A stretch of DNA of 64,000 nt, taken from IMG/VR virus record IMGVR_UViG_3300029537_000168. The stretch is one strand, 5' to 3'. Shown here in pieces: positions 1 through 64,000 of this stretch (positions are counted from its first letter, which is position 1; each line of letters begins with the position of its first letter). A model generated the notes under the pieces. It was not told where the DNA came from. It saw only the letters and a list, made by a program, of their open reading frames with translations, and ran no database searches. This DNA comes from a virus (Duplodnaviria > Heunggongvirae > Uroviricota > Caudoviricetes). Made by a program: the position numbers and the translations under genes.

Positions 1-105
1 CCTACTTCCTGTCCTTTTTCTACTTCTTTGACGAGTAGATGGTCGTTTTCGATTTTTGCGTACTTCATGTTGTCTATGGTTTTAAACGTTGCTATCAGTT
101 GTCCG

Positions 106-1578
106 TTATGCTCGCAGATATGCAGGTTCGCGGAGCTGTAGGGGGAGCCTCCTTTTCGGATAGTACCTTTCCGGCGGTCTGAATATGGAAGCATAGTCGT
201 TCAGGTTTAGATATGATGTCTTGTTAGATTTGTATTTGCTTTTCAACACACAGATGAACCGGCCGTTCTTGTTGCGGAAATACAGCGATTCGGAGAATGT
301 TTCCATGGCTTTCCCGGCTATGCGCTTTTTGATGTTGAAGGACGCTGTTCCTTTCATCAGGCCGAAATAGCTGTTTATGCTTTGCATGACGTGTACGGCG
401 TTGCTGTACGACGGTATCCGGCTGTATTCTTCTATCGCTGTATGGAGGGCATGTACTGTGCGGTTGGATATGTAGATACGGTTCAGCTTTACTACCTCTC
501 CGCAGAACTTTACTCCGTGTGAGGCCGGCTGTATGTAGAATTTATCGGGATGGACTTTTAGTTTCAGCCGTCCGGTCGCTTTTATGAATACTTTCCGGGC
601 ATGGATTATTTCGGCTGCTGTTTCTGCCACCACGCATATATCATCTACAAACCGTGTGTATCTCACTCCGGTTTTTATCATTTCCGCATCAGCTTCCGCC
701 ATGACGAGGTTTGCGAGGAGTTGGGAATAGAAGTTTCCTATCGGGAGTCCTTTATCGGGTGGAAGTCCGAAGAGGCTTTTGTTGGGCGGAACTTTATCCC
801 ACATTTTTATATCGGAGCGTCGCTCGCAGTCTGTGGCCGGATTGTGCTGTATCAGGGTGTGAAGCAGAGAGAGTTTTTCTTCTTTATCAGGCTTATCGTA
901 GTACATATCGGCGTATTTCCGCAAGATGCGGTATGCTGTTTCCTTGTCTATCGACATAAAGAAGCCTGATATGTCCATTGTGGCTACGAAGGCTTTCTTC
1001 CTGTAGCCGTCCGTTACATCACGGATGTTCCGCTGTATCTGCTCGATGGCTGTAGATGCGGAATGTCCGATACGGTTGCCGTGGCTTACATCACCATTGG
1101 CTTCATGGACTTTCTCGCATATCTCGCCGAGCATCGGGGCAACGTAGTGGTGCACTATGCGGTCGGTGTAGTTGGCGGCGAAAACTTCCCTATACACAGG
1201 ATAATCGAGGACAAAGCAGATGCTTGTCTGTGGCTGGTAGCCGTTGTCTATTCTGTTTATCAATTCATAAATACGCGACAGGTTGAAATGAAACGATGCT
1301 GCTTCGAGCGATGCGTGCTTGTTTTTGTAACAGTCGCTTTCGGCAGCTATCCAGGCGGGCACTTTTTCTGATAAATCGGAGGCCGGCACCACACTATAGG
1401 TGTTGTTCGTGTTGTTGTTGTTCAAGTTGCCATTGCCCATGTTCACATACCAGGCGTTGTTGCCATTGTTGCGGACACAGCTCCAGACGTTTCCGCCCAG
1501 GACTTCTGCCCTGTTAATCGAAATAGCTTGCTCACCGCAAGCACAGGGACCTTTATCATTAAACAGTTCTGCCGACAT
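106..1578 (-). CDS. DGR reverse transcriptase (bRT-like). The catalytic protein probably starts downstream of the TR, about 106..1370, and the ORF-track N-terminus reads through the TR in frame.
   Basis: RT palm motifs in the translation: FGLPPDKGLPIGNFYSQLLANLVMAEAD and YTRFVDDICVV (YxDD). It lies immediately downstream of an A-rich template repeat that matches the 3' end of the neighbouring tail-fibre gene. Confidence 0.85.
   Translation of the reverse strand: MSAELFNDKGPCACGEQAISINRAEVLGGNVWSCVRNNGNNAWYVNMGNGNLNNNNTNNTYSVVPASDLSEKVPAWIAAESDCYKNKHASLEAASFHFNLSRIYELINRIDNGYQPQTSICFVLDYPVYREVFAANYTDRIVHHYVAPMLGEICEKVHEANGDVSHGNRIGHSASTAIEQIQRNIRDVTDGYRKKAFVATMDISGFFMSIDKETAYRILRKYADMYYDKPDKEEKLSLLHTLIQHNPATDCERRSDIKMWDKVPPNKSLFGLPPDKGLPIGNFYSQLLANLVMAEADAEMIKTGVRYTRFVDDICVVAETAAEIIHARKVFIKATGRLKLKVHPDKFYIQPASHGVKFCGEVVKLNRIYISNRTVHALHTAIEEYSRIPSYSNAVHVMQSINSYFGLMKGTASFNIKKRIAGKAMETFSESLYFRNKNGRFICVLKSKYKSNKTSYLNLNDYASIFRPPERYYPKRRLPLQLREPAYLRA
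1377..1503 (-). repeat. DGR template repeat (TR), 127 bp
   Basis: 127/127 alignment to 2021..2147 with 10 mismatches. All 10 are T on the plus strand, which is A on the coding strand, and they fall in AAC (Asn) codons: NNGNN...GNGNLNNNNTNNTY. Confidence 0.85.
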
Positions 1579-1581
1579 AGT

Positions 1582-1935
1582 TCAAGACTTTTCGGATCTG
1601 ACATTCTTTATCCTCGCAAGCGAAGATAAAATATTATCGCACAAAACGTCTATTACAGACGCTTTCTCTTTGCTGCATCCTCCAAGAGCCACTATCAGGT
1701 ATATCCCGAACTGCAATTCGTATGTCAGTTCTGTAGCTCTTTTATAATAGTCCATTCCACGAACCTGGCGCATAGCGTAACTAAAAAGCAATGCGCCTTG
1801 CTTCAGCATAGGATCTATATATGTTCTGCTTATGACTTTATAAGCTTTGCTGTTGATTTCTATGAGACAATTATTCAGGCGTATAACGTCCTGAATAATT
1901 GGTGCGTCCAAATGTTTCCTCCCGGATCTATTCAT
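1582..1935 (-). CDS. DGR accessory variability determinant (Avd-like four-helix-bundle protein), putative
   Basis: 117-aa ORF placed exactly between the target gene/VR and the TR/RT, as in the canonical mtd-avd-TR-brt order. It is basic and helical, and its similarity to Avd is weak and positional. Confidence 0.45.
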   Translation of the reverse strand: MNRSGRKHLDAPIIQDVIRLNNCLIEINSKAYKVISRTYIDPMLKQGALLFSYAMRQVRGMDYYKRATELTYELQFGIYLIVALGGCSKEKASVIDVLCDNILSSLARIKNVRSEKS

Positions 1936-1985
1936 TTCTATTGTCGCGTATTAAATGTTAATATATTTTAATGCAAAAGTTGATG

Positions 1986-2004
1986 AGCCGTGCTCCGCAC
2001 GGCT
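1986..2004 (-). other. GC-rich hairpin immediately 3' of the VR (DGR homing-associated stem-loop)
   Basis: agccgtgc-tcc-gcacggct is a perfect 8-bp stem with a 3-nt loop, 9 nt downstream of the target stop codon. It is present next to the VR only, not next to the TR. Confidence 0.5.
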
Positions 2005-2012
2005 GAGATAAA

Positions 2013-3428
2013 TCAAAAAGCGGAGGCCGGCACCACACTATAGGTGTTGAACGTGTTGTTGCCGATCAAGTTGCCAACGCCCATGTTCACATACCAGGCG
2101 CTGTTGCCACCGTTGCGGACACAGCTCCAGACGTTTCCGCCCAGGACGCCAGGTATGCCCCATTTTTCATAACTGTTAAGATAGTTTATCAATCCTGAAA
2201 TTATGCTTTTATTAGTCCAGTATGGGTATAATTCTTTTTCTCCTGCCATGTATTTCCCAAGGGACTTAATGTAATACACCGCGTGAGAATCTGCCATATT
2301 CCAGTCGTAATTTGTACCAGAATTTCCCGGTCTGCTTATGTATGGGGTAATGATATACCAATACCCGTCTACAGTTATGGCTTCCGCTCCTTTTGCGCCC
2401 GGAGAAAGAAGAGGTCGTTCGGCGGAGTTTACTCCGGTGTCGTTCATGTTTACACCGTTTGTTTTCTGCTGTTCGTACAGCCATTCAGCGTATTCAGGTT
2501 TGAAATAGTATGCGTTGTTTACTGAATACTTATTATTTGTATTGTACATTGCTTTCAAACCTGTGTTCTGGCCGTTTACGAAGAAAAACATATCTTCGCC
2601 TGCCTGAGCCTGTACGCCTGATGAATTTAGGATTTCCACATTGGTTATTGTGCCTTCTGCTTCAGAAGATGCTATGCCGCTACAGATGGCAAACCTGTGG
2701 CGAAGCCATTCATTCTGTACATACATGGCTTCAAGACGTCCGGCGTAATTATCCGCTATCATAGCATTTACATTGCCGCAATTCTTTTCCATTATCCAGC
2801 GTTGCTTGGTATTACCGCTGTAAAGTTCAAGCTTATCGTCTTCAGTTACGGTTACGCTCCAGTCGGCTGCAAAGTGACTTCCTGCGGCGTGAGTACCAAG
2901 GTTTTCATCCACAGTTCCATGATAATCTGTACCCTCGCGCGCTCCAGTCATCTGGTCGTATTCAAACACGGAGTGTTGCATCGAGTTTGACGATTTGCTT
3001 GTACTGCCGGACGTGGCGTAATATTCTCCCTTCCACGGCCAATAAAGAATGGCTCTGATACCGTTACATTCCAAAGAAAAACCTACAGGAGGAGCAATGA
3101 GTTCATTGTCAAAGCCATTTGCCACACTTCGGTCGTTCCATTCTTTTACTGTGTAATGTTTCAGGTCTGCATCTACAATCTTGATATGGTCGTTTGTAGC
3201 TACGGCTGCCGTCTTGCCTTCTTTTGTTGTGATGGCTGTGGAGCGTACCGGCAGTATCAGCATTTGCGATTCAAGGGCGTATTCGTCCCCTGTCGGAATG
3301 GCTGCTATTTTAGCCGGGTATTCGGAAAGGATTTCTCCTACATTTTCTACACCCTTTGCCTCTATGGCGGCCTTTATTGCGGCTTTGCTTTCTTTCAGTT
3401 TGTTAAGTTTATCTGCTGTCGTTCCCAT
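2013..3428 (-). CDS. DGR target protein: phage tail-fibre / receptor-binding protein with a C-terminal variable (C-type-lectin-fold-like) region
   Basis: 471 aa. The C-terminus VLGGNVWSCVRNGGNSAWYVNMGVGNLIGNNTFNTYSVVPASAF is the VR translation. It lies in the late gene cluster. Confidence 0.8.
   Translation of the reverse strand: MGTTADKLNKLKESKAAIKAAIEAKGVENVGEILSEYPAKIAAIPTGDEYALESQMLILPVRSTAITTKEGKTAAVATNDHIKIVDADLKHYTVKEWNDRSVANGFDNELIAPPVGFSLECNGIRAILYWPWKGEYYATSGSTSKSSNSMQHSVFEYDQMTGAREGTDYHGTVDENLGTHAAGSHFAADWSVTVTEDDKLELYSGNTKQRWIMEKNCGNVNAMIADNYAGRLEAMYVQNEWLRHRFAICSGIASSEAEGTITNVEILNSSGVQAQAGEDMFFFVNGQNTGLKAMYNTNNKYSVNNAYYFKPEYAEWLYEQQKTNGVNMNDTGVNSAERPLLSPGAKGAEAITVDGYWYIITPYISRPGNSGTNYDWNMADSHAVYYIKSLGKYMAGEKELYPYWTNKSIISGLINYLNSYEKWGIPGVLGGNVWSCVRNGGNSAWYVNMGVGNLIGNNTFNTYSVVPASAF
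2021..2147 (-). repeat. DGR variable repeat (VR) at the 3' end of the target gene
   Basis: Counterpart of the TR. Substitutions occur only where the TR has A on the coding strand, giving N>G, S, V, I, G, F changes. Confidence 0.85.
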
Positions 3429-3679
3429 TATATCACCTCCCCGTTTACTTCATCAAGTACTGTGTTTATGTTTCCTATCGCATTGTTCAAATCCCGAGAG
3501 GTGGCGTACCCTTTCTGCGCAAGAGTTTCTTCTGTTACATATCCTTCAGGAACTTGCTTTAAAGAAGAATTTACTCCATCAACGAGTTCGTCTATCTTCT
3601 TCGTTATAGCGTTCATTTCTGCCGATTGCAAAACCTGTTCACGAGAAAAAGTTTTATTTAATTTCTGTATATCTGCCAT
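3428..3679 (-). CDS. Small hypothetical protein, start overlapping the DGR target gene (fibre-associated?)
   Basis: 83-aa ORF with ATG/stop overlap with the downstream gene. Call is by position only. Confidence 0.45.
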   Translation of the reverse strand: MADIQKLNKTFSREQVLQSAEMNAITKKIDELVDGVNSSLKQVPEGYVTEETLAQKGYATSRDLNNAIGNINTVLDEVNGEVI

Positions 3680-3822
3680 GGCATATTATTTTAATTTATT
3701 TACATCAAGCTTTCCTTTGTCGAGTACGAGGTATTTTTCTTCAGGAGGAGATATATGCTTTTTCTTCTTAATCTCACAGAATCTATACGTCAAAAGCTTA
3801 AACGTATTTAGCTTAATAGGTT

Positions 3823-4122
3823 TCATGATCCTGCCTCCCTTATGGTTGCTTTTGTGACTTTACTCGATACGACAATTTTAATATACTTAGGATAGACTGC
3901 ATGACAAAAATCTGCATCTATTACATCCCCCCACTTTAGTTCAATATATGAACGCCTATACTTTCCTTCATCACTTCCCCTTTGATAAATCTCCAATGTT
4001 CCTCCACTCTCCATTTCGATATGAAGATTATAGTCTGAGTTTACTTTTGTTTCTGATACAAATGATTTGCCTTCCTCATTAAATAATAATTCTCTCTGTT
4101 CCATGATATTTGTTTTTAGCAA
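3823..4122 (-). CDS. Hypothetical protein
   Basis: 99-aa ORF in the late-gene orientation. Confidence 0.35.
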   Translation of the reverse strand: MLKTNIMEQRELLFNEEGKSFVSETKVNSDYNLHIEMESGGTLEIYQRGSDEGKYRRSYIELKWGDVIDADFCHAVYPKYIKIVVSSKVTKATIREAGS

Positions 4123-4333
4123 AAATAAGTAACATACACAAAAATAAGAAGGACAAAAAAAACAGCTGTATATATATCGGATAAGACTACTTTTTTAAAA
4201 GGGAATCCAATTAAAATTGTCTCATATTTTATATTTTACACCGATTTTCAGCACTTTTTTGATTTAATCAGAAATTGTGAAACGCAAACACAACCAAATC
4301 AATATTTTTGCAATAAACAAACTACTTATTATT

Positions 4334-5008
4334 ATGAAAAAAAACTTATTTTTTACATTGACTTTAATTTTAATTATGTGCTTGTTTACTTCTTGCGGAA
4401 GTACATATATGGCTGTTTACGATTTAGGTCTTTCTTCTGTTGAAAGCCCTTCAGACTCAAAAGATCCATTTGGTAATTCGGAAATAGTAAAGATTTCTGA
4501 TGAAGTCCCTTCAAAAAATAAAAAGGCTCAGATTGTAAACAAATACAGATACACAGATAAATACATTGACATTGTGTGGTGGTACTCTACCACTCAGTTT
4601 GAATTTGAGCTGAAAAATGTTTCAGAAAAAACACTGAAAATAAATTGGGATGATGTAACCTTTATGGACTATACAGGTAATATAAGCCGGATTATGCACA
4701 AAGGAGTAAAATACATAGACAAAGATAAAAGTCAGGGAAGCATAAGCATACCCAAAAACGGAAAGCTAAACGATATTATAGTCCCTACGTCTAATGTATA
4801 TTTCAGTCAGGGGTTTGGCGTTTATGTTCCTTCTGAATGGAAACAAAAATCAATCATTCCATGTTTCTACAAGAGTAAGAAAGAAATGCAGAATGATATT
4901 GACAATAAAATTTGGATAGGTAAAAAAGTACAAATACTTTTCCCGATAGAGATTGAAGGAAAGAAAAATGACTACAATTTTGAATTTACAGTTAACGGTA
5001 CATACTGA
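4334..5008 (+). CDS. Lipoprotein (moron; possible superinfection-exclusion or surface protein)
   Basis: MKKNLFFTLTLILIMCLFTSCGS is a signal peptide plus lipobox Cys. Orientation is opposite to the flanking late genes, and the gene is AT-rich. A hairpin (9-bp stem aatgcagcc/ggctgcatt) follows at 5021..5068. Confidence 0.6.
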   Translation: MKKNLFFTLTLILIMCLFTSCGSTYMAVYDLGLSSVESPSDSKDPFGNSEIVKISDEVPSKNKKAQIVNKYRYTDKYIDIVWWYSTTQFEFELKNVSEKTLKINWDDVTFMDYTGNISRIMHKGVKYIDKDKSQGSISIPKNGKLNDIIVPTSNVYFSQGFGVYVPSEWKQKSIIPCFYKSKKEMQNDIDNKIWIGKKVQILFPIEIEGKKNDYNFEFTVNGTY

Positions 5009-5216
5009 TAATTAAAAAACAATGCAGCCGGGGAAGAAACGACAAAACCCAGGCTGCATTTTCATTCATATAGGGTGGAAAGACAAACTACATCATCTTT
5101 TTCTCATAATTATATCGCCCACCACATTTGCCAGCACATTAGAGCCAAATCCTCTTATCCCGTCAAGTTGAGCTACCATCCGGATAAGAAGGTCCAGCTT
5201 TTCTTCTATGCGGCTG

Positions 5217-5765
5217 TTACATGGCTGCCGGCTCTCCGTACATGCGCTTCTTGAAGTAACGGCGCACCTGAAAGTTCTTGTCCTTGTCTTTCAGGTAGGA
5301 CACAGCTTTCTTGTAGCATGAAAGGGCCATCTTTTCGTTCGGCACTTCGGCAGGTGTCTTGTATCCCATGTCTTCAGCGATGCTGTATGCCATGTCGCTG
5401 TAAATCATGTTGGCTGTGACACAAAGTGCATACGAGTTGTACGAAGGTTTTTCTTCAGGAACTCCTCCAAGTTGTTTCACGGCAGCCACGAAAGTGTCAT
5501 GCCCCCAGTGGAATCCTTTCAACCCATCTTCGTTGACCATGGTCTTACCGATATTCACGGCCTCTGTTTCCGACAAAAAATTATCCCAGCACATTGCTTC
5601 GAGGTGGCTCAACCAGCTCATAGCCATTTCCGGGTGCATCTTTGCCATTTCCTTGAAATAATAGGTAGCAGCTTCGCCGAATATTTTCATATTCTTCACG
5701 TCCTTGCTGTCCTTCATCTTATCATACAGCTCCTCGTAACGGGAGATCATTTGTTCTCTATCCAT
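5217..5765 (-). CDS. Hypothetical protein
   Basis: 182-aa ORF with good coding look and no recognisable motif. Confidence 0.5.
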   Translation of the reverse strand: MDREQMISRYEELYDKMKDSKDVKNMKIFGEAATYYFKEMAKMHPEMAMSWLSHLEAMCWDNFLSETEAVNIGKTMVNEDGLKGFHWGHDTFVAAVKQLGGVPEEKPSYNSYALCVTANMIYSDMAYSIAEDMGYKTPAEVPNEKMALSCYKKAVSYLKDKDKNFQVRRYFKKRMYGEPAAM

Positions 5766-5913
5766 ATCTCGATATTTTTAAATTAGTTTCTTCAAAACTT
5801 CCCGCCCTCGCGGACGGGAAGCCACTCAAACATTTTTCCTTTTCCTTCGCTTTTTTACGGGTTCATCGGCAGATGCCAGACTGAAAGCGCTAAACGCGGC
5901 TGCCTGAACTTCG

Positions 5914-6330
5914 TTAAGCGGGAAAGGTAGCAGTAATCGTGACCGGGACTGCAATCAGTGCGCCGCAAGCAGAGCAACCGCAACCGTTCTCATTGTAAGA
6001 GAATACCTGCGGAACTAAAGCTGTAGCTACCACACTGGTAGGGGCTGTATTTGCCGCACCGATGAAGGTTACTGTAAACTGTTCGGTCCACTGAATAGTC
6101 TTTGCTGCACATCCGTTTTTCGGAGTGTAGGTCAGAGTTACAGCTGCGTTGATAAGCGCAATGTTCTGCGTGTTGTTGTTTGTGACGCTTGCTACACTGA
6201 ATACGACGGTAGCAGTAGGTTGAACGCCGTTGTTCACGCAATAAGCCTGACGCAGTTTCTTAGTGATGTTTACCGTCAGTGGCTGAGCGGTATCTGTCGG
6301 AACTCCAGACAAAGTAATTGACTGAATCAT
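5914..6330 (-). CDS. Hypothetical beta-rich protein with a C-terminal CGCSACG cysteine cluster
   Basis: 138-aa ORF. Confidence 0.45.
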   Translation of the reverse strand: MIQSITLSGVPTDTAQPLTVNITKKLRQAYCVNNGVQPTATVVFSVASVTNNNTQNIALINAAVTLTYTPKNGCAAKTIQWTEQFTVTFIGAANTAPTSVVATALVPQVFSYNENGCGCSACGALIAVPVTITATFPA

Positions 6331-6391
6331 AGTTGTGTTGTGTTTGTGTTATATATCTTTTACAGGACACCAGGCCGCCTGTATTCGGCAC

Positions 6392-6883
6392 TTATTTCTC
6401 TTCTTTTTCTCGTGTTTCATTCTTTGGTGCAGGCTGCGGTTGTGGGTGCGACGGCTGTGCCTGCGGAACCTTCACCACATATTCCTCGGGTTTCTGATAC
6501 GGAAGGTTGCAGTCCAGGTATTTCTTCAGTTCCACCAGGTCATCGCGGTCGAAAGTGAAAAATCCGTCGATTATGGAAAGCTTTCCCTGTTGGATGGCAG
6601 AGTCAACATATCCGTGAGCCAGTTCCGGGATCATGTCGTCCGGAATGCGGGACACAAATCGTTCAAGGAACGGACGGATCATTTTTGTCCCTCCTAAAGA
6701 TGCCAGCGAATTGATTTCATTGGAAATCTGCCATCCGGGGCCTGCGAGTCCGATTGACTTGAATAACTTCTCCACCGGAAGCATACCGGCAGAAATACCG
6801 TTGAGCGTATTGCCCATCATAACCGGAATGACCGGCTCACCCCATTTCAGGATGACAGCGGTCAGAATCTGTGCGTTTGTCAT
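6392..6883 (-). CDS. Hypothetical protein with a Pro/Gln-rich C-terminal tail
   Basis: 163-aa ORF. Confidence 0.5.
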   Translation of the reverse strand: MTNAQILTAVILKWGEPVIPVMMGNTLNGISAGMLPVEKLFKSIGLAGPGWQISNEINSLASLGGTKMIRPFLERFVSRIPDDMIPELAHGYVDSAIQQGKLSIIDGFFTFDRDDLVELKKYLDCNLPYQKPEEYVVKVPQAQPSHPQPQPAPKNETREKEEK

Positions 6884-6972
6884 TGTGCTGCGTGTTTGAG
6901 TTTTTTCTACAGTGCTTGAAAATCAAAAGGAAGGGGAAGACCGGACGGTCCTCCCCCGGGGCCAGTTTGGGG

Positions 6973-7533
6973 TTACTGGGCAGACGGACATCCGCAGCAT
7001 CCATCCTGACATACGTTGCTTGACGGAATGTATGTCTTAGTGATAGCCTGCAAAGCGGCGATGCTGTTCTGCATGCACTGCAGAGCAGCGGTGTTGGTAC
7101 CGTTGTAAACGGCCTGCTGCATGTTGACAGCGGTCTGAGCGTCCTTGTTGGAGCGAACTTCCACTGAAAGTTCCTTGATCTGACCCTGCAAGTCCTTATA
7201 GGCTTCCACAATCTTCTGGTCAGTGTACTTGTCAGCCTTCAGCAAAGCGATTTCTGAATCCTTTGCGTTCAGTTGTTCCACCATGTTCAACTCATAACGG
7301 CTTACGGGCATGTTGTCTGAGCAACATCCTTCTCCGTTCCATCCCCAGCCATTGCGGCCCAGGATGTTACCACCGTTGATACCCAAAAATGATGCGATGC
7401 CGGCTGCAGCCCCCACCGTGTTAAAATTACCTTGTCCCTGGCCGGTTACGTTGTAACTCTGGCCATCCATACCTTTGATTGTCATACTGTTTTGTGTTTG
7501 TGTTGTGTCGTGAACTATTTCCCGACATGACAA
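6973..7533 (-). CDS. Hypothetical Gly-rich / coiled-coil protein with Cys-rich termini
   Basis: 186-aa ORF containing GINGGNILGRNGWGWNGEGCC and a C-terminal QDGCCGCPSAQ. Confidence 0.5.
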   Translation of the reverse strand: MSCREIVHDTTQTQNSMTIKGMDGQSYNVTGQGQGNFNTVGAAAGIASFLGINGGNILGRNGWGWNGEGCCSDNMPVSRYELNMVEQLNAKDSEIALLKADKYTDQKIVEAYKDLQGQIKELSVEVRSNKDAQTAVNMQQAVYNGTNTAALQCMQNSIAALQAITKTYIPSSNVCQDGCCGCPSAQ

Positions 7534-7549
7534 AGGTACGGACGAAGCA

Positions 7550-7855
7550 TTACTCTGGGAATGAGTTATTTCCTAACCTCTTCCTGATTCTTTCGCAACT
7601 TATTCTGAATATTTTCTGTGTGCTGAAACGCTGGTCGAAATTGGTATGAATCTGGTTGACGGCACGCTCCGTCTTTCCGATTCGTGCAGCGATATACGAC
7701 GGATTCAATCCGCTCTGAAAAAGGAAATGCACCAGCAGATAGCGTGCATCTACCGTTTCTGTGTCCTTCCTTCCGGAAAGAATCTGTGCAGACGGTATTT
7801 CCGTTTCCTCCGATACCATGCGGAGGATGGTGTTAAAAATCTCACTCTTACTCAT
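7550..7855 (-). CDS. Helix-turn-helix protein (DnaA C-terminal-domain-like)
   Basis: 101 aa containing SAQILSGRKDTETVDARYLLVHFLFQSGLNPSYIAARIGKTERAVNQ, which resembles a DnaA-C/HTH fold. Confidence 0.45.
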   Translation of the reverse strand: MSKSEIFNTILRMVSEETEIPSAQILSGRKDTETVDARYLLVHFLFQSGLNPSYIAARIGKTERAVNQIHTNFDQRFSTQKIFRISCERIRKRLGNNSFPE

Positions 7856-7922
7856 CGTTTCTTTGTTTATCGGGCACGTCTGCCCTGTGTTTTTCTCTTG
7901 TGTTTAAAGAAACAACCTGCCG

Positions 7923-8477
7923 CTACCATTGCAGCAGGTTGTAATTAAGCGTAACGCCCAGAAACGGTTCTGTCTTCCCTGAAAGCCCTATCCCGTATCC
8001 GGCGCTCAGTCCTATCCCCCACCTCTTTTTTTTCGGTGCCGGTGCATTTACCACCCCCGTCTGTGTGCGTCGGTAAAACTCTGCCGACACCATTTGCGGG
8101 CGATACCCTGAAATGACTATCCGGTAGTCGTCCGTACGGTATTCCTTCTCTGTGAGAGGAATAATCACGTCTACGCTGTCTGTTCCTGTAGAAAGCGAAT
8201 CAGAAACAACCGTAGCCGTATCCGCTATGCTGTCCGGAATGGAAGCTGACCCGGACGGTTTCTGCGGACGATATACCGGAAGGCGTGCGGTGTCTGTTCC
8301 TGCGGGACGCTCTGACACGGGAGGAGCAACTGCCGTGTCGCGTATCGTATCTACCCTGACGGGAAGCCATACGGTATCACCCTGACCAGACTGCGGCGAC
8401 GCGCATCCACGGAAGAAAAGCGAAAAGAGGAGCGCGGCCGACAGCAAGCCTACCAGTATCCACGGAAGCTGTTTCAT
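7923..8477 (-). CDS. Secreted protein or lipoprotein downstream of the endolysin (possible spanin-like lysis accessory)
   Basis: N-terminal signal peptide MKQLPWILVGLLSAALLFSLFFRGCAS. Start overlaps the amidase gene, and the protein has a C-terminal beta-strand-like tail. Confidence 0.45.
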   Translation of the reverse strand: MKQLPWILVGLLSAALLFSLFFRGCASPQSGQGDTVWLPVRVDTIRDTAVAPPVSERPAGTDTARLPVYRPQKPSGSASIPDSIADTATVVSDSLSTGTDSVDVIIPLTEKEYRTDDYRIVISGYRPQMVSAEFYRRTQTGVVNAPAPKKKRWGIGLSAGYGIGLSGKTEPFLGVTLNYNLLQW

Positions 8478-9046
8478 ACGCCCAGGTATTTACAGATTCC
8501 CTGCACATGCAGCGTGACAATCTTCTGGCGGCCTTCATCCGACAGAAGGAAGTCCACATCTTCGCGATTGTCCTGGAAAAGGTTTTCAGTCAGCACAGCC
8601 GGGCATACGGTGTGCTTCAGAATATAGAAACCGCTTTCCTTGTCGCTGTCGCCGTCGGCGGTGTCCTTGCGAATCTTCATGCCTTTCAGCACCTGCTCCG
8701 CACTCTGATACAGACATTCGGCCAGTTTGTCGGCCTTGGTCTGACCTACGCTGGTCCATGCCTCCCATCCGCGTGCGGTCATCCACTGCGTGCCGCTTCC
8801 GGCAGCGTTACAATGGACGGATACCAGGATGCTGTCTTTCACCCGGTTGGCGCGTGCGCACCGTTCCTGAAGCGAAATGTCTTCCTCTTCCGGAACGAGC
8901 AGCTGCACGTCGAGCCCTTTCTTCTTTAGCGCATCCACCACGCGGCGTGCAATGTCGCGTGCATAGGCATATTCACGCAACCGTCCGTCGGGCGACTGCT
9001 TCCCATTGGTGTCTGCACCATGACCGTTATCAATCCAGATTCTCAT
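8474..9046 (-). CDS. N-acetylmuramoyl-L-alanine amidase (Amidase_3-type endolysin)
   Basis: Motifs IDNGHGADTNG, SVHCNA and LTENLFQDN are typical of MurNAc-LAA. Confidence 0.85.
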   Translation of the reverse strand: MRIWIDNGHGADTNGKQSPDGRLREYAYARDIARRVVDALKKKGLDVQLLVPEEEDISLQERCARANRVKDSILVSVHCNAAGSGTQWMTARGWEAWTSVGQTKADKLAECLYQSAEQVLKGMKIRKDTADGDSDKESGFYILKHTVCPAVLTENLFQDNREDVDFLLSDEGRQKIVTLHVQGICKYLGV

Positions 9047-9082
9047 GTCGTGTCTAGTTTAGTTTGTGTGTTGTGACTGTGG

Positions 9083-9658
9083 TTATGCAGAAGCCAGAAC
9101 CCCGGCCTTTTCAAGCTCGTCAATCAGCTTGTTCAGTACGGTATGTGCATCTTCCGAACCTGTAGCATCTGTTACATGGGCACCCTGTTTTACAATTCCG
9201 GGCTTTGCTGTTGTAGCATTGGTATATGTGGTGTCTGTCCAGTTTACCGTGACATACGCTTTACCTGCTCCGTCTACTCTTACAGCATAGTTCTTCCCGC
9301 TTTCTGAAAATCCGGTCTGGATTCCTCCCAAAGCAGAGTCGCTGGCTTTCGGGAGCACATAGCTTTCACCTCCTCCGCCACCACCGGCTGCTGCGGTATC
9401 CTTGATGACCAATGCCTTGACTTTTTTCACCTCCACATCGCTCAGAAGCCGTACCTTCATGCCGGCAGGTACATTGATTTCAATTACTGAATTTGTGAAA
9501 TTCACCGTATCCATTGCGACGGGTTCCATGGAGTCAATAAACTGGGAGATTGAAAGCCTTCCGCTTTTCACACCCTGAATCTGCACCATTGTACGTCCTT
9601 CGGAAGTATATTCGGCCACATAGCCTTCAGCTCCCTTCTTAAAACTGATTTCGTCCAT
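9083..9658 (-). CDS. Virion fibre-like protein with a poly-Gly linker, sharing a C-terminal module with the ORF at 26602..27456
   Basis: Contains AAAGGGGGGE. The C-terminus ALGGIQTGF...IVKQGAHVTDATGSEDAHTVLNKLIDELEKAGVLASA parallels the C-terminus of 26602..27456. Confidence 0.5.
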   Translation of the reverse strand: MDEISFKKGAEGYVAEYTSEGRTMVQIQGVKSGRLSISQFIDSMEPVAMDTVNFTNSVIEINVPAGMKVRLLSDVEVKKVKALVIKDTAAAGGGGGGESYVLPKASDSALGGIQTGFSESGKNYAVRVDGAGKAYVTVNWTDTTYTNATTAKPGIVKQGAHVTDATGSEDAHTVLNKLIDELEKAGVLASA

Positions 9659-9687
9659 TGTTTGTGTTGTGTTTTTGGTTTGTAACT

Positions 9688-10320
9688 CTATTTATAGGGA
9701 TTCTCCCGGTATTCCGGAAGAATGAACTGTATGTTCACCGCTGCATCGTGCAGCACCTTGTGGGTTTGTTCCTCACTTACCTCCATTTCGTCGGTAAACT
9801 CGCAGAAGATGTTTCCTACCCAGTCGGAAGCGCTGTTCAGCCTCTTTATGGCTACGGCGCGACAGCCATTGGTTATAAACAGGGATTTGGCCATCTTGTC
9901 CTTCACTTGAGAGTCTATATCCGTATAGCAGAGAAAAAGGTTTTCGGCCAGTCCTCTGCTGAATACTGCCATTTCGCTCATGGGGAGCCGCTGCACATTA
10001 TCCTTCATGCCCGACACCCCCTTGCGTTTCACTTCGAAATAGATGGAAAGGAAGGCTGCGTTACCCAGTGGGTGCGGCTGTACGATGTACACCCTGTCGG
10101 CCTTTGTCTCGTAGAGCACCTTCCACAGTTCGCCGAATACCTTTGCCGTATTCTCGCTTCGCTTGAAGCTAAGACGTTCGGTTTCCTGCTTGTACCGTTC
10201 CAACTTCATATCGTTCATCTTGTCACGATACTTCTGCGTCATTTTATTGTACTGAGTAAGAATAAAGGTACCCACGGAAACTACAGCTGCGCTTATGGCC
10301 GTCACCATTTCTGCGTCCAT
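9688..10320 (-). CDS. Hypothetical protein with an N-terminal transmembrane helix
   Basis: 210-aa ORF between the holin and the fibre-like gene. Confidence 0.5.
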   Translation of the reverse strand: MDAEMVTAISAAVVSVGTFILTQYNKMTQKYRDKMNDMKLERYKQETERLSFKRSENTAKVFGELWKVLYETKADRVYIVQPHPLGNAAFLSIYFEVKRKGVSGMKDNVQRLPMSEMAVFSRGLAENLFLCYTDIDSQVKDKMAKSLFITNGCRAVAIKRLNSASDWVGNIFCEFTDEMEVSEEQTHKVLHDAAVNIQFILPEYRENPYK

Positions 10321-10344
10321 TCCGTGCCTCCTTCCGATTTCCCG

Positions 10345-10743
10345 TTATTCCATCTCTTCCGTATTATCCTTAAAAAGAGCGGCAATAGCTTTTACCACAT
10401 CGTAGAAACCGCATCCGCTAAGGCCGGCAGCCAGTCCGTAAATAAGCGTTCCCCACCATTGGTATCCTTCGAGCAGAGGAGTAAGCTGAAGCGCCCATGC
10501 CAGCACGCACACCACCATACCTACCGCCACGCTCACACCGATTTTTGCGAACTTGCTTTCTGAAATGGCAGGAATGACTTTCAGGATCTGTGTCACGATG
10601 GCCGAAATAAGTGCTACGATTCCGGTAAACGTGCCCAGGTCGATTACAAATCCGGCAGTAGAAGGTTCAGAGGTTACAGCTTCCTGTGCGAAAACGGTCA
10701 CTGCAGAGATCAGCATTGCAAACAATAAAATCATCTTTTTCAT
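10345..10743 (-). CDS. Holin-like small membrane protein
   Basis: 132 aa with several hydrophobic helices and a charged C-terminus. It is the first gene of the lysis cassette upstream of the amidase. Confidence 0.5.
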   Translation of the reverse strand: MKKMILLFAMLISAVTVFAQEAVTSEPSTAGFVIDLGTFTGIVALISAIVTQILKVIPAISESKFAKIGVSVAVGMVVCVLAWALQLTPLLEGYQWWGTLIYGLAAGLSGCGFYDVVKAIAALFKDNTEEME

Positions 10744-10861
10744 TTTGTCGTCGTTTTTAGTTAAACATTTGGTTTTTGTTGCAATGCAAAGTTACGAAGA
10801 GCACATTGGAGAATGAAGGACAAAAAAAACGACGGTTTCTCGGCGGACAAAAACAAGAAAG

Positions 10862-10893
10862 GAGACAATCGCTTGTCTCCTTTCTGTGTTGAT
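10862..10893 (-). terminator. Intrinsic terminator-like hairpin upstream of the lysis cassette
   Basis: ggagaca-atcgct-tgtctcc is a 7-bp stem, followed on the minus strand by cttgtttttgtcc. Confidence 0.35.
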
Positions 10894-11176
10894 AAAACTC
10901 TCATCGAAGAAGGGAATCCCTGTTTTCCCTATCACGCCGCTAAATTACAAAAAATATTTATTTCCGAATAAAACGGATATGTTTTTTTGATAATTGAATG
11001 CTTATTTGCACTTTAAAACAATAAAAAGGGGAATATACCTCTCTTGGAAATATCCCCCTTTATGCATCTAATAATTCATTAAGAATTATAGCTGCAAATA
11101 TAGCTTTTTATTATGATTGACATTTTGTTTATGCTTAATTTTTAATATATTTATAGTGCATCTAATAATAATCATT

Positions 11177-12322
11177 ATGAATAAAATTAAGTATGAGCTT
11201 GTAACACATCGTGTACACGGAGGAATGCTAGCTATTTTTGTGAAATGTTCACAGTATGGTTCTGTAATAGAACTAGATACTAATGTCAGAGTGTTTAATG
11301 ACGAATGGAGTGAAGAATCCGGACTTATTTCTAAAAGTCCAAATGCCGCTAATCTTAACCTGCTAATCAGAAAACTTGTGTATAACCTGGAAGAGATTGA
11401 ACTAACTTATTCTGGAGAAATTACATTGTCTAAATTGCATGACATATATTCAAAACGTGGAGCTTCTGCAGACTGGTATGCAATGTGGGAAAAATCCATG
11501 AATGAAAGAGGGTTAAAACCTCAGACTATAGAAATACATGCAAATGTTTTGAAGACTATAAAAAAATTCAAAGGTTCTTGTCCTGTCATATCATTGACAG
11601 AGGATTTCTTCCGCGGATTCATGGGATTTTTAATTAATTCCGGACTTAAATATTCAACCGTATGCAAGGAAATGCATGTTGTTAAGACATATTATAATAT
11701 CGCACGTAAATTGTATGGGAATAAGGTTCCATCGGATGCATTCGCTTTTTACCATGATCCAAAAGACCTGAACAATACTTATAAACTGAAGTCGTTAAGT
11801 GATGATGACATACGTAAGATTGAGAATTATGTAGCATCTGGGACGTTATCAGAAAGTAAAAAGCTAACTATCAATCAATTCTTATTCATGAGCTATTCTG
11901 GAACTAGGATAAGTGATTTTGCTTCTCTCAACGAAAAGAGCTTCAAGTTGGAAAATGATCGGATTTGGCTTGAATATAATTCCGTAAAAACAAATACACA
12001 TGTCAGAATACCTCTTTTTGCTCTGTTTGATGGAAGAGGTGAGCAAATATATAGCCAGTATCAGAATCGGCTTTCAGAGTTTTTTTATGTGGGGAGCAAT
12101 TGCAGATTCAATTCAAGGTTATCTTCCGCTCTTAAAGGAAGTGGACTTAACAAGCATGTAACCGCTCACGTTGCAAGACATACTTGCGCAAGCAGATTGA
12201 TTAATAGAAATGTTCCTATAACTACAATACAGCAAGTAATCGGTCATAGACAAATAAAGACTACGATGATATATGCAAAGATTGACGACAATTCGTTTGT
12301 AAGACAATTAAAAGGATTGTAA
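11177..12322 (+). CDS. int: Tyrosine recombinase / phage integrase
   Basis: C-terminal catalytic region HVARHTCASRLI...IQQVIGHRQIKTTMIYAKI carries the R..H..R..Y signature. It is a lone plus-strand gene among minus-strand late genes. The real start is MNKIKYEL at 11177. Confidence 0.85.
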   Translation: MNKIKYELVTHRVHGGMLAIFVKCSQYGSVIELDTNVRVFNDEWSEESGLISKSPNAANLNLLIRKLVYNLEEIELTYSGEITLSKLHDIYSKRGASADWYAMWEKSMNERGLKPQTIEIHANVLKTIKKFKGSCPVISLTEDFFRGFMGFLINSGLKYSTVCKEMHVVKTYYNIARKLYGNKVPSDAFAFYHDPKDLNNTYKLKSLSDDDIRKIENYVASGTLSESKKLTINQFLFMSYSGTRISDFASLNEKSFKLENDRIWLEYNSVKTNTHVRIPLFALFDGRGEQIYSQYQNRLSEFFYVGSNCRFNSRLSSALKGSGLNKHVTAHVARHTCASRLINRNVPITTIQQVIGHRQIKTTMIYAKIDDNSFVRQLKGL

Positions 12323-12323
12323 A

Positions 12324-12348
12324 AAGCCTCTTTGCGAGGCTTTTTACA
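12324..12348. terminator. Bidirectional intrinsic terminator after int
   Basis: aagcctc-tttgc-gaggctt hairpin flanked by A-run and T-run. Confidence 0.6.
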
Positions 12349-12673
12349 AGTTCTGGCGGGACTTATTGGGATTAATAGCACGGTAACAACAATACTTCAA
12401 GTTGGGGAATCCGTTGAAATAGGAGAAACTAACACGGCAAGTATATATTTACTTTCAATTCGTGCTAGTGCTAGTAATACGGAGTATCTAGCTACGTACA
12501 TATTAGCATGGGCATCCGTATATGCTGCTGGTATAACTAAAATATCTGAATATAGCTACACAAGTAATGTTACGCTAGAGGTATCCAGAACCGGTACTGA
12601 CAAATATAAAATTACATATAAGACTGGGAATGTATCTTCTGTCGAGCTGAAGTATTCTCTTCGGAAATTAATA

Positions 12674-13237
12674 TTATAGTTGTTTCCATGATGTCCAACT
12701 ATTATAATGCATTCTTATATATGCTAATCCATTATCTCCACCTGCACATAATTGCATACGAATCCATCCGTCACAAGAAAATGCAACTAATATGCCATAA
12801 TTCACGGGCATATTGTCCTGTTGTGAGTCAAATTTATAAACTCCGTTATTTACGGTATTGGCATCACCTTCCAAATTTAATCCAATAGCACTCAGGAAAC
12901 CTGATTTTGACATTAATCCATCATTTTTTAAAGTAGCCGTTCCAATAAGTTCCGCCAGAACTGACGCAACCTGCTCTTTTGTCATTACTCCGACGGCATT
13001 TCCGGCGGCATTCACGGCCACAAAACTGGAGATGTCTTCCAAAGCTGGGAGAGCCAGTGTAGACTTCTTCAAAAGTTCCGTTTTCGACACCTTATGCGGC
13101 ACGCCGTTTGTATCGTACACCTGTACCGTTTCACCATCTTCTTCCGTTGTCTGATTCTTCATACTTTCTGTATGTTTCAATAGATTGTCAGTTTCTTCAC
13201 CTGTAAAGCTTAATACAAAATCTTCTTCTGCTGCCAT
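12674..13237 (-). CDS. Hypothetical tail-associated protein
   Basis: 187-aa ORF at the distal end of the tail module. Confidence 0.45.
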   Translation of the reverse strand: MAAEEDFVLSFTGEETDNLLKHTESMKNQTTEEDGETVQVYDTNGVPHKVSKTELLKKSTLALPALEDISSFVAVNAAGNAVGVMTKEQVASVLAELIGTATLKNDGLMSKSGFLSAIGLNLEGDANTVNNGVYKFDSQQDNMPVNYGILVAFSCDGWIRMQLCAGGDNGLAYIRMHYNSWTSWKQL

Positions 13238-13290
13238 AATTGTTTTTAATTTATAGTTATTAATGATATTACCAACATTGTATATTATAA

Positions 13291-13551
13291 TTATCTCATT
13301 GCATCATTAAGCCCAGCAAGAAACCATGGAAGAAGCGACGCTGCATGATGTCTTACCCTGTTAACTTCATCATCTGAAAATTCGGTATCGTCATCGCTGG
13401 AAAAAATTTTCTCAGCCAATTTTAAATCAGCAATACCAACTCCTGTCACATTGAAAATGTTATCTGCAAACATTTCTCTGACATCAATCTCCACGAAATC
13501 GGATTTATCTATCTTCGTGTACTTCTTAAATTTCTTAAAATCTATTTTCAT
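13291..13551 (-). CDS. Hypothetical small protein
   Basis: 86-aa ORF. Confidence 0.35.
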   Translation of the reverse strand: MKIDFKKFKKYTKIDKSDFVEIDVREMFADNIFNVTGVGIADLKLAEKIFSSDDDTEFSDDEVNRVRHHAASLLPWFLAGLNDAMR

Positions 13552-13553
13552 GA

Positions 13554-16500
13554 TTAATCGACTAAAATTCCATTTTCAAAAACCAGTTTATACGTTGAAG
13601 GTATCGAACCATTCTGTATAGTCCATGATATTGTTCTCGTTGCTCCTTTTTTGTATGTATATGATCCATCGGCTTGCAATGACCATCCGGTACCGAACTC
13701 ATTAGACAATATCGTATTGGTATAAAGATTTCCGTTTACATGTACTCCTCCGTCAAAATATCCGGCATAAGTATTAGAACTATGTGGCTTGCTAGTACCG
13801 TTCCTTGAAGCATAGATGCATGCTCCACCGTCATTGCTTCCAATTACTTTAACCCCAAATTTCCCGTCAGTCGCACCATTGAAATTTATGTCAATCATAC
13901 CACTGTTATCATCCGTAGGAACACCAATCCGTATACTCCTGCTATCATTGCCGAAAAAATCCCTTCCCTTCCAATTCAAGGAACCGTTGTCTATAGTGAA
14001 ACCTCCAATCTTAGCACCATCGGCAGATATTGTTCCGGAAAAAGTACCTTTAGCGGCTTTCAGTTCACCCGAAAATGTACCGTCCGCACCATCCAGATGT
14101 TTCACTTTTAACGAGTTTACATCTATGCACTCTGTAAGAAGAAGTGGTTTCCCATTTTTAACCGTAAACACGGCTATTCCTTTCCCTTCAGAACTTTTAA
14201 TTTTAAACTTATCTGAAGAAATAACAATCTCATTTTTTTCGATGTCAATACCCGTAGCACCAAGTTTAATTGAGATATTTTTCTCTGCTACATCTACAAC
14301 GCTTTCACCATTTGACAACAATATTCTTGCTGCACGTACCTCTATTTCTCCAGAAGCAAGTCTGATATAATTTGTCTTGTCCCTATTACCGATATATGTC
14401 TTTCCATAAACATTAAAGTATCCTTCTTTAGTTAGACGATCATATCCGATTGAAACTATATCTTTCCCTGAGAGGGAGTAAGAACTTATCCCCTGATAGA
14501 AGGTAAGAGAAGGCGCACCGTCTCCGTATGCAGACAACACGATTGCAGCCTGATAGTCCGGGTCGGCTATGTCTCCAAGTTGTACCATCACGTCACCCAC
14601 TTTGGGTATATCGCTTCCTTCGTCACAATGATTCACGGATACATCTATCCAGTTATCACCAACATTTTCCACCAGACGCCACCAATAGTGATTGGATACG
14701 CCGTCATACGCGCCTTCCTTAATATTAAAGGACTGTGAGCGTACTAAATTCCCTGGCTTAAAACGATTTTCTATGGCTTTCTCACCATCATCTGCAAGGA
14801 AGTAACAGCGATAAACAGAACCATAAGTTCCAGGAGATGAGTAACCTCTTTTCCCGTCTGAGAACTTGACTCCTTTACCATCCTTGAAACGAATTCCTTT
14901 TTTTTCTATAAACTCGACCTTAGTAATCGTTGCTCTGGCCCCGCTGGCGTTGAACATGAAGGAAGCTCCGGCCAGCTCGGTCTCCATTATTGAAAGTAAC
15001 TGGAAGATAGCTTTCTTGCGCACGTACAGTTTGTCAATCCATCCGACAGACTCGCCGCCCTTTTCTGAAGAGAATGACATACCAGCACCCATCATACCGG
15101 TCACGAAGTCAATTGATTCCAGGAAAGGAGATATGATACCGCCAAGAAGCTTAATGAGATAGTTTGTCTGGTCTTCCTTGTCCTTTCTCAATAATGTTGC
15201 AAGTGACCGTTTTGCCGAAAATACGTTACTGTCCGATGGGGCAGTAGAATCATTGGTCTTAATCACATATATGCTACTACCTCCGCCTCCAACATAAGTA
15301 TGCCCTTTATACGTAATCGACTCCAGTTTCTCTTCCACATCATTAAGGCGAGAGTAGGGCATACTTTCCCCAATAGTATATACCGGAGAATCCCATGGAA
15401 TGTCAAGGTTAAACTCCCATCCGAGAACACGGCTTTCACGGCCATTCTCAAAAAAGGCTTTATTGACCAGGTTTATCTTTTGCCCGAACTCGAAAAAGCG
15501 TTTCAGCTTGTCTTCATTAACCCATTCTGACCGGAGGGTAGTGTAGTATGTACCATCGTCCTTTTTTCGCTGGTCTGCTATCTTCTGTGCCTTCTCTTTC
15601 AGTTCCTGCTCCGCGTCCGGAATCATTTGTACAGAAACAAACTTTGGATCAAAACCGGAAAGGATATACTTGTCATCATTTTCAGGATATATGGTATCAT
15701 CCGGCAATGGACGTCCGTAGTCTTCGCTGCGGACAATTTCCCAAAGCTGGCTTCCGTTGTTGTCCGGGTCAAAAATAACACCGAACTCCAATCCATTCAT
15801 TTTGCCGGACTGAAAGATAATTGTCAGCTCTTGTCCCGGAAGTATGTAGTCCTTGGAGAAATTCAGGCCAGTATCACGATAGCGATAGTAAGTCACGGTT
15901 TCCTGACCTCCGTCTTCATTTGTAACGGTTTCCGTCCTCGTAGATACACTTGACATCGTACTTTCAAGTCGGGGATATACCTCGTCAAATACCACGATGT
16001 CTTCAATTGCTTCTTCCTGGCTCATGTCAGGATACACATCTATGTATGGCGTACCAGCGGGAAGCATAAGTCGTCTTTGCACAACTCCGTTTACTACCGT
16101 CTGCTCTTCAATGGAACGGTAGTTCTCAGGTATGTTTCTTGTAGATCCGAATGCATAAATGCGGGTGGCATAAGTGCCTTTGCTCTCACTGCGAGTCATG
16201 GCAGACGCTTCAACCCCTAACTCGATTTTCACGGCATCACCGAATTCGTTTCGCCCAAAATGAATTACGTTGTCCGTTATCCAGCAATCACAGTTCCACT
16301 TATCCTCACCCGCCATTGAGAATAAGGCATCCAGCAGGTTCATATTGTCATACGTCATTGCAACTGCCTTATTCTCTACTGTTGAATCTATTTCAAATAC
16401 GAATTCTTTTCCCTTATAGGTATATCCCAAAGCTTTCAGGTTACGTAAGAACACACCAAGCTGTACATCAAGGGCTGCGGTGAGAGACCATGACGCTTCA

Positions 16501-16862
16501 TATCCAGCATGTTCAGGAGTGTATTTGAAAATTTTGTTTTTCCACTTCCAGTAGTAAGCATCCAGTTTCAGCTCATAATCATATCCAGCGGTAGAAGCAT
16601 TGAAAGAAGGTTTCTGCAAGTCAGTTACCTCATATACTTTTGAAAGTAATCCGCCCAGAGAATCATCCAGAACCCCAGAAAGGTCTACATAGTCACCAAG
16701 TTTAAAATATATAGGTTCAGGCACGGAAAAGGGGAGAACGATGTAGTCCTCTTTCATCAGTGTAAACTTTCCCTTCGCCCCTTTGTTGATAGGGGTAGAG
16801 AACCTTGTTTTTCCGGATATGTCCTTAATTTCAATCATATCCCCAAAGTTCATAAATAACAA
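13554..16862 (-). CDS. Tail tip / receptor-binding tail protein (Tal-like, 1102 aa)
   Basis: A very large protein directly after the TMP and Dit-like genes, which is the siphovirus TMP-Dit-Tal order. Confidence 0.65.
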   Translation of the reverse strand: MLFMNFGDMIEIKDISGKTRFSTPINKGAKGKFTLMKEDYIVLPFSVPEPIYFKLGDYVDLSGVLDDSLGGLLSKVYEVTDLQKPSFNASTAGYDYELKLDAYYWKWKNKIFKYTPEHAGYEASWSLTAALDVQLGVFLRNLKALGYTYKGKEFVFEIDSTVENKAVAMTYDNMNLLDALFSMAGEDKWNCDCWITDNVIHFGRNEFGDAVKIELGVEASAMTRSESKGTYATRIYAFGSTRNIPENYRSIEEQTVVNGVVQRRLMLPAGTPYIDVYPDMSQEEAIEDIVVFDEVYPRLESTMSSVSTRTETVTNEDGGQETVTYYRYRDTGLNFSKDYILPGQELTIIFQSGKMNGLEFGVIFDPDNNGSQLWEIVRSEDYGRPLPDDTIYPENDDKYILSGFDPKFVSVQMIPDAEQELKEKAQKIADQRKKDDGTYYTTLRSEWVNEDKLKRFFEFGQKINLVNKAFFENGRESRVLGWEFNLDIPWDSPVYTIGESMPYSRLNDVEEKLESITYKGHTYVGGGGSSIYVIKTNDSTAPSDSNVFSAKRSLATLLRKDKEDQTNYLIKLLGGIISPFLESIDFVTGMMGAGMSFSSEKGGESVGWIDKLYVRKKAIFQLLSIMETELAGASFMFNASGARATITKVEFIEKKGIRFKDGKGVKFSDGKRGYSSPGTYGSVYRCYFLADDGEKAIENRFKPGNLVRSQSFNIKEGAYDGVSNHYWWRLVENVGDNWIDVSVNHCDEGSDIPKVGDVMVQLGDIADPDYQAAIVLSAYGDGAPSLTFYQGISSYSLSGKDIVSIGYDRLTKEGYFNVYGKTYIGNRDKTNYIRLASGEIEVRAARILLSNGESVVDVAEKNISIKLGATGIDIEKNEIVISSDKFKIKSSEGKGIAVFTVKNGKPLLLTECIDVNSLKVKHLDGADGTFSGELKAAKGTFSGTISADGAKIGGFTIDNGSLNWKGRDFFGNDSRSIRIGVPTDDNSGMIDINFNGATDGKFGVKVIGSNDGGACIYASRNGTSKPHSSNTYAGYFDGGVHVNGNLYTNTILSNEFGTGWSLQADGSYTYKKGATRTISWTIQNGSIPSTYKLVFENGILVD

Positions 16863-16915
16863 ATGGAAGCCCTAAAAATCCGGACTTCCATTTGAAACAA
16901 TAAAGGAAATGTTTG

Positions 16916-17338
16916 TTATTCGCTTCTGTCCATGGGATTCGGTTCGCAAAACTTACTTGAAACCTTACCGAAACACCTGTCAATACTTAACCCGTAAGAG
17001 ATGCTTTTCCCCAGGTAAACCAGCTTGAAGACTTCGCTCCCAAGAGCGGGGATTTTGATGTTTACGGCTCCCTTCTCCAGTTCTGACTGAAAGGCTTTCT
17101 TCTTTGTCCGATAGTCACCTTCTGAGTCTCCTTCTATGGTGAACTGGAGAGTGATTTCACGCGATGCTACTTTTGCATTGTCGGTTATTATTCGCTTCCC
17201 GTGCTCCAGACGGCTCTCATCTTCGATGTAGTCTTTCATCTGGTTGAATCCGTCGATAGCATCGAGAAAACTGTCACCCATGCGGACACCCCATGTGCTC
17301 CAGGCATCCTTCCCGTTAATAAATAAATCTCCTGTCAT
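16916..17338 (-). CDS. Distal tail protein (Dit-like)
   Basis: 140-aa ORF whose start overlaps the TMP stop. Call is positional. Confidence 0.45.
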   Translation of the reverse strand: MTGDLFINGKDAWSTWGVRMGDSFLDAIDGFNQMKDYIEDESRLEHGKRIITDNAKVASREITLQFTIEGDSEGDYRTKKKAFQSELEKGAVNIKIPALGSEVFKLVYLGKSISYGLSIDRCFGKVSSKFCEPNPMDRSE

Positions 17339-20300
17339 AGTCTTGCTGTATTACGTTTCACTTCGGCAATGTCGGCCTGCATCTGTTTGATAGGTTTGAC
17401 AATTTCGCCTGTGTTCTCTCTGATTTGCTGTAACTCCAAATAGGAATTGGCCAGGATAGTACGTGTCTCGTCGGCAATGTTGTACAGACCGGTCACTTGT
17501 GATGTCAGGGAGCCGATGGAACCTCGCAGTTCGGTAATAGCTACCGTTTGCTGCTGTTCTGCCGTCTCAATACGAAGATTGGACTCATACACGGCTGTAA
17601 ACCGCCCACTCAGTTCCCCGGCATCCTCGTGCGTCATTTCTGTACCGAATCCGCGGCTGGAGGCCGACTGCTTGGAACTGCTGCCAGCCTTGTCGTATCC
17701 GGTAGCTGCGGCAAGTTCATCCCGTAGTTTCAATGCTTCATTCACGTACCCCATATATTCGTTTTGGAGTGAATTACGTTCACTCTCACTCAGGTTTCCG
17801 TCCTTCATACTTTCACCGAATCTGTTCCACCAGTCTTCCAGCTTCTGGCTGTACATGTTACCGATTTTATCTGAAAGCATGGCACGCATAAAGTATTCTG
17901 ATAGGTTATCCGCAAAATCTTCCGCCGATGCATCCATATCCATAAGGGTATCGATGAAACTATCATACATGGAATCAAAACTTATTCCGGTAAGCTGTTC
18001 GAAAAGTCCCTCTTTCAGTCCTTCGAGGTTTCCGGCCAGATCTGCATATTCATCTAGTGCATCAACGACAGCATTTCCATAGCCTCCTTTTCCTGAATCG
18101 GCCATTTTCTGCCACAAGTCTACATTCTGACGTAATAAGTCCATCTGCTCCGGCGACATCTGCCACAAGGAATCTGTACCTGTGAATTCTGCCATGACAT
18201 TTTCTCGAATCCATTGTATGTCACTTTCCGACCAGCCCATGTAATAGGCCCAGCTATGATGCTTACTGTGATAGCCAGCATTTGCCTGCGCTTTTGCAAG
18301 GACATTCTTGTTGTATTCCTCCTGATACTTGATGGCTTTATTGTACTCTGCTACGGATTTCTCGCTTCCCTTGCTGGACTTCATTTCTTCCGTAAGGGAT
18401 TCGATGGCAGACTGCAACTTTTCGTTTCTGTCCGTGAGTCTGTTGATGGTATCCTGCACCTCTTTTTCGTTTCCTCCAATACCGAAAAGTTTGCTGAATC
18501 CGCCGAAAGTCAAAGTATCCCATATTCCACCTACAGACTTAAAGACACTACTGAATATGTTACCTACGAAACCATCCAGCCCCTGTGTCCCGATAGCATC
18601 TAAAAGAGAAAATGCAGCTCCAATTATACCTCCAAGTTTCTCGCTCTCTTCTGCAAATATGTCTACTATATTTCCGGCCAAATCACCGACCTGAGAGAGT
18701 GAAATTTCAGAATTTGAACCAAGCTGGGTAATGACGTTCGACAATGTGACAAGGTTGCTTGTCGTTTTATCTGTCGACTTTTGTACATTGACCTGAGCGT
18801 TCTGCTGTCTTTTTTGGGCATCATTCAGTTTCTTCGTGGCCGCTTCCTTCTGCTCATCTGTTCCGCTTCTCATGGCTTCGTTGTATTCCTCCTGAGCTTG
18901 TGACAGTTCTTCCTGTGCCTTGGCTAATTCGCTTAACTGTTTGGGTAGGTCGGCCAGCAATCCTCCTTTGTCGATAAGGGTTGACTGGATGTTGCTTAAA
19001 GCCTCGTCAATGACCTTCTTCTGGTCAACAGCCATATTCTTGTATTCTTCGGAGTTCTTGAAGTCCCTAAGCTGCTGCTTTACCTTGTTCAGGGACTTTT
19101 TGGATACCTTGTCCAAGTCACCGAAGATAAGTTCCCAGTTGATTCCCTGTTTCAGCTTCTCAAGATCAAGGGAGGAGAGTGCCTTATCCATTTCTTTCTG
19201 GAGTATGTCCTTGTCTCCCTGGGTAGTGGCTTCCGAGATTTTACGGGTGTACTCGGCTATGATTGCATCACGTTTCTGCATGAACGTACCGTAGCTTTTC
19301 AGGTAACGTTCGTTGGCCTCGATTGCAGCTTGATTTTCAGTTTCTGTAATTTCGGCCAGACCTTTTTCACGCGACGTCATGGCATTAGACGCACGACTTC
19401 CTAATACTTCCCGCTGTTCAGACGTAAGCTTTCCTCCTTGCGCATCTTCCCATTTTTTGCGCTGTTTCCTAATTTCATCGATTTCTCGCTGGTAATCCAG
19501 CTCAATCTGTCTGCGCTTCTTTTCAGAACCTTCTTCCATCAGGTTGATTTCTTCCTGCTGATTTGTTCTGCGAAGCTGAAGGAGTTCTTCTGCAACCTGT
19601 TGCTGCTCTTTCTTTTGTCGCTCGGCATCTTTCTTCGCATTATTCTCTTGTTTGGCCAGAGTGTCTCCTGTTACACCACCGAGCGATTTATATGATTTTT
19701 CTGCTGCTTCCAACTCTTCTACAGCTTTCTTATAAGCAGATTCAGTGCCTTTTTTAGCATCCTCTACGGCCTTTAATTTTGCTTCGTAAACAGCTTTTGC
19801 TTCTTTATATGCTTGCTGATACGTCTTTTCCGATGCTTCTCTTTGCGATTCCAGGCCAGATATGGTGCCGTCAATCCCTTTTAACGCTGCTTGCGCATTA
19901 TTGAACCGTATTTGAACGTCAATAGGAATTGTTGCAAAAGGAAAATTCTTAATTTTTTCTTGCTCTTCCTGCAATATTTGTCTTGCTATATTGTATTCGC
20001 GTATAATCTGCTCACGATTACTTCTTGCTTCCATCAGCTTGACTTCAACAGGTTTCGAGTTTTCCTCTGTTTCCTTTTTCAGTCGATTATATTCGCTCAA
20101 GGCTGATTTCCACTTGTTAAGATTTGCTTTTGCTGATTCTATTTGTGAAGCGATTAATGGGGCACCTTGTCCCGCATTTTTTAAAGAAGCATTTAATGAT
20201 TTTATTTTCTCCTCCCATTGTTGAATATTCTTTAGTATGTTTTCATAACTGTTCTTGTCTCGTTCCTTATTCAGTTCTTTATTTGCTTCTGCAAGATTGA

Positions 20301-21987
20301 GTACAGCCAGTTGTTCACGGGTATAAGCAGAAGAAAGTGCAGGAGAATACCTTTGTAGTTCCTCATAGGCCTTTATCTTTGAAAACTCGGTTTCTGTCTC
20401 ATCTTGGATAACGCGTATCAGCTCTTCTATTTTTTTCTTGCGTTCCTCTTCCTGATTCGCAAAATTCTTTTGTTCTTCATTGAATTTTTGCTGTGCCTTT
20501 TCCGATGCGGTTGTGCTGTCATGAAAGGCCCACATTGTAGCAACAAGCCCGGCAAGAACCGTAGCTGCCAGTACATACGGGTTAGCTTTCATAACCGTAT
20601 TCAAAGCCTTTTGTGCTATCATTTGAGCTTTGGTAACCAAGATTGCAAGTTCCATTCTGGCCGTTAATGTATCCTGAGCTATTCGCACTACAATAAGAGC
20701 GGTTTTATATGTCCCGTATGTAGCAATCAGTCCTATCAAAATCTTACCAACAGTTTCATAGTTCTCAATAAGACCTTTCAATCCTGAAATACCTGCAGAA
20801 GCAATTCCCTGAGTATCTTTTCCAATCTCATTCAACATTGTATCCCAAGCATCTCCAAGGTTACTCAACTGACCTGTAAGAGACTTAGACTGTTCTTGCA
20901 TCAGGTTATAATAGATTCCTGATTCACTAGTCATATTTTTGAAGGCCTGTTCTACTTCTTTAAATCCTACCTTGCCTTCCTTTACTAAACCGGAAACTTC
21001 ATCTTTTGTCACACCAAGCACTTTTGCCAGTTCCTCGTAGATGGGAATACCACGTCCTGCAAACTGACGAATATCGACAGCATAGGCTCTCCCTTGTGTC
21101 CTTAATGTGCCATAGAGATAGGCTATTTCACTAAGCTGGGAGCCAACACCGGCGGCTACATTACCAAGCATGACAAGTTCATCACCCACATTCTCAGCTG
21201 ACGAGCCGTAAGCAATCATTTGCTTGGCAGATGATGCCACCCCTTGAAGGTCGAAGGGTGTCTTTGCGGCAATATCCACCAGCTCTGACATCAGTTTATC
21301 TGCTTTTTCCTTACTTTTCAGCATGGTTGAAAAAGCAATTTCAAGCTGCTGGAATTGTCCTCGTACATTAACAAGTTCTGTAACAAAGTTTTTCAAGGCA
21401 GTTACTCCACCTATTATACCAAGTACTTTGGTTAAGGAAACGGACATCTTTTCATTTGCTTCGACCGTTTCGCCGGCTTCTTCCTTAAAAGCTGCATATT
21501 CATCCTTCAGTCTCTTTACTGAAAGACGGGCTTCTGCCTGCTGTTGAGTAAGTCCAAACAAAATATCTTTCTGCTCCCTTAACTTATCGGTTTGAGCTTT
21601 TATCTGCTCCGACATACCGCTGGTATTACCACCCGACTTTACAGTTTCTCGGTATTTCTCTTTCAATAAAGTAAGCTCATTTTGTAATTGCCTAATGACA
21701 CCCCTTTGTGAAGTAATATTTGCAGAGAGGTTGTTTACTGTTTGTGAAGCGCTGTAAATTCCATTTTTGAAATCACGCTCCATTGTAGCTCCAACTTTAG
21801 CCGCCTCGGTTACCAGCCCCATCATTTGTTGGCGAGCAGATGCCAATTGGGTTTCCAAAGCCCTTGCCGCTGCCGGAGATTTGTTCACGTCCATCTTTTT
21901 GAGTTGGGCTTCCAGCTTTTCACATTCTTGTCTTAGCTTTACGACCTGTTCCCAGTCACTTGATACACGGAATACGAGTGTTGCCAT
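17335..21987 (-). CDS. Tail tape measure protein
   Basis: 1550 aa, with long coiled-coil regions, Gly-rich hydrophobic segments and a C-terminal catalytic-like region. Size and position are typical of a TMP. Confidence 0.85.
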   Translation of the reverse strand: MATLVFRVSSDWEQVVKLRQECEKLEAQLKKMDVNKSPAAARALETQLASARQQMMGLVTEAAKVGATMERDFKNGIYSASQTVNNLSANITSQRGVIRQLQNELTLLKEKYRETVKSGGNTSGMSEQIKAQTDKLREQKDILFGLTQQQAEARLSVKRLKDEYAAFKEEAGETVEANEKMSVSLTKVLGIIGGVTALKNFVTELVNVRGQFQQLEIAFSTMLKSKEKADKLMSELVDIAAKTPFDLQGVASSAKQMIAYGSSAENVGDELVMLGNVAAGVGSQLSEIAYLYGTLRTQGRAYAVDIRQFAGRGIPIYEELAKVLGVTKDEVSGLVKEGKVGFKEVEQAFKNMTSESGIYYNLMQEQSKSLTGQLSNLGDAWDTMLNEIGKDTQGIASAGISGLKGLIENYETVGKILIGLIATYGTYKTALIVVRIAQDTLTARMELAILVTKAQMIAQKALNTVMKANPYVLAATVLAGLVATMWAFHDSTTASEKAQQKFNEEQKNFANQEEERKKKIEELIRVIQDETETEFSKIKAYEELQRYSPALSSAYTREQLAVLNLAEANKELNKERDKNSYENILKNIQQWEEKIKSLNASLKNAGQGAPLIASQIESAKANLNKWKSALSEYNRLKKETEENSKPVEVKLMEARSNREQIIREYNIARQILQEEQEKIKNFPFATIPIDVQIRFNNAQAALKGIDGTISGLESQREASEKTYQQAYKEAKAVYEAKLKAVEDAKKGTESAYKKAVEELEAAEKSYKSLGGVTGDTLAKQENNAKKDAERQKKEQQQVAEELLQLRRTNQQEEINLMEEGSEKKRRQIELDYQREIDEIRKQRKKWEDAQGGKLTSEQREVLGSRASNAMTSREKGLAEITETENQAAIEANERYLKSYGTFMQKRDAIIAEYTRKISEATTQGDKDILQKEMDKALSSLDLEKLKQGINWELIFGDLDKVSKKSLNKVKQQLRDFKNSEEYKNMAVDQKKVIDEALSNIQSTLIDKGGLLADLPKQLSELAKAQEELSQAQEEYNEAMRSGTDEQKEAATKKLNDAQKRQQNAQVNVQKSTDKTTSNLVTLSNVITQLGSNSEISLSQVGDLAGNIVDIFAEESEKLGGIIGAAFSLLDAIGTQGLDGFVGNIFSSVFKSVGGIWDTLTFGGFSKLFGIGGNEKEVQDTINRLTDRNEKLQSAIESLTEEMKSSKGSEKSVAEYNKAIKYQEEYNKNVLAKAQANAGYHSKHHSWAYYMGWSESDIQWIRENVMAEFTGTDSLWQMSPEQMDLLRQNVDLWQKMADSGKGGYGNAVVDALDEYADLAGNLEGLKEGLFEQLTGISFDSMYDSFIDTLMDMDASAEDFADNLSEYFMRAMLSDKIGNMYSQKLEDWWNRFGESMKDGNLSESERNSLQNEYMGYVNEALKLRDELAAATGYDKAGSSSKQSASSRGFGTEMTHEDAGELSGRFTAVYESNLRIETAEQQQTVAITELRGSIGSLTSQVTGLYNIADETRTILANSYLELQQIRENTGEIVKPIKQMQADIAEVKRNTARL

Positions 21988-22138
21988 AAATAAAAATCTA
22001 AATATTAATGCTTAAAATTATGATATAAGCAAATAGTATTCAGACTTTTTGAAATCAAAAACGAAACAACTTGGCAATTGTCGTGTAATTTAACTTCTAT
22101 TTTTGAATAATTAGACTCCATCTCGGAATAGAACAAAA

Positions 22139-22170
22139 AAGGCGCACCATTATGATGCGCCCGATTGTCA
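22139..22170 (-). terminator. Intrinsic terminator downstream of hicB (pair 1)
   Basis: ggcgca-ccattatga-tgcgcc hairpin followed on the minus strand by a T-run. Confidence 0.4.
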
Positions 22171-22211
22171 ATTTGTTCTTTAATTTATATCAGAGCCTCA
22201 CGGCTGGAATA

Positions 22212-22616
22212 TCAAAACTTGACATTTGCCATTCTTTTAAGTATCTCATTGTATTTTGATTGTATGATAGCTCTTTGCTTTTCTGATGCTGTAATTATCT
22301 TTCCTTTATACTTTCGCATTACAGATTCATTTATACCTATTTCCTTTGCAAACTTACTTGCATTAATAAAAGGGAACGCTTCAAAAAATCCACTTAAGTC
22401 ATACACATACTCCACAGAATAGCCAGCTTTATACCAACTTGGAAATTCACCATGTTTTTCTTTGTAATATTCTGCCTGTTCCTCTAAAACAGAAACAAAG
22501 TCCTCTTTCGCTTCTTGTTCTGTAAGCCCAAAGCCATACGCACCGTTTACATCTTCAGAATAGATAGAAATTCCTCCATCATCTGCTTTTTCAATAATAG
22601 CCTGAATCTTCTTCAT
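22212..22616 (-). CDS. hicB: HicB-family antitoxin (pair 1)
   Basis: 134 aa, with an RNase-H-like N-terminal part and a C-terminal HTH-like region. It lies directly downstream of a HicA-like ORF. Confidence 0.65.
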   Translation of the reverse strand: MKKIQAIIEKADDGGISIYSEDVNGAYGFGLTEQEAKEDFVSVLEEQAEYYKEKHGEFPSWYKAGYSVEYVYDLSGFFEAFPFINASKFAKEIGINESVMRKYKGKIITASEKQRAIIQSKYNEILKRMANVKF

Positions 22617-22674
22617 AATCGTGTATTTTAAGTTTTGTCAATTAAATGCACCCACCGAAGTGGGTGCTGTTCTT

Positions 22675-22860
22675 TTACTTCTTTAACCCCGCCTTTTTCA
22701 TCATGCTGTCAAGAGTACCTTTAGGTATCTCTTTGGCTGGATGTCTGCCTACAGGGATAAAGTAGTCAAAGTCGGGATGAACATACTTGTGATGTTTCTT
22801 TCCCTTTTCGATTGTCCAGCCTGCTGACTCAATCAATTTGTAAAACTCTGAAAACTTCAT
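22675..22860 (-). CDS. hicA: HicA-family mRNA-interferase toxin (pair 1)
   Basis: 61 aa, MKFSEFYKLIESAGWTIEKGKKHHKYVHPD...PVGRHPAKEIPKGTLDSMMKKAGL, matching the YcfA/HicA signature (GW..........H....P). Confidence 0.8.
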   Translation of the reverse strand: MKFSEFYKLIESAGWTIEKGKKHHKYVHPDFDYFIPVGRHPAKEIPKGTLDSMMKKAGLKK

Positions 22861-22978
22861 AAATCAAAGAACTTTTAATTGACAATGCAAAGGTAACATT
22901 TTCGTTACTATTAAGCAAGCTTTGTAACGTAAAAAAGTAACGTTTCTGTTGCTTTTTAACATTCTAATAGAGCCATAT

Positions 22979-23245
22979 CTATTTCTTGTTTCTTCTTCTG
23001 CGTGAAGCCATATCCTTGCCTTTCACCTTCGTGACTTTTGTCCCGGTTACAGTATGAAGCTTGTCACGCTGCATTAATACTAAATTCCTGTATGGTATCT
23101 CATAGACCACTTCCCGGTATGACAGATGCAGATTTTCCATGAACGATGCAATCTGTCCCAAGAGAGTATCATTTCCTACAACCTCGGTTTCGCTGCCAGC
23201 AGACTTACGTTCCTCGCCAAGCTGACAGCTTTGAGAAAAACCTTT
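22979..23245 (-). other. Putative -1 programmed-frameshift extension of the tail chaperone (gpGT-like)
   Basis: The 0-frame reads aag gtt ttt ctc, with the T5 run at 23236..23242 (minus). The -1 frame has no stop from there to the end of the 60-aa ORF at 22979..23161. Confidence 0.4.
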
Positions 23246-23559
23246 GAGTCAATCATAGAGAGTGTTTCATCCAATGCGTCCACATTCTCTTCGTATGTTC
23301 CTTTTGCCAGTTCTTCGCTCAAGTTTTCGTCACCAGCTATCAGCCAGGAAAGAGCCCTGCTGTAGGCCTCACTTTCTCCCAGGGAGAGAAGAACTTCTTT
23401 CAAATTGTCTGCTTCTTGTACACCTGACAAATGGGAGATTGCTCCGGCCAGTTTGTTGATAGTAGGAGGGTAGACCGTGTAGGCTTTCCCAGCGACAAAC
23501 ACCGTTCTGAAATCACTTCCGATAATGGATTCAGTTACTATTTTTGCTCCTTGATTCAT
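23176..23559 (-). CDS. Tail assembly chaperone (gpG-like)
   Basis: 127-aa ORF between the major tail protein and the TMP. A -1 frame stays open for about 85 codons past its stop (see next feature). Confidence 0.5.
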   Translation of the reverse strand: MNQGAKIVTESIIGSDFRTVFVAGKAYTVYPPTINKLAGAISHLSGVQEADNLKEVLLSLGESEAYSRALSWLIAGDENLSEELAKGTYEENVDALDETLSMIDSKVFLKAVSLARNVSLLAAKPRL

Positions 23560-23642
23560 TCTGATAAAAGATAAAAATTAAGGGGTGAAGCCATAAAGCC
23601 CACCCCTGTTATGGAATTCAATCTCTACCTATTGGATAGGCA

Positions 23643-24194
23643 TTAAGCACCTGCTGTTACTTCAGATGAGTCAAACCAGTATTCCGGTGCAACTTCTGCA
23701 TTTTGTGGTTCCAGTTCCACCGCACTTACAGGAATACCGACAGCCTTGTCTGTTGTGGCTTCACGTGCACCGATGTCAGCACGGGGAATCACACAATACT
23801 GGTCATCGTCAGTCAAAGCGACAAGTAACTTCTCAATGTTTACCTTGCCTCTTGCTCGTTTCCAACCCTTATCAGTGTTAATTACATCACCACCCATGAG
23901 GTCTTTCTTGGTCGGATAGTCGTACTCACCAATGGTGAAGTTCACGGTTACATCGCCCATTTCCTTATCACTACGATAAGTCTGACCGGTAAGCTGGTTC
24001 TTGTAGTTAGTGCGGCTTGCTTCCGCTTCTTCAAGTGTCCATGTATCCTGATGGATATTCTTCACCTCTTTTAAGGTTTCACCTTGTAAAAGAGTATATA
24101 AAGCCTGCCCAGTCAAATCTGCTGTGATAGCATTTGTCTCGCCATACCAAAGTTTCTTGATATTCACAGCTGTGATTTTCTTTGATTCTGCCAT
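23643..24194 (-). CDS. Major tail protein
   Basis: 183-aa ORF immediately upstream of the chaperone/TMP genes. Confidence 0.55.
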   Translation of the reverse strand: MAESKKITAVNIKKLWYGETNAITADLTGQALYTLLQGETLKEVKNIHQDTWTLEEAEASRTNYKNQLTGQTYRSDKEMGDVTVNFTIGEYDYPTKKDLMGGDVINTDKGWKRARGKVNIEKLLVALTDDDQYCVIPRADIGAREATTDKAVGIPVSAVELEPQNAEVAPEYWFDSSEVTAGA

Positions 24195-24195
24195 A

Positions 24196-24588
24196 TTATT
24201 TCACATTTAAAACTTCAAACAAAATTCTTACATTCACATAGTGACACTTTAAGGATGTGTCTTCCTCAATTCCGATTGACTCGATGGAATAATGATAGGT
24301 TGTTCCGTCATAGCGTCCGGTCACTCCGTCAAACAATTCTTGCGCCTGTTTCTCCAGCTCGTTCAGACGTATTGTGTTAGCTTCACCTTCTTTCAAGTCA
24401 GGAACGCAAAGGTTCACTTCTACGAAAGACTTCTTCCAGTACGTCTCCGGTTGCTGCTTCTTAGAGTGAATGACAATCCTTTCGGACTTCATCGGCCCCG
24501 TCAGCTTCTTACCGTGTGGAACGATGTCAATTTCAAAAGGCTGGCAATCACGATAGAGTATGTTCGCTATGTCGGTGGTAACTATCAT
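24196..24588 (-). CDS. Tail completion / neck protein
   Basis: 130-aa ORF in the head-tail joining cluster. Confidence 0.4.
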   Translation of the reverse strand: MIVTTDIANILYRDCQPFEIDIVPHGKKLTGPMKSERIVIHSKKQQPETYWKKSFVEVNLCVPDLKEGEANTIRLNELEKQAQELFDGVTGRYDGTTYHYSIESIGIEEDTSLKCHYVNVRILFEVLNVK

Positions 24589-24881
24589 TTTATTTCCTCC
24601 TTTAATCGTTTCTCAGCATATATGGCTGCACCAGTCAAGACTTCGTAACCTTTGGATTCAACGAAAGAAGCGTATTCAGCTTCATTCCTCAACTCCAGTC
24701 CATCATCCTGAACTGAGTATTTGTTTGACTTACGGAGTGTTCCGGTATGATTCTGATAGCTTCCATTCTTTACAGCGTAATCGACAGCCTCTTTACCAAC
24801 CTTCTCCTTAACGGCTTTCACCTCGGCATAACCTTGTTTAAAAAAGCTATCCATGTCCGAAAAATCAAACTTTACAGCCAT
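24585..24881 (-). CDS. Head-tail adaptor-like small protein
   Basis: 98-aa ORF with overlapping start/stop. Confidence 0.35.
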   Translation of the reverse strand: MAVKFDFSDMDSFFKQGYAEVKAVKEKVGKEAVDYAVKNGSYQNHTGTLRKSNKYSVQDDGLELRNEAEYASFVESKGYEVLTGAAIYAEKRLKEEIK

Positions 24882-25195
24882 ATTTCTGAGTAACCAAAAT
24901 AGTTAGTATTTTTTACCGTATAAACCTTGCCAGTTCCCCTGGTATTATCGCCATCCATACATCTGACTTCATCGCCAGCCTTCAGGGAGGTTTTCTTTTC
25001 ACAGACTATGTGATAGTTCGGTCGGTACACCTCGCCGTTCTCCGAAGTAAACTCCTTGGTGGAGTTATCATCACACCGGCACTTACATACGTCCTGCCAG
25101 CTTTCTCCACCGGTTCCGGGAATAGGCCGGCCGAACTCGTCTGTTTCCATTGGAGTAGTAACCTTGATTTGTAATATATGTGGCGCGAATATCAT
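24872..25195 (-). CDS. Head-tail joining protein
   Basis: 107-aa ORF. Confidence 0.35.
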   Translation of the reverse strand: MIFAPHILQIKVTTPMETDEFGRPIPGTGGESWQDVCKCRCDDNSTKEFTSENGEVYRPNYHIVCEKKTSLKAGDEVRCMDGDNTRGTGKVYTVKNTNYFGYSEIWL

Positions 25196-25506
25196 AGGAA
25201 TCTGACTTTAGGTTTATCTGACAGTGTGTCTTCAAGGCCATACTTCTTGCACAAGAATGAGTAGTATTCCTTCAAGCCTTTGGTGTCCCAGGACATAGAG
25301 AAACCGTTCTCGCTGATGGAAGTAGCACGAAGTAGAAGAGAGGGGATAAACTTCGCCATAGACACCGAAACAAGTCCGATGTTTGACGGGCCCATCTCAT
25401 CCTCTCCGCTTACTTCTGAAGACAAACTTATCTCCAAAAGGTCAGCCTCCGACAAGTTGATGCCGAAGGTCTGAAACTTCTGTGATATGTAGTCATTTAC
25501 TGTCAT
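25192..25506 (-). CDS. Head-tail connector / DNA-packaging accessory
   Basis: 104-aa ORF. Confidence 0.35.
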   Translation of the reverse strand: MTVNDYISQKFQTFGINLSEADLLEISLSSEVSGEDEMGPSNIGLVSVSMAKFIPSLLLRATSISENGFSMSWDTKGLKEYYSFLCKKYGLEDTLSDKPKVRFL

Positions 25507-26585
25507 GCGTTCATGGTTGACAAATCAAAGTTCACAATCAGATTCGGGTTCGTAATCTGAGGAATCCACTCTGCGGTGTATTCCAGATAACGACCGTTCT
25601 TGTCCTTGTAACCGGAAATAAGCATATCACCGTCTGCCTGGGTGTAGTTACGTCCCGGTACGCCGTCCACTGCTTCGTATGGAGTGTGGAAACGCATATA
25701 ACCGACCTTATCCTGCGGAAGCAAGGTGATACGGTCGTCGGCGTAAATCTGCACGTTCTTTCCGGTCTGGTCTTTTACGTAATCTTCCTTGATTTCAATG
25801 GCCGGAAGCCCGATGCCAGTGAACACTTGGGAAGCCAGTTGAGATGTAATCAACCCGGTTGAAAGATACATCTCATTTCCTGTAAGCTGCATCTTGAACT
25901 TGTCACCAAACTCAGCCGACCCGATGATATTCTTCACGAAAGTTCCTCGTGACATAATCATCTTCTGGAAATTACCGTAGTCCGCTTTCAGTGCATTAAT
26001 CTGCTGCTGCAAATAGGTGATGAAGTTCGTCTTCGCACCAGTATCAGGCTTGATGAACTTGAACGGCAATTCAATGTTAAGAAGGTCAACGCCTCCGGCA
26101 TTGTCATCCTTATTCTTGACTGTTGCTTCTCCGGTCATCAGAAGTGAACCTACAATAATATCCATGCGCTTGTGGGCTGCCAAAAGTACCTGACGGTAAT
26201 CATCATAGATGAAGTTCACGATTTCCTGCATGGCTGCTACCTGGTCGGCAGGTTTAGCTGCATTGAACTTGTCAATCAAGTCCTGAAGTTCGGACAGGCG
26301 GTCAATGGAAATCTGGTAAGCATCGCCAAGATAAGCGATTTCACCATATCCTGAGCCGATATTCCGGCGTTCACGGATAGGCTTCTCACCATAACGAGAG
26401 TTGATAGAACCGGCCATCACTCCAGTAACCTGACCGATGTAGTCCTTGAATACACGGGTAGTCGTTCTACGGAAATCAAGATACTGCTGCCAGTAGATTG
26501 TATCCTTACGAGTCTGAAGGACACGCTGAATAACGGCGTTAACGATGTTGGGGTCGTTAAACAGAGTATGAATAGTTAGCATCAT
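25503..26585 (-). CDS. Major capsid protein (HK97-fold size class)
   Basis: 360 aa, lying between the scaffold/decoration genes and the connector genes. Confidence 0.7.
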   Translation of the reverse strand: MMLTIHTLFNDPNIVNAVIQRVLQTRKDTIYWQQYLDFRRTTTRVFKDYIGQVTGVMAGSINSRYGEKPIRERRNIGSGYGEIAYLGDAYQISIDRLSELQDLIDKFNAAKPADQVAAMQEIVNFIYDDYRQVLLAAHKRMDIIVGSLLMTGEATVKNKDDNAGGVDLLNIELPFKFIKPDTGAKTNFITYLQQQINALKADYGNFQKMIMSRGTFVKNIIGSAEFGDKFKMQLTGNEMYLSTGLITSQLASQVFTGIGLPAIEIKEDYVKDQTGKNVQIYADDRITLLPQDKVGYMRFHTPYEAVDGVPGRNYTQADGDMLISGYKDKNGRYLEYTAEWIPQITNPNLIVNFDLSTMNA

Positions 26586-26601
26586 GTTTTACCTCCTTTC
26601 T

Positions 26602-27456
26602 TTATTTGCTTGCAATTACACCTGCTGTTCTCAAAGATGCCAGAAGGGCATTCAATTTTGTATGTGCATCTTCCTGCCCAGTAGCATCATCTACTTTAAC
26701 ACCTTGCTTTACACCTCCGAGAGCAGAAGATGTTGCTGCAGACAAAGTGAATTTGTTGGCTTGGGATGCGATACCATCCAATTTAGCTTTGTCTTCTTTA
26801 CTCATCAAGCCATCTTGACTGGAAGACGCTTTGGCAACTACAGCCTTTCCACCTTGAGTAACGTCAGGAGCGTTGAACTGGAAATGCGGCATGTTGGCCT
26901 TGTCAATGTCAGAGAAAGGCATAACCAATTTGGTAGGCTCAATCTCGAATGCTCGCATCAAAAGAGCAACTAATACAATGCCTTCTTCTACTTGTACTCT
27001 TCCGTACAAGGCTGAGTTAGCAATGACTTTCGGAGTTGTGCCGCTTACCGCTGTAGCTTCATAGAGTACAGTACCAGCTTCCAATGTTTCGCCAAAGTCG
27101 GCAGACAGCGTCAACTTATCGAAAGCTTTGTCTGATTTGTCAATACTGTTGATGGTAGCTCCATGAGAACCATTACCCAGATGCATACCCACATAAGCCA
27201 AAGAGTTTTTCTTGATCTTCAAAGTGGTATTGGAACCGGTGGTAAACTTTTCATAGACTTCTACACGGATGGCCACCTGAGCGGTTTTCTTTACTAAGTC
27301 GGCGGCAATGGGAGTGAAGGATGGAAGAAATGAACCAGCGACAAGGTTGGTCGTATCCAGCTTGTAAGGCCCTCTGCGTCTTACTCCGGTAGAAACATCA
27401 TAGCGTTCCTCGATGGACGGTTCAGGCTCCATGTTGTACTTAAATCCTGCTGACAT
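26602..27456 (-). CDS. Head decoration / head fibre protein
   Basis: 284 aa containing the GLMSKEDKAKLDGI fibre-repeat motif and a C-terminal module shared with 9083..9658. Confidence 0.5.
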   Translation of the reverse strand: MSAGFKYNMEPEPSIEERYDVSTGVRRRGPYKLDTTNLVAGSFLPSFTPIAADLVKKTAQVAIRVEVYEKFTTGSNTTLKIKKNSLAYVGMHLGNGSHGATINSIDKSDKAFDKLTLSADFGETLEAGTVLYEATAVSGTTPKVIANSALYGRVQVEEGIVLVALLMRAFEIEPTKLVMPFSDIDKANMPHFQFNAPDVTQGGKAVVAKASSSQDGLMSKEDKAKLDGIASQANKFTLSAATSSALGGVKQGVKVDDATGQEDAHTKLNALLASLRTAGVIASK

Positions 27457-27459
27457 AAA

Positions 27460-28116
27460 TTACTTGTTTTGTTGTTCGACAATAGATTTTGTGTCCGCCT
27501 CAATCATTTTGGCGAACTCACTCGCTTCTTTCTCCTGCTTCTGTTCGGCAGTCTCAGGAGCTTTGGAGAACTGAAACCCGTTGTTAGACATATCCTGCTT
27601 CATGTCCTTGAAATAAGTATCCAAGTCCGTGTTCTCAGGAATGTTGCGGTCTTTCAGCATAAATTCGGGAATACCGTACTTCTTCGCCACTGCTGAAATC
27701 TGAGAATTGCGCTGCGCCTGCGCTTCATTTTCCTCCATTTTGGCCAGCTTGTCGGCAAACGGCTTGATACCGGCGGCAATGCCATCGGCAATCATCTTTG
27801 CGATGTCTGTCTCCTGCGGCTTTGGAGGGTCGTTTGGTTTCGGTGGTTCTGGTTTCGGATTCTCGATTGGTTTCCCGTCTTTCAGTCCATGCTTCTTCTC
27901 GTAGTTTGAAACAGCGGAAGTCTGCGCCTGTCCTGCACGGAAATCACCATAGTTTTGCATCACGTCCTGAAATGAGATACCCTCAACGATGGAGGTCACC
28001 TTCGTTTCGTCCGTTACACCCTCTGCCTTCTTTGTGGCGATACGGGTGAGTGTGGCAGTGTCCACCCCAGCGAATTTCTGTTGCAGTCCTGCCAAGATTT
28101 GTTCAAAGATTGTCAT
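27460..28116 (-). CDS. Scaffolding protein
   Basis: 218 aa, helical and charged, with a Pro/Lys-rich PKPEPPKPNDPPKPQ linker. It lies between the portal and capsid genes. Confidence 0.5.
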   Translation of the reverse strand: MTIFEQILAGLQQKFAGVDTATLTRIATKKAEGVTDETKVTSIVEGISFQDVMQNYGDFRAGQAQTSAVSNYEKKHGLKDGKPIENPKPEPPKPNDPPKPQETDIAKMIADGIAAGIKPFADKLAKMEENEAQAQRNSQISAVAKKYGIPEFMLKDRNIPENTDLDTYFKDMKQDMSNNGFQFSKAPETAEQKQEKEASEFAKMIEADTKSIVEQQNK

Positions 28117-28285
28117 ACCGTATGAGTTTGATTAATAATTTCATACGGTAAATTTACTTATAGAGAAAGGGAAGGGGAAATTTAAAGGCTAACGATACGA
28201 AACAATTAGGGAAATGTTCGTTTTTAGGTAAAAAGAAAGCGTGACTACCTAAATAATCACGCTAGATCATCATCCAATTATACTT

Positions 28286-28579
28286 TTAAAATTTCAATAT
28301 AGCTGCTTCTATTTCTTTTTTGTCAGAATCTTTTACGTTCCTTAAAGCATTCAGAAAAGGTAATATTAAAGAGTCATCAACGATGAACCAGACTGGGTTT
28401 TTAAATAATTTAGGGTATCCAGGATCATCTCCATAACCATTCCATCTCATTGCCATTCTTCTTTCCCCATTTTCCCAAATACCTATCGCTATAGAAAAAT
28501 CATCATTTTCAAATACAACATTCTCAACCTTAAAATTACTTGGATTTACATCTTTTGCTTTCATTGTACTATCCTCCAT
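28286..28579 (-). CDS. Hypothetical protein co-located with hicAB pair 2
   Basis: 97-aa ORF in an AT-rich segment. Confidence 0.4.
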   Translation of the reverse strand: MEDSTMKAKDVNPSNFKVENVVFENDDFSIAIGIWENGERRMAMRWNGYGDDPGYPKLFKNPVWFIVDDSLILPFLNALRNVKDSDKKEIEAAILKF

Positions 28580-28595
28580 TATATTTAATTAATAA

Positions 28596-29027
28596 TCATA
28601 ACAAATTTATAGCTGCCAGTTCCTCTGTCAGCGCGTTAATACCTTTCTGAATCTTCTCCAACTGCTGTTTACGGGGTTTGTGTACTCCAGCCGCATAATG
28701 CCATAACTGGCGCTCATTGATTCCGGTGATCCGGCTCAAAGCGGCCTTTGTGAAAATACTGCTGTAATAGTTGATGAAGGTGGCAGCATCTATCTTGAAC
28801 TTCAATGTGAACTCTCCCTGCAAAATTTCCACTGGAGCGATGTTCATCTCCTTGCATGACTCCAGGTAAAGTTCAACAGCTTCCTTCATGTTCTTCTCGA
28901 TTTCCTTCACGTCGTTACCGACAGTAATCACCGGAGCACCTTCAATATAGGCACTAAGATTATTTCCAGCATGTTCTACAATCACTTCTACGGTTTTCAT
29001 ACTGACCTCCTTTTTATCGTTAAACAA
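28596..29027 (-). CDS. hicB: HicB-family antitoxin with a C-terminal HTH (pair 2)
   Basis: 143 aa. The C-terminus LSRITGINERQLWHYAAGVHKPRKQQLEKIQKGI is an XRE-like HTH. It lies 12 nt downstream of a HicA-like ORF. Confidence 0.65.
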   Translation of the reverse strand: MFNDKKEVSMKTVEVIVEHAGNNLSAYIEGAPVITVGNDVKEIEKNMKEAVELYLESCKEMNIAPVEILQGEFTLKFKIDAATFINYYSSIFTKAALSRITGINERQLWHYAAGVHKPRKQQLEKIQKGINALTEELAAINLL

Positions 29028-29039
29028 AAGAGGCGGGGG

Positions 29040-29228
29040 CTATTTTAGCCCCGCTTGCCTCAGAATGTTGTAATAAGTGCCTTTCTCAACGCCTTTCTTG
29101 CCGTGGTCGGGTACAATCACTACATGGCTACCATCAGTGTAAACCATGTGACTGCCTTTCTGCCTCACGAACCAAAAGCCATTTTCAGTAAGCAGCGTTA
29201 CAACGTCTTTAACTGATTTGTAGCTCAT
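29040..29228 (-). CDS. hicA: HicA-family toxin (pair 2)
   Basis: 62 aa, MSYKSVKDVVTLLTENGFWFVRQKGSHMVY...VPDHGKKGVEKGTYYNILRQAGL, matching the HicA signature. Confidence 0.8.
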   Translation of the reverse strand: MSYKSVKDVVTLLTENGFWFVRQKGSHMVYTDGSHVVIVPDHGKKGVEKGTYYNILRQAGLK

Positions 29229-29416
29229 AGCGTTTAAGACTTAATTACGATGCAAATATAGTAAAATAACGAATAATTACAAAGAAGTATTCATGTTTTT
29301 ACTATGATAAAGGAAATAGCGATACCTCGAAAGATACCGCTACTCAAATAGTCAATATTTTAGATTTATATCATTCTGTTTTGTATTATCCCCGTAAATA
29401 TTCTGACTGGGTTGTT

Positions 29417-30928
29417 CTATTCTTCAGATTTACTGCTGGAACTTTTAAGAGAGGAAAGCTGTTTCTGCTTCTCGATGTCGTTCTTCTGTTTCTCAGATTG
29501 CTCTTCCTTGATGGCTTCAATCTCATCCAGAACTGCATCCACGTTCCCCACAAAGGTAATGGCCCGCTGTTGAGACCAGATTTCACCGTCCTTGGCCTTG
29601 ATAGCTGTGTCTATCTTGTCTTTGATGTCCTCCAGCTTATACGGCTGCATCTGCACATCCACATCGATGGTTTCGGAGGCTTCTTCAAGGGTGGAATTCA
29701 CGGAACCCAACGCGGAGACAAGGAAATTTACACGTCGTTGCATGAACTCGCCGACGATCTCGTTCAGATTTTCTACGTTAAGGTGGGTGGACATAAACAC
29801 ATAATCGAAAGTCACACCGGAAACGGCGTTTCCTGTACCTTTCAGGGAGTCAAAAGAGATTCTGGGTGTATTGGTCAGTCCATATATCTGGCTCAGCAAG
29901 GTTTCTACCTCGAACTTGACAGTATCAGGTACCTGTGACCAGGTAAGATACTGGGCATTTGCTCCCTGGCCGGTCAACTCGACAACACGGTTCTTGAACT
30001 CACCTGAGAAATTCTCCACGTTACCAAAAAGCATGAGGATAGGGAAGAAGTGGTAGTCGATACAGTCTGCATAGTTTGAGAGAAGCTTCTCCAGTCTTAC
30101 ACGGAGGCTCTTTATCTTTTCACAGTACGCTTCCGGACGGTACATATAAATCACCGGCATCTTCTTGAATCCATGTGCAAATGAGCCTTTGTCAGTCCAG
30201 TTGCTTGTCAGTTCCCACTGATAAACCATGTCCTTGGTAATGGTCATGAAGCAGGTAATCTCCACGTCATTCAGATCTTTCTTCTTGTATTCACGGGACA
30301 GGGCCACCAAATCCCCCTGGTCATTGAAGAAAGGGTAGAGCTTGTCGCCACGGAACGGAGACCAGATGGCACTCTTCAGACGGTATTCAGGTTTTGATTT
30401 GCCGAAGATTCCTGAAATCTTTCGTTTGAGCTTTGCCCAGAAGCCGTCATCCTTCACCACATACCAGTATTCGGCCACTTCCTGCTCGGCCAGCCATGCC
30501 CGGACTACTTTCTTGTTCTGGTATTTCAACTTGTTTTTCTTGAACACCTGCTTCAATGTGGAAAGAAGGCTTTCTTCCGACTGGTCCGGCTGGCAATCAA
30601 GGACCGGTTCTGTTCCCACGGTGAAGGCAGTCTGAATGTTCACGATGTCCTGCTCGATAGGAAGAGCAATCCTGTTCGGGTCAACTTCTTTCCTTGCCGC
30701 CGGCTCAACATATTCTTTCCCGGTTGTAGGGTCTGTAATCCGTTTCTCAGGCTGGGTCGTAATTTTGATTTTCGGGTATTTCTCTTCATCTATCACTATC
30801 TCGTGCTTGTTCGGATTCCAGTCGTTGTAAAGAGCGTGAGCGTTTGGTTGCTCGGTCTTTCGTCCTTTCTTCAGATAGTAGATTTTTCTCTCTACTTCCG
30901 GCATAGCTAAAATTTCTTCTATAGTCAT
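29417..30928 (-). CDS. Portal protein
   Basis: 503 aa immediately downstream of the large terminase gene. Confidence 0.65.
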   Translation of the reverse strand: MTIEEILAMPEVERKIYYLKKGRKTEQPNAHALYNDWNPNKHEIVIDEEKYPKIKITTQPEKRITDPTTGKEYVEPAARKEVDPNRIALPIEQDIVNIQTAFTVGTEPVLDCQPDQSEESLLSTLKQVFKKNKLKYQNKKVVRAWLAEQEVAEYWYVVKDDGFWAKLKRKISGIFGKSKPEYRLKSAIWSPFRGDKLYPFFNDQGDLVALSREYKKKDLNDVEITCFMTITKDMVYQWELTSNWTDKGSFAHGFKKMPVIYMYRPEAYCEKIKSLRVRLEKLLSNYADCIDYHFFPILMLFGNVENFSGEFKNRVVELTGQGANAQYLTWSQVPDTVKFEVETLLSQIYGLTNTPRISFDSLKGTGNAVSGVTFDYVFMSTHLNVENLNEIVGEFMQRRVNFLVSALGSVNSTLEEASETIDVDVQMQPYKLEDIKDKIDTAIKAKDGEIWSQQRAITFVGNVDAVLDEIEAIKEEQSEKQKNDIEKQKQLSSLKSSSSKSEE

Positions 30929-30938
30929 ATCTCAAAGT

Positions 30939-32207
30939 TTAATGTCCAAATATTCCTGAAACGTCTTTGGGTTTCATAATTCTACCGAGAAGTTCTCCCA
31001 GCACATAGTAGCGTGCAGCATCTATGCCATGATTATCATGGTCTTCAGGTTTGTTGATGTAGTTTCCATCCTTATCTTTTGCCCAGACATAATTTCTGAA
31101 CTCCCTTTGCAGGTTATAAGAACGCTTGGTAATGAATATTTCCATTCCCTGCATCTTGTCAATACCGGCATTGACAGAACCTTGCCCTTTCTCTACCGCG
31201 TATATTTTAATCCCTCCGTTATGAATCTCCTGGATGAGTCGCGGGTCCGCACTGTCGGCAATCACTCTCAAATTCCACGGGCGTAGCGTCTTTATAATAT
31301 CCCCAGAAAGTAATCCAGTTCTATAATCCACTTCATCCAGATAAAGCGCATTGTCAATGATTCCACACCGGATAGAAGCCGATGGGTCATTGGTATAACC
31401 AAAGTCCTGTCCAATAGCCACTTTCTTGCACCACATGGGGAACTCGTCCACAATACCCCATTTCTTGAACACGGCACCTTCGGCCACGTCCGCCCATCGA
31501 CCGATAACCACATGAGCGTACTTCTCCGGATTCTTCTCTTTCATTTCCTTGACTTCTCTCAGGAACTCAGGAGAAAGGTTCTCTATATTGTCGAAGTAAG
31601 TCGTATGGATATGAAGTACATTCGGATGGGTGGAAATCTGTACCTGGACGCCGTCAATCTCCACCAGCCGGTGAGTATTCTCGATGTATTTCTTGTAGAT
31701 GAAATGGTTTGAATCGCATGGATTCATGATGATGATAATCCGGTTCTGGATTCCCTTTTTACGGATGGAGAGCATAATCTTGTCAAACTCGTCCTCACTG
31801 GTCCATTCCTCTGCTTCATCACAGACAAAGGTGGTGATACCCTGAATTGATTTCAACTTGGCCGTCTGGTTCCCTGAAGAGGTTTTGATACCACGGAACA
31901 TGATACGGCTGCCGGTCATCCGGTTTACTATATCGGTTTTGGTGGTCTTGAAATACTTCGTGGTTCCATCCAAATCTATCTTTTCCATCATTTCAGGAAT
32001 AATAGACATCCCGGCAGATACCATCGTGTAACGGGTATAAAGAATCTGGTGGACTATCTTCTCTGTGGGAGTCATCTCGAACGTCAGCCGCTCTATGAAG
32101 GTAGAAGCGTTGAAAGACTTTCCCGATCCACGGCCACCGGTAATGAGAATGATAAACTTCTCGCTATCGGTATATAACGGATGATATATCGCTTGGGGTA
32201 CAATCAT
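30939..32207 (-). CDS. terL: Terminase large subunit
   Basis: Walker A ILITGGRGSGKSF, with nuclease-domain acidic residues in the C-terminal half. Confidence 0.85.
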   Translation of the reverse strand: MIVPQAIYHPLYTDSEKFIILITGGRGSGKSFNASTFIERLTFEMTPTEKIVHQILYTRYTMVSAGMSIIPEMMEKIDLDGTTKYFKTTKTDIVNRMTGSRIMFRGIKTSSGNQTAKLKSIQGITTFVCDEAEEWTSEDEFDKIMLSIRKKGIQNRIIIIMNPCDSNHFIYKKYIENTHRLVEIDGVQVQISTHPNVLHIHTTYFDNIENLSPEFLREVKEMKEKNPEKYAHVVIGRWADVAEGAVFKKWGIVDEFPMWCKKVAIGQDFGYTNDPSASIRCGIIDNALYLDEVDYRTGLLSGDIIKTLRPWNLRVIADSADPRLIQEIHNGGIKIYAVEKGQGSVNAGIDKMQGMEIFITKRSYNLQREFRNYVWAKDKDGNYINKPEDHDNHGIDAARYYVLGELLGRIMKPKDVSGIFGH

Positions 32208-32608
32208 TTCAGCTTGTCTTTAATCCATGAGTCGATAGAAATTCCGTGGTCAATATCCTTTGGAATGTCTGCGTCTTCGTCTTCTCGGTCTCCAAAACCT
32301 TCTTTTCTTCCTAATGTGGAAAGTAAATAGCGAATCATATACCCATCTGGACGTTCACGCCATCCGATAAAGTTCCCATTTTCATCTTTCTCAGGGATAC
32401 CAAGCGCAAGTACACGTGCAGATACAAGGCATTCATCTATCAGAGAACCTCTTTCGTCGGTGATAGCATCTTTGAACTGGCTGTCTGCTCTGGCCCAATC
32501 ATACACGGTTTTTCGGGTTACATTGAATACAGCAGCAACCTTAGAGAGATTTCCACCTGTTTTATGAAGGACCTCTCTGAATTTCGATATGTCTGGCTTC
32601 TTTCCCAT
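32204..32608 (-). CDS. terS: Terminase small subunit
   Basis: 134 aa with the HTH GGNLSKVAAVFNVTRKTVYDWA. Its stop overlaps the terL start. Confidence 0.6.
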   Translation of the reverse strand: MGKKPDISKFREVLHKTGGNLSKVAAVFNVTRKTVYDWARADSQFKDAITDERGSLIDECLVSARVLALGIPEKDENGNFIGWRERPDGYMIRYLLSTLGRKEGFGDREDEDADIPKDIDHGISIDSWIKDKLK

Positions 32609-32631
32609 GCGCGCGTATCTGTTTATTTTGA

Positions 32632-33366
32632 TTACTCAATCAATTTCAAAACCTCTTCTCCTTTGGCAAATTTTTCATCCGTACTGATACCCAACAAATC
32701 ACAAAAATCTGATTTTGTCTCAAAAGAAGAAAATGAAAGTATTATATAAGCATCTTCATCCTGCCTGTGCTGAAATGCAGATTCTTTTACTTGTTGCTTT
32801 ACCGCTTTCATGTGTTCTTTCTTCTCTTCATATGGCAGTGCAGCATCTTCAGGAATAGGATTTTTTATACCATCGAAGTCTGTTGGCAATAACAAGTCAT
32901 CTAATGACTCTGATAAGGAATTGGCATCAACTTCACTTATCGCAAGTATATCATTCAACTCATCAGGACTCAACCCGACTTCGGAATAGTCTATATCAGG
33001 CAAATAACTCGCGAGCAAATCTAAATCAGGCTTGGTGTTTCCTACTGCCATATAAGTAAGCTGTTCCTTTTCTTTTTTTTCGTCAAGGTTCACAACCTCC
33101 ACTTTTACCTTATAGTCTGTATCAGAAGTACCATCGTATTTGTAATACATATCCATAGCCTTGATACGCCTGTGCCCATCTATTAGGTTTCCGCTTAATT
33201 CATTCCATACAATACCACCAAGAAAACCGACTTTTTGCAGGTTTTTCTTTTGCAGTCTAATACGTTCATCCGAATGCCTCTTAGGGTTTATCGGATTCAG
33301 ATTTATCTGCGAACGTTTTATTATTCTTGTCTCACTTTGTTTCAGTTCCTTCATAATCATGCTCAA
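32632..33366 (-). CDS. ParB-like nuclease domain protein
   Basis: ParB/Srx N-terminal motif LIDGHRRIKAM. Confidence 0.65.
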   Translation of the reverse strand: MSMIMKELKQSETRIIKRSQINLNPINPKRHSDERIRLQKKNLQKVGFLGGIVWNELSGNLIDGHRRIKAMDMYYKYDGTSDTDYKVKVEVVNLDEKKEKEQLTYMAVGNTKPDLDLLASYLPDIDYSEVGLSPDELNDILAISEVDANSLSESLDDLLLPTDFDGIKNPIPEDAALPYEEKKEHMKAVKQQVKESAFQHRQDEDAYIILSFSSFETKSDFCDLLGISTDEKFAKGEEVLKLIE

Positions 33367-34018
33367 ACAACAATCGTTCTACCATAGGGTATTCCTCTAT
33401 AATCTTTTTCAAGTCTGCCGGGAAATTACTTCTGAGCCACAAAAGATAGTTCATATCGCTTATATTCGTTCCTGCCGACTGGCTGTTACCGTATTTCTCC
33501 GGCTTTATAAGACTTTTCTTTTCGATATAGTTCAGAATATCAACATTCTTGTAAGCTGATAGGGGATAACATTTCTTTTGCGCTTCATTGATAGCTTCAT
33601 CTTTGTACGTCCTTAGCATCAACCGTCTGTTCATTGAGTCGGATTGTTTGAACCCGAAAAATGCCCAGTCTATATGATATTTTTCTCTGACTATCTCTGT
33701 AAGCTGCGCCATACTGTACTGCCTCTGCTTTTCGTTCTTTATACAACCCATGTAACCACTCTTACGATATGAATATACCGCAAAGTGAGGCACTTGTATG
33801 AACTTCACATTACCATATTTCTTGCAGGTGTAGTTGATGTATCTGTTAATATGCTGCAAGTCCTTGACTACATACATGTAAACACATACTATCTCTTTGA
33901 AATAGGGGTGCATAAGATCTAAAAGGGCTATACTGTCCTTACCCGATGCTGAGTGAAACAATATAACCCTATCTGTCAGCTCTGAGACTTGTTTAATTAT
34001 GCTTATAGCCTTCTTCAT
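33332..34018 (-). CDS. PAPS-reductase-family protein (PP-loop ATP pyrophosphatase)
   Basis: PP-loop ILFHSASGKDSIALLDL. It overlaps the ParB-like gene by 35 nt. Confidence 0.75.
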   Translation of the reverse strand: MKKAISIIKQVSELTDRVILFHSASGKDSIALLDLMHPYFKEIVCVYMYVVKDLQHINRYINYTCKKYGNVKFIQVPHFAVYSYRKSGYMGCIKNEKQRQYSMAQLTEIVREKYHIDWAFFGFKQSDSMNRRLMLRTYKDEAINEAQKKCYPLSAYKNVDILNYIEKKSLIKPEKYGNSQSAGTNISDMNYLLWLRSNFPADLKKIIEEYPMVERLLFEHDYEGTETK

Positions 34019-34232
34019 GATTAAACAACTCTACCGCCAACTGCTCTGTTGATTCTCGCTCTCTGAGCAGCGTTTGTGCCCATTGATTGAAAACGTCCAG
34101 CTTCATAATCAGCTCTTGTTCGGTACGTTCTACCGTCTGAAGCTGTTGCATAAACTTCTGCCATAATCACTTTTTTTAAGTTACACAATCTTTTTACCTA
34201 TATGCAGACAAAGCCGCATAAAGCGGCTTGAC

Positions 34233-34688
34233 TTATTTTAATCCTTCATGGTTAATCACTTCACTAATATGCAGGTAATAAAACAATGGAATTTCTTCTG
34301 GTGGATTTTTCTTGAACTCTTCTAACTGTTCGTCGAAATCGTGAAAATCAAATTCTTCGTGCATGAACTTTATGCCCTCTTCAGTAACCTCACCAATGCC
34401 GATTTCATCTATCGCCACATCAAGAAACCACGGGGCACCTGTGCTATAAAAATGAATTGCTTCTATATCAGTACGCAGAATAGGCTGGCACTCATTTTCA
34501 CGTCCTTCTTTTCTCAATCTCTCGTTTTCTTCAAGTTGCTTGAAATTTGTAAACATCTTTTCGTATTTAGAACTTAGCTTACGAGCTTCTATAACTTTCT
34601 TGCCATTGAGAATATCCAAAGCATTAGCCTTCGTCATTATCAGCGAGTAGGCTTCTACTTCTTGGCCATTATATTTGATTGTTTTCAT
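34233..34688 (-). CDS. Hypothetical acidic protein
   Basis: 151-aa ORF. Confidence 0.45.
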   Translation of the reverse strand: MKTIKYNGQEVEAYSLIMTKANALDILNGKKVIEARKLSSKYEKMFTNFKQLEENERLRKEGRENECQPILRTDIEAIHFYSTGAPWFLDVAIDEIGIGEVTEEGIKFMHEEFDFHDFDEQLEEFKKNPPEEIPLFYYLHISEVINHEGLK

Positions 34689-34827
34689 TTGATTATTAAT
34701 ATTTTACTATTCAAAAATAGTATATACTTACCTCAAAACAGAATAAATTGCTAGTACATACGAAACAATATGCCAATTGTTTCATTTTATACACACGCCA
34801 ACTTAATGACGTGTGTATGAACGGTTT

Positions 34828-35928
34828 TTAAGCTGCCGATTTACTGTTTACTAAATCAAGTATAAACTTTCTACCAAGTTGCGTCCAACACAAGTATTGC
34901 TTTGCAACCTGCATACCAGTGGTATCACTTGTATAGGTGTGTGTCCTGTACTTGTCATAACCTAATCCCCTGTACTTGGCATAAAGCATGTAAACCCCAT
35001 TCTGGTTGTACAATACGCCTAAATCTTTTAATATCTTGTACAGCTTTTTGGCACTCATGCCAAGTTCGTTGGCTATGATATTTGTTGTTATCAATCCTTC
35101 GCTTTGAAGGACATTGTCGAAGTAGGCAGCTTTTGGCGCCATCAGTCTGTTCTGTTCTTCTACCAGATTCTTTTCGGTTTCAAGTACAGATATTCGTTCT
35201 TTCTGCCTTTCGATGGTTGAGTTTGCTAACAGGATGGCTTTTGCCATGATTTCTTCTGGCGTATCATCCGATTTTACTGCCATATAACCGCCTTTAGTTC
35301 GGATTTCTTTCAGTATGGCTTTTACGCCTTTCTTGAACTGTTTGGCTATTGGCTTGCGGCTTTGCATCAGGACTTCATATAAACCGCTCTCTGTCAGCAT
35401 CCAGACTTGACGGTTCTGACCTGACCGGAATAATGTTCCGACCAGCCTTTCATCTTCGTCTACTGTATTTACGAGTTTATTAAGGCTGCTTACATCGTAT
35501 TCAATCCACTCTGCTACATCTTTAGCAAGAAACAACGGATTCTCTGCATTGCCGTAAACGGTAAGTTCTTTACCTAATAAAGTTGTTCTCTGTAAAACCT
35601 GTATCTCATTCATATTTTTTGAATTTAAGTTACCAATCTGACTCTTTACACACTCTGTCAATTCTTTATTGTTTGCGAAATACATCAAAGCTATCCCGAT
35701 TTCTAGATACTGGCCGAAATACATGATTTCTCTTAGTTTCAATCCGTTTTCGGCTGCATACGTTTTTATTTGCAACATGTTCTTTGATTTCCATTCGCTT
35801 ATGCTTATCCCGACATCAGAATTAAGCCCCTTGCAAGAAATATATATCCTGCCATTGTAGGTACAATAAGAAATTTGCTTATCTTTGTACCGTATGAATT
35901 GGGATTCATTTATGGTTTCTTTGTTCAT
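34828..35928 (-). CDS. Phage antirepressor (Bro-N + KilA-C domains)
   Basis: Bro-N-like AENPLFLAKDVAEWIEY and KilAC-like YFDNVLQSEGLITTNIIANELGMSAKKLYKILKDLGV. The probable start is the second Met. Confidence 0.75.
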   Translation of the reverse strand: MNKETINESQFIRYKDKQISYCTYNGRIYISCKGLNSDVGISISEWKSKNMLQIKTYAAENGLKLREIMYFGQYLEIGIALMYFANNKELTECVKSQIGNLNSKNMNEIQVLQRTTLLGKELTVYGNAENPLFLAKDVAEWIEYDVSSLNKLVNTVDEDERLVGTLFRSGQNRQVWMLTESGLYEVLMQSRKPIAKQFKKGVKAILKEIRTKGGYMAVKSDDTPEEIMAKAILLANSTIERQKERISVLETEKNLVEEQNRLMAPKAAYFDNVLQSEGLITTNIIANELGMSAKKLYKILKDLGVLYNQNGVYMLYAKYRGLGYDKYRTHTYTSDTTGMQVAKQYLCWTQLGRKFILDLVNSKSAA

Positions 35929-36003
35929 ACGCTGTAAAACCTGAATTAAACATATCCTCATTGATGGCCGGTCAATTCATCAATGAGGATTTTATTTTGA
36001 CCG

Positions 36004-36032
36004 TAGTAGCAAGCTGGGATTTGAACCCATGC
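36004..36032 (-). other. tRNA 3'-fragment-like element (T-arm plus 3' acceptor strand only)
   Basis: Minus strand reads catGGGTTCAAATCCCagcttgcta. No 5' acceptor partner is found upstream. Confidence 0.35.
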
Positions 36033-36272
36033 ACACCTGAATGTCTTGCCTTGACCTGTCACGCCTGACATATAAAAAGGCAAATCTTAAAAGAGGTCTA
36101 AAGTGGCAGTTTACCCCTTGAAAGAAATGCCTTGAATATCTTTGCAGCGCAACTGCCACGAAGCGCATTTCATTCTATGGCAAAATTACCAACCGCCAAA
36201 TGTTTATCCTAAAAATTGCCGTAATCAGAACAAACATTTGGCTGATTGTTTCAAAATAATCGTGTGAGGGAT

Positions 36273-36608
36273 TTACATTGCAGTTTTCATCATGTTTGGA
36301 TTAAAGCCTTGCATAAGATTACCTTCGCAGTCAAAAAAGGTGTCTTCTCGTAGCAGACTACCAATAAGTTCATTTGCAAGCCTAAATATCGGGTAAACTT
36401 CATCATTAGAGTCTATCATGCCATCTTTACAACATTTCTTTTCACTCAGAGAACGCAACAGCCAAAGTGTTTTCATGTAATACTGGTATTTTTCGGGGTT
36501 GTTGAACATTCGTTTTAATAACATAATGTTTGATTCAGTTATTACTGTTTCTTGTTTGTTAGTAAATGTTATCTTGTGCAATTCAGGATTAAAGTCTATA
36601 ATTCTCAT
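36273..36608 (-). CDS. Hypothetical protein
   Basis: 111-aa ORF. Confidence 0.45.
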   Translation of the reverse strand: MRIIDFNPELHKITFTNKQETVITESNIMLLKRMFNNPEKYQYYMKTLWLLRSLSEKKCCKDGMIDSNDEVYPIFRLANELIGSLLREDTFFDCEGNLMQGFNPNMMKTAM

Positions 36609-36634
36609 AAGTCATATTCTTTTAAATGTTAATA

Positions 36635-36961
36635 CTAAGCTATCTTTATAAGGTTGCATTTTTTGAAACAACGCCATTCTTCTTTTTCACAATCGAAATA
36701 CACCTGGCAGTTATCTGCTGTTTTCTTTGTACCCTTTGTCTCTGGTATTCTGCCACTCATTAAAGTACCGAAAGCCTGACGCAGTGTGCCGTCTGTTTTC
36801 TTGAAATAGAACTCAACCACCTTCTTATGAAGCAATGCACGAAGTTTGATATTAGTCCAAGCGCATTTCAATGCTTCACTCATTGAATAACCGTTCTTGC
36901 GTACAAATGACCAAGCAAGGTTCATAATCTCTTTTAATAGGTTTCTCTTTTCTGTTGCCAT
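36635..36961 (-). CDS. Conserved small basic protein, paralog A (about 60 % identical to 59171..59494)
   Basis: Both copies contain KCAW.N.KL, FYFKK.DG, QVYFD and RCFKK.NL. Confidence 0.55.
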   Translation of the reverse strand: MATEKRNLLKEIMNLAWSFVRKNGYSMSEALKCAWTNIKLRALLHKKVVEFYFKKTDGTLRQAFGTLMSGRIPETKGTKKTADNCQVYFDCEKEEWRCFKKCNLIKIA

Positions 36962-37009
36962 AGTTCTTATATTTATTAGTTCTTTAAATGCTGTTTAAAT
37001 TTTATGCTG

Positions 37010-37089
37010 CAAATATAATTGATATTTAAATTATAGAACAAGCTTTCATAGTTAATAAAATCTAAATATAAAATTGATATTTAAATTAT
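37010..37089. promoter_or_regulatory. Two direct repeats of about 24 bp (aaatataa(a)attgatatttaaattat) in a divergent intergenic region
   Basis: Copies at 37010..37034 and 37064..37089, each containing the palindromic atttaaat. They lie between the paralog A gene and a plus-strand HTH gene. Confidence 0.5.
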
Positions 37090-37140
37090 TTGCTTATTAT
37101 TTAAATAGTAGATATTTTTGTGCTATAAAACTAAATTTAA

Positions 37141-37386
37141 ATGAGAATTAAAGAATTGTTGCGAGAAAAAGGAATTACCGCAAAAGAACTGGCTTCTAAA
37201 ATCGGTATGACTGAAACTGGGTTAAGTATCGCTATGGGAGATAATGGAAACCCACCATTAAAGAGATTAGAACAGATTGCCACCGCTTTAGGTGTGCCAG
37301 TAACAGAACTCTTTGATAAACCCAAAGAGGGAGTTATACACTGTCCTCACTGCGGTAAGGAGATAAAATTGAATCCGAATGTTTAA
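37141..37386 (+). CDS. XRE-family HTH regulator with a C-terminal CxxC zinc ribbon (Cro-like)
   Basis: MRIKELLREKGITAKELASKIGMTETGLSIAM...CPHCGKEI. Confidence 0.7.
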   Translation: MRIKELLREKGITAKELASKIGMTETGLSIAMGDNGNPPLKRLEQIATALGVPVTELFDKPKEGVIHCPHCGKEIKLNPNV

Positions 37387-37402
37387 TTTTAAATTTAGAA
37401 TT

Positions 37403-38062
37403 ATGAGAAAAATACTATTTATTTTATTGCCCACGTTTTTACTTGTGGGCTGTAAATCTCGCGAAGAAAAGGTAGCAGAACTTATAAAACAAGAAATGTT
37501 CAAAACCCTTTATGATTTTGAGAGTTATGAACCTGTTGAAACTAAAATAGATAGTGCATTTACATCTATATATACAGATTCAGTAATCAAATCTTATGCT
37601 TATATAGCACGCTCATTTCTCGATGACGTACAAGAAGGACTTGATAAAGTAAAAGATGCGCAAAGAACAGCAGAAATATGGAGAGATAGCTATTCATCTT
37701 ATGGGAGGGGCAAGTATGAAGAAGCATACAATGAAATGAGAGAACATTTAGATGAAGTTAAATCAAAAATGAGTATTGTAAATGGTTATACAGATTCAAT
37801 AAGAAATGCTTCTGTTGGCTTTAAACCTGAATTTTGCGGATGGAGGGTTAAACATAGATTTAGATGTAAAACCAAAGGTGGTAATTTTGATTTAGGCGAT
37901 TATATTTATATTGTTGATAAAAGAGTAACTAAAATTATATATAAAGAAGACCCTGATGATGAATATACTAAAAAAGTAAATGGGTTAATTGAAGAAGCTG
38001 TTAGTTCAAAAAATGAACAGGAAGAAACTGATAGTGTTAGTGGTGCAACATCAAATATTTAA
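37403..38062 (+). CDS. Lipoprotein
   Basis: MRKILFILLPTFLLVGCKS signal peptide plus lipobox, in an AT-rich segment. Confidence 0.6.
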   Translation: MRKILFILLPTFLLVGCKSREEKVAELIKQEMFKTLYDFESYEPVETKIDSAFTSIYTDSVIKSYAYIARSFLDDVQEGLDKVKDAQRTAEIWRDSYSSYGRGKYEEAYNEMREHLDEVKSKMSIVNGYTDSIRNASVGFKPEFCGWRVKHRFRCKTKGGNFDLGDYIYIVDKRVTKIIYKEDPDDEYTKKVNGLIEEAVSSKNEQEETDSVSGATSNI

Positions 38063-38140
38063 ACACGATTATTCCAGCCCCGTTCCTTATGGTTCGGGGC
38101 TTTATCCTCTAAGAATCAAAATAGAGAAAGGAAAATAACC

Positions 38141-38689
38141 ATGACAACAAACGAAATAGACAAATTAAGCCTTGAAAAAGCCCATGCCTTATTTGAAACA
38201 GGTGATATAGATAAAATTGGAGTAGGAACGGTGAAAGGATTGTGCGAGATTCACCGCTACTTGTTCGATGGCTTGTATGACTTTGCCGGAAAGGTACGTA
38301 CATTGAACATCGCCAAAGGAAACTTCCGTTTTGCCAACTGCTTGTATCTTGATGCAATTCTCCCGGTTATAGAGAAGATGCCGGAAACGACATTTGATGA
38401 AATCATTGCCAAATATGTGGAAATGAATATCGCCCATCCATTTATGGAAGGCAACGGGCGAGCCACCCGTATTTGGCTGGATATGATATTGAAAAAACGT
38501 CTGAAAAAAGTAATAGACTGGCGCAATGTGGATAAAAACCTGTATCTACAAGCTATGGAACGCAGCCCTATAAATGATTTGGAACTCCGGGTATTGTTGC
38601 AACAGGCATTAACAGACCAAGTAGATGACCGTGAAGTAATATTCAAGGGGATTACTCAATCTTACTATTATGAGGGATATGAAGCATAA
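38141..38689 (+). CDS. fic: Fic-family protein, class III (C-terminal inhibitory helix), putative AMP-transferase
   Basis: Catalytic motif [12 protein letters not shown] matches HPFx[DE]GNGR. The C-terminal [11 protein letters not shown] matches the [ST]xxxE[GN] inhibitory motif, and 182 aa is the NmFic size class. Confidence 0.8.
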
Positions 38690-38692
38690 AAC

Positions 38693-38728
38693 TAAAGCCG
38701 GAAGCATAACGCTCCGGCTTTTCTACTT
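38693..38728. terminator. Bidirectional terminator between fic and the KilA-N gene
   Basis: agccgga-agcataacgc-tccggct hairpin followed by a T-rich run. Confidence 0.5.
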
Positions 38729-38738
38729 TTGTAATATT

Positions 38739-39398
38739 TTATCCAGCATTAGCAAAGACCTTTGGATAGTTCCTTTTCTGGTATTGAATTCTCAGATACC
38801 CAATAAGGCTTTCATAGTCGGTCAAGAAACCTTCATTGACCAAATCAGCAATCTTCTTTTCAAGCTGCCACAATTCACGTTGTTTTTGTTCCTCACCATG
38901 CTTATTACGTAGCATCTTTTCATGACTGTTGAAGATAACCCAGTTCAAGGCTTCACCGACCTTCTGCATGGCTTTAGGCATAAAGTCTTTGGGAACGATT
39001 TTCATGATGGCAGAAGAGAGTTCCCTATAAGCGTCCCCAGCATCATTCCGGTAACGAATCATTTGGTCAGAAACGAATTTGATTACATCATATTTGAATG
39101 ACGCATTTAGCCACATAGCCAAATCAATGAACAATACAGGATGAACCCAGGTTCCACCGCATTTACCACGTGAACTTAAATAGGGAGAATTTTGCCCATT
39201 TAGATTTTCTTTTTCAACGATGGTAGCGATTAATTCCTTGGTTGATTCATTTTCAAAGTATTTCTTCAATTCTTTGTTTGAGGAGTTTCGTTCGTTCCAT
39301 AACTTTACAAGCCTGGTAGCATTGAAATAGCCGTCAACGGTGCGTTGAATAACTTCTAAATTTCCCATTTGCCTTACCATTTCTTGATTTGTTTTCAT
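38739..39398 (-). CDS. KilA-N domain protein
   Basis: N-terminus LEVIQRTVDGYFNATRLVKLW is KilA-N-like. Confidence 0.65.
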   Translation of the reverse strand: MKTNQEMVRQMGNLEVIQRTVDGYFNATRLVKLWNERNSSNKELKKYFENESTKELIATIVEKENLNGQNSPYLSSRGKCGGTWVHPVLFIDLAMWLNASFKYDVIKFVSDQMIRYRNDAGDAYRELSSAIMKIVPKDFMPKAMQKVGEALNWVIFNSHEKMLRNKHGEEQKQRELWQLEKKIADLVNEGFLTDYESLIGYLRIQYQKRNYPKVFANAG

Positions 39399-39618
39399 GT
39401 CTCAGTGAATCTTAGATTAAAAAATTACCCCACCAAAGGCAAGCTCCTCACTTCTTACCGATGGCAGGGTTTATACTTTTCAGCCATGAGGATAGCTGTT
39501 ATTATCTCTTTGAGACAAAGTTACCAACATGGTGATTTTTAGCCTAAGATTGCTTAAACCAAGAACAAACAATTGGCAATATGTTTCATAAAAATACCCC
39601 GAGCCATTCGGAACGGGG

Positions 39619-40056
39619 TTACTTGATTAGTCCTTTGGATTTCAATCTTTCTACGATTTGGCAGTAAAGGTACTCTATATCCTGCCGGAAATCCTTATAC
39701 TGCTGGTAGATAAAGGAAACATCAGCGATATTGTTTGATATTACACACGGAGAAACATCCGGGAACACGCCGGAAATTTCTGCTCGGATACCGTTCGGCA
39801 GCCGTCCGCCGGCAAGCACACTAGGGGCGAACAAGAACAACACAATGAAGAGGAACTTCTTTCGCTGGGTAACACTTTCCGGATTGGGCGGACAATCTGC
39901 CCCGGAAAGTATCTCCCTGAACCACTCATAAATCTCCGGGATGAGAGAAAAATCAGTCAGGATAGGGGAGGATAACTCCTGCTCGCGTTCTGATAATCTT
40001 GATTTCTGTTCACGTATTGATTTCAACTCCACGATTGATGAAAATTCTTTTGTCAT
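39619..40056 (-). CDS. Hypothetical protein
   Basis: 145-aa ORF. Confidence 0.45.
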   Translation of the reverse strand: MTKEFSSIVELKSIREQKSRLSEREQELSSPILTDFSLIPEIYEWFREILSGADCPPNPESVTQRKKFLFIVLFLFAPSVLAGGRLPNGIRAEISGVFPDVSPCVISNNIADVSFIYQQYKDFRQDIEYLYCQIVERLKSKGLIK

Positions 40057-40095
40057 AGCACGATTTATTTAGTTGGAAATTCTTATATTTGCATC

Positions 40096-40147
40096 ATAAT
40101 CGTGTGGGGGAGTTGGCTTCTAATCGTGTGGGCTGGCTCCCTTTTTT
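40096..40147 (+). ncRNA. Candidate small RNA or terminator unit: two copies of the TAATCGTGTGGG motif inside a 10-bp-stem hairpin followed by T6
   Basis: gggagttggc (40108..40117) pairs with gctggctccc (40132..40141) using 3 G-U pairs, followed by tttttt. The motif shared with 36256 and 59493 starts at 40096. Confidence 0.35.
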
Positions 40148-40150
40148 ATT

Positions 40151-40507
40151 TTATGCCAAGTGATATGCATTCAGGATGGCGAAAGCGTAGATGATAACCG
40201 TTACCAGACTGTCCAGGAACACCGCCCATGCTCCTAGCTTTTGGATCTGGCTGAAGCTCATGACCAGGACAACAAGGAAACACACCCACTGGCTTGAAAA
40301 CAATCCCATCCCCAGCAATAAAAGTCCGATGGTATCCATGAAGAATGCAACATGAAGCCATGGATGCGCCATCAGATACCAGCTTTTTGCTGTCTTATCC
40401 AGCTTCTGAAAGACTTTTACATGTCGGTATATGGATTTACATTTGAGCAGCTTCACAAGCTCGTACAGGGCTTGTATGATGATTAAGGCGTAGAATGCGT
40501 GTTTCAT
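40151..40507 (-). CDS. Small membrane protein (3 predicted TM helices)
   Basis: 118 aa with hydrophobic segments. Confidence 0.45.
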   Translation of the reverse strand: MKHAFYALIIIQALYELVKLLKCKSIYRHVKVFQKLDKTAKSWYLMAHPWLHVAFFMDTIGLLLLGMGLFSSQWVCFLVVLVMSFSQIQKLGAWAVFLDSLVTVIIYAFAILNAYHLA

Positions 40508-40509
40508 GG

Positions 40510-41115
40510 TCAGTAGTTTTTATCTCCATGCTTGTACGGACGAAGTTCATTGTATTTTATTTTCTGCTTGATGTGCCAGAAGATGTCGATATTTCTATCC
40601 CGGCAGAAAGCGAATATCTCATTCAGGAGGATAAATGGTTCATCCCTGTAGAAGTTGTCGGTGACATAGACGCAGATTCTAAACATGGACTCCGTGAAGG
40701 TCATATCAGAATAATCTTCCGTATCGCTTCCTTCGTAGTCAAAGCTATCCAAATCATATCCTCTCAATCCAGCCAAATCCAGCAGACGGATGCAGGCATC
40801 GGCAAGTTCTTCCTCGACAGTCCCTTTGATAAATGCCTCAAAGTATTCCATGAATCTCCTTTTCCTAGTTTCTTCGGTCAATGGGACGCTATTCCCTTGC
40901 CATTCTTTGAACATTGCAACTTTCGCATGTTTCCCTTTCCGGTCTGCTTCCACAGCTTCCATAAGTTCGGATATGACCAGGCAGAGGAAATGTTCGTCAC
41001 TCAGGTTCTCTTCGTGCCATCCGTGGGCTACTGCGCACTGGTAGGCTTTATCTCTCAATTTGTTTAAGTTTATAATTTCTATATTTATGACATTTTGACA
41101 TCGTTTCTCTGGCAC
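40510..41115 (-). CDS. Putative MazG-like nucleotide pyrophosphohydrolase
   Basis: Helical region HFLCLVISELMEAVEADRKG resembles the EExxE/D metal-binding helix. The call is weak. Confidence 0.35.
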   Translation of the reverse strand: MPEKRCQNVINIEIINLNKLRDKAYQCAVAHGWHEENLSDEHFLCLVISELMEAVEADRKGKHAKVAMFKEWQGNSVPLTEETRKRRFMEYFEAFIKGTVEEELADACIRLLDLAGLRGYDLDSFDYEGSDTEDYSDMTFTESMFRICVYVTDNFYRDEPFILLNEIFAFCRDRNIDIFWHIKQKIKYNELRPYKHGDKNY

Positions 41116-41154
41116 ACATATTGTATGCCCATAGTATAATTTAATTATATCTAT

Positions 41155-41469
41155 ATGAATGAATTTGATTCTTATAAGAATGATTTTGGTTTTGAAATAG
41201 GCTCTGGATTCTCAGGAAACTCTGATTACATGAAGGCTCTGGATGAGAAGAAAAGACGCGCTCTCATGGAAGAGCAATACAACTTTCTTCAAATTCAGAA
41301 ATCAGAAATCCTCGCCCAACAGAAATATCGTGAGTTGCATCAGAAGGAAATCCTTGCTCAACAAAAATACCGCGAAGAGCAACGTAAAGGGGCCAATTTC
41401 GATAAATGGCTTCTAATTTTTAATACTATTATAGCCATTGCATCATTATTGGTATCTATATTCAAATAA
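41155..41469 (+). CDS. Small tail-anchored membrane protein with the duplicated EILAQQKYRE repeat
   Basis: 104 aa with a C-terminal TM helix LLIFNTIIAIASLLVSIF. Confidence 0.35.
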   Translation: MNEFDSYKNDFGFEIGSGFSGNSDYMKALDEKKRRALMEEQYNFLQIQKSEILAQQKYRELHQKEILAQQKYREEQRKGANFDKWLLIFNTIIAIASLLVSIFK

Positions 41470-41555
41470 AATACCCGGTCACCGCCACAAAGCAGTTACC
41501 GGGTATTCACAAAGCACTGACAAGGGTTGTCAGTAAGATTGGAAAATTTTAATGA

Positions 41556-42110
41556 TTACCGTACCAGTCTAACTGGTAATTTAAATCCGCAAAACACGCC
41601 AATTTTTGAGTTGCTACTAGAAGTGAGACATGCACTCGTTTTATAATTAGCCTTATTATCATTTAACAACCAAAAATAGGAAGAATCTTGATTCATAATA
41701 ACATTAAAACCAATCTTACCCGTTTTATTAAAAGTCATCATAGTGCCATTAACACCAAGAAAATACACTCCACTGTATTGGTTAAGATCATCCTTAAAAC
41801 CTCTTCTCAAACAAGCTAATATCAACTCATTATATTGTTCTATTGTTGGTATTTTATATTGCAAAGCTTCATCATAAGTAAAATAACAGATTTCTCCATT
41901 TTCATCTCTCAAATAATCAGATGCCCATAAAGTCCCGCTCGACAAACCAAGGTCAACAAATTCCGCATCATTACATCCTATTTGAGCATTTTCTTGACCG
42001 CTCTTATAACCATCTTTGTATCCATCTATATATGCCTGAGCAATGGCCTTTGTTATAGCTTCATTTGCTTTCCCATCAGCATAAGAGTTTGCTTTTTCTT
42101 GAATATCCAT
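41556..42110 (-). CDS. Hypothetical protein
   Basis: 184-aa ORF with the motif AYIDGYKDGYKSG. Confidence 0.45.
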   Translation of the reverse strand: MDIQEKANSYADGKANEAITKAIAQAYIDGYKDGYKSGQENAQIGCNDAEFVDLGLSSGTLWASDYLRDENGEICYFTYDEALQYKIPTIEQYNELILACLRRGFKDDLNQYSGVYFLGVNGTMMTFNKTGKIGFNVIMNQDSSYFWLLNDNKANYKTSACLTSSSNSKIGVFCGFKLPVRLVR

Positions 42111-42320
42111 ATTAGTTCAAATTATCATAGTTTACACTTGTTACAAACTTCGTAAGTTTTGTTTGAATGAACAAATAAAAAGGAAAATTTTATCCATTTA
42201 AGCCCATTATGATTTGTCTAGAATTATAATCACGATTATGTGTTTATAACTTATTTATTTTTATTTGTTGATTCTCATATTTTACTTATAATTTTGTTGA
42301 AACGATACAAACTTATAGTT

Positions 42321-43733
42321 ATGGAACTTATACCAATAAAAAACGAACTTAAATCTTTCAAAGACCATCTTGATATTAACGAACGTACCGTTTTCTCAGC
42401 CAAATTTGGAGACGGGAAAACATACTTTTTAAATGAATTCAAAAAGAAATATGGAGATAGTTATGAATTTATTACCATATATCCGGTTAATTATCAGATA
42501 GCTGATAATAAAGAGGTTTTTGAGTATATTAAAAGAGATATTCTTATACAAATGGTTTCAAAGAAAATGATAGAGCCATCTTATGAAATCCCTGATTCAC
42601 TAATATTCCAATTCTTTATTATGCAGAATTCTGACTCATTCTTGGGTAATCTATTAAAAATACTACCAAGTCTAGGTGTTCCAGAACAAACAGCATCTCT
42701 TTTCTTAGCTGGATACCATGCTTTAAATTGGTCGAAAAAGATGGCTAAAAAATATAAAGAATATAAGGACGCAATTCAAAGCCAAGATGAGAATCAAATT
42801 ATAGCAACCTTTTTAGAATCTTTTTCAAAGAGAATAGGAAGTCCTTATGAGATTGATTTAATCACTCAAATTATAATTGATAATATTCAATGGTTCTGTA
42901 AAAGCAACAACAAAAAAGTTATTTTAATCATCGAAGACTTGGACCGTATGGATCCTGCTCATCTATTCAGAATTTTAAATATTTTCTCTGCACATATTGA
43001 CAGAGTATACCAATATCAAAACAGTAGTACTCAAAAAGAAGAAGATACTACATATTCAGAATTATTGCCAAATAAATTTGGATTTAACAATATCATAACA
43101 GTATTTGATTATAATAAAACTAAAAGTATTTTCCAGCATTTTTATGGACAAGAGGCTAACTATGATGGTTATATCAACAAATTCACATCCCATCAACCAT
43201 TTTTCTATTCTATAGATGAAATAGCACGTGAATATTTATATAAAGTTATATCTGAAAAATGTTGCATAACAAAAGAATCTATCAGGCATATTTCAAAACA
43301 AATTAACAACAAATTTGATTCATTGTCAGTAAGAGATGTAAATACGATTTTAAACGGAATAGATTTATATATTCAAGAAGATATTTACAAATCAGGCACT
43401 ACGGAATTTAATACAAAGTCTCCTCTAACTTATACTATTGCAATGTTTAAACTATTAGGTTACTCAAATACAGATATCAGGAGATATATTTTAAGCTTGT
43501 CAAAATCGGATTTATTAAACTGTATAAATGTGTTTTTATATATCCGTCCAGATGTTTCAGCTAATTCCTTTACATTTCATGATATATCATATATTATTAG
43601 AATTCCTTCAAGCGATACTATCAATAAAATTCAAATAAAACCTGGGCATGACCATAGTGGATTTCATTTAATATTAACAGAAGATGATATAAATAAATGT
43701 TTAGACAGAGCATTTGATTATATCATCAAATAG
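42321..43733 (+). CDS. KAP-family-like P-loop NTPase (candidate abortive-infection / defence moron)
   Basis: Walker A FSAKFGDGKTYF and Walker B KVILIIEDLDRMDP (the DLDR signature of KAP NTPases). It is extremely AT-rich compared with its neighbours, and its orientation is opposite to the surrounding genes. Confidence 0.6.
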   Translation: MELIPIKNELKSFKDHLDINERTVFSAKFGDGKTYFLNEFKKKYGDSYEFITIYPVNYQIADNKEVFEYIKRDILIQMVSKKMIEPSYEIPDSLIFQFFIMQNSDSFLGNLLKILPSLGVPEQTASLFLAGYHALNWSKKMAKKYKEYKDAIQSQDENQIIATFLESFSKRIGSPYEIDLITQIIIDNIQWFCKSNNKKVILIIEDLDRMDPAHLFRILNIFSAHIDRVYQYQNSSTQKEEDTTYSELLPNKFGFNNIITVFDYNKTKSIFQHFYGQEANYDGYINKFTSHQPFFYSIDEIAREYLYKVISEKCCITKESIRHISKQINNKFDSLSVRDVNTILNGIDLYIQEDIYKSGTTEFNTKSPLTYTIAMFKLLGYSNTDIRRYILSLSKSDLLNCINVFLYIRPDVSANSFTFHDISYIIRIPSSDTINKIQIKPGHDHSGFHLILTEDDINKCLDRAFDYIIK

Positions 43734-44164
43734 TCATAGATTTCCTTGTTTGATATAAAGGAAACTGGAACTTTTATTTTATACTCCCCAAAACCAAGTT
43801 TTCCTTTCACATTTTGAATCGGCTTATCAAATAGTACTGCATCTTTCAGCACCCAGTTCCAGCAACCTTTCTCAGCCCAGACTGAAGGATGGTTCTGTAC
43901 GCAGTCAGCTATTACCACGCTGCCGATAATGACACCACGAGGTAACTTGTTGCAGTCTACACCTGCTAATTCTGAAGGATGAACTAGAATTTGTACTCTT
44001 TGCTCACTGTTCATTATCCAACCTACTCCCTTACTGTTACTTGCATGTATTAGCACTCTTTGTCCAATGTACTTCTGAGGACACTTCCAAGTCCGGTTCT
44101 CGATGTCTTTGATACCGTGAGCGATTAGGCTCGCCCACGGCTGTTTGATGGATATTGCTTTCAT
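43718..44164 (-). CDS. ASCH-domain protein
   Basis: MKAISIKQPWASLIAHGIKDIENR is an ASCH/PUA-like N-terminus. Confidence 0.55.
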   Translation of the reverse strand: MKAISIKQPWASLIAHGIKDIENRTWKCPQKYIGQRVLIHASNSKGVGWIMNSEQRVQILVHPSELAGVDCNKLPRGVIIGSVVIADCVQNHPSVWAEKGCWNWVLKDAVLFDKPIQNVKGKLGFGEYKIKVPVSFISNKEIYDYLMI

Positions 44165-44375
44165 TTTTTGTTATTTTTAAATTCAAACATTATATTTGCG
44201 CTATAATCAAGGTTAAACGTAGGGCTATGCTTGATTTCAGTCCATTCTTTTGGTTGCTCATTGCCTACCTTTTTCCAGTTTGCAATGGCTGAGATTAGCG
44301 CGTATAATTTCATAAAAAACTTAAACGATATGGATAGTTTTGGAAAACTTTTAAAGAGGTGGGTTTGTAGCACGC

Positions 44376-44467
44376 TGGGCAGTACTCGACTTTGAATGAA
44401 ATGAGCTGGAACTTCATGACCTGAAATTTAATAGCGCTACAAGGGGTTCGATTCCCTATCTGCCCAC
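44376..44467 (+). ncRNA. tRNA-like small RNA (noncanonical, about 92 nt) ending in a T-arm and acceptor stem
   Basis: 5' tgggcag pairs with 3' ctgccca as a perfect 7-bp stem. T-arm GGGGTTCGATTCCC is present, but the D and anticodon arms do not fold canonically. Confidence 0.35.
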
Positions 44468-44472
44468 ACTTA

Positions 44473-44507
44473 AAGACTGCTCTAATTCTAGGGCAGTCTT
44501 TTTTTAA
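44473..44507 (+). terminator. Rho-independent terminator directly after the tRNA-like element
   Basis: aagactgc-tctaattctagg-gcagtctt hairpin followed by ttttttt. Confidence 0.6.
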
Positions 44508-44752
44508 TCCTCCAGTAAATCCAATATGCGAAAAAGTGCTCCTTCAAGAACAGACACCCTGTCCTCCATGTCATTTCTGTAATCTTCATATTCTTGGTCC
44601 TCATAGAGTGTCTCACACCCTTCATTTTTTGATGTTGAGTATTCCAATGATGTGTGACATATATCTGCAATATCACCAAGAACTTCATTAACAGGCTTAT
44701 CGCCTAACATGGTTTCAACAGTTGTTTCAATTTTCACTTTTACTTGTTTCAT
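44504..44752 (-). CDS. Hypothetical acidic protein
   Basis: 82-aa ORF. Confidence 0.4.
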   Translation of the reverse strand: MKQVKVKIETTVETMLGDKPVNEVLGDIADICHTSLEYSTSKNEGCETLYEDQEYEDYRNDMEDRVSVLEGALFRILDLLED

Positions 44753-44820
44753 AGCTCCTCCTTTCCACCTATCCCAGCAGCCACCACATGACTGCCAGGA
44801 ACAGGTAATATAGTTTTGTT

Positions 44821-45096
44821 TTACTCATTTCCATTCATTTTCTTATCCATCCATTCAACAGCATCCTGTATGGATGAAACCTTCTTAAACTCACGTGTAA
44901 CGCAGAACGTCATGTACTCACAGATAATTTCTCCCACATCATTAAAGTAAATGTTGTATGCTCCAGTGCTATTTGCTCCAGTACACGGTATCTCAAGTTC
45001 CAAAGCTTTCAATGCTTTTTCAGCATCACAAGTGAAGTAAGCATATATATCATGCGAAACCTCCTTGCATCCGGTTAATTTGACAATGTTTGCCAT
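44821..45096 (-). CDS. Hypothetical protein
   Basis: 91-aa ORF. Confidence 0.4.
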   Translation of the reverse strand: MANIVKLTGCKEVSHDIYAYFTCDAEKALKALELEIPCTGANSTGAYNIYFNDVGEIICEYMTFCVTREFKKVSSIQDAVEWMDKKMNGNE

Positions 45097-45097
45097 A

Positions 45098-45376
45098 TCA
45101 CTTTTTTGTTTTTAAATGTTTTCTGTATTTCACTGGTATAAATCGTTTGAGTTCCGGAAGCGAAGTAGAAACAATGTGCATCCATGCGTTCCACCTTTGT
45201 CCGTCATGGTCTCTTGATGGTATCGAGCAGATTTGTCCGTAACAAGTTCCGTTCTTTCCTTCAGCCTTGCATTTCACACAGCACCCTTCACATCCGGATG
45301 AAAGATGGCAAAGGATGCAAGCCTGTTCTTTACTAATTCCATAATCCAAGTTTAAGGACAGTTGAGTTTCTTTCAT
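45098..45376 (-). CDS. Cys-rich small protein (possible zinc-binding)
   Basis: CILCHLSSGCEGCCVKCKAEGKNGTCYGQIC. Confidence 0.4.
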   Translation of the reverse strand: MKETQLSLNLDYGISKEQACILCHLSSGCEGCCVKCKAEGKNGTCYGQICSIPSRDHDGQRWNAWMHIVSTSLPELKRFIPVKYRKHLKTKK

Positions 45377-45894
45377 TGATTATTTCTCCTTCTTTCAACT
45401 AATAATTCCAACCGTTTCTCACACTCAGCACACTCGATTTTCTTGCGCTCAAACTTCTCCCGGAACTTAACAAGCTCCTCATCCGTGTTCTCATCAAAGA
45501 ACATGTTGTTCTGACGGTTGTGCTCGATGTACTCATTCATCTTGCGTTCTGCTTTTGTTATCTGGGCTTTGGCCGAAATCAGCTTAGACAGGCAAGAACT
45601 CACTTCAAGCGACTCTCCTGAACGCTTGTCGTAGAAGTACAGGCTTGTAGATACAATCTGTTTGGGGTATTGGCACTGTAATTTCGCCATCCTCCATCTG
45701 ATTACCCATTGGTACCGGAAATACATCTCACGGGGAAGATTGTAGTGATATAAGCTTACTTGTTTTTCTGCATATCCGTAGTAAATAGTTACTTCAACCC
45801 ATTGCTCAATCTTCAGTTCCCTTTCAGCTTTGGCCAAATCCTTAGCCATCTGGAACCAGTCATCCATACTTTCCTGCTTTCCCATATCATTCAA
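45373..45894 (-). CDS. Hypothetical protein
   Basis: 173-aa ORF with a C-terminal CAECEKRLE. Confidence 0.45.
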   Translation of the reverse strand: MNDMGKQESMDDWFQMAKDLAKAERELKIEQWVEVTIYYGYAEKQVSLYHYNLPREMYFRYQWVIRWRMAKLQCQYPKQIVSTSLYFYDKRSGESLEVSSCLSKLISAKAQITKAERKMNEYIEHNRQNNMFFDENTDEELVKFREKFERKKIECAECEKRLELLVERRRNNQ

Positions 45895-46303
45895 ATTTCA
45901 ATTCAAGTTGTGAGTAAGGTTCTTTATACTCAGGATTTGAAAAAAGGAAAGCATTTCTAAGCGCCTCTGAGATTCTTTCACTCATGTCCTTAGAAACATT
46001 GTTCTTGTCGGCATCACTGTTAACTAGCAAGCATCTTTCAAGGCTTCCATTGATAGGTTTCTCGTCGAAGAATAAGCTGTATTCAGTGAATATCCGGTTT
46101 TGCTGTTTACCTTCCTTTTCTTCTTCATTAGTCTGGCACCGCTCAAATACAGTGTCTTGAATTGTTCTCAGGCATCTTTGTCCTCTGTCACTTCTGCAAC
46201 CCATTCTATCATTCTCGAACACAACGGACAAAGCACGCTTTTTACGGACATTTCCTATTCTGGCCCACCCATAATACACTTTCAGTTCACCCATATCACG
46301 CAA
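45887..46303 (-). CDS. Hypothetical protein
   Basis: 138-aa ORF. Confidence 0.4.
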   Translation of the reverse strand: MRDMGELKVYYGWARIGNVRKKRALSVVFENDRMGCRSDRGQRCLRTIQDTVFERCQTNEEEKEGKQQNRIFTEYSLFFDEKPINGSLERCLLVNSDADKNNVSKDMSERISEALRNAFLFSNPEYKEPYSQLELKFE

Positions 46304-47972
46304 CCTTTCTTTTTCTTATAATCTCCTTACAGATAGCTTCACAAAGCACACGGGCCATATTCACCTCCACGGCGTTGCCGATGAACTTCTTCTGGTCTGA
46401 CTGTGGCCCAATCAGTACATAGTCTTCCGGGAATCCCATTATCTTTTTCAGTTCTGCTATCCGTAGCATACGCATCTTGATGTCGATGATACCATACAAA
46501 GCCATAAACTCCTTAATCTTGATTGTCATCGGACTGTCATCAGATGTAACTTGTATGCCGATACCTCCTTCAACCTCTACCAGATAGGGAGGCATCTTGT
46601 CCATCCGTGCTATCAGTGTAAAACAAGGATTGTTCACAGAACCTCCGGCACTGGCAAACTGCGGATTCATAAGGTAATGCCATTTACGGTTGGCCGTGAT
46701 TGTTTGTGACGGCTGTTCTATGCTGCTTCCTACATTTGAGAAAGCTGTGTTCATTATCCACGGTTTGCAGCTTACCATATTGAACTTCGGCACCGTGGTT
46801 ACTGTACCAACTGGCAGCTCAATAGATGTCGGTTTTCCGGTACCGTATTGGTTGTCTATGAAAACAGAATTTACCAATGCCAACCTGTCTTTAGTCGTAA
46901 CTGTCGGAGCTGGAAGTTCTACAGAATGGTTATGACCATTCCCGTAATAGGCTGAGACGAAAGCGTGGTGGTCTTTACAGGTGATAGTTCCGGAAGGTCC
47001 TTCCACAGATATGTTCTTGCTATCTGGATGGCCGCTGAATTGCTTGGAAAGAAAGTTTACCTTAGCTAAAGCCAACCATCCTTGTGTTGCCACAACCGGG
47101 CATGGCTCGTCAACGCTTGGTGCCTGGTATTTCCCCGTCCGACTCATAGAGTTATACTTTACAATAAAAGCCTCCTTACCTCCAGCTACAAACTTAATCA
47201 GTCCGGCATAGATGCGTTCAAGGGTTTTCTCGGCCAGCGGCTTCTTCCGGCAAAAGATACTTTCTCCTTCATCTGAAAAGTTCAGCACTTCCTTGACCGG
47301 CTTCCACTTTTCCAATCGTCCAAACATATCGTTTTTCCCATACTTACAGTGAGTAGGTTCTGGAAATACAATCGGAAGTCCACGCTTGGCGAAGATACCG
47401 AAGAACCGCTTGCGAGTGGTGTATGCCCCATAATCGGCAGCGTTAAGAATGCGCCAGTCAAAATCGTAACCATATTTCCTGACGTTGCGTTTCCACTTCT
47501 CATAGCATCGCCCTTTATCCTTGCTGATGGGGTGCCCTTTTTCATCCATATCGCCCCATGACATGAACTCCTCAACATTCTCTATCTGTATGTAGTCTGG
47601 AACAATAGCCTCGATATATCGGAAAAGATGCTCAGCCAGCGTCCTACTATCGGCGTCCCGTGGCTGGCCGCCCTTGGCTTTACTGAAGTTCGTACATTCA
47701 AGGCTGGCCCATAATACAACCAGTGCATCCGGATAAATCTTCTTCATTCGTTCTACATGGGCCACCAAAGGAGATAGTTCCAAAGTTCTGATGTCCTCCG
47801 TGAAGTGGAGCGCATCCGGGTGATTTGCCGCATGGCTGGCGATGGCGTTTGCATCGTGGTTTACACAAGCGACAACTTTCGCACATTGTTCATCTTCGTA
47901 GCGTGCGTTTTCTACTCCGGTACTGGTTCCCCCAGCACCGCAGAAAAGGTCAATATAGAGTAATTTTATCAT
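46296..47972 (-). CDS. DNA (cytosine-5)-methyltransferase, orphan
   Basis: Motif I DLFCGAGG, motif IV-like region with ENV, and TTRKRFF (QRR-like). 558 aa with a long target-recognition region. No adjacent restriction gene is recognised. Confidence 0.8.
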   Translation of the reverse strand: MIKLLYIDLFCGAGGTSTGVENARYEDEQCAKVVACVNHDANAIASHAANHPDALHFTEDIRTLELSPLVAHVERMKKIYPDALVVLWASLECTNFSKAKGGQPRDADSRTLAEHLFRYIEAIVPDYIQIENVEEFMSWGDMDEKGHPISKDKGRCYEKWKRNVRKYGYDFDWRILNAADYGAYTTRKRFFGIFAKRGLPIVFPEPTHCKYGKNDMFGRLEKWKPVKEVLNFSDEGESIFCRKKPLAEKTLERIYAGLIKFVAGGKEAFIVKYNSMSRTGKYQAPSVDEPCPVVATQGWLALAKVNFLSKQFSGHPDSKNISVEGPSGTITCKDHHAFVSAYYGNGHNHSVELPAPTVTTKDRLALVNSVFIDNQYGTGKPTSIELPVGTVTTVPKFNMVSCKPWIMNTAFSNVGSSIEQPSQTITANRKWHYLMNPQFASAGGSVNNPCFTLIARMDKMPPYLVEVEGGIGIQVTSDDSPMTIKIKEFMALYGIIDIKMRMLRIAELKKIMGFPEDYVLIGPQSDQKKFIGNAVEVNMARVLCEAICKEIIRKRKVA

Positions 47973-47973
47973 A

Positions 47974-48207
47974 TCAGTTCCATCTTTGAGGTCGATTGTT
48001 GATTCTCTCCAAGTAAGCGGCTATCTTCTTCTCCGCATCCTCACCGTTGCGGACGAAAATTCGCGTCCGTGTCTTGTCGCCTGGGATAGCCACATACTTT
48101 CCATGTTTCTCCAGTTCCCGATGCTGGGCGATTTTCAGTTCAGTTCCAGAAGGGTTCTTCTCCAAATCCACTTTATGTGGAAGTATTGGGTCATTTTCCG
48201 TTATCAT
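47974..48207 (-). CDS. Hypothetical small protein
   Basis: 77-aa ORF. Confidence 0.35.
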   Translation of the reverse strand: MITENDPILPHKVDLEKNPSGTELKIAQHRELEKHGKYVAIPGDKTRTRIFVRNGEDAEKKIAAYLERINNRPQRWN

Positions 48208-48650
48208 TTTGCAAGATATTTGTTGATTATGTTACTCACTACAAGTCCGGCTTCATCACACATCCCGGCAAAGTTGTCAGACAATGAAGCGTTTTTCTCT
48301 TCATCGGGTATTCGTACTATGCTTCTCAGTTCTTTCAGTACGCGTTTCACCTGAAAAACTACCTGAGCATCTATTCCGTTTGATTCAAGTTCAGACTGGA
48401 ACTCCAGTGCCGCACCCTCAAGTAAGTCTGAATAGATGAACAGCTTGTGCATCTTGCGAAGCATTTCTACCTTGAACTCCGGGGTATAGTCCTGAAGAAG
48501 TTCTCCCAAGGAATGCGGTTCCACCTCTCTTTCAAGGGAGTCAATCTTGTTCTTGATTTTCTGTGCTTTGGCAAAGTTCATGGATGAAATCAAGGCGATA
48601 TACTTCTTTCTCAGTTCATTGAGCTTTCTTTCTGATTCTTGTCTTGTCAT
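48204..48650 (-). CDS. Hypothetical protein
   Basis: 148-aa ORF. Confidence 0.4.
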   Translation of the reverse strand: MTRQESERKLNELRKKYIALISSMNFAKAQKIKNKIDSLEREVEPHSLGELLQDYTPEFKVEMLRKMHKLFIYSDLLEGAALEFQSELESNGIDAQVVFQVKRVLKELRSIVRIPDEEKNASLSDNFAGMCDEAGLVVSNIINKYLAK

Positions 48651-48833
48651 TTCTCTACTTTTCTGATGATTAAATACTTTGGCTCACCCTTGCGGAGATT
48701 GCTTAATGTCTCTTCGTCAACCTCTGCTTCTGTGAGTCCGTTCACGTTCATGTATTGTGGAAGACGGTATTTCTCACGTAACCTCCTGATCAGGTTCCAG
48801 TCACGAGTTACCCAGTTAATTGTGATTTTCATA

Positions 48834-49418
48834 TCATTTTCTCAGGCTTTCACCGCTGAAGAGGACGGTTTTCGTTATCGCCCTCAGCCGGTCAATGGTT
48901 CTTTCCCCATATTTCTCTCTCAGCTCGTCTATCGTTAGGTTGGTGGTCAGGATAAGAAGCTTTCCTTTCTTCTCTGCTTCGTCTGCCAGTTCAGCGAATG
49001 CAAGCCTTTTTTCGCCGTATTTGACGCTAAGATTCTCTGTCCCTATATCGTCAACGTAGATGATGTGTTTTTGCTTCACGGCGTCCAAATCAGCGTTCAT
49101 CTGCTGTGCATCGTAGCAGCTTACCACCTTGCGGCAGTAATGGTTAAGAACCAAAGGAAGAATCTTTCCGCAGATAAGGGTCTTTCCGCGTCCGCAGTTG
49201 CCGAAACACAGAAGTCCGCGACCTTCATTGCCGGCCAGCCAGCCTGCCACTTCTTCGTACTCAGGAAGCCATCTGGCATTTTCTCCAGTGAAGTACCTGA
49301 TACCGGCCCAGAGAACTCTTTTGGCATCCGGAACGGTTATCTTTACGACGTTAGGAATAGGGGAGAAACCCGTATCTTTGAGCCGTTCGATTGTCTGTTG
49401 AAAATTTATCTGTTCCAT
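48834..49418 (-). CDS. DnaC/IstB-like helicase loader ATPase
   Basis: Walker A FGNCGRGKTLI and Walker B HIIYVDDIG. Confidence 0.75.
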   Translation of the reverse strand: MEQINFQQTIERLKDTGFSPIPNVVKITVPDAKRVLWAGIRYFTGENARWLPEYEEVAGWLAGNEGRGLLCFGNCGRGKTLICGKILPLVLNHYCRKVVSCYDAQQMNADLDAVKQKHIIYVDDIGTENLSVKYGEKRLAFAELADEAEKKGKLLILTTNLTIDELREKYGERTIDRLRAITKTVLFSGESLRK

Positions 49419-49420
49419 GT

Positions 49421-50263
49421 TTACCAGCCTTTCTTGTATTTTCCCGGTGAATTATCCTTCAGAACTATGCCTACATCTGTTTTTGAAGGCACTTTCTCAC
49501 GACTGGCCCAGGTCGCCAGCCGTCTTGGAAGCTCCCAGGTCTTTTCCAGTTCATAGCGCATCTTGGTTTCTGACTTGTTAAGCTCGCTCCAGTAATCGAA
49601 GAAAGCCCGAATCATTTCTTTCGGGTACTGACTGACATAAGGGACTAACGACTGGTAGAAGGATTCTTTCCTAGAGAGAGTAGCGGCTTTAGCCGCGTCT
49701 TTCTTTGCTACTACGTTAGTAGTAGTTTCTTTAATAATATTCTTCTCCTTTATTTGCTTTGTGTCACCCGTGTGTCGCTTTTCTGGCTCTTTGGCAGGGT
49801 GTGTCACCTGCTGTGTCGCCACTTGTGTCATTAGCTGTGTCACTTGCATCCGTAAATTATTGATTTCCTGAATGATATTTATGTCACTCATTGTGTCATT
49901 GCTTGTGTCACTTACTGTGTCAGACTCTGAGCCATTATACTCATTGTACTTTACCAAGGTTATTACATTCATTCCTTGTTCTTTGGAAAGAGTTATCATG
50001 TTCTCTCTTCTCAGAAAGGCAAGAAACGTCCGTACTTTCCTCTCAGACCATTTCCAACGCTTTGATAAGAATCTTATGGATGCAGGATATTGTCCTCTTG
50101 TATAAGAGACTTCTCGACCTCCGATACTCTCCATACGGGGCGTTGCCTCAAATCGTGCTGACTGAATCAAGTCAAGCCACGCTTCGCAACTGCTAAAAGT
50201 CCGGGCTTCATTCCACATATCATTCGAGAAGAACTTGCGGCTTAGTTTTATATATCCTTCCAT
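49421..50263 (-). CDS. Phage replication initiation / replisome organiser protein
   Basis: 280 aa with an N-terminal winged-helix-like region, lying upstream of the DnaC-like gene. Call is positional. Confidence 0.5.
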   Translation of the reverse strand: MEGYIKLSRKFFSNDMWNEARTFSSCEAWLDLIQSARFEATPRMESIGGREVSYTRGQYPASIRFLSKRWKWSERKVRTFLAFLRRENMITLSKEQGMNVITLVKYNEYNGSESDTVSDTSNDTMSDINIIQEINNLRMQVTQLMTQVATQQVTHPAKEPEKRHTGDTKQIKEKNIIKETTTNVVAKKDAAKAATLSRKESFYQSLVPYVSQYPKEMIRAFFDYWSELNKSETKMRYELEKTWELPRRLATWASREKVPSKTDVGIVLKDNSPGKYKKGW

Positions 50264-50267
50264 AATC

Positions 50268-51440
50268 TTAGAATCTTACGTTAGTCAACTGTCTGCTATT
50301 GGAGTACACGGCCCATTTACCGTTTCCGCTATCCACCAGGCGTAAATCCTTGACTTCGCCAAATCGTTTCAGATTCCCGCAAAGGTCAACGATCCAGCCA
50401 GCCTCCTTGTTAGGATGCGGACGGATGGCACGACCGACTATCTGATACCAAAGAGCCAGTGACATTGTCGGACGGGCCATGACAATCGTATCCAGTTCAG
50501 GATAGTCAAATCCGGTAGTAAGTACACCTACGTTGGCTACAACGGGTATCTCTCCGGCCTTGAACGCTTCAAGGATATGTTCGCGTTCTTTTTTCGGTGT
50601 TTCTCCTGAAACGATGGCTGTTCCGGGAATGGACCAGGTGAGACGTTCTGCTTCTTTCAAGAAACGGGTGAAAACCAATATACCTTTTCGTTTTACACCG
50701 CTCTTGGGATTCATAAGCCTTTGGACGATGCTCACCAGAAACCCGTAGAAGTCGATACGCTCATACTCTTTCACTACAGACTTGTCCGTGTAGTCGGCTC
50801 CGGTAGTGTTCACCTTCAGGTTAAGTTCGTTCCATCCCAAAGGATTCATCGGATAATAGTTCAGCTTCGAAAGATACCCCATATCCAATAGAGTAGAGAT
50901 TTGAACCTGATAGATTACCTCAGAGAACACGCACGGGCGTGTGCGTGTGATGAACTTCAACATACTGCCGAAATCCCTGCTTGATGAAAGCCGGTAAGGC
51001 GTAGCCGTCAATCCAAGAACTTTACATTTCAGCATCGAAAGAAATCTCTTGTACATTCCGTCTTTCGGGTTAACCAGATGGCACTCGTCGATGATGATAT
51101 TCTGAAAATGCTGGAAAAGTTCCGGATGGTTGACTACGCTTCCGATAGTGGCGAAAGTTATTCTTGAAATCTCCTTTCGCCCGAATGAGGCAGAGTAGAT
51201 GGAACAATCCAGAACACCATACGAACAGAGCTTCAGATAGTTCTGTTCTAGTATCTCCTTACTGGGCTGAAATACTAGCGTGTGCCCTTCAAGACGGCTG
51301 GCGATGTCGGCTATCACAAGACTCTTGCCGGCTCCGGTAGGCAGTACCATGATGGCATTGTTCTTCTTGGCCCTGTTAGCAAAGAAGCTGACTGCAGCAT
51401 TACTGGCCTTCTGCTGGTAATCCCGTAAAACATAACTCAT
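50268..51440 (-). CDS. SF2 DEAD/DEAH-box DNA helicase
   Basis: Motifs LRDYQ, MVLPTGAGKS, IIIDECH and LGLTATP. Confidence 0.8.
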   Translation of the reverse strand: MSYVLRDYQQKASNAAVSFFANRAKKNNAIMVLPTGAGKSLVIADIASRLEGHTLVFQPSKEILEQNYLKLCSYGVLDCSIYSASFGRKEISRITFATIGSVVNHPELFQHFQNIIIDECHLVNPKDGMYKRFLSMLKCKVLGLTATPYRLSSSRDFGSMLKFITRTRPCVFSEVIYQVQISTLLDMGYLSKLNYYPMNPLGWNELNLKVNTTGADYTDKSVVKEYERIDFYGFLVSIVQRLMNPKSGVKRKGILVFTRFLKEAERLTWSIPGTAIVSGETPKKEREHILEAFKAGEIPVVANVGVLTTGFDYPELDTIVMARPTMSLALWYQIVGRAIRPHPNKEAGWIVDLCGNLKRFGEVKDLRLVDSGNGKWAVYSNSRQLTNVRF

Positions 51441-51910
51441 AATCCTTTCTCCTTACTCAGTTTGTCTCCCAAAGCCTTGTAATACTTGGTGAGTTCTATT
51501 AATTCAAAATCAGTCCATTTCTTCGCCTGGCTTGCTCTCCATGCCAGCTTGTCGAAGCGTTGCTGACCGATTTTTGATTTCAAGTTTTTCTCGTAATGTA
51601 TCAGATGGTCTGCGCTGAAACGGTTGCACGCCCGGCACTCTGCGTGGGCATTGTCCTCGTCAAAGCGTGTAGCCATGTGGCGGCGCGAATGGAAGTGTCC
51701 GCAATCTGCCTGTTCGTATGGCTTTATCTGGGCGCATGAGATACAACGGAAATACCCGTTCGGCATACAATCACGAAGCCGGATATAGCGGCTGAAAACT
51801 TTGTCGAGTTTGGCCACTAAATCCGGCTTCTTTTTAATCTTGATACCTGCCTTATCGAATAACGGCAAAGGCTTTTCTTTCTTCTTTTTAGGTTTCTTGA
51901 TGTAATACAT
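51437..51910 (-). CDS. NinG/Rap-like recombination protein
   Basis: Cys/His-rich pattern YFRCISC...CGHFHSRRH...HAECRACN is typical of the NinG family. Confidence 0.55.
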   Translation of the reverse strand: MYYIKKPKKKKEKPLPLFDKAGIKIKKKPDLVAKLDKVFSRYIRLRDCMPNGYFRCISCAQIKPYEQADCGHFHSRRHMATRFDEDNAHAECRACNRFSADHLIHYEKNLKSKIGQQRFDKLAWRASQAKKWTDFELIELTKYYKALGDKLSKEKGL

Positions 51911-51912
51911 AT

Positions 51913-52428
51913 TTATAAAGCCTTATAATCATTCATACTACCCCAATAACCATATATTTCTTCATCACTCTCACCATTAAGCCGAGCTTTTTCTATTTCT
52001 TTATTCATGCTATGTGAAAGACCAGTCAAATCTCCTGAAAGACTTTCGAATGACGAACATTCTTTCGTACTATTTCTGCGTATTTTGTGTGTAATGTATT
52101 TTTCAATACTGTTGAATATTGGATTATCCTTTTCAGACATTCTTAAAGATATATATCCATAATTGAATGTAAATGGAGTATTTAACTTTTCATATGACTC
52201 TCTGTCTTTTATATGCTTATACATCATTTCAACCGGAAAAGTCATTGGCAAGCGTTCCTTCTTAATCATTATGGCTATCGCATCATATAAAGCCTGTTCT
52301 TGATCTGTCAGCTTAAACCAGTTGATATTCTCAAAGCACCACATGATATAACCAATATGAGTAAGTATGATATACTTTATCTCTTGTCCTTTGTATTTCC
52401 CAAATGTTAATTTCCGTTCTTCTTTCAT
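51913..52428 (-). CDS. DUF3820-like protein (FGKYKG motif)
   Basis: The N-terminus is LTFGKYKGQEIKYI. Confidence 0.4.
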   Translation of the reverse strand: MKEERKLTFGKYKGQEIKYIILTHIGYIMWCFENINWFKLTDQEQALYDAIAIMIKKERLPMTFPVEMMYKHIKDRESYEKLNTPFTFNYGYISLRMSEKDNPIFNSIEKYITHKIRRNSTKECSSFESLSGDLTGLSHSMNKEIEKARLNGESDEEIYGYWGSMNDYKAL

Positions 52429-52449
52429 AATAATTCCATTATTGGTTGT

Positions 52450-52475
52450 GGACGCAACGGGAATCGAACCCGCCC
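52450..52475 (-). other. tRNA 3'-fragment-like element (T-arm plus acceptor 3' strand)
   Basis: Minus strand reads gGCGGGTTCGATTCCCGTtgcgtcca, about 20 nt upstream of the DUF3820-like start codon. No 5' half is found. Confidence 0.3.
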
Positions 52476-52750
52476 AACCATCACGGTTTTACTTGCTCAT
52501 ATATTAGCTAATTCAATGGGACAAGTGTATGGAGATATTGCGCAATTACTCCATACTAAAGCACGTCCTGTGCTTGCGCCCGTATGCCCGTCTTTCCGGG
52601 CGTTTATTCATGCTATTTCGTTATTTTTAAAAACTCAGGGGCAATTCCATAAAGTGGTGTACGGCCATCCCATTTATCTATGAATTGCTTATAGAGTATT
52701 TCTTTAGTCAACCCACGTGATTGAATGATAGCCTGTTCTGTTTTTAATTG

Positions 52751-53419
52751 CTACAATTCGTTGCGTTTCTTCTGCTCTGCAATCTGCTGGTCTAATACAG
52801 ATATATTGGTATTCACCTCATTACGACTATCAATCTTCTCACGCACAGCCTTTGAAAATTCAAGCTGTGCAGAAAAAGTCAGCAATTGAAGCCCTCTTTT
52901 CTCAAATTCTTTATCCACAATCTGCTCCAACCGCTTTTCAAAAAGAAGAGAACCACCGTCAGCCATTAAACTGTCTGTCTTGTGCTTACGGCTTTCTTCT
53001 TTGATTAAATCATAAATACGAGGTTCAAGTATATTATCTTCAAGGCTTTGCATAAACCCGTCTTTTCCTGATTCTGTATCAGCTTTATCTATATGTTTGT
53101 TATCGAATACAACATCTATAGCTCTATTCTTGATAACTTTATAAGAATAAGTAGGACGTGCGTTAAATTCAGTGTTATCAGCAGCCTTCAATGTGACAGG
53201 TTCAGCAAATTCCCCTCTTTGGTCAAACAATGGAACTTGAAACAATTCAGTGCCCCATTCCCAAGTGGAAACTTTACCGGACACTACCTTAAAATCCTCT
53301 TTTCCTTGCTTCCCATAGTTCTCCATTAGAACACCGGCATAATTAGGGGCTACTCTTTCGCATGAAGCAAATACCACTAAGGTCATACAGACCAACATTA
53401 GATTAATCAATCTTTTCAT
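52751..53419 (-). CDS. Lipoprotein
   Basis: LMLVCMTLVVFASCE is a signal peptide plus lipobox. Confidence 0.5.
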   Translation of the reverse strand: MKRLINLMLVCMTLVVFASCERVAPNYAGVLMENYGKQGKEDFKVVSGKVSTWEWGTELFQVPLFDQRGEFAEPVTLKAADNTEFNARPTYSYKVIKNRAIDVVFDNKHIDKADTESGKDGFMQSLEDNILEPRIYDLIKEESRKHKTDSLMADGGSLLFEKRLEQIVDKEFEKRGLQLLTFSAQLEFSKAVREKIDSRNEVNTNISVLDQQIAEQKKRNEL

Positions 53420-53572
53420 TCTTCAAATTTTTAATTAGTTTATAAACGAAATAAATCACTGTGGCTGATATTATTACCACGCCCAGCCAAGCGTTGAGGT
53501 GATTGAATATTCTGTTTCCGATAGATACTCCGACTACCAGAAACAGAATTAAATAAATTTGCTTTCTCATTG

Positions 53573-54310
53573 TTACACCTCAATGATTACGATGTCAGGT
53601 GCAACACCTTTGATTGCTTCAACCTGTTTGTCAATCACCTTATTCTTGTATTCTTCAATGGCCTCATTCGCACCGGCAGAAACCAAAGAAAGGGAAACTT
53701 CCCGTCCGTCCACATCGGCGTAGATTTCAACTTCGATTTCTTCACAGGCAAAACCTTTGAAAAGAGGGATATTCAGTTTGAACGATTTTGGCAGATTGGA
53801 ATCAACCACTTGAGAATAGTTATCCGTCTTGTTTCCGTTTTCCTCTTTACTACGTTCTATATCCTGGTTTACTTTCGCCTTGAAATTCTTCAAAGTAGAA
53901 ACCAGCATCATGTTCTCAGACTTATCCTTGAAGAAGGCACGGTGCATCTTGAAGAACTGGGACAATTTGATAGGTTCCCATTTCCTTTCCGCATTGATAC
54001 CGAACTCCTGCATTTCCTTTGAAGCCTGTAAAACTCCACTAATTACTGTCTGGTAATAATTGGTTTCATCAATAGTCAAAGCCAGACACATCTTATCACG
54101 GTTCACAATGATATTGGCCGATTTCTGATTAATCAGTTCGACACGCTTTTCCAGCCATCTGAAGGGTGCTTCTATCGTTCCATTGATAACTACTCTCTCC
54201 GGTTCTTTCGGGTCAAGGGCTACGGATGCTTTACCTTCTCTCAATACTACTTCGATGGGGGTACCATTGTACTCTTTCGGTACTACCAAATTGATTTTGT
54301 TTTCACTCAT
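53573..54310 (-). CDS. Hypothetical protein
   Basis: 245-aa ORF. Confidence 0.45.
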   Translation of the reverse strand: MSENKINLVVPKEYNGTPIEVVLREGKASVALDPKEPERVVINGTIEAPFRWLEKRVELINQKSANIIVNRDKMCLALTIDETNYYQTVISGVLQASKEMQEFGINAERKWEPIKLSQFFKMHRAFFKDKSENMMLVSTLKNFKAKVNQDIERSKEENGNKTDNYSQVVDSNLPKSFKLNIPLFKGFACEEIEVEIYADVDGREVSLSLVSAGANEAIEEYKNKVIDKQVEAIKGVAPDIVIIEV

Positions 54311-54744
54311 GATTCTGTTCCAGTTTTACGGTTAATACTAAATACTGTCTTCTGCATTTCTTGTGGCATGATTGGGCGGCTATAAACCAGTTCACCTAAC
54401 TTGTTGTAGAATCCTACCATCTTTTCTTTATGGTATAGGAATTTTGCACATTCTTCATTCTCGACGAACTCCGAACCTCTTTTGATGTGGTCCAAAAGTT
54501 CCTGCTTTTCTTCATTCAAAGGCTTCAATCGTTCTTTGAAGCTTTCCATAGCCTCTTTCTTCTCCAACTCAACATCGTTGATGGTGATTGATACCTCGGC
54601 CAAAGTCTCTTTCTTCTGAGCCAGTTCTTCGGGGGTGAATCGGTGAGTATATCCGATTTTCTCTACCGCATCGGCGTTGTCCTGAAGGAACTGCCATCGT
54701 TCCTGTTCAGGGATGTCTTGTCCTAAAAATTTGTCCATAGTCAA
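54307..54744 (-). CDS. Hypothetical protein
   Basis: 145-aa ORF. Confidence 0.45.
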   Translation of the reverse strand: MTMDKFLGQDIPEQERWQFLQDNADAVEKIGYTHRFTPEELAQKKETLAEVSITINDVELEKKEAMESFKERLKPLNEEKQELLDHIKRGSEFVENEECAKFLYHKEKMVGFYNKLGELVYSRPIMPQEMQKTVFSINRKTGTES

Positions 54745-54775
54745 ATAAACTCTTTGTTACGTTCGATTTAATTTA

Positions 54776-55315
54776 TTATTCAAACTTCCAACAATATCCA
54801 CCAGCAGTTTTTCTTTTATGATAACAGCAAAGTGAAATATTTCGGTAATCTACACCAGTATCTCTATAAGCATCCATCAATGTTAAATGGCGTTTTATCA
54901 AAACTCCATTTTTATCCAATTGAAGAACCACCTTTCCTTGCGATATAGCTCTACGTCTTTTAGCTGTACCGTAATTAAGATTGTAAGCATGGCTACACCA
55001 TTCAAGATTTCCTACATTGTTGTTTGTTTTGTTTTCATCTTTATGATTTACAACTGGATAATTATGAGGATTAGGCAAGAAAGATTCAGCCACTAAACGA
55101 TGAATGTTTACTGTATGAATACTTCCATCTTTGAATAGATTTACGCATCTATATCCACATCTGTTTTGTGGTTTCAAAATATGTGGTTTCTTTTTCATTA
55201 ACTCGCCATTTTGAAGCCTTACATGACTGCATATAGATTTAACCCGTCCCATATCTGATACTTGATATAAACCTTCATATCCGGATATATCTTTCCAATT
55301 CTCACCCATCCCCAT
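54776..55315 (-). CDS. HNH homing endonuclease with an N-terminal NUMOD4 motif
   Basis: GYEGLYQVSDMGRVKS (NUMOD4) and VNHKDENKTNNNVGNLEWCSHAYN (HNH). Confidence 0.75.
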   Translation of the reverse strand: MGMGENWKDISGYEGLYQVSDMGRVKSICSHVRLQNGELMKKKPHILKPQNRCGYRCVNLFKDGSIHTVNIHRLVAESFLPNPHNYPVVNHKDENKTNNNVGNLEWCSHAYNLNYGTAKRRRAISQGKVVLQLDKNGVLIKRHLTLMDAYRDTGVDYRNISLCCYHKRKTAGGYCWKFE

Positions 55316-55757
55316 AGCTTAGAAATTCTTTATCTTTTTCTATCTCTTGTTGAATATGTAATAGAAACTCATTCTCGTTAGGACTTGGTAAATATATTCC
55401 TGCTTTAGCACTAGAATAATTCCGAAATCTTTCAATAGCGAGAGTCATTTCTCCCGTACTCAGTTCAGACGAGCTTCTCAAAGTTTTTATAATCTTTCCT
55501 TTTTTGTTCGTCTTTTCTTTCTCGAATATATCCCTATTACATAACCTCTTGAAAATATCGATTTTAACTTCCTCTACACTATAACCTGTTTCACTTGCGA
55601 ACCAATTTAGAAGCAAATAGAAGTATCTGTTCTGGGCGAGCGTGCGGTTGGGCAGCTTCTTTCTCACTTCCACAACCGCCCGCTCCTGGAACAGTTTGTT
55701 TACATAAGCCTTGAACTTGGGTATATCGTATTCATTCTTCAGATTGAATATGCTCAT
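55302..55757 (-). CDS. Hypothetical protein
   Basis: 151-aa ORF. Confidence 0.45.
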   Translation of the reverse strand: MSIFNLKNEYDIPKFKAYVNKLFQERAVVEVRKKLPNRTLAQNRYFYLLLNWFASETGYSVEEVKIDIFKRLCNRDIFEKEKTNKKGKIIKTLRSSSELSTGEMTLAIERFRNYSSAKAGIYLPSPNENEFLLHIQQEIEKDKEFLSYGDG

Positions 55758-55760
55758 AGG

Positions 55761-56207
55761 CTAGAACGGTAAGTCATCTTTGGGATTTCCATTCGCATCT
55801 ACATCAGGTGGAAACGCCTGTGCCATGGTTGGCGTTTGTGTCGGTGACGGTTGCTGTGCTGGCACGGATGCTGGCTGGTGCATTGGCTGACGGCCTTCCA
55901 GTTTATAGCAGCGGATGGACACCATACGTTTTAGTTGTCCGTCCTGATTTGTCCATTCCCGACCTTGGAGGGAAAAGGAAACCGTTATTACATCACCGGT
56001 TCTGAACTGGTCAAGTTCGGCACATTTGTCACCACTTACTTCAAGAGGTAGAATGTTCTCGTACTGGCTTCGTTCACCTGTATAGGGGTCATAGGTTGTG
56101 GCATCAAGAATAAATTCACGTTTCACAAACGGGTTGCCACCGCTTTTGGATGGGATTTCTTGGGGCTGGCCAATATAGACCAGCCGTCCAGTTATTTGAT
56201 TTGCCAT
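55761..56207 (-). CDS. Putative SSB-like OB-fold protein (DUF3127-like)
   Basis: MANQITGRLVYIGQPQEIPSKSGG N-terminus and a Gln/Pro-rich acidic tail, located in the recombination module. Confidence 0.4.
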   Translation of the reverse strand: MANQITGRLVYIGQPQEIPSKSGGNPFVKREFILDATTYDPYTGERSQYENILPLEVSGDKCAELDQFRTGDVITVSFSLQGREWTNQDGQLKRMVSIRCYKLEGRQPMHQPASVPAQQPSPTQTPTMAQAFPPDVDANGNPKDDLPF

Positions 56208-56208
56208 A

Positions 56209-56829
56209 TTAGTTTGAATAAAAATCTTTTATCTGTTGGAAAATCTGTCCACGTCGTTTTATTTCTGCAATTGCCTGTTCGTCACGAGTGATACGGATTT
56301 TACAATACTCATTGGGAAGGATATTACGATGCCAGTTGGCTTCGTCGTCGTAGGTTGTTACAGACAGAAAAACAAGGTTACAGCTTTTAAGATGAGTGCA
56401 AAAGAGTTGTTCCTGAACCTGATAATAATAAGCTTTATGCTTCTTCTTGACGTATTCGATTAAAGCTTTGTTGTCATGCTTGATAGGCTCAATAAAATCA
56501 AGGTAATCTGAAAGATAAAGAGTCTTTAATTCATCAAAATCAGTTAACTTTCCTTTATCGATACAAGCAAAGTCCAGGCTGCACTTGAACACGTTCATTT
56601 CATCTGACCTGACAACATACTGAGTAAAGTAGTTGTCAGGCAAAGTGAGAAGATACCTGTTCTCAAGAATGGCTCCCGTACGTAAAGCATCTATAGGGCT
56701 GGCAAAAGCATTGTAATAAGGCTTTATCCCGCTGACGAAACGCTGCATGAGGGCGATATGTGATTTCGTATTCTTACCACTCATCAAGGCATGAACGTCA
56801 CCGCTTCCTATGTACATGGTTTCTGTCAT
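56209..56829 (-). CDS. Putative PD-(D/E)xK exonuclease (YqaJ-like) partner of ERF
   Basis: 206 aa, translationally coupled (4-nt overlap) to the ERF-like gene. Confidence 0.4.
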   Translation of the reverse strand: MTETMYIGSGDVHALMSGKNTKSHIALMQRFVSGIKPYYNAFASPIDALRTGAILENRYLLTLPDNYFTQYVVRSDEMNVFKCSLDFACIDKGKLTDFDELKTLYLSDYLDFIEPIKHDNKALIEYVKKKHKAYYYQVQEQLFCTHLKSCNLVFLSVTTYDDEANWHRNILPNEYCKIRITRDEQAIAEIKRRGQIFQQIKDFYSN

Positions 56830-57449
56830 ATCTTTCCTTTCTTCTTGAGGTTGTTATATGCCATTTTAAGCTGTTCGCTTGTCATGTCATCAGCACTTCC
56901 TACATTGAAATAAGACAGTATGTTCTGCGCAAACTGATTGTCGGTCATCATGTAATCAACGACAATATTTTTCACTTCATCTACTGTAGCAGGGGTTTGC
57001 ACTTTGGATTTGTTTTCATCAGGGTCTTCACCTGTAGCAATCTTATAGGCATTAAGTAAAGCGTATTTTCTGGCATAAGTAGAAGCCTTTCCAAATCCCT
57101 TGTCGCCTGGGTCAAGTCCACGCCCAAAACTTTCCACGTCTATGTATTCTGATGTGTTGTCCAGATTGATAATGCGTAGGGTCATTTTTATGATGTCCAT
57201 ATAGTTGATGGATTCCCCTCCACCTTCTTTGACAACTCTAATTATTTCCGATTTAACAAGTTCCTGCTTAATGGGAATACTGACAAGGCCATGCTTGGAC
57301 TCGGCTTCTTTCACTTCCAAGGTGACATCAATGTCCTGTACTGCCTTGTAGGCATAATTACCTTTGCCTACGGTCAGGTTCTTTTCGATATTTTTTATCT
57401 CATTTGAGACAAGCTGTATCTTCTGATATAGATTTGGCTTTTCTTCCAT
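56826..57449 (-). CDS. ERF-family single-strand annealing recombinase
   Basis: N-terminus LYQKIQLVSNEIKNIEKNLTVGKGNYAYKAVQDIDV follows the ERF pattern. Confidence 0.5.
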   Translation of the reverse strand: MEEKPNLYQKIQLVSNEIKNIEKNLTVGKGNYAYKAVQDIDVTLEVKEAESKHGLVSIPIKQELVKSEIIRVVKEGGGESINYMDIIKMTLRIINLDNTSEYIDVESFGRGLDPGDKGFGKASTYARKYALLNAYKIATGEDPDENKSKVQTPATVDEVKNIVVDYMMTDNQFAQNILSYFNVGSADDMTSEQLKMAYNNLKKKGKI

Positions 57450-57674
57450 AATAATTGGTTTTAATACATCAATTTTGCATGTTTTATCACGTCCCAGGCA
57501 TTACAAGCCCATCTGCTGTGTGGCACGCCTTCTTTGGTCTTGTATCTTATCCTTCCGGATTCGCACAATTCTTTCAGCCTTTTGAGACCGCCTACTATCG
57601 AAGCTGCTTCGTATTTCCCGAAAGACTTGTTGTTTAAGACTATTTTCAATACATCTTCGTTTATCATAAGCATT

Positions 57675-57917
57675 TTATTTTAAGCAGATAATTGCCGAGA
57701 AACCCGGATACTCTGTTGCTGATACCCGATATTTCACGTCCATTTTGTTTTTAAGTGTCCCGATCAAGCGAAGGTCACGATTGCGGCGTGATGCTTCCAG
57801 CTTGATTCCGTTGTGCCGTTTCTTGTCATAGGGAACCTTGTAAATGTCCCCTTTCTTCATTTCGTCAAAAAGACGTACTGTTTGGTAGTTTTCGTCTACT
57901 GTAATTTCTCTAACCAT
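57675..57917 (-). CDS. Hypothetical protein
   Basis: 80-aa ORF. Confidence 0.4.
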   Translation of the reverse strand: MVREITVDENYQTVRLFDEMKKGDIYKVPYDKKRHNGIKLEASRRNRDLRLIGTLKNKMDVKYRVSATEYPGFSAIICLK

Positions 57918-57939
57918 AGTTTAAGTATTTGATTGTTTG

Positions 57940-58015
57940 CTGGCAGAACGGGACTCGAACCCGTGACTTCCATGCTAACCCTTACATGGTGTTCTACCGC
58001 CTGAACTATCTGCCA
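57940..58015 (-). tRNA. tRNA-like gene with canonical acceptor, D and T arms but an enlarged anticodon loop (8-10 nt)
   Basis: Acceptor tggcaga/tctgcca is a 7-bp stem, D-arm is gttc-aggcggta-gaac, T-arm is acggg-ttcgagt-cccgt. The anticodon region is ccatg-taagggttag-catgg, which can also be drawn as a 6-bp stem with an 8-nt loop. Confidence 0.5.
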
Positions 58016-58070
58016 ATGAAAATGCCGGACTTTCATAGCCCGGCATCTACCCATTTTCAAACCATAAAAA

Positions 58071-58259
58071 CTAATCTACTAAGCCAGCTAATGACTTAAC
58101 CATGTTCTTGAAGTTGTCAAACTTCGATTCAATCTTTTTCTCTTCTTCCATGTAATACAGCATTGATTTTTTGTATTCTTCGGATTCTCGTTGCAGATTC
58201 TGTGTGTATGCCACGAGTTCATCATGCGTCATACCTTGTAATTCCTCATTTGTTTTCAT
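58071..58259 (-). CDS. Hypothetical small protein
   Basis: 62-aa ORF. Confidence 0.35.
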   Translation of the reverse strand: MKTNEELQGMTHDELVAYTQNLQRESEEYKKSMLYYMEEEKKIESKFDNFKNMVKSLAGLVD

Positions 58260-58919
58260 GTCTATTCTTTTTAATGTTTTTTATTTCCGTTTCTATCTCC
58301 TTATCAAATAGCTCCCGTCTGTCCAGTTCCCGTGAGCGTGCCGTCAGAATGGCACTGATGTCCGCAAATTCATCACAGATGCTTTTTATTGTTTCTTGCA
58401 GCTCGTTCATTGTCCAGTCTGTTTGCGATTGAAAAACCAGTGATTATAAACCCGACAAATCCTATCCAGTACATAGCAGACAGGTCTTGATTGAAGTGCA
58501 TTACCAGAACGGACAATGCACAGAGAAAAAGTAGTATTTTCATAACCGTGTGTATTAAATATCGTTCCCGTGGGCGTTCCGGTGGTTGCCTTACTGCTTA
58601 TCAAAGGTCTGGTAAGCCACGGGTATATATAGTTCATGCTGGTGTCTAATCAGTGAAGATTGTCTTTGTAGCCGACCTACGGCCACCTGCAATCGTATAA
58701 GTGTCTTTTTGTTATCTGTGTGATTCGTATGCTGCGTTTGCTTAGTGCAGCCCTTTACTCATACTCTTTTCACACAGCCGTTATCGCTACTCAGTCGTCC
58801 GTTTCACGTCAGGCTTAACGGTAAGCCTAAATTTCCATCATGTCAAAGAACCAATCAAGTAGAACCCTGCCCGATTCTCGCTATCGGTTGCCGTTCAGTC
58901 CGTCAGCAGGGTAGGTGAG

Positions 58920-59174
58920 TTACCAGCGTGTAACTGCCATGCCTTGTGATAACTGAAGGTTAATGTAGTCCATGCCATCATCTTCAGGCAGGTTGTATTC
59001 TTCAAGAAGGGCTTCGTATTTGTCCACCTCTTCAGTAAGTACTTTGATGTATTCTTGCTTGCTGTCAGCATTGAAAGCCCTGCATAAAGTCTCTTCATCT
59101 GCGTTGTAGGCGAAGTTCAGGTCTTTGTACAGCCCGTCAAGTTCTTCTTCGATTTCGTGGCGTGTCATAGTCAT
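58920..59174 (-). CDS. Hypothetical acidic protein
   Basis: 84-aa ORF, translationally coupled to paralog B. Confidence 0.4.
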   Translation of the reverse strand: MTMTRHEIEEELDGLYKDLNFAYNADEETLCRAFNADSKQEYIKVLTEEVDKYEALLEEYNLPEDDGMDYINLQLSQGMAVTRW

Positions 59175-59494
59175 GCGGCGATGTTTAAAAGGTTAGCTTT
59201 CTTGAAGCATCTGTATTCTTGTCTCTCAGTATCGAAGTACACCTGAACAGTGTCATTCTTCTTTCTGCTTTCACCAGATGTGGCTGGTATCAGATTTTCT
59301 TTCAGCGTGCCGTAGGCTTCACGAACAGAACCATCTACCTTTTTGAAGTAGAACTTTACGATTCTTTGCTTCATGGCAGCTTTCAGCTTCATGTTTGCCC
59401 AAGCGCATTTCATCGCTTCACTCATAGAGAAACCGTTTCTCTTTACCAACTGCCATGCAAGACTCATAATCTCGTGTAATAAATTCTTTTTCAT
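59171..59494 (-). CDS. Conserved small basic protein, paralog B
   Basis: About 60 % identical to 36635..36961. The 15-nt motif ataatcgtgtgaggg abuts its start codon. Confidence 0.55.
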   Translation of the reverse strand: MKKNLLHEIMSLAWQLVKRNGFSMSEAMKCAWANMKLKAAMKQRIVKFYFKKVDGSVREAYGTLKENLIPATSGESRKKNDTVQVYFDTERQEYRCFKKANLLNIAA

Positions 59495-59558
59495 AATCGT
59501 GTGAGGGTTAGTTGTTTTTTACTATATTTGTTTCGTATCTAAGTTTCGATATGCAAAT

Positions 59559-59610
59559 GTACTTTATAATTCTAAAGTATCAAATAAATAGCTTTAGAAT
59601 TATAAAGTAC
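59559..59610. promoter_or_regulatory. Operator-like 19-bp inverted repeat (gtactttataattctaaag ... ctttagaattataaagtac)
   Basis: Perfect inverted repeat separated by 14 bp, in a divergent promoter region. The 26-bp left arm is repeated at 60601..60626, immediately upstream of the repressor gene. Confidence 0.6.
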
Positions 59611-59651
59611 ATAACATTATTTAACTATCAGGTTTCTTAATACATTATTAT

Positions 59652-60191
59652 ATGAAGAAAGATAATTGGGCGTTAGGATTAGGTATAGCCTCAATAGTGA
59701 CAAGTTTTATATCTATAATGCTATGGCTATGTAAATATGAACCTATAACATGGACTTTGCTGGATACTATAATGACCATGCTTTCTTTAATAGTGGCGAT
59801 TATCTCCGTCCTTTTTGCATTTAATATGTTTGGCCTGAGAAAGGAGCTTAAAAATGAGATAGATGAAAAATTGAAGGAGATAAGCGACAATCATGTAATT
59901 CATACTGCTAAAACCATGATGTACATGGAAATGCGTTTGTTGCATTTAGCAACCGAATTGAGTAAAATTGACGATATAAGACAGTCTATTTACATGATGC
60001 TTGATACAACAGAAAAAACTAAAAATAAGAAAGATGTGGATTATATTATTAACCAGTTAAGAGAGCTTGAAAAACGTTATGGAGACAGATTGTTCGATGA
60101 TACATTCAAAGGGAAACTAAGGATTAGACTGGAGAAAGTTACCTCTTTCTCTGACAGTGCTCTTCTCTTCCTTCAAAATTTCAAGGTATGA
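59652..60191 (+). CDS. Membrane protein (2 TM helices plus coiled-coil cytoplasmic domain); possible exclusion/immunity function
   Basis: 179 aa, AT-rich, lying between the two operator copies next to the repressor. Confidence 0.45.
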   Translation: MKKDNWALGLGIASIVTSFISIMLWLCKYEPITWTLLDTIMTMLSLIVAIISVLFAFNMFGLRKELKNEIDEKLKEISDNHVIHTAKTMMYMEMRLLHLATELSKIDDIRQSIYMMLDTTEKTKNKKDVDYIINQLRELEKRYGDRLFDDTFKGKLRIRLEKVTSFSDSALLFLQNFKV

Positions 60192-60518
60192 TTCTTTTGC
60201 GTGGTCGATGATTTTATCCGACTCTTCAAAAGGATTCCTAGGTCCTTGAGGTTCTTGATGATGCATAGGTTTGATACACAAAATCTTTAAATCATCATAA
60301 GACGACATAGAAGTCTTAGAGTCTTTAGAATCATTAGTACTCTTTGAATCCTTAGAAAACATAGAATACTTATCCATGCCAAGCAATGGGAGTAATACTT
60401 TTGTCCAAACAAGTATCACAGTCACGCATATAAGTATAAACAAGAGTAATAGCAGAACTTTAAACATAAAAGAACAATAACCATAGTAAAAACACCCACA
60501 ATAGGTACGAGCTATCAT
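60117..60518 (-). CDS. Hypothetical small membrane protein
   Basis: 133 aa with a hydrophobic N-terminus, convergent with the previous gene. Confidence 0.3.
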   Translation of the reverse strand: MIARTYCGCFYYGYCSFMFKVLLLLLFILICVTVILVWTKVLLPLLGMDKYSMFSKDSKSTNDSKDSKTSMSSYDDLKILCIKPMHHQEPQGPRNPFEESDKIIDHAKESYLEILKEEKSTVRERGNFLQSNP

Positions 60519-60600
60519 GGGTGTATATATTAAACCTCCTCGGAGGAATGTTTAACCAACTTGTTCCTTTAACACCTCGTACTTGTTACGGTACAAAGAT

Positions 60601-60626
60601 ACTTTATAATTCTAAAGTATCAAATA
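60601..60626. promoter_or_regulatory. Second operator copy (actttataattctaaagtatcaaata)
   Basis: Identical 26-mer to 59561..59586, located 15 nt upstream of the repressor start codon. Confidence 0.6.
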
Positions 60627-60640
60627 CAAGCTTTAAAATT

Positions 60641-61354
60641 ATGGGAATTATTGAAAGATTTTTTGAAAGTATTGAAAAAGCAGGAATTTCTTCTTACGAA
60701 ATTGAAAAGAAATACGGAGTTAAATCTGCTCAATCTAAACTTTCACAATTAAAGGAAGGAAAGACTAAAAGTGGAAAAGAAAAAACTCTCCCATCTGATT
60801 TATTATCTGCTGTATGTTCTGCAAGAGAAGATATTAATCCAGATTATATTTTAACTGGTCGCGGAACTCCATTGCGTCAGCAACCTGAAGTTACTCAAAT
60901 ATTTCACCCAAAGAGCATAGAAAAAGCTGAAGAAGATGGATTGATAACCCTTTATGATGTTGAAGCTGCTGCAAACTTGAAATCCCTCTTCGATAACAAA
61001 GACCAGAATATCCTTGGACAAATCAATATTCCAAATATCCCTAAATGCGATGGAGCTGTTTATGTCAAAGGGGATTCCATGTATCCATTACTTAAATCTG
61101 GTGACATCGTAGCATATAAGGAGGTACCTTTAGAAATGAGTCATATTTTCTTTGGAGAAATGTACCTTGTGTCAATAGATCTGGATGGAGATGAATACTT
61201 AACTGTAAAATACGTCCAGCATTCAGAAAAAGGTGAAGACTGGATAAAACTGGTAAGTTACAATCAAAACCACCAACCCAAAGATTTTCCATTATCTTCT
61301 GTGAGAGCTATGGCTTTGGTAAAATTGAGTATTAGAATGAACACAATGAAATAA
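60641..61354 (+). CDS. CI/LexA-like repressor (HTH plus S24 peptidase domain)
   Basis: The C-terminal domain contains VYVKGDSMYPLLKSGDIVAYKEV (Ser-Lys dyad context). The N-terminus is HTH-like. The probable start is MGIIERFF. Confidence 0.75.
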   Translation: MGIIERFFESIEKAGISSYEIEKKYGVKSAQSKLSQLKEGKTKSGKEKTLPSDLLSAVCSAREDINPDYILTGRGTPLRQQPEVTQIFHPKSIEKAEEDGLITLYDVEAAANLKSLFDNKDQNILGQINIPNIPKCDGAVYVKGDSMYPLLKSGDIVAYKEVPLEMSHIFFGEMYLVSIDLDGDEYLTVKYVQHSEKGEDWIKLVSYNQNHQPKDFPLSSVRAMALVKLSIRMNTMK

Positions 61355-61355
61355 T

Positions 61356-62603
61356 ATGGGACTTTATTTTAGGAAAAGGGTGAAGATTCTTCCTGGAGTG
61401 CATTTAAACATAAGCAAAACAGGGACAAGTTGGTCTGTTGGTCCGCGTGGAGCTTCAGTGAATGTGGGTAAGAGAGGAGTTTATGTGAATACCGGGATAC
61501 CAGGAACTGGTATATATTCTCGGACTAAAATATCGGGAGGTAGTAGTAACTATGATAGAGATAAACATTATTCTTCTAAGCGTGAACAAGAAAATGAAGC
61601 AATTAATAGCAATCCGTTGAGGTTTATTTTGACATTTCTGTTTTTACTGGCTTCAGTAATGATTCCGTTACTTACAAGTGCTTCATGGATTTGGTTTCCT
61701 ATACTCGCCTTAATTGGAATTTGTTGTGCTTTTATTCCTGATAGTAAAACGGAAGCTAATAATTTAAACTATAATGCTGATAAAGTAGAACCTATCCATA
61801 TAATCCCGGATAAAGTTATAAACATATCAGAAGAGAAATACGTATCTGAAAATACTTCTACTCTAAAAGAAAATGAGTCTCATAGAGAAGAAAATATTTT
61901 AAAGGATTCCGTGATACATAAATTAGATCCATTATTTGAAGAATCGGCTCGTTTGGTCGTGAATCAGCAGCAAGGAAGTACTTCTCTTCTTCAGCGTAAA
62001 CTTATAATAGGATATAATAGGGCAAGAAGGATAATGGGATTACTTGAGAAAGCTGGGATTGTTGGACCAGCAAATGGAGCAAACCTTCATGACGTGCTTT
62101 GTAAGGATGAAGTTGAGTTGGCTGAGAGGTTAGAAAACCTGAGTGATGACATGTTCCAAGAAACAACAAAAGATACTAATATAGAGGATAATTTTGATAA
62201 GAGTTCTCGGCTTGTTAATATTGGAATTGATTTAGAAAAAGAAGGAATGATTGATGAAGCTATTAATGTGTATGAGAAATCAATCATTTACAGATTACCG
62301 CTTAAGCACCCATACGAGAGACTTGCTATCCTTTACAGAAAAAGAAAAGATTATGAGAATGAAATCCGAGTTATAAAAATTGCAATAGAAGTCTTCATGA
62401 AAGAAAATGAGAGAAGAGCCAATATGGTAATTGATGAGGATAATTCTATGTATAATCAAGTAATGCAAGCATTAGAGACCAACGAAAGTATTAAGTATGA
62501 AGATGGGAAATGGGCTTTCGTTCAATATGATGTCATGAGTTATATAACAAGACTAGAAAAGGCACAAACTTTACTTGATAAATCAAAAAACAAAAAGGAA
62601 TGA
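61356..62603 (+). CDS. DUF4236 + FtsK-gamma-like winged-helix + TPR-like protein
   Basis: N-terminus GLYFRKRVKILPGVHLNISKTGTSWSVGPRG (DUF4236-like), then STSLLQRKLIIGYNRARRIMGLLEKAGIVGP (FtsK gamma-like), with two TM helices between them. Confidence 0.5.
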   Translation: MGLYFRKRVKILPGVHLNISKTGTSWSVGPRGASVNVGKRGVYVNTGIPGTGIYSRTKISGGSSNYDRDKHYSSKREQENEAINSNPLRFILTFLFLLASVMIPLLTSASWIWFPILALIGICCAFIPDSKTEANNLNYNADKVEPIHIIPDKVINISEEKYVSENTSTLKENESHREENILKDSVIHKLDPLFEESARLVVNQQQGSTSLLQRKLIIGYNRARRIMGLLEKAGIVGPANGANLHDVLCKDEVELAERLENLSDDMFQETTKDTNIEDNFDKSSRLVNIGIDLEKEGMIDEAINVYEKSIIYRLPLKHPYERLAILYRKRKDYENEIRVIKIAIEVFMKENERRANMVIDEDNSMYNQVMQALETNESIKYEDGKWAFVQYDVMSYITRLEKAQTLLDKSKNKKE

Positions 62604-63052
62604 GAAGAGTATTGACTTTGTTGATGGGATTGTTCTTTTTCTGCACATTTCATGCACAAGAAGTAGTAAGATATGTAACGGCAAACCTAAATTTAAGAGA
62701 TTCTCCTGATGTAACATCTTCTATTATTACTCAGATTCCTAGAGGTACTGCAGTTCTAATTGATGAGGATTGTGATTGCAAATGGATTCCTGTTAGTTAT
62801 AATGGGTATATTGGATATGTTTCAACGAAGTATCTTTCAAAAGAAAAAGTTTATTATTCTTCTGAAAATCATTCATCAGGACAAATAAGATATTATACTA
62901 ATTCTAGAGGTGAGAGAGTTCAGTCTCCTACATATTATTCTTCTGCACCTCCTGGGGCAACTGCTTTATGCAGAGATGGAACATATAGTTTTAGTAAAAG
63001 CCGTAGAGGAACTTGCTCTCATCATGGTGGTGTTGCAAAATGGTTAAAATAG
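62600..63052 (+). CDS. Secreted SH3b + DUF3761 protein
   Basis: Signal peptide, SH3_3-like VTANLNLRDSPDVTSSIITQIPRGTAVLIDE, and DUF3761-like C-terminus CRDGTYSFSKSRRGTCSHHGGVAKW. Confidence 0.5.
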   Translation: MRRVLTLLMGLFFFCTFHAQEVVRYVTANLNLRDSPDVTSSIITQIPRGTAVLIDEDCDCKWIPVSYNGYIGYVSTKYLSKEKVYYSSENHSSGQIRYYTNSRGERVQSPTYYSSAPPGATALCRDGTYSFSKSRRGTCSHHGGVAKWLK

Positions 63053-63058
63053 AGATTT

Positions 63059-64000
63059 ATGATAGTAACAACAACAAATAGTATAGAAGGATATACAATA
63101 AGAAAATATCTTGGGGTAGTCAATGCGAATGTTGTAATAGGTACAAATCTGTTTTCCGATATTGCAGCCTCTTTGACAGATGTATTTGGCGGACGTTCTG
63201 GAAGCTACAAGAGTAAATTGACTACAATTTACGATGAAGTAATGAAGGAACTGACTGGAAAGGCTGAAAGTTATCATGCAGATGCAATCGTCGGTTTACA
63301 TGTGGATTTTGACGAAGTTTCTGGCGGTGGCAAATCCATGTTTATGGTTTCCGCATCTGGGACTGCTATTACATTGGAGAAAACTACTCAAGACAGATAC
63401 TTTCTGTATGACTTACTTGAAAAAATTTACGACTATAAAGAGAAAGGAATATTGACGGAGGAAGAGTTTGATTACGAAAAGAATCGAATTTTGAATCAAC
63501 ACAGAAATCCTATCTCGGAAGAGTATAAAGGCATTTGCCAAGAGCAGAAGGAAAAGGAGAGGGAAGAGCTTTTGCGTGAGGAAAGAATAAACGAAGCTAA
63601 GGAGCTTTTAAAGAATCGTACTGGGTGCTCGATTGATGATATAGAAAAAATTGATGAATATCAGCTACAGGCTGTGTCCTATGATGATATTGATTTTGAC
63701 CCCAATGATTCCATGCAGTATATAATCTCCAAGTTCATAAGATTAAACCGCGTTCCTGAAGCGTGTAAATTCTATATGGAAGAAACGGGCCTTGAGGATT
63801 TACAGTCTGCAATAGATTTTTGTCTCAATGTATATAAACAAATGTCCTCCGTTGATGAGGAGAAAGTTGCGGCTCTTATTTCCAAACTCAAGGTGTTAAA
63901 GAAGCGTGGATTTATAGAACAAGCAGTATCAGAATATCAAAAGATGACAATATCGGATAAGCAAACATCTGAAGCATTCATACTTTCTTTAGAGATTTGA
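63059..64000 (+). CDS. YbjQ/UPF0145-family + SHOCT domain protein (runs off the window end)
   Basis: YbjQ-like N-terminus MIVTTTNSIEGYTIRKYLGVV...VFGGRSGSY, and SHOCT-like KEKGILTEEEFDYEKNRIL. Confidence 0.5.
   Translation: MIVTTTNSIEGYTIRKYLGVVNANVVIGTNLFSDIAASLTDVFGGRSGSYKSKLTTIYDEVMKELTGKAESYHADAIVGLHVDFDEVSGGGKSMFMVSASGTAITLEKTTQDRYFLYDLLEKIYDYKEKGILTEEEFDYEKNRILNQHRNPISEEYKGICQEQKEKEREELLREERINEAKELLKNRTGCSIDDIEKIDEYQLQAVSYDDIDFDPNDSMQYIISKFIRLNRVPEACKFYMEETGLEDLQSAIDFCLNVYKQMSSVDEEKVAALISKLKVLKKRGFIEQAVSEYQKMTISDKQTSEAFILSLEI

Follow-up and report, generated by a model that had tools for sequence, protein, structure and literature searches.

Growth-arresting proteins of the Fido fold are known from mobile elements, where the class I or Doc-type toxins of FicTA/VbhTA and of Phd-Doc (phage P1) are paired with a separate antitoxin that provides the inhibitory helix; FicT and VbhT AMPylate GyrB/ParE, and Doc of phage P1 confers prophage "death on curing". 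Class III Fic proteins are known structurally and biochemically, and their biological purpose is still open. For NmFic of N. meningitidis (PDB 2G03, 3S6A, 3ZLM, 5CGL), a protein of about 180-190 aa that has one FIC domain and is encoded on a proteobacterial chromosome, two reports describe auto-AMPylation at Y183/Y188, Tyr109 of GyrB as target, and inhibition by tetramer formation (PMC12894286; PMC6408439). EfFIC of Enterococcus faecalis and the H. pylori Fic (PDB 2F6S) share this class and fold; the conserved Glu of EfFIC also supports deAMPylation (PMC6408439), and, unlike the NmFic type, EfFIC is regulated by the Mg/Ca ratio instead of by dilution and has no known target. Fic4 of Campylobacter fetus is a class III Fic on a mobile element, in this case an ICE and not a phage, and an interaction with other Fic proteins has been proposed for it (PMC5651007). 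Fic AMPylases have also been proposed or shown to act in abortive infection: SoFic, a class II protein that is larger, has several domains, acts on EF-Tu, and comes with a small antitoxin, is a validated Fic-domain anti-phage defence system (PMC12249575), and PDC-S04 is a candidate defence only; we found a single published experiment on a PDC-S04 gene, done in the native host, and it saw no defence (bioRxiv 10.1101/2024.12.20.629700).

Here, we describe a locus where a class III Fic gene lies in a prophage behind a phage HTH regulator. The window, i.e., the whole stretch of 64,000 nucleotides that we analyzed (IMG/VR virus record IMGVR_UViG_3300029537_000168), belongs to a temperate phage that is a very common gut Phocaeicola prophage. 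The three plus-strand open reading frames that an initial annotation had placed at 37141-38689 are all present (Table 1), and since every neighbour is a minus-strand phage gene, the block is, as had been proposed, an island of opposite orientation in a temperate phage. When 25 kb of the phage were compared by megablast with 50,697 GenBank phages, coverage was only 1-3%, so that there is no annotated close phage relative for comparison, and no Rfam RNA element was found in 36500-38800, even at E values up to 1. The AT richness ascribed to the whole block is seen in the lipoprotein gene (30.8% GC, within the lowest 4% of phage windows) and in the intergenic region; it is not seen in the HTH gene (39%) or the Fic gene (40.4%), both of which match the phage average of 41%. 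The block had also been credited with its own terminators, and hairpins do follow both the lipoprotein gene and the Fic gene. The first, which our terminator scan did not call and which is also found in a related locus where the cargo gene differs (L112), may stop transcription from the lipoprotein gene into Fic only weakly or in part because of its poor T tract. The second was called by the scan on the minus strand (10 pairs), and its plus-strand fold (-16.7 kcal/mol) is followed by TTTTCTACTTTT.

Table 1. Features of the Fic locus and its flanks, in coordinates of the window
Feature	Position	Strand	Details
ANT/Bro-N	34828-35961	-	neighbour
WYL_2 (WYL_2/DUF2693)	36635-36961	-	neighbour
Divergent control region	36962-37140	none	15.6% GC; separates the leftward WYL_2-p111-ANT operon from the rightward HTH gene
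Putative leftward promoter	-7 element 37017-37010	-	TATATTTG; read from the sequence
Two 22-nt direct repeats	37013-37034, 37068-37089		ATAWAATTGATATTTAAATTAT; 55 nt apart
Putative rightward promoter	-33 element 37089-37092; -7 element 37113-37120	+	TTTG; TATTTTTG; read from the sequence
HTH regulator	37141-37386	+	81 aa
Lipoprotein	37403-38062	+	219 aa; ORF also open from 37379
GC-rich hairpin	38075-38101	+	AGCCCCG...CGGGGCT; 3' of the lipoprotein gene; -18.2 kcal/mol; poor T tract
Relic of HTH gene 3' end	38106-38140	+	35 nt; directly upstream of Fic
Fic	38141-38689	+	182 aa
Terminator-like hairpin	38694-38721	both usable	between convergent Fic (+) and KilA-N (-)
KilA-N	38739-39398	-	neighbour

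By sequence, the Fic protein is an orthodox class III (NmFic-type) protein adenylyltransferase, with an activity, oligomeric state, and target that are predicted. It consists of a single domain, with a length inside the class III range of about 180-200 aa, and aligns with NmFic at 71.5% identity without internal gaps. It scores 305.5 bits against the NmFic equivalog model NF046029 of NCBIfam (ProtAdlyltaseNmFic; cut-off 230; model positions 2-177 of 177), matches Pfam Fic at 4e-11, and finds the NmFic structures in the PDB (2g03, E = 8e-85; 2g03/3s6a, E of about 1e-84 over the full length) ahead of the more distant EfFIC and H. pylori Fic (E = 9e-74 and 1e-77, full length). The PADLOC model of PDC-S04 (PDLC04842) also matches over the full length (E = 1.1e-95, 317 bits), with the SoFic model reaching only E = 0.005. 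The exact same protein is listed in RefSeq as "protein adenylyltransferase Fic" (WP_117747692.1); the identification of the enzyme is thus not new, RefSeq having it correct already, and only its phage setting is.

The intact catalytic motif and the C-terminal SYYYEG element described earlier were both found, at residues 99-110 (HPFxEGNGRxxR) and 174-179, respectively. Catalytic H99 aligns with H107 of NmFic, and the inhibitory helix S174-YYY-E178-G179, the sole [ST]xxxE[GN] match in the protein and a motif absent from the upstream HTH protein as read from its sequence, aligns column for column with S182-E186-G187, so that both the profile search and the positional equivalence of the catalytic His and the inhibitory Glu uphold the proposed class III assignment. 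The auto-AMPylation tyrosines Y183/Y188 of NmFic are conserved as Y175/Y180, and its tetramer-interface glutamates E102/E156 as E94/E148, the roles of these residues being those given in PMC12894286 and by the 5ckl variant among the PDB matches. Among 121 distinct homologous sequences in all, the S, Y, E, and Y of the helix and the H, E, and E are invariant in every homologue covering each position. Several homologues had appeared to lack the inhibitory helix, with alignments ending at residue 174, but this is a tblastn artefact; translated directly, all keep SYYYEGYE. The Fic gene is under strong purifying selection, with dN/dS values of 0.03-0.06 against phage relatives at dS values of 0.4-0.65 between phage copies. 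We rejected a Doc-type fold, which would have a deviating, kinase-type active-site loop and a Phd-type antitoxin, since the motif is the canonical one of AMPylating enzymes, class III Fic proteins make up all of the best matches, and there is no adjacent Phd-like gene, and likewise a class I FicTA module, since the inhibitory helix is in cis and most homologues stand alone; VbhT matches at only about 1e-11 to 1e-13, and no antitoxin gene is evident. In related phage loci, the class III Fic gene directly follows a gene for a class II Fic; the window has no second Fic.

The first gene of the block encodes an XRE/Cro-C1-type HTH regulator, with the HTH domain in residues 1-60 followed by a short C-terminal tail. 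It matches HTH_26 (9.2e-09) and HTH_3 (1.8e-08) of Pfam above their cut-offs as well as PHROG repressor/regulator families, and its PDB profile matches (SinR, 434 repressor, and C-proteins) cover residues 4-63 only. Of the earlier description as a Cro-like HTH/zinc-ribbon protein, the HTH part is borne out. The tail holds a single I-x-C-P-x-C-G knuckle (C66 and C69, as C66-P-H-C69), which is invariant in the HTH alignment (A2) and present in 43 of 47 distinct homologues; a zinc ribbon has two CxxC/H knuckles with four zinc ligands in one chain, and here the second knuckle is missing and the match to Zn_ribbon_3 falls short of the cut-off (19.6 bits against 27). In a tblastn comparison of the family over related loci and Bacteroides phage BS-TP2, HTH identity drops to 33-69% between related loci while Fic holds 78-97%, as expected for an immunity-type repressor. 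A separate S24-type repressor region is present at 59.2-61.4 kb, and the HTH protein is therefore not the main immunity repressor. The same HTH family also precedes cargo without Fic, for example HigBA in BS-TP2, and does so in further loci (L012/13 and L193). We regard the HTH protein as probably part of the regulatory backbone of the phage lineage and not a dedicated partner of Fic.

The regulator gene faces a leftward operon of WYL_2/DUF2693, p111, and the antirepressor ANT/Bro-N, and the intergenic direct repeats previously noted as operator-like are real and above chance. The 18-mer AATTGATATTTAAATTAT has exact copies at 37017 and 37072 and no others, plus one more site, at 45886, that differs in 3 positions; chance alone would give about 0.25 matches with 3 or fewer mismatches, and three were reached in 0 of 100 shuffles. 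The repeats are specific to the HTH/WYL_2 intergenic region, and their core TTGWTATTTAAATT is retained beside a 97.5%-identical HTH (L010/L104) where the leftward genes differ. Candidate -33/-7 elements were judged against the Bacteroides promoter consensus TTTG / TAnnTTTG. A sigma-70 promoter scan is uninformative for Bacteroidota. This layout is analogous to that of lambda cI-rexAB and P22 immI (mnt / arc-ant), where a small repressor-type gene is likewise divergent from an antirepressor (ANT) operon, with operator-like repeats between them and co-oriented accessory genes downstream; it is an analogy of layout without sequence relationship, and in the window the leftward operon starts with WYL_2/DUF2693.

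The lipoprotein, for which 37403 is a more probable start than 37379 (MRKILFILLPTFLLVGC, lipobox LVGC), is a member of a lipoprotein family of Bacteroidales prophages that is uncharacterised, and is independently acquired, AT-rich cargo. It is not co-conserved with Fic: at least 6 other prophage architectures carry the family and have no Fic nearby, and its members there usually sit directly behind S24/CI-like repressors or HTH genes and beside integrases, and the lipoprotein is absent from 80 bacterial Fic loci. Its gene has the orientation and own signals, the deviant base composition, and the patchy presence of a moron; the Fic gene has the orientation, a downstream terminator, and patchy presence, with a GC content equal to that of the phage.

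Across the related loci, the commonest arrangement is an HTH gene directly abutting Fic (38 loci, gap of 6-93 nt), with a gap of 6-54 nt in 36 of the 38 and with HTH stop and Fic start 2 nt apart in L110. Other loci fill the slot between the two genes with unrelated cargo (RhuM, class II Fic, ORF6N, or other envelope proteins), and the envelope proteins found there in close relatives, where Fic is 96% identical, are not homologous to each other. The HTH-lipoprotein-Fic trio itself was recovered in 10 of 10 distinct contexts via the exact Fic and 10 of 10 via the exact WYL_2, and on one other viral contig, L117, a Fic with 88% identity is preceded, at a distance of about 1 kb, by a lipoprotein with 54% identity. 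The relic upstream of Fic is homologous to the end of the intact HTH gene that abuts Fic in related phages (DNA alignment A3; window against L110, L111, L116, and L112), and a 49-aa open reading frame (37989-38138) ends in its peptide. Since HTH-Fic is the commonest arrangement and this relic is present, an HTH-Fic bicistron is probably ancestral, and the relic would be its scar. The description of the block as a three-gene operon is thus contradicted by the occurrence of the lipoprotein family without Fic, by the empty slot in 38 loci, and by the relic. In bacterial genomes, most NmFic-like genes stand alone among housekeeping genes, and in about 70 of the 80 bacterial-genome Fic loci we detected no HTH homologue; a type I RM operon context for the standalone genes was rejected, as the sampled flanks were housekeeping genes or RhuM. 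WYL_2 facing an HTH gene, followed by cargo, marks an accessory-gene hot spot in Bacteroidales phages.

We consider it probable that this temperate Phocaeicola phage has in the block a cargo (moron) region, which is expressed in the lysogen, is made of three independently evolving parts, and carries Fic as a growth-arrest switch. Expression in the lysogen is suggested by position and orientation, and a placement on the lysogeny side is supported by the lipoprotein homologues behind S24/CI-like repressors and by HigBA behind the homologous HTH gene in BS-TP2. The HTH protein, whose CPxCG knuckle may allow zinc-mediated dimerisation, most likely binds the two 22-nt repeats, which overlap the putative leftward promoter and lie right next to that of the HTH gene, and would in the lysogen keep the antirepressor operon off and regulate itself, by analogy with Mnt in P22 immI. 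The genes 3' of it form a cargo slot, occupied here by an envelope lipoprotein that is probably a lysogenic-conversion or superinfection-exclusion factor, with the NmFic-type class III Fic as the constant distal cargo. By homology, Fic would be silenced by tetramerisation and, through Glu178, by its own C-terminal helix; the monomer would auto-AMPylate Tyr175, the helix would be released, and AMPylation of the tyrosine in the ATP lid of GyrB/ParE would then bring DNA replication to a stop. The outcome in a lysogen could be growth arrest without an antitoxin, serving as abortive infection against an incoming phage or as "death on curing" addiction, and a toxin or abortive-infection role, as proposed by the initial annotation, is plausible, with the PDC-S04 match and the validated SoFic system as links to defence. 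Several observations speak against this reading: the hairpin at 38075-38101 may end transcription before Fic, the PDC-S04 gene tested in its native host gave no defence, the HTH protein is not the main immunity repressor, class III Fic enzymes are also deAMPylases (PMC6408439), so that the net activity in vivo could go either way, and the solitary position of most bacterial NmFic-like genes makes a general cellular role unrelated to phages possible.

A dedicated system in which the HTH protein, lipoprotein, and Fic cooperate, e.g., with the lipoprotein as sensor or immunity partner of Fic, would fit the constancy of the trio around the exact Fic and WYL_2 genes, the envelope protein found at this place in close relatives, and the lipoprotein of L117. 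It is very improbable and largely refuted by the comparative data, as the lipoprotein family has homes without Fic, the slot is empty in the 38 HTH-Fic loci, the lipoprotein is missing from the bacterial Fic loci, the envelope proteins of close relatives are unrelated to each other, the GC content of the lipoprotein gene is foreign, and the HTH relic lies between this gene and Fic. That the HTH protein and Fic form a toxin-antitoxin-like pair, with the former a dedicated autoregulator or neutraliser, is improbable as well. The two genes do stay close across the divergence of the HTH protein, down to the 2 nt of L110, SoFic does have a small partner antitoxin (PMC12249575), and there are weak matches to PADLOC HTH models such as capH and control proteins; yet a class III Fic has its own inhibitory helix, the bacterial Fic loci mostly lack a detected HTH homologue, the same HTH family heads cargo without Fic (BS-TP2, L012/13, and L193), and the HTH gene and repeats sit in a phage-switch-like arrangement at the divergent promoter facing WYL_2-ANT.

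Fic might also act in the lytic cycle, as a host-takeover or counter-defence enzyme that modifies gyrase or another host protein to the advantage of the replicating phage, and genes of the PDC-S04 type have been reported in Fusobacterium phages FNU2 and FNU3 (PMC12632247), class III Fic enzymes are reversible AMPylase/deAMPylases (PMC6408439), and the HTH protein could be Cro-like instead of repressor-like. This we hold to be unlikely, given that the Fic gene is opposite in strand to every lytic gene, that a repressor-type gene precedes it and relatives hold TA toxins or envelope proteins in the same slot, and that lipoprotein homologues at this position trail CI-like S24 repressors. The single native-host test of a PDC-S04 gene that saw no defence would suit a Fic gene that is a neutral passenger without current function for the phage, but the strength of purifying selection contradicts this, all catalytic and regulatory residues are kept in the homologues examined, and 3362 blocks of the assembly collection list the identical protein, which leaves a neutral passenger exceedingly improbable.

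Within the favoured reading of a lysogen-expressed cargo region, a more specific proposal, which we put forward as tentative and rather doubtful, is that Fic is an antitoxin-free death-on-curing or abortive-infection switch of the prophage, expressed weakly from the operon on the repressor side, restrained by helix and tetramer, and becoming poisonous to gyrase once loss of the prophage or infection by another phage alters its concentration or oligomeric state. If true, this would supply the missing physiological role of class III Fic proteins, and it would explain both their identity of at least about 70% across bacterial phyla and their presence in a toxin/defence slot of abundant gut prophages. 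The Phocaeicola prophage Fic, with more than 3000 blocks, purifying selection, and a slot for toxins and envelope proteins, is a genetically tractable setting for the question of phage defence or addiction.

The trio proposed as a plus-strand operon in the initial annotation is borne out by the ORF listing as three plus-strand ORFs in a row, and all the neighbouring long ORFs lie on the minus strand. The window also contains a helicase gene which, together with the integrase and the S24 repressor-like gene, indicates a temperate phage or prophage. Identical proteins are present in RefSeq from Phocaeicola plebeius, P. vulgatus and P. coprocola, and the assembly collection lists the identical Fic sequence in 3362 blocks. 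The trio is fixed in this phage type (10 of 10 contexts found via the exact WYL_2 protein); no close relative of the phage was found in the GenBank phage collection.

Features of the phage genome, with presumed elements marked as such
Feature	Position	Strand	Details
ORF 1 (HTH)	37141-37386	+	81 aa; ORF listing
ORF 2 (lipoprotein)	37379-38062	+	227 aa; ORF listing
ORF 3 (Fic)	38141-38689	+	182 aa; ORF listing
WYL_2	36635-36961	-	Pfam
Bro-N/ANT antirepressor	34828-35961	-	Pfam
KilA-N	38739-39398	-	Pfam
Large terminase	30939-32207	-	Pfam
Integrase	11117-12322		
S24-peptidase repressor-like gene	60521-61354	+	
Presumed leftward -7 box	37017-37010		
Presumed rightward -33 box	37089-37092		
Presumed rightward -7 box	37113-37120		
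HTH relic	38106-38140		35 nt before Fic start
Second WYL_2/DUF2693 gene	59171-59494	-	first gene of leftward early operon
179-aa ORF and S24 gene	59652-61354	+	
DUF2693-FD RNA	58864-58912	-	Rfam, 76 bits (gathering score 44.5)
tRNA	57939-58015	-	Rfam tRNA, 52 bits
Reverse transcriptase	106-1578	-	490 aa; Pfam RVT_1, 5.5e-15
HicA/HicB-like stretch	about 22135-22921		
Second variable cargo spot	41556-43733		184-aa ORF (-), 497-aa ORF (+)
SH3_3/DUF3761 protein	62600-63052	+	

By all the features testable in sequence, the third protein belongs to the NmFic family. It scores 305.5 bits, covering the full model, against the NCBIfam equivalog NF046029 “protein adenylyltransferase Fic (NmFic)” (cut-off 230 bits). 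The Doc-type fold raised initially as an alternative did not hold up, the best matches being NmFic crystal chains (E about 1e-84) and, also in class III, the H. pylori (1e-77) and E. faecalis (9e-74) proteins, with only weak matches to the class I protein VbhT and to FICD (1e-11 and 1e-4). Global alignment with NmFic (71.5% identity, no internal gaps) places H99, E94, E148, S174, Y175, E178, G179 and Y180 at NmFic H107, E102, E156, S182, Y183, E186, G187 and Y188, confirming the positional equivalence of the catalytic His and the C-terminal motif. Among 121 distinct homologues, gathered from both genomes and viral contigs, these positions are invariant wherever the alignment reaches; some homologues seemed to lack the C-terminal helix, but this proved to be a tblastn artefact. 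Between phage copies, dN/dS is 0.03-0.06 (dS 0.4-0.65), and Fic is therefore functional in phages.

Both the Glu in its C-terminal helix and tetramerisation keep NmFic inactive, with the monomer auto-AMPylating Y183/Y188 and then AMPylating GyrB Tyr109 (PMC12894286; PMC6408439). DeAMPylation is also possible for class III enzymes, and EfFIC is without a known target (PMC6408439). Our protein also matches the PADLOC defence-candidate family PDC-S04 (317 bits); the one native-host test found for a gene of this family showed no defence (bioRxiv 10.1101/2024.12.20.629700). C. fetus Fic4, encoded on an ICE, is an earlier example of a mobile element carrying a class III Fic (PMC5651007).

The HTH protein contains an XRE/Cro-C1 domain at residues 1-60 (Pfam HTH_26 and HTH_3 exceed their cut-offs), matches PHROG repressor families, and resembles SinR and the 434 repressor in PDB comparison. 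Of the zinc ribbon originally described, a full ribbon is not supported (Pfam Zn_ribbon_3 falls short of its cut-off), but a single C-terminal knuckle is, and I-x-CPxCG-x-x-hydrophobic-x-hydrophobic-K is kept in 43 of 47 distinct homologues; that this CPxCG knuckle mediates zinc-dependent dimerisation is speculation. The 179-nt intergenic region towards WYL_2 (15.6% GC) contains the direct repeats noted from the sequence, which are two 22-nt copies spaced 55 nt apart. The window has exactly two copies of their 18-nt core; allowing up to three mismatches adds a single match, at 45886, and none of 100 shuffles reached three matches. Two copies of the core, TTGTTATTTAAATT, are also kept beside a 97.5%-identical HTH whose leftward genes differ. 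The Bacteroides promoter consensus is TTTG at -33 and TAnnTTTG at -7. Read against this, repeat 1 overlaps what we take to be the leftward -7 box, and repeat 2 abuts the presumed rightward -33 box, downstream of which lies a putative -7 box. An arrangement of this kind is compatible with a repressor that would control the two divergent promoters.

A second WYL_2/DUF2693 gene faces the 179-aa ORF and the S24 regulator, and the phage therefore contains two paralogous switch regions, each with WYL_2 opposite a regulator. A DUF2693-FD RNA lies just downstream of the second WYL_2 gene, and the first region (36.9-37.1 kb) yielded no RNA motif. The early region also encodes a tRNA to which ARAGORN gives a four-base anticodon (gggt) and no amino acid. 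A reverse transcriptase gene is located left of the integrase, with no intron RNA found in Rfam.

We searched 160 Fic loci (80 from species-representative genomes and 80 from IMG/VR) by tblastn with the window proteins. In viral contigs, an HTH homologue (33-69% identity) almost always lies upstream of Fic on the same strand, often with a divergent WYL_2 gene beyond it. HTH directly abuts Fic in 38 loci (gap 6-93 nt), and elsewhere the gap holds varied cargo, i.e., RhuM (333 aa), class II Fic (256-261 aa), ORF6N, DUF2442 and unknowns. In the relatives closest to our phage, whose Fic is 96% identical, this slot is taken by envelope proteins unrelated to one another, namely a lipoprotein of 268 aa, a membrane protein of 241 aa and a secreted protein of 334 aa. 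The sequence immediately before our Fic start is homologous to the last codons and stop of Fic-abutting HTH genes (L110, L111 and L116), and both this relic and a hairpin are shared with L112, whose cargo differs, which suggests an ancestral HTH-Fic bicistron with cargo later recombined between its two genes. Members of the HTH family lead Fic-less sets as well; for example, the isolated Bacteroides phage BS-TP2 has a 55%-identical HTH followed by gp63-HigB-XRE, again facing a WYL_2 gene.

In related phages, two partners recur in the slot before class III Fic, a class II Fic with an N-terminal SNRIEGN helix and HPFIDGNGR motif, or a RhuM-family protein (L156 1171-1941, L036 3189-3971, L165 3194-3979, L176 3236-3997; L130 1129-2130; L046 2987-3997). 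RhuM also lies directly upstream of Fic on a Capnocytophaga chromosome, and both pairs look like recurrent two-gene combinations. Bacterial-genome homologues (L020-L099; 69-88% identity), labelled Bacteroidota, Firmicutes, Proteobacteria, Campylobacterota, Chlorobiota, Elusimicrobiota and Verrucomicrobiota, are for the most part isolated genes with housekeeping neighbours. Relatives are encoded in at least 562 stretches of species-representative genomes, and this cross-phylum conservation is unusually high for a small accessory protein.

From an internal start at 37403, the second ORF encodes MRKILFILLPTFLLVGC, a signal peptide with lipobox. The protein has no match in Pfam, NCBIfam or PADLOC. 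Its 241 Bacteroidales homologues, none of them named, form a well-conserved family with an almost invariant lipobox Cys. An AF2 model (pLDDT 82) shows a small sheet and a long helical hairpin, with weak structural matches, including NTF2-like proteins, that give no function. Co-conservation with Fic was not upheld, the two occurring together only in this phage type and one further contig (L117). Family members without Fic are located after an S24 repressor with integrase adjoining (L014-16, L196-197), after an HTH facing WYL_2 (L193), after HTH-DUF4160-DUF2442 (L192), in an HTH-HNH-...-HigB-like array (L012-13), last in a plus-strand array including an SH3_3/DUF3761 gene (L194-195), and as a single opposite-strand gene amid tail genes (L017-19). 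The AT-richness ascribed to the operon applies to the intergenic region and the lipoprotein gene (30.8% GC, the lowest 4% of phage windows), and not to HTH (39%) or Fic (40.4%), which match the phage mean of 41%. Given its contexts and base composition, the lipoprotein is an independent moron.

Other cargo is also present in the window. The rightward array that follows the S24 gene includes an SH3_3/DUF3761 gene, and a gene with a homologous domain (L194 2519-2962) is immediately upstream of the same-family lipoprotein in the L194/L195 prophage. Cargo of the same types seems to recur in varied order. A stretch 83% identical in DNA to the BS-TP2 HicA/HicB toxin-antitoxin genes constitutes a second toxin-type cargo, amid structural genes. 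The second variable spot, a few kb rightward of the trio, contains two ORFs with no Pfam or PADLOC match; in other variants of the phage (L001 9547-12504, L009 9464-10972) it holds either an HD-CE/HATPase_c protein of 985 aa or a protein of 502 aa that faintly matches KAP-NTPase.

Building on the gene identities, residue equivalence, architecture and selection on Fic observed here, we propose that HTH would be an immunity-type repressor of itself and of the WYL_2-p111-ANT operon, with the genes downstream of HTH expressed in the lysogen. A separate S24-type immunity region is present at 59.2-61.4 kb. The lipoprotein would act at the envelope as a factor for conversion or exclusion. For Fic, we propose a latent gyrase/topo IV poison, which monomerisation and auto-AMPylation would free and which would lead to abortive infection or prophage addiction. 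Transcription into Fic may be attenuated by the hairpin that precedes it. Alternatively, Fic may have a role in the lytic cycle.

The enzyme's identity was already known, since RefSeq names the protein accordingly. What is new is the context: abundant Bacteroidales prophages have an accessory slot headed by an HTH gene, and its constant distal cargo is an NmFic-type gene, while such a gene is present in only 2 of 50,697 GenBank phage records. The locus is of value as a tractable system in which to investigate the purpose of class III Fic proteins.

Follow-up and report, generated by a model that had tools for sequence, protein, structure and literature searches.

An accessory KAP-like P-loop NTPase gene in a gut Bacteroidales phage, a candidate single-gene defense

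Many KAP NTPases carry two or four transmembrane (TM) helices inserted in the P-loop domain, an arrangement found in all eukaryotic but only some bacterial members. In prokaryotes, several proteins of this type act against phages. PifA, Tmn, EF_KAP, and three KAP proteins from gut metagenomes that contain regions of unknown function are experimentally validated single-gene defenses that need their Walker motifs. For EF_KAP, the Walker B motif is essential (PLoS Biol 2026, PMC13552941), and PifA is without TM helices (PMC13001434). RdrA, a component of RADAR, and QatA, a component of QatABCD, are also KAP-type NTPases, and both form ring oligomers. PifA, Tmn, and the EF_KAP class, with its gut-metagenome examples, have been published, and single-gene KAP systems are no longer undescribed, as the initial annotation of our locus had supposed for a Bacteroides phage.

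Defense in gut Bacteroidales and their temperate phages is far less studied than in E. coli or Bacillus. Here we describe a KAP-like gene in a 64,000-nucleotide stretch of Caudoviricetes DNA (IMG/VR record IMGVR_UViG_3300029537_000168; the whole stretch is called the window).

The gene and its protein

The window contains an intact open reading frame (ORF) on the + strand (42240..43733) that would encode 497 aa if counted from a GTG codon. Translation almost certainly begins instead at the ATG at 42321 and yields a 470-aa protein, because most of 32 aligned homologs begin at the residue equivalent to M1 (4/32 have N-terminal extensions), because the preceding 27 codons look like AT-rich hydrophobic read-through, and because a Bacteroidetes-type promoter motif sits within them. 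The features of the gene are:

42240..42320, + strand: in-frame upstream extension of the ORF with a GTG start, which holds the promoter; probably untranslated, judging from homolog starts and the hydrophobic AT-rich read-through
42264..42296, + strand: candidate Bacteroidetes-type promoter (-33 TTTG, 21-nt spacer, -7 TAATTTTG), ending 25 nt before the ATG
42321..43733, + strand: coding sequence of the KAP-like P-loop NTPase, 470 aa plus stop (homolog alignment, dN/dS, AF2 model)
42399..42422, + strand: Walker A motif (P-loop) AKFGDGKT, aa 27-34, inside the Pfam KAP_NTPase match
42573..42833, + strand: helical insert in the NTPase domain, aa 85-171, modeled by AF2 with six helices
42918..42956, + strand: KAP-type Walker B motif VILIIEDLDRMDP, aa 200-212, followed by HLFRILN (homolog alignment, hhalign)
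43221..43730, + strand: helical lid (aa 301-350) and C-terminal alpha/beta domain (aa 351-470), family-specific and variable

The TTTG-N21-TAATTTTG pattern occurs six times in the window, compared with 1.39 expected. Of 14 diverse alleles and lineages, 10-11 have a TAnnTTTG box at a distance of 25-34 nt before the ATG; the background frequency of this box is 0.59 per kb per strand. In most lineages the gene has a candidate Bacteroidetes -7 promoter box of its own. Comparison with four alleles gave dN/dS values of 0.12-0.25, indicating a genuine coding sequence under purifying selection, and more than 3,300 homologs of the protein were found. GC content is 0.279 (0.219 at third codon positions), in contrast to 0.412 for the window and 0.41-0.47 for the backbone neighbors.

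Both nucleotide-binding motifs are strongly conserved. Across 32 diverse homologs, S26, A27, G30, D31, G32, and K33 in and beside Walker A are invariant and T34 is nearly so; in the Walker B core LIIEDLDRMDP (aa 202-212), E205, D206, D208, R209, D211, and P212 are invariant. The motif pair of KAP proteins (GxxxxGK[ST], and hhhhDDLDR followed by P and FR) is present as AKFGDGKT and LIIEDLDRMDPAHLFRIL (aa 202-219). Pfam PF07693 matched the window protein at 18.3 bits, under the cut-off of 20 (E = 0.0015, profile positions 26-174 of 293), and matched 21 of 32 relatives at E <= 0.01 (best E = 4.5e-6); several relatives also have a precomputed PF07693 assignment. The best structural match in BFVD was a "KAP family P-loop domain protein" (probability 1.0), and Foldseek returned RdrA of RADAR as the best match in the PDB, with probability up to 1.0 but low TM-scores (0.24-0.33). 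When compared with PifA using hhalign, the alignment was confined to the Walker B block (KFIVVMDDLDRLEPSQ..VFRLV; probability 11.6%), and orthology to PifA was dropped.

The weak Pfam match, its recurrence among relatives, the BFVD match, the Foldseek match to RdrA, and the Walker B block shared with PifA agree with the initial annotation, which had called the product a KAP-like P-loop NTPase. Its further statements, of a 470-aa protein with Walker A and KAP-type Walker B motifs, encoded at a GC content far below that of the flanks and on the strand opposite to its neighbors, also held: the ORF read from 42321 has this length, and both immediate neighbors (41556..42110 and 43718..44164) are on the - strand. 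A search for a known defense family, which had been suggested there, came back empty. No PADLOC v2.0.0 model (tmn, RdrA, QatA, and PifA are possibly not included) matched the window protein at E <= 0.1, and across the 32 family members nothing was recovered beyond two chance-level matches. NCBIfam and PHROG held no assignment for the protein, making this a large family that is absent from the annotation of PADLOC v2, NCBIfam, and PHROGs. In INPHARED phages, neither megablast of positions 40000-46000 nor tblastn of the protein gave a match.

The AF2 model (pLDDT 82.5, pTM 0.79) places the six-helix insert where many KAP NTPases have their TM helices. The maximal Kyte-Doolittle mean over 19 residues is 1.26, indicating that the protein has no TM segment; the TM insertions for which the initial annotation advised looking were not seen, and the insert at aa 85-171 is soluble. 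Overall, this divergent KAP-like NTPase is soluble and has a fold of the AAA+/STAND type in which a helical insert replaces the TM helices. No recognizable effector domain was found in it. The C-terminal half had neither a Pfam match nor a PDB sequence match, and nothing in the PDB was matched by sequence search with the family profile. Among 1.84 billion proteins, the lid and C-terminal part matched only 14 representatives, all of them C termini of its own family. Our impression is that aa 351-430 are winged-helix-like and may be compared with NBD-HD-WHD modules.

Distribution, surroundings, and allelic variation

The gene is present in some phages and missing from close relatives. Using the backbone gene p145 as an anchor, we found it in 8 of 80 sibling loci, and in 4 of the 60 loci having both anchors. 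It is absent from ~90% of siblings whose helicase, p194, and p77 genes are 90-100% identical. A second phage lineage, anchored on c1, carries it as a ~1.6-kb cassette in 34 of 73 loci; ~34 of the remaining loci have a 20-26-nt empty site and 5 have other cargo. In this lineage the GC content of the gene is 0.276 versus 0.38-0.39, and the gene is co-oriented with the replication and packaging genes, between those for DnaB and terminase. It lies on the opposite strand in several lineages, and it is located in the early/replication region. Hundreds of metagenome samples contain members of the family, which marks two clearly delimited cargo hotspots in prevalent gut phage lineages.

We conclude that the gene is accessory "moron" cargo, in keeping with the AT-rich moron described initially: its presence is polymorphic, its GC content departs from that of the window, and it has a promoter box of its own. 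The initial annotation had named as evidence against its proposal the lack of any KAP or defense-family match together with a conserved replication ATPase at this position in relatives. We found a weak KAP match and a gene confined to a tenth of the sibling loci, and the backbone-anchored presence/absence in two lineages rules out a conserved replication ATPase.

Three small genes flank the cassette:

41155..41469, + strand: 104-aa tail-anchored repeat protein (C-terminal TM segment, KD 2.34), an independent moron outside the system
41556..42110, - strand: 184-aa uncharacterized phage protein, outside the system, occurring independently of KAP
43718..44164, - strand: ASCH-domain protein (Pfam ASCH, E = 2.4e-6), semi-conserved backbone, outside the system

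All three had been considered as partners, and none travels with the KAP gene. The 184-aa protein is present in 4 of the 8 sibling loci with KAP and in none of the 72 without it; the protein was rejected as a partner because loci anchored on its own gene (p184) lack KAP and most KAP loci lack p184. The 104-aa protein, which has an internal EILAQQKYRE repeat, occurs in 16 of 60 sibling loci irrespective of KAP. The ASCH gene, whose 3′ end overlaps the KAP stop convergently by 16 nt, is found in 41 of 60, also independently. No neighbor of the KAP gene is conserved across phage or chromosomal loci, and the partners RdrB, QatB, QatC, and QatD were not found near the window gene or its homologs. 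The same phage encodes a DEAD-box helicase, AAA_24, NinG, and further replication proteins, and it also carries Fic and a diversity of cargo that includes a DGR.

In siblings, AbiGi (PADLOC, 9e-48), AbiH, putAbiC, HD-CE with GHKL, and DUF2806 occupy the slot of the KAP gene or lie in its region. Further cargo there consists of TM/pentapeptide proteins, Fic (PDC-S04, 1e-95), AAA_15/AAA_21 pairs, and SocA_Panacea. On bacterial chromosomes, at least 12 of 77 homologs have Type I or III restriction-modification (R-M) genes no more than four genes away; several are placed between hsdR and hsdS, separated from them by 0-4 nt, and homologs also adjoin DUF2971. A ~70-aa ORF ("FIELH...ESY") is located upstream of the homolog in ~11 of 77 chromosomal loci; it was not found in the window or in sibling phages by tblastn or HMM.

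The alleles are far more divergent than their surroundings, being 45-79% identical where backbone genes are 90-100% identical. Across alleles, the helical insert exists in two unrelated forms. Some alleles share 60-90% identity with the window protein in the lid (aa 301-350) but only 12-18% in the insert. The C-terminal part is swapped independently of the N-terminal part. Within the gene, dN/dS is highest in the lid and C-terminal part (0.25-0.35), and dS is discordant between segments. As dN/dS never exceeds 1 in any segment, we rejected pointwise positive selection; recombination explains the variation better. The alignments thus indicate that insert and C-terminal modules are exchanged by recombination. 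A constrained core, a relaxed C terminus, and module swaps would be typical of the evolution of immune sensors, and we propose that the lid and C-terminal domain form a specificity module.

Candidate functions

The reading that we favor, and consider probable, is that the cassette is a moron of a temperate siphovirus-like phage of gut Bacteroidales, which expresses from its own promoter a soluble, compact KAP-like NTPase that protects the lysogen, and with it the prophage, from other phages or mobile elements. Guilt by association points to this anti-phage role. Genomic association falls short of proof; moron slots hold non-defense cargo too.

We infer the sensor, the oligomeric state, and the output of such a protein as follows. 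The P-loop core (K33; E205/D206/D208/R209) would act as an NTP-driven switch or motor, and the protein would probably assemble into a ring, as do RdrA, QatA, and Tmn. The hypervariable insert (aa 85-171), together with the lid and C-terminal domain (aa 301-470), may recognize a component of the invader. Recognition could then trigger NTP hydrolysis, with one of two effects: depletion of ATP, or remodeling or sequestration of the replication or packaging machinery of the invader. Since the protein has no recognizable effector domain, the output step is the weakest part of this proposal.

A bolder version, which we regard as doubtful, is that a soluble, effector-less KAP-like NTPase of ~470 aa needs no partner: alone it would make up the whole immune module, in Bacteroidales prophages that are abundant in the human gut. 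The insert and the lid/C-terminal cassettes, recombining independently, would form a combinatorial two-cassette sensor, NTP hydrolysis would be the sole output, whether by draining ATP, as Tmn does, or by remodeling a replication or packaging complex of the invader, and the same module would serve both in prophage hotspots and in Type I/III R-M operons across Bacteroidota. If true, PADLOC v2 would lack a minimal and so far uncatalogued branch of NTPase-based immunity, represented by this family.

Other accounts of the gene fit the data less well. Variable early regions also gather anti-defense genes, which evolve rapidly, and the KAP-like gene could likewise benefit the phage in some way other than defense, as a counter-defense protein, an NTPase for host takeover or lysogeny maintenance, or a modulator of host physiology (lysogenic conversion). 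An accessory, variable gene with its own promoter, unmatched by the known defense families of PADLOC and housed in a phage whose Fic and DGR attest to diverse cargo, would suit this explanation. We nonetheless consider it unlikely, as homologs in Type I/III R-M operons and beside DUF2971 fit defense islands better, the genes that share its slot are Abi genes, and the characterized prokaryotic KAP/YobI NTPases in the literature that we searched are all defensive.

It is improbable that the gene is chiefly a selfish cassette of scant use to host or phage. Such a cassette might encode a toxin-like or addiction NTPase, or might spread among phage genomes as a mobile gene that occupies fixed intergenic sites. 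The clean presence or absence of our gene with identical junctions in two lineages and its AT-rich, foreign composition would be expected of such an element, and the KAP family is said to be plasmid-borne, with a sporadic and often disrupted distribution. However, no nuclease, integrase, or transposase accompanies the gene, nothing resembling an antitoxin is found beside it in phages (the ~70-aa ORF is present only at some chromosomal loci), and the strong purifying selection on the NTPase core, with the sensor-like variation of the modules, argues for a selected function.

Least probable of all is a replication or packaging ATPase of the phage itself, such as an ORC/Cdc6-like initiator, a helicase loader, or a TnsC/MuB-like, DNA-bound AAA+ protein: despite Pfam ORC3_N matches in 4 of 32 family members (E = 3e-4), a location in the early/replication region and, in the second lineage, between DnaB and terminase genes in the same orientation, and the DNA binding of QatA, another KAP NTPase, most siblings with a near-identical replication module and about half of the second lineage, with its clean empty sites, do without this AT-rich, opposite-strand gene with its own promoter, distant homologs reside in R-M operons rather than prophages, and the phage already encodes a DEAD-box helicase, AAA_24, and NinG.

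If the favored anti-phage role is validated, the family would extend the newly recognized KAP NTPase defenses by a compact branch that lacks TM helices, and its natural module swaps would offer a ready system for mapping phage recognition by such NTPases. It would also help explain patterns of superinfection immunity, which matter for phage therapy and the engineering of microbiomes in Bacteroides, Phocaeicola, and Prevotella. If the gene is not a defense gene, it is still a well-delimited, mobile, and constrained NTPase cassette.

Comparison with known KAP NTPase defenses

By analogy, the protein most likely belongs with the single-gene KAP NTPases already known to act against phages. The KAP-type NTPases of multi-gene systems differ in having partners. 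RdrA is larger (~800 aa) and acts with the deaminase RdrB, and QatA acts with QatBCD, whereas the window gene has no such partners.

Tmn resembles the window gene as a single-gene NTPase defense in mobile-element hotspots. Its variable "arm" regions sense the phage protein RIIB, and its output is ATP turnover with no classic effector domain. In contrast to the soluble window protein, Tmn is a membrane decamer that exports Mg2+, and its P-loop domain contains two TM helices.

PifA, the KAP archetype, is encoded on the F plasmid and excludes phage T7. It differs in size (741 aa, compared with 470 aa), in its match to the full Pfam KAP profile (3e-43, positions 2-290, compared with 26-174), and in being co-transcribed with a repressor, PifC, that has no counterpart at the window gene. 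Like the window gene, it is a single gene carried on a mobile element, and it shares the KAP-type Walker B motif hhhhDDLDRxxP...FR.

The EF_KAP class (PMC13552941) includes examples from human-gut metagenomes, found in variable regions linked to mobile elements. EF_KAP itself has two TM helices and a C-terminal region of 322 aa, whereas the window protein has no TM helix and ~170 aa after the core. Examples of the class come from Enterococcus, Faecalibacterium, and Lachnospira rather than Bacteroidales phages, and the likeness seen is one of architecture. In this architecture, which the window gene shares, a lone gene encodes a KAP NTPase at the N terminus and, after it, a C-terminal region in which no known domain is recognized.

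Start, composition and fold of the KAP-like NTPase

We confirmed the ORF at 42240..43733 (+), which spans 497 aa if begun at GTG. Translation almost certainly begins at the ATG at 42321, since homologue starts align to its M1 (the aligned residue was the start in most of 32 diverse homologues, with N-terminal extensions in 4), the 27-codon extension upstream is a hydrophobic, AT-rich string, and this extension contains a promoter motif of the Bacteroidetes type (TTTG-N21-TAATTTTG, 42264..42296). This start gives the 470 aa of the initial annotation. The promoter pattern occurred 6 times in the window, compared to 1.39 expected. Because 10-11 of 14 diverse alleles, co-oriented ones included, have a −7 box (TAnnTTTG; background, 0.59 per kb per strand) 25-34 nt 5′ of the ATG, the upstream sequences indicate that the cassette is transcribed autonomously. 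As first described, the gene is AT-rich, with a GC content of 0.279 (GC3 0.219) versus 0.412 for the window and 0.41-0.47 for backbone neighbors, and both adjoining genes lie on the opposite (minus) strand.

The promoter scan also returned a pair of promoter-like sequences of 31 nt (TTTGATACTTTAGAATTATAAAGTA..TTTG), almost identical to each other and 1,040 nt apart, towards the right end of the window (59554..59584 and 60594..60624, (-)).

An AlphaFold2 model built from the family alignment was confident (pLDDT 82.5, pTM 0.79) and contained an ASCE-type NTPase core. Both Walker motifs of the initial annotation were recovered and were invariant or nearly so in the alignment.

Features of the 470-aa protein (Walker motifs from the alignment, others from the model)
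aa 27-34, Walker A, AKFGDGKT
aa ~85-171, six-helix insert between Walker A and Walker B
aa 202-212, KAP-type Walker B, LIIEDLDRMDP
aa 227-247, disordered loop
aa ~298-350, helical lid
aa 351-470, alpha/beta C-terminal domain

The Pfam KAP_NTPase profile matched the protein at positions 26-174 of 293 with 18.3 bits (E = 0.0015), just under the 20-bit threshold, but matched 21 of 32 relatives (best E 4.5e-6), one of which is named "KAP family P-loop domain" in its source. RdrA of RADAR was the top PDB match in Foldseek (probability up to 1.0, TM ~0.3); HslU and McrB, two AAA+ proteins that carry inserted domains, came next. The top viral structural model was annotated as a KAP family protein. 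Profile comparison with F plasmid PifA, which itself matches the entire Pfam KAP profile (3e-43), aligned Walker B as the sole block (window KVILIIEDLDRMDPAH..LFRIL, PifA KFIVVMDDLDRLEPSQ..VFRLV). A search of 1.84 billion proteins with aa 296-470 recovered 14 representatives, all C-termini of the same family, and the PDB yielded no sequence match to this region.

Two checks suggested in the initial annotation came out negative. We found no TM segment, and thus no KAP-typical TM insertion (maximum KD(19) = 1.26). PADLOC, NCBIfam and PHROGs gave no match to the protein, and PADLOC gave no real match to any of the 32 family members. We conclude that the protein is a KAP-like NTPase that is soluble, compact and divergent. 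It is likely to belong to the KAP superfamily, but lies outside every named defence family.

Presence, absence and mosaicism in related phages

The window phage, temperate and siphovirus-like, encodes Ant as well as a terminase, a portal, a major head protein and a tape measure. Among its siblings are both viral contigs from IMG/VR and prophages within assemblies of Phocaeicola and Prevotella. In loci found through the KAP protein, the slot always lay between a MazG-like pyrophosphatase/118-aa/145-aa trio and the replication module. Since such sampling is circular, we anchored on backbone genes. With the 145-aa protein gene (39619..40056) as anchor, a KAP homologue was present in 8 of 80 IMG/VR sibling loci; of the 60 loci that had both anchors, 4 carried it. 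A second lineage carries a 489-aa homologue (38-42% identity), which lies, in the same orientation, between DnaB and the TET-associated glycosyltransferase (TAGT) and terminase genes. Among 73 eligible loci anchored on the gene upstream of its slot, 34 held a ~1.6-kb KAP cassette, ~34 an empty site of 20-26 nt, and 5 other cargo. Neither lineage thus has it as a core gene; in both it is accessory. The family marks two clean phage hotspots. The cassette is AT-rich in both (GC 0.279 and 0.276, versus ~0.39-0.41). These results lead us to reject the alternative raised initially, that relatives would all have this gene in the slot as a conserved ATPase of replication. We are confident that the gene is an accessory KAP-like NTPase moron.

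The TAGT gene (Pfam 1e-32; L211:7531-9154 and siblings) lies just 3′ of the lineage 2 slot, preceded by a 261-aa protein without assignment, and suggests DNA hypermodification in these phages.

Within KAP loci, backbone genes were 90-100% identical and KAP alleles 45-79%. Compared with the window protein, allele P0035 was 87-95% identical over aa 1-300 and 23-33% thereafter; in P0045 and P0047 the insert was unrelated (12-15%), while the lid and C-terminus were 69-86% identical. These segment identities show that modules were swapped independently. Whole-gene dN/dS was 0.12-0.25 (Nei-Gojobori), with 0.03-0.09 in the core and 0.25-0.35 in the C-terminal domain, and segments of a single allele pair showed as much as a nine-fold difference in dS. 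Decay and simple positive selection do not fit these data, which point to a functional protein under purifying selection, together with recombination mosaicism.

Neighbors, cargo and chromosomal homologues

Three neighbors were considered as partners.

41155..41469 (+), 104-aa tail-anchored moron with a tandem EILAQQKYRE repeat, on the opposite strand
41556..42110 (-), 184-aa protein
43718..44164 (-), ASCH protein

The 184-aa gene accompanied KAP in 4 of 8 positive loci and 0 of 72 negative loci, but KAP was missing from loci anchored on it, and it was itself missing from most KAP loci. The 104-aa gene (16/60 loci) occurs independently of KAP in siblings, and ASCH (41/60) is a semi-conserved backbone gene. 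The KAP gene has no conserved partner.

The region from the pyrophosphatase to the replication module is an Abi-rich hotspot in this phage family. Sibling cargo includes AbiGi (PADLOC 9e-48, Pfam 2e-42), AbiH, putAbiC, a 985-aa HD-CE + GHKL ATPase protein, DUF2806, an 817-aa protein without assignment and multi-TM proteins, among them a 159-aa + 287-aa pair (cargo loci L040:7717-8451, L027:5409-8366, L061:5954-8407, L069:8384-9883, L343:5702-7729 and L335:8056-8570). A TM + pentapeptide-repeat protein also occupies the slot or its region in siblings. SocA_Panacea, DUF4160 and Fic lie near the slot. In the window, an opposite-strand pair is present.

37379..38689 (+), cargo pair
37379..38062, 227-aa lipoprotein-like ORF
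38141..38689, NmFic-type Fic (NCBIfam NF046029 1e-91; PADLOC candidate system PDC-S04 1e-95)

Siblings carry AAA_21/SMC_N 353-aa + 240-aa, AAA_15 433-aa + 205-aa or HTH + 281-aa pairs at the Fic position.

A 558-aa C5 cytosine methyltransferase (46296..47972 (-)) also varies among siblings, its substitutes being a PcfJ/PcfK pair, an N6/N4 methylase with a C5 methylase, or an integrase-containing insert. The left end of the window holds a diversity-generating retroelement.

106..3428 (-), diversity-generating retroelement
106..1578 (-), reverse transcriptase ORF (PHROG 1423, 2e-50)
1373-1503 and 2017-2147, 131-nt TR and VR repeat pair
1582..1935, 117-aa ORF within the element
2013..3428 (-), 471-aa target ORF with VR at its 3′ end (C-terminus)

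All 11 TR/VR mismatches replace a template adenine with G, T or C in the target-gene copy. The target had no PHROG match.

In GTDB representative genomes (77 loci), the KAP family is widespread across Bacteroidota, with a few Firmicutes. Type I or III R-M genes lay within 4 genes in at least 12 of 77 loci; several KAP genes sit between hsdR and hsdS (gaps 0-4 nt) or directly 3′ of Type III res. DUF2971 and VapE-like genes also recur. In ~11 of 77 loci (L100-L128, e.g. L107:7719-7943), a ~65-76-aa ORF (M..FIELH...P[IV]L[IV]N...ESY..[IV]K) directly precedes KAP and is translationally coupled, overlapping its start by 0-9 nt. This protein, which had no Pfam match and was absent from the window and sibling phages, might serve this chromosomal sub-branch as a regulator or an antitoxin-like partner.

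Homologues of 587-601 aa lie within Type I R-M operons of Cytophagales, Crocinitomicaceae and other Bacteroidota MAGs (L160, L162, L165 and L169). Two of them (L162, L169) are flanked by hsdR and hsdS, 0-4 nt away, and are reminiscent of PrrC-type genes embedded in hsd loci.

Proposed action and known KAP defences

We lean towards a role in defence or inter-MGE conflict. The novelty claim of the initial annotation, made for a single-gene KAP system in a Bacteroides phage, is out of date, since published work describes mobile elements whose defence consists of one KAP or YobI NTPase gene. The compact, TM-less Bacteroidota family is uncatalogued and absent from PADLOC v2, and our literature search found no paper on KAP NTPases in Bacteroides prophages.

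By analogy with PifA, Tmn, EF_KAP, RdrA and QatA, the protein may be a single-protein sensor-NTPase. Its variable insert and C-terminal modules would recognise a component of the invader, and the conserved core, probably oligomeric, would hydrolyse NTP. This could either deplete ATP or remodel or sequester invader machinery; as the protein has no recognisable effector domain, we can only infer this output step. Among the known systems, PifA is triggered by T7 gp1.2 and gp10 and acts by abortive infection. The variable arms of Tmn bind RIIB, and Tmn raises ATP turnover; RdrA, QatA and Tmn form rings. EF_KAP requires Walker B and its own C-terminal region, and does not act by abortive infection (PMC13552941).
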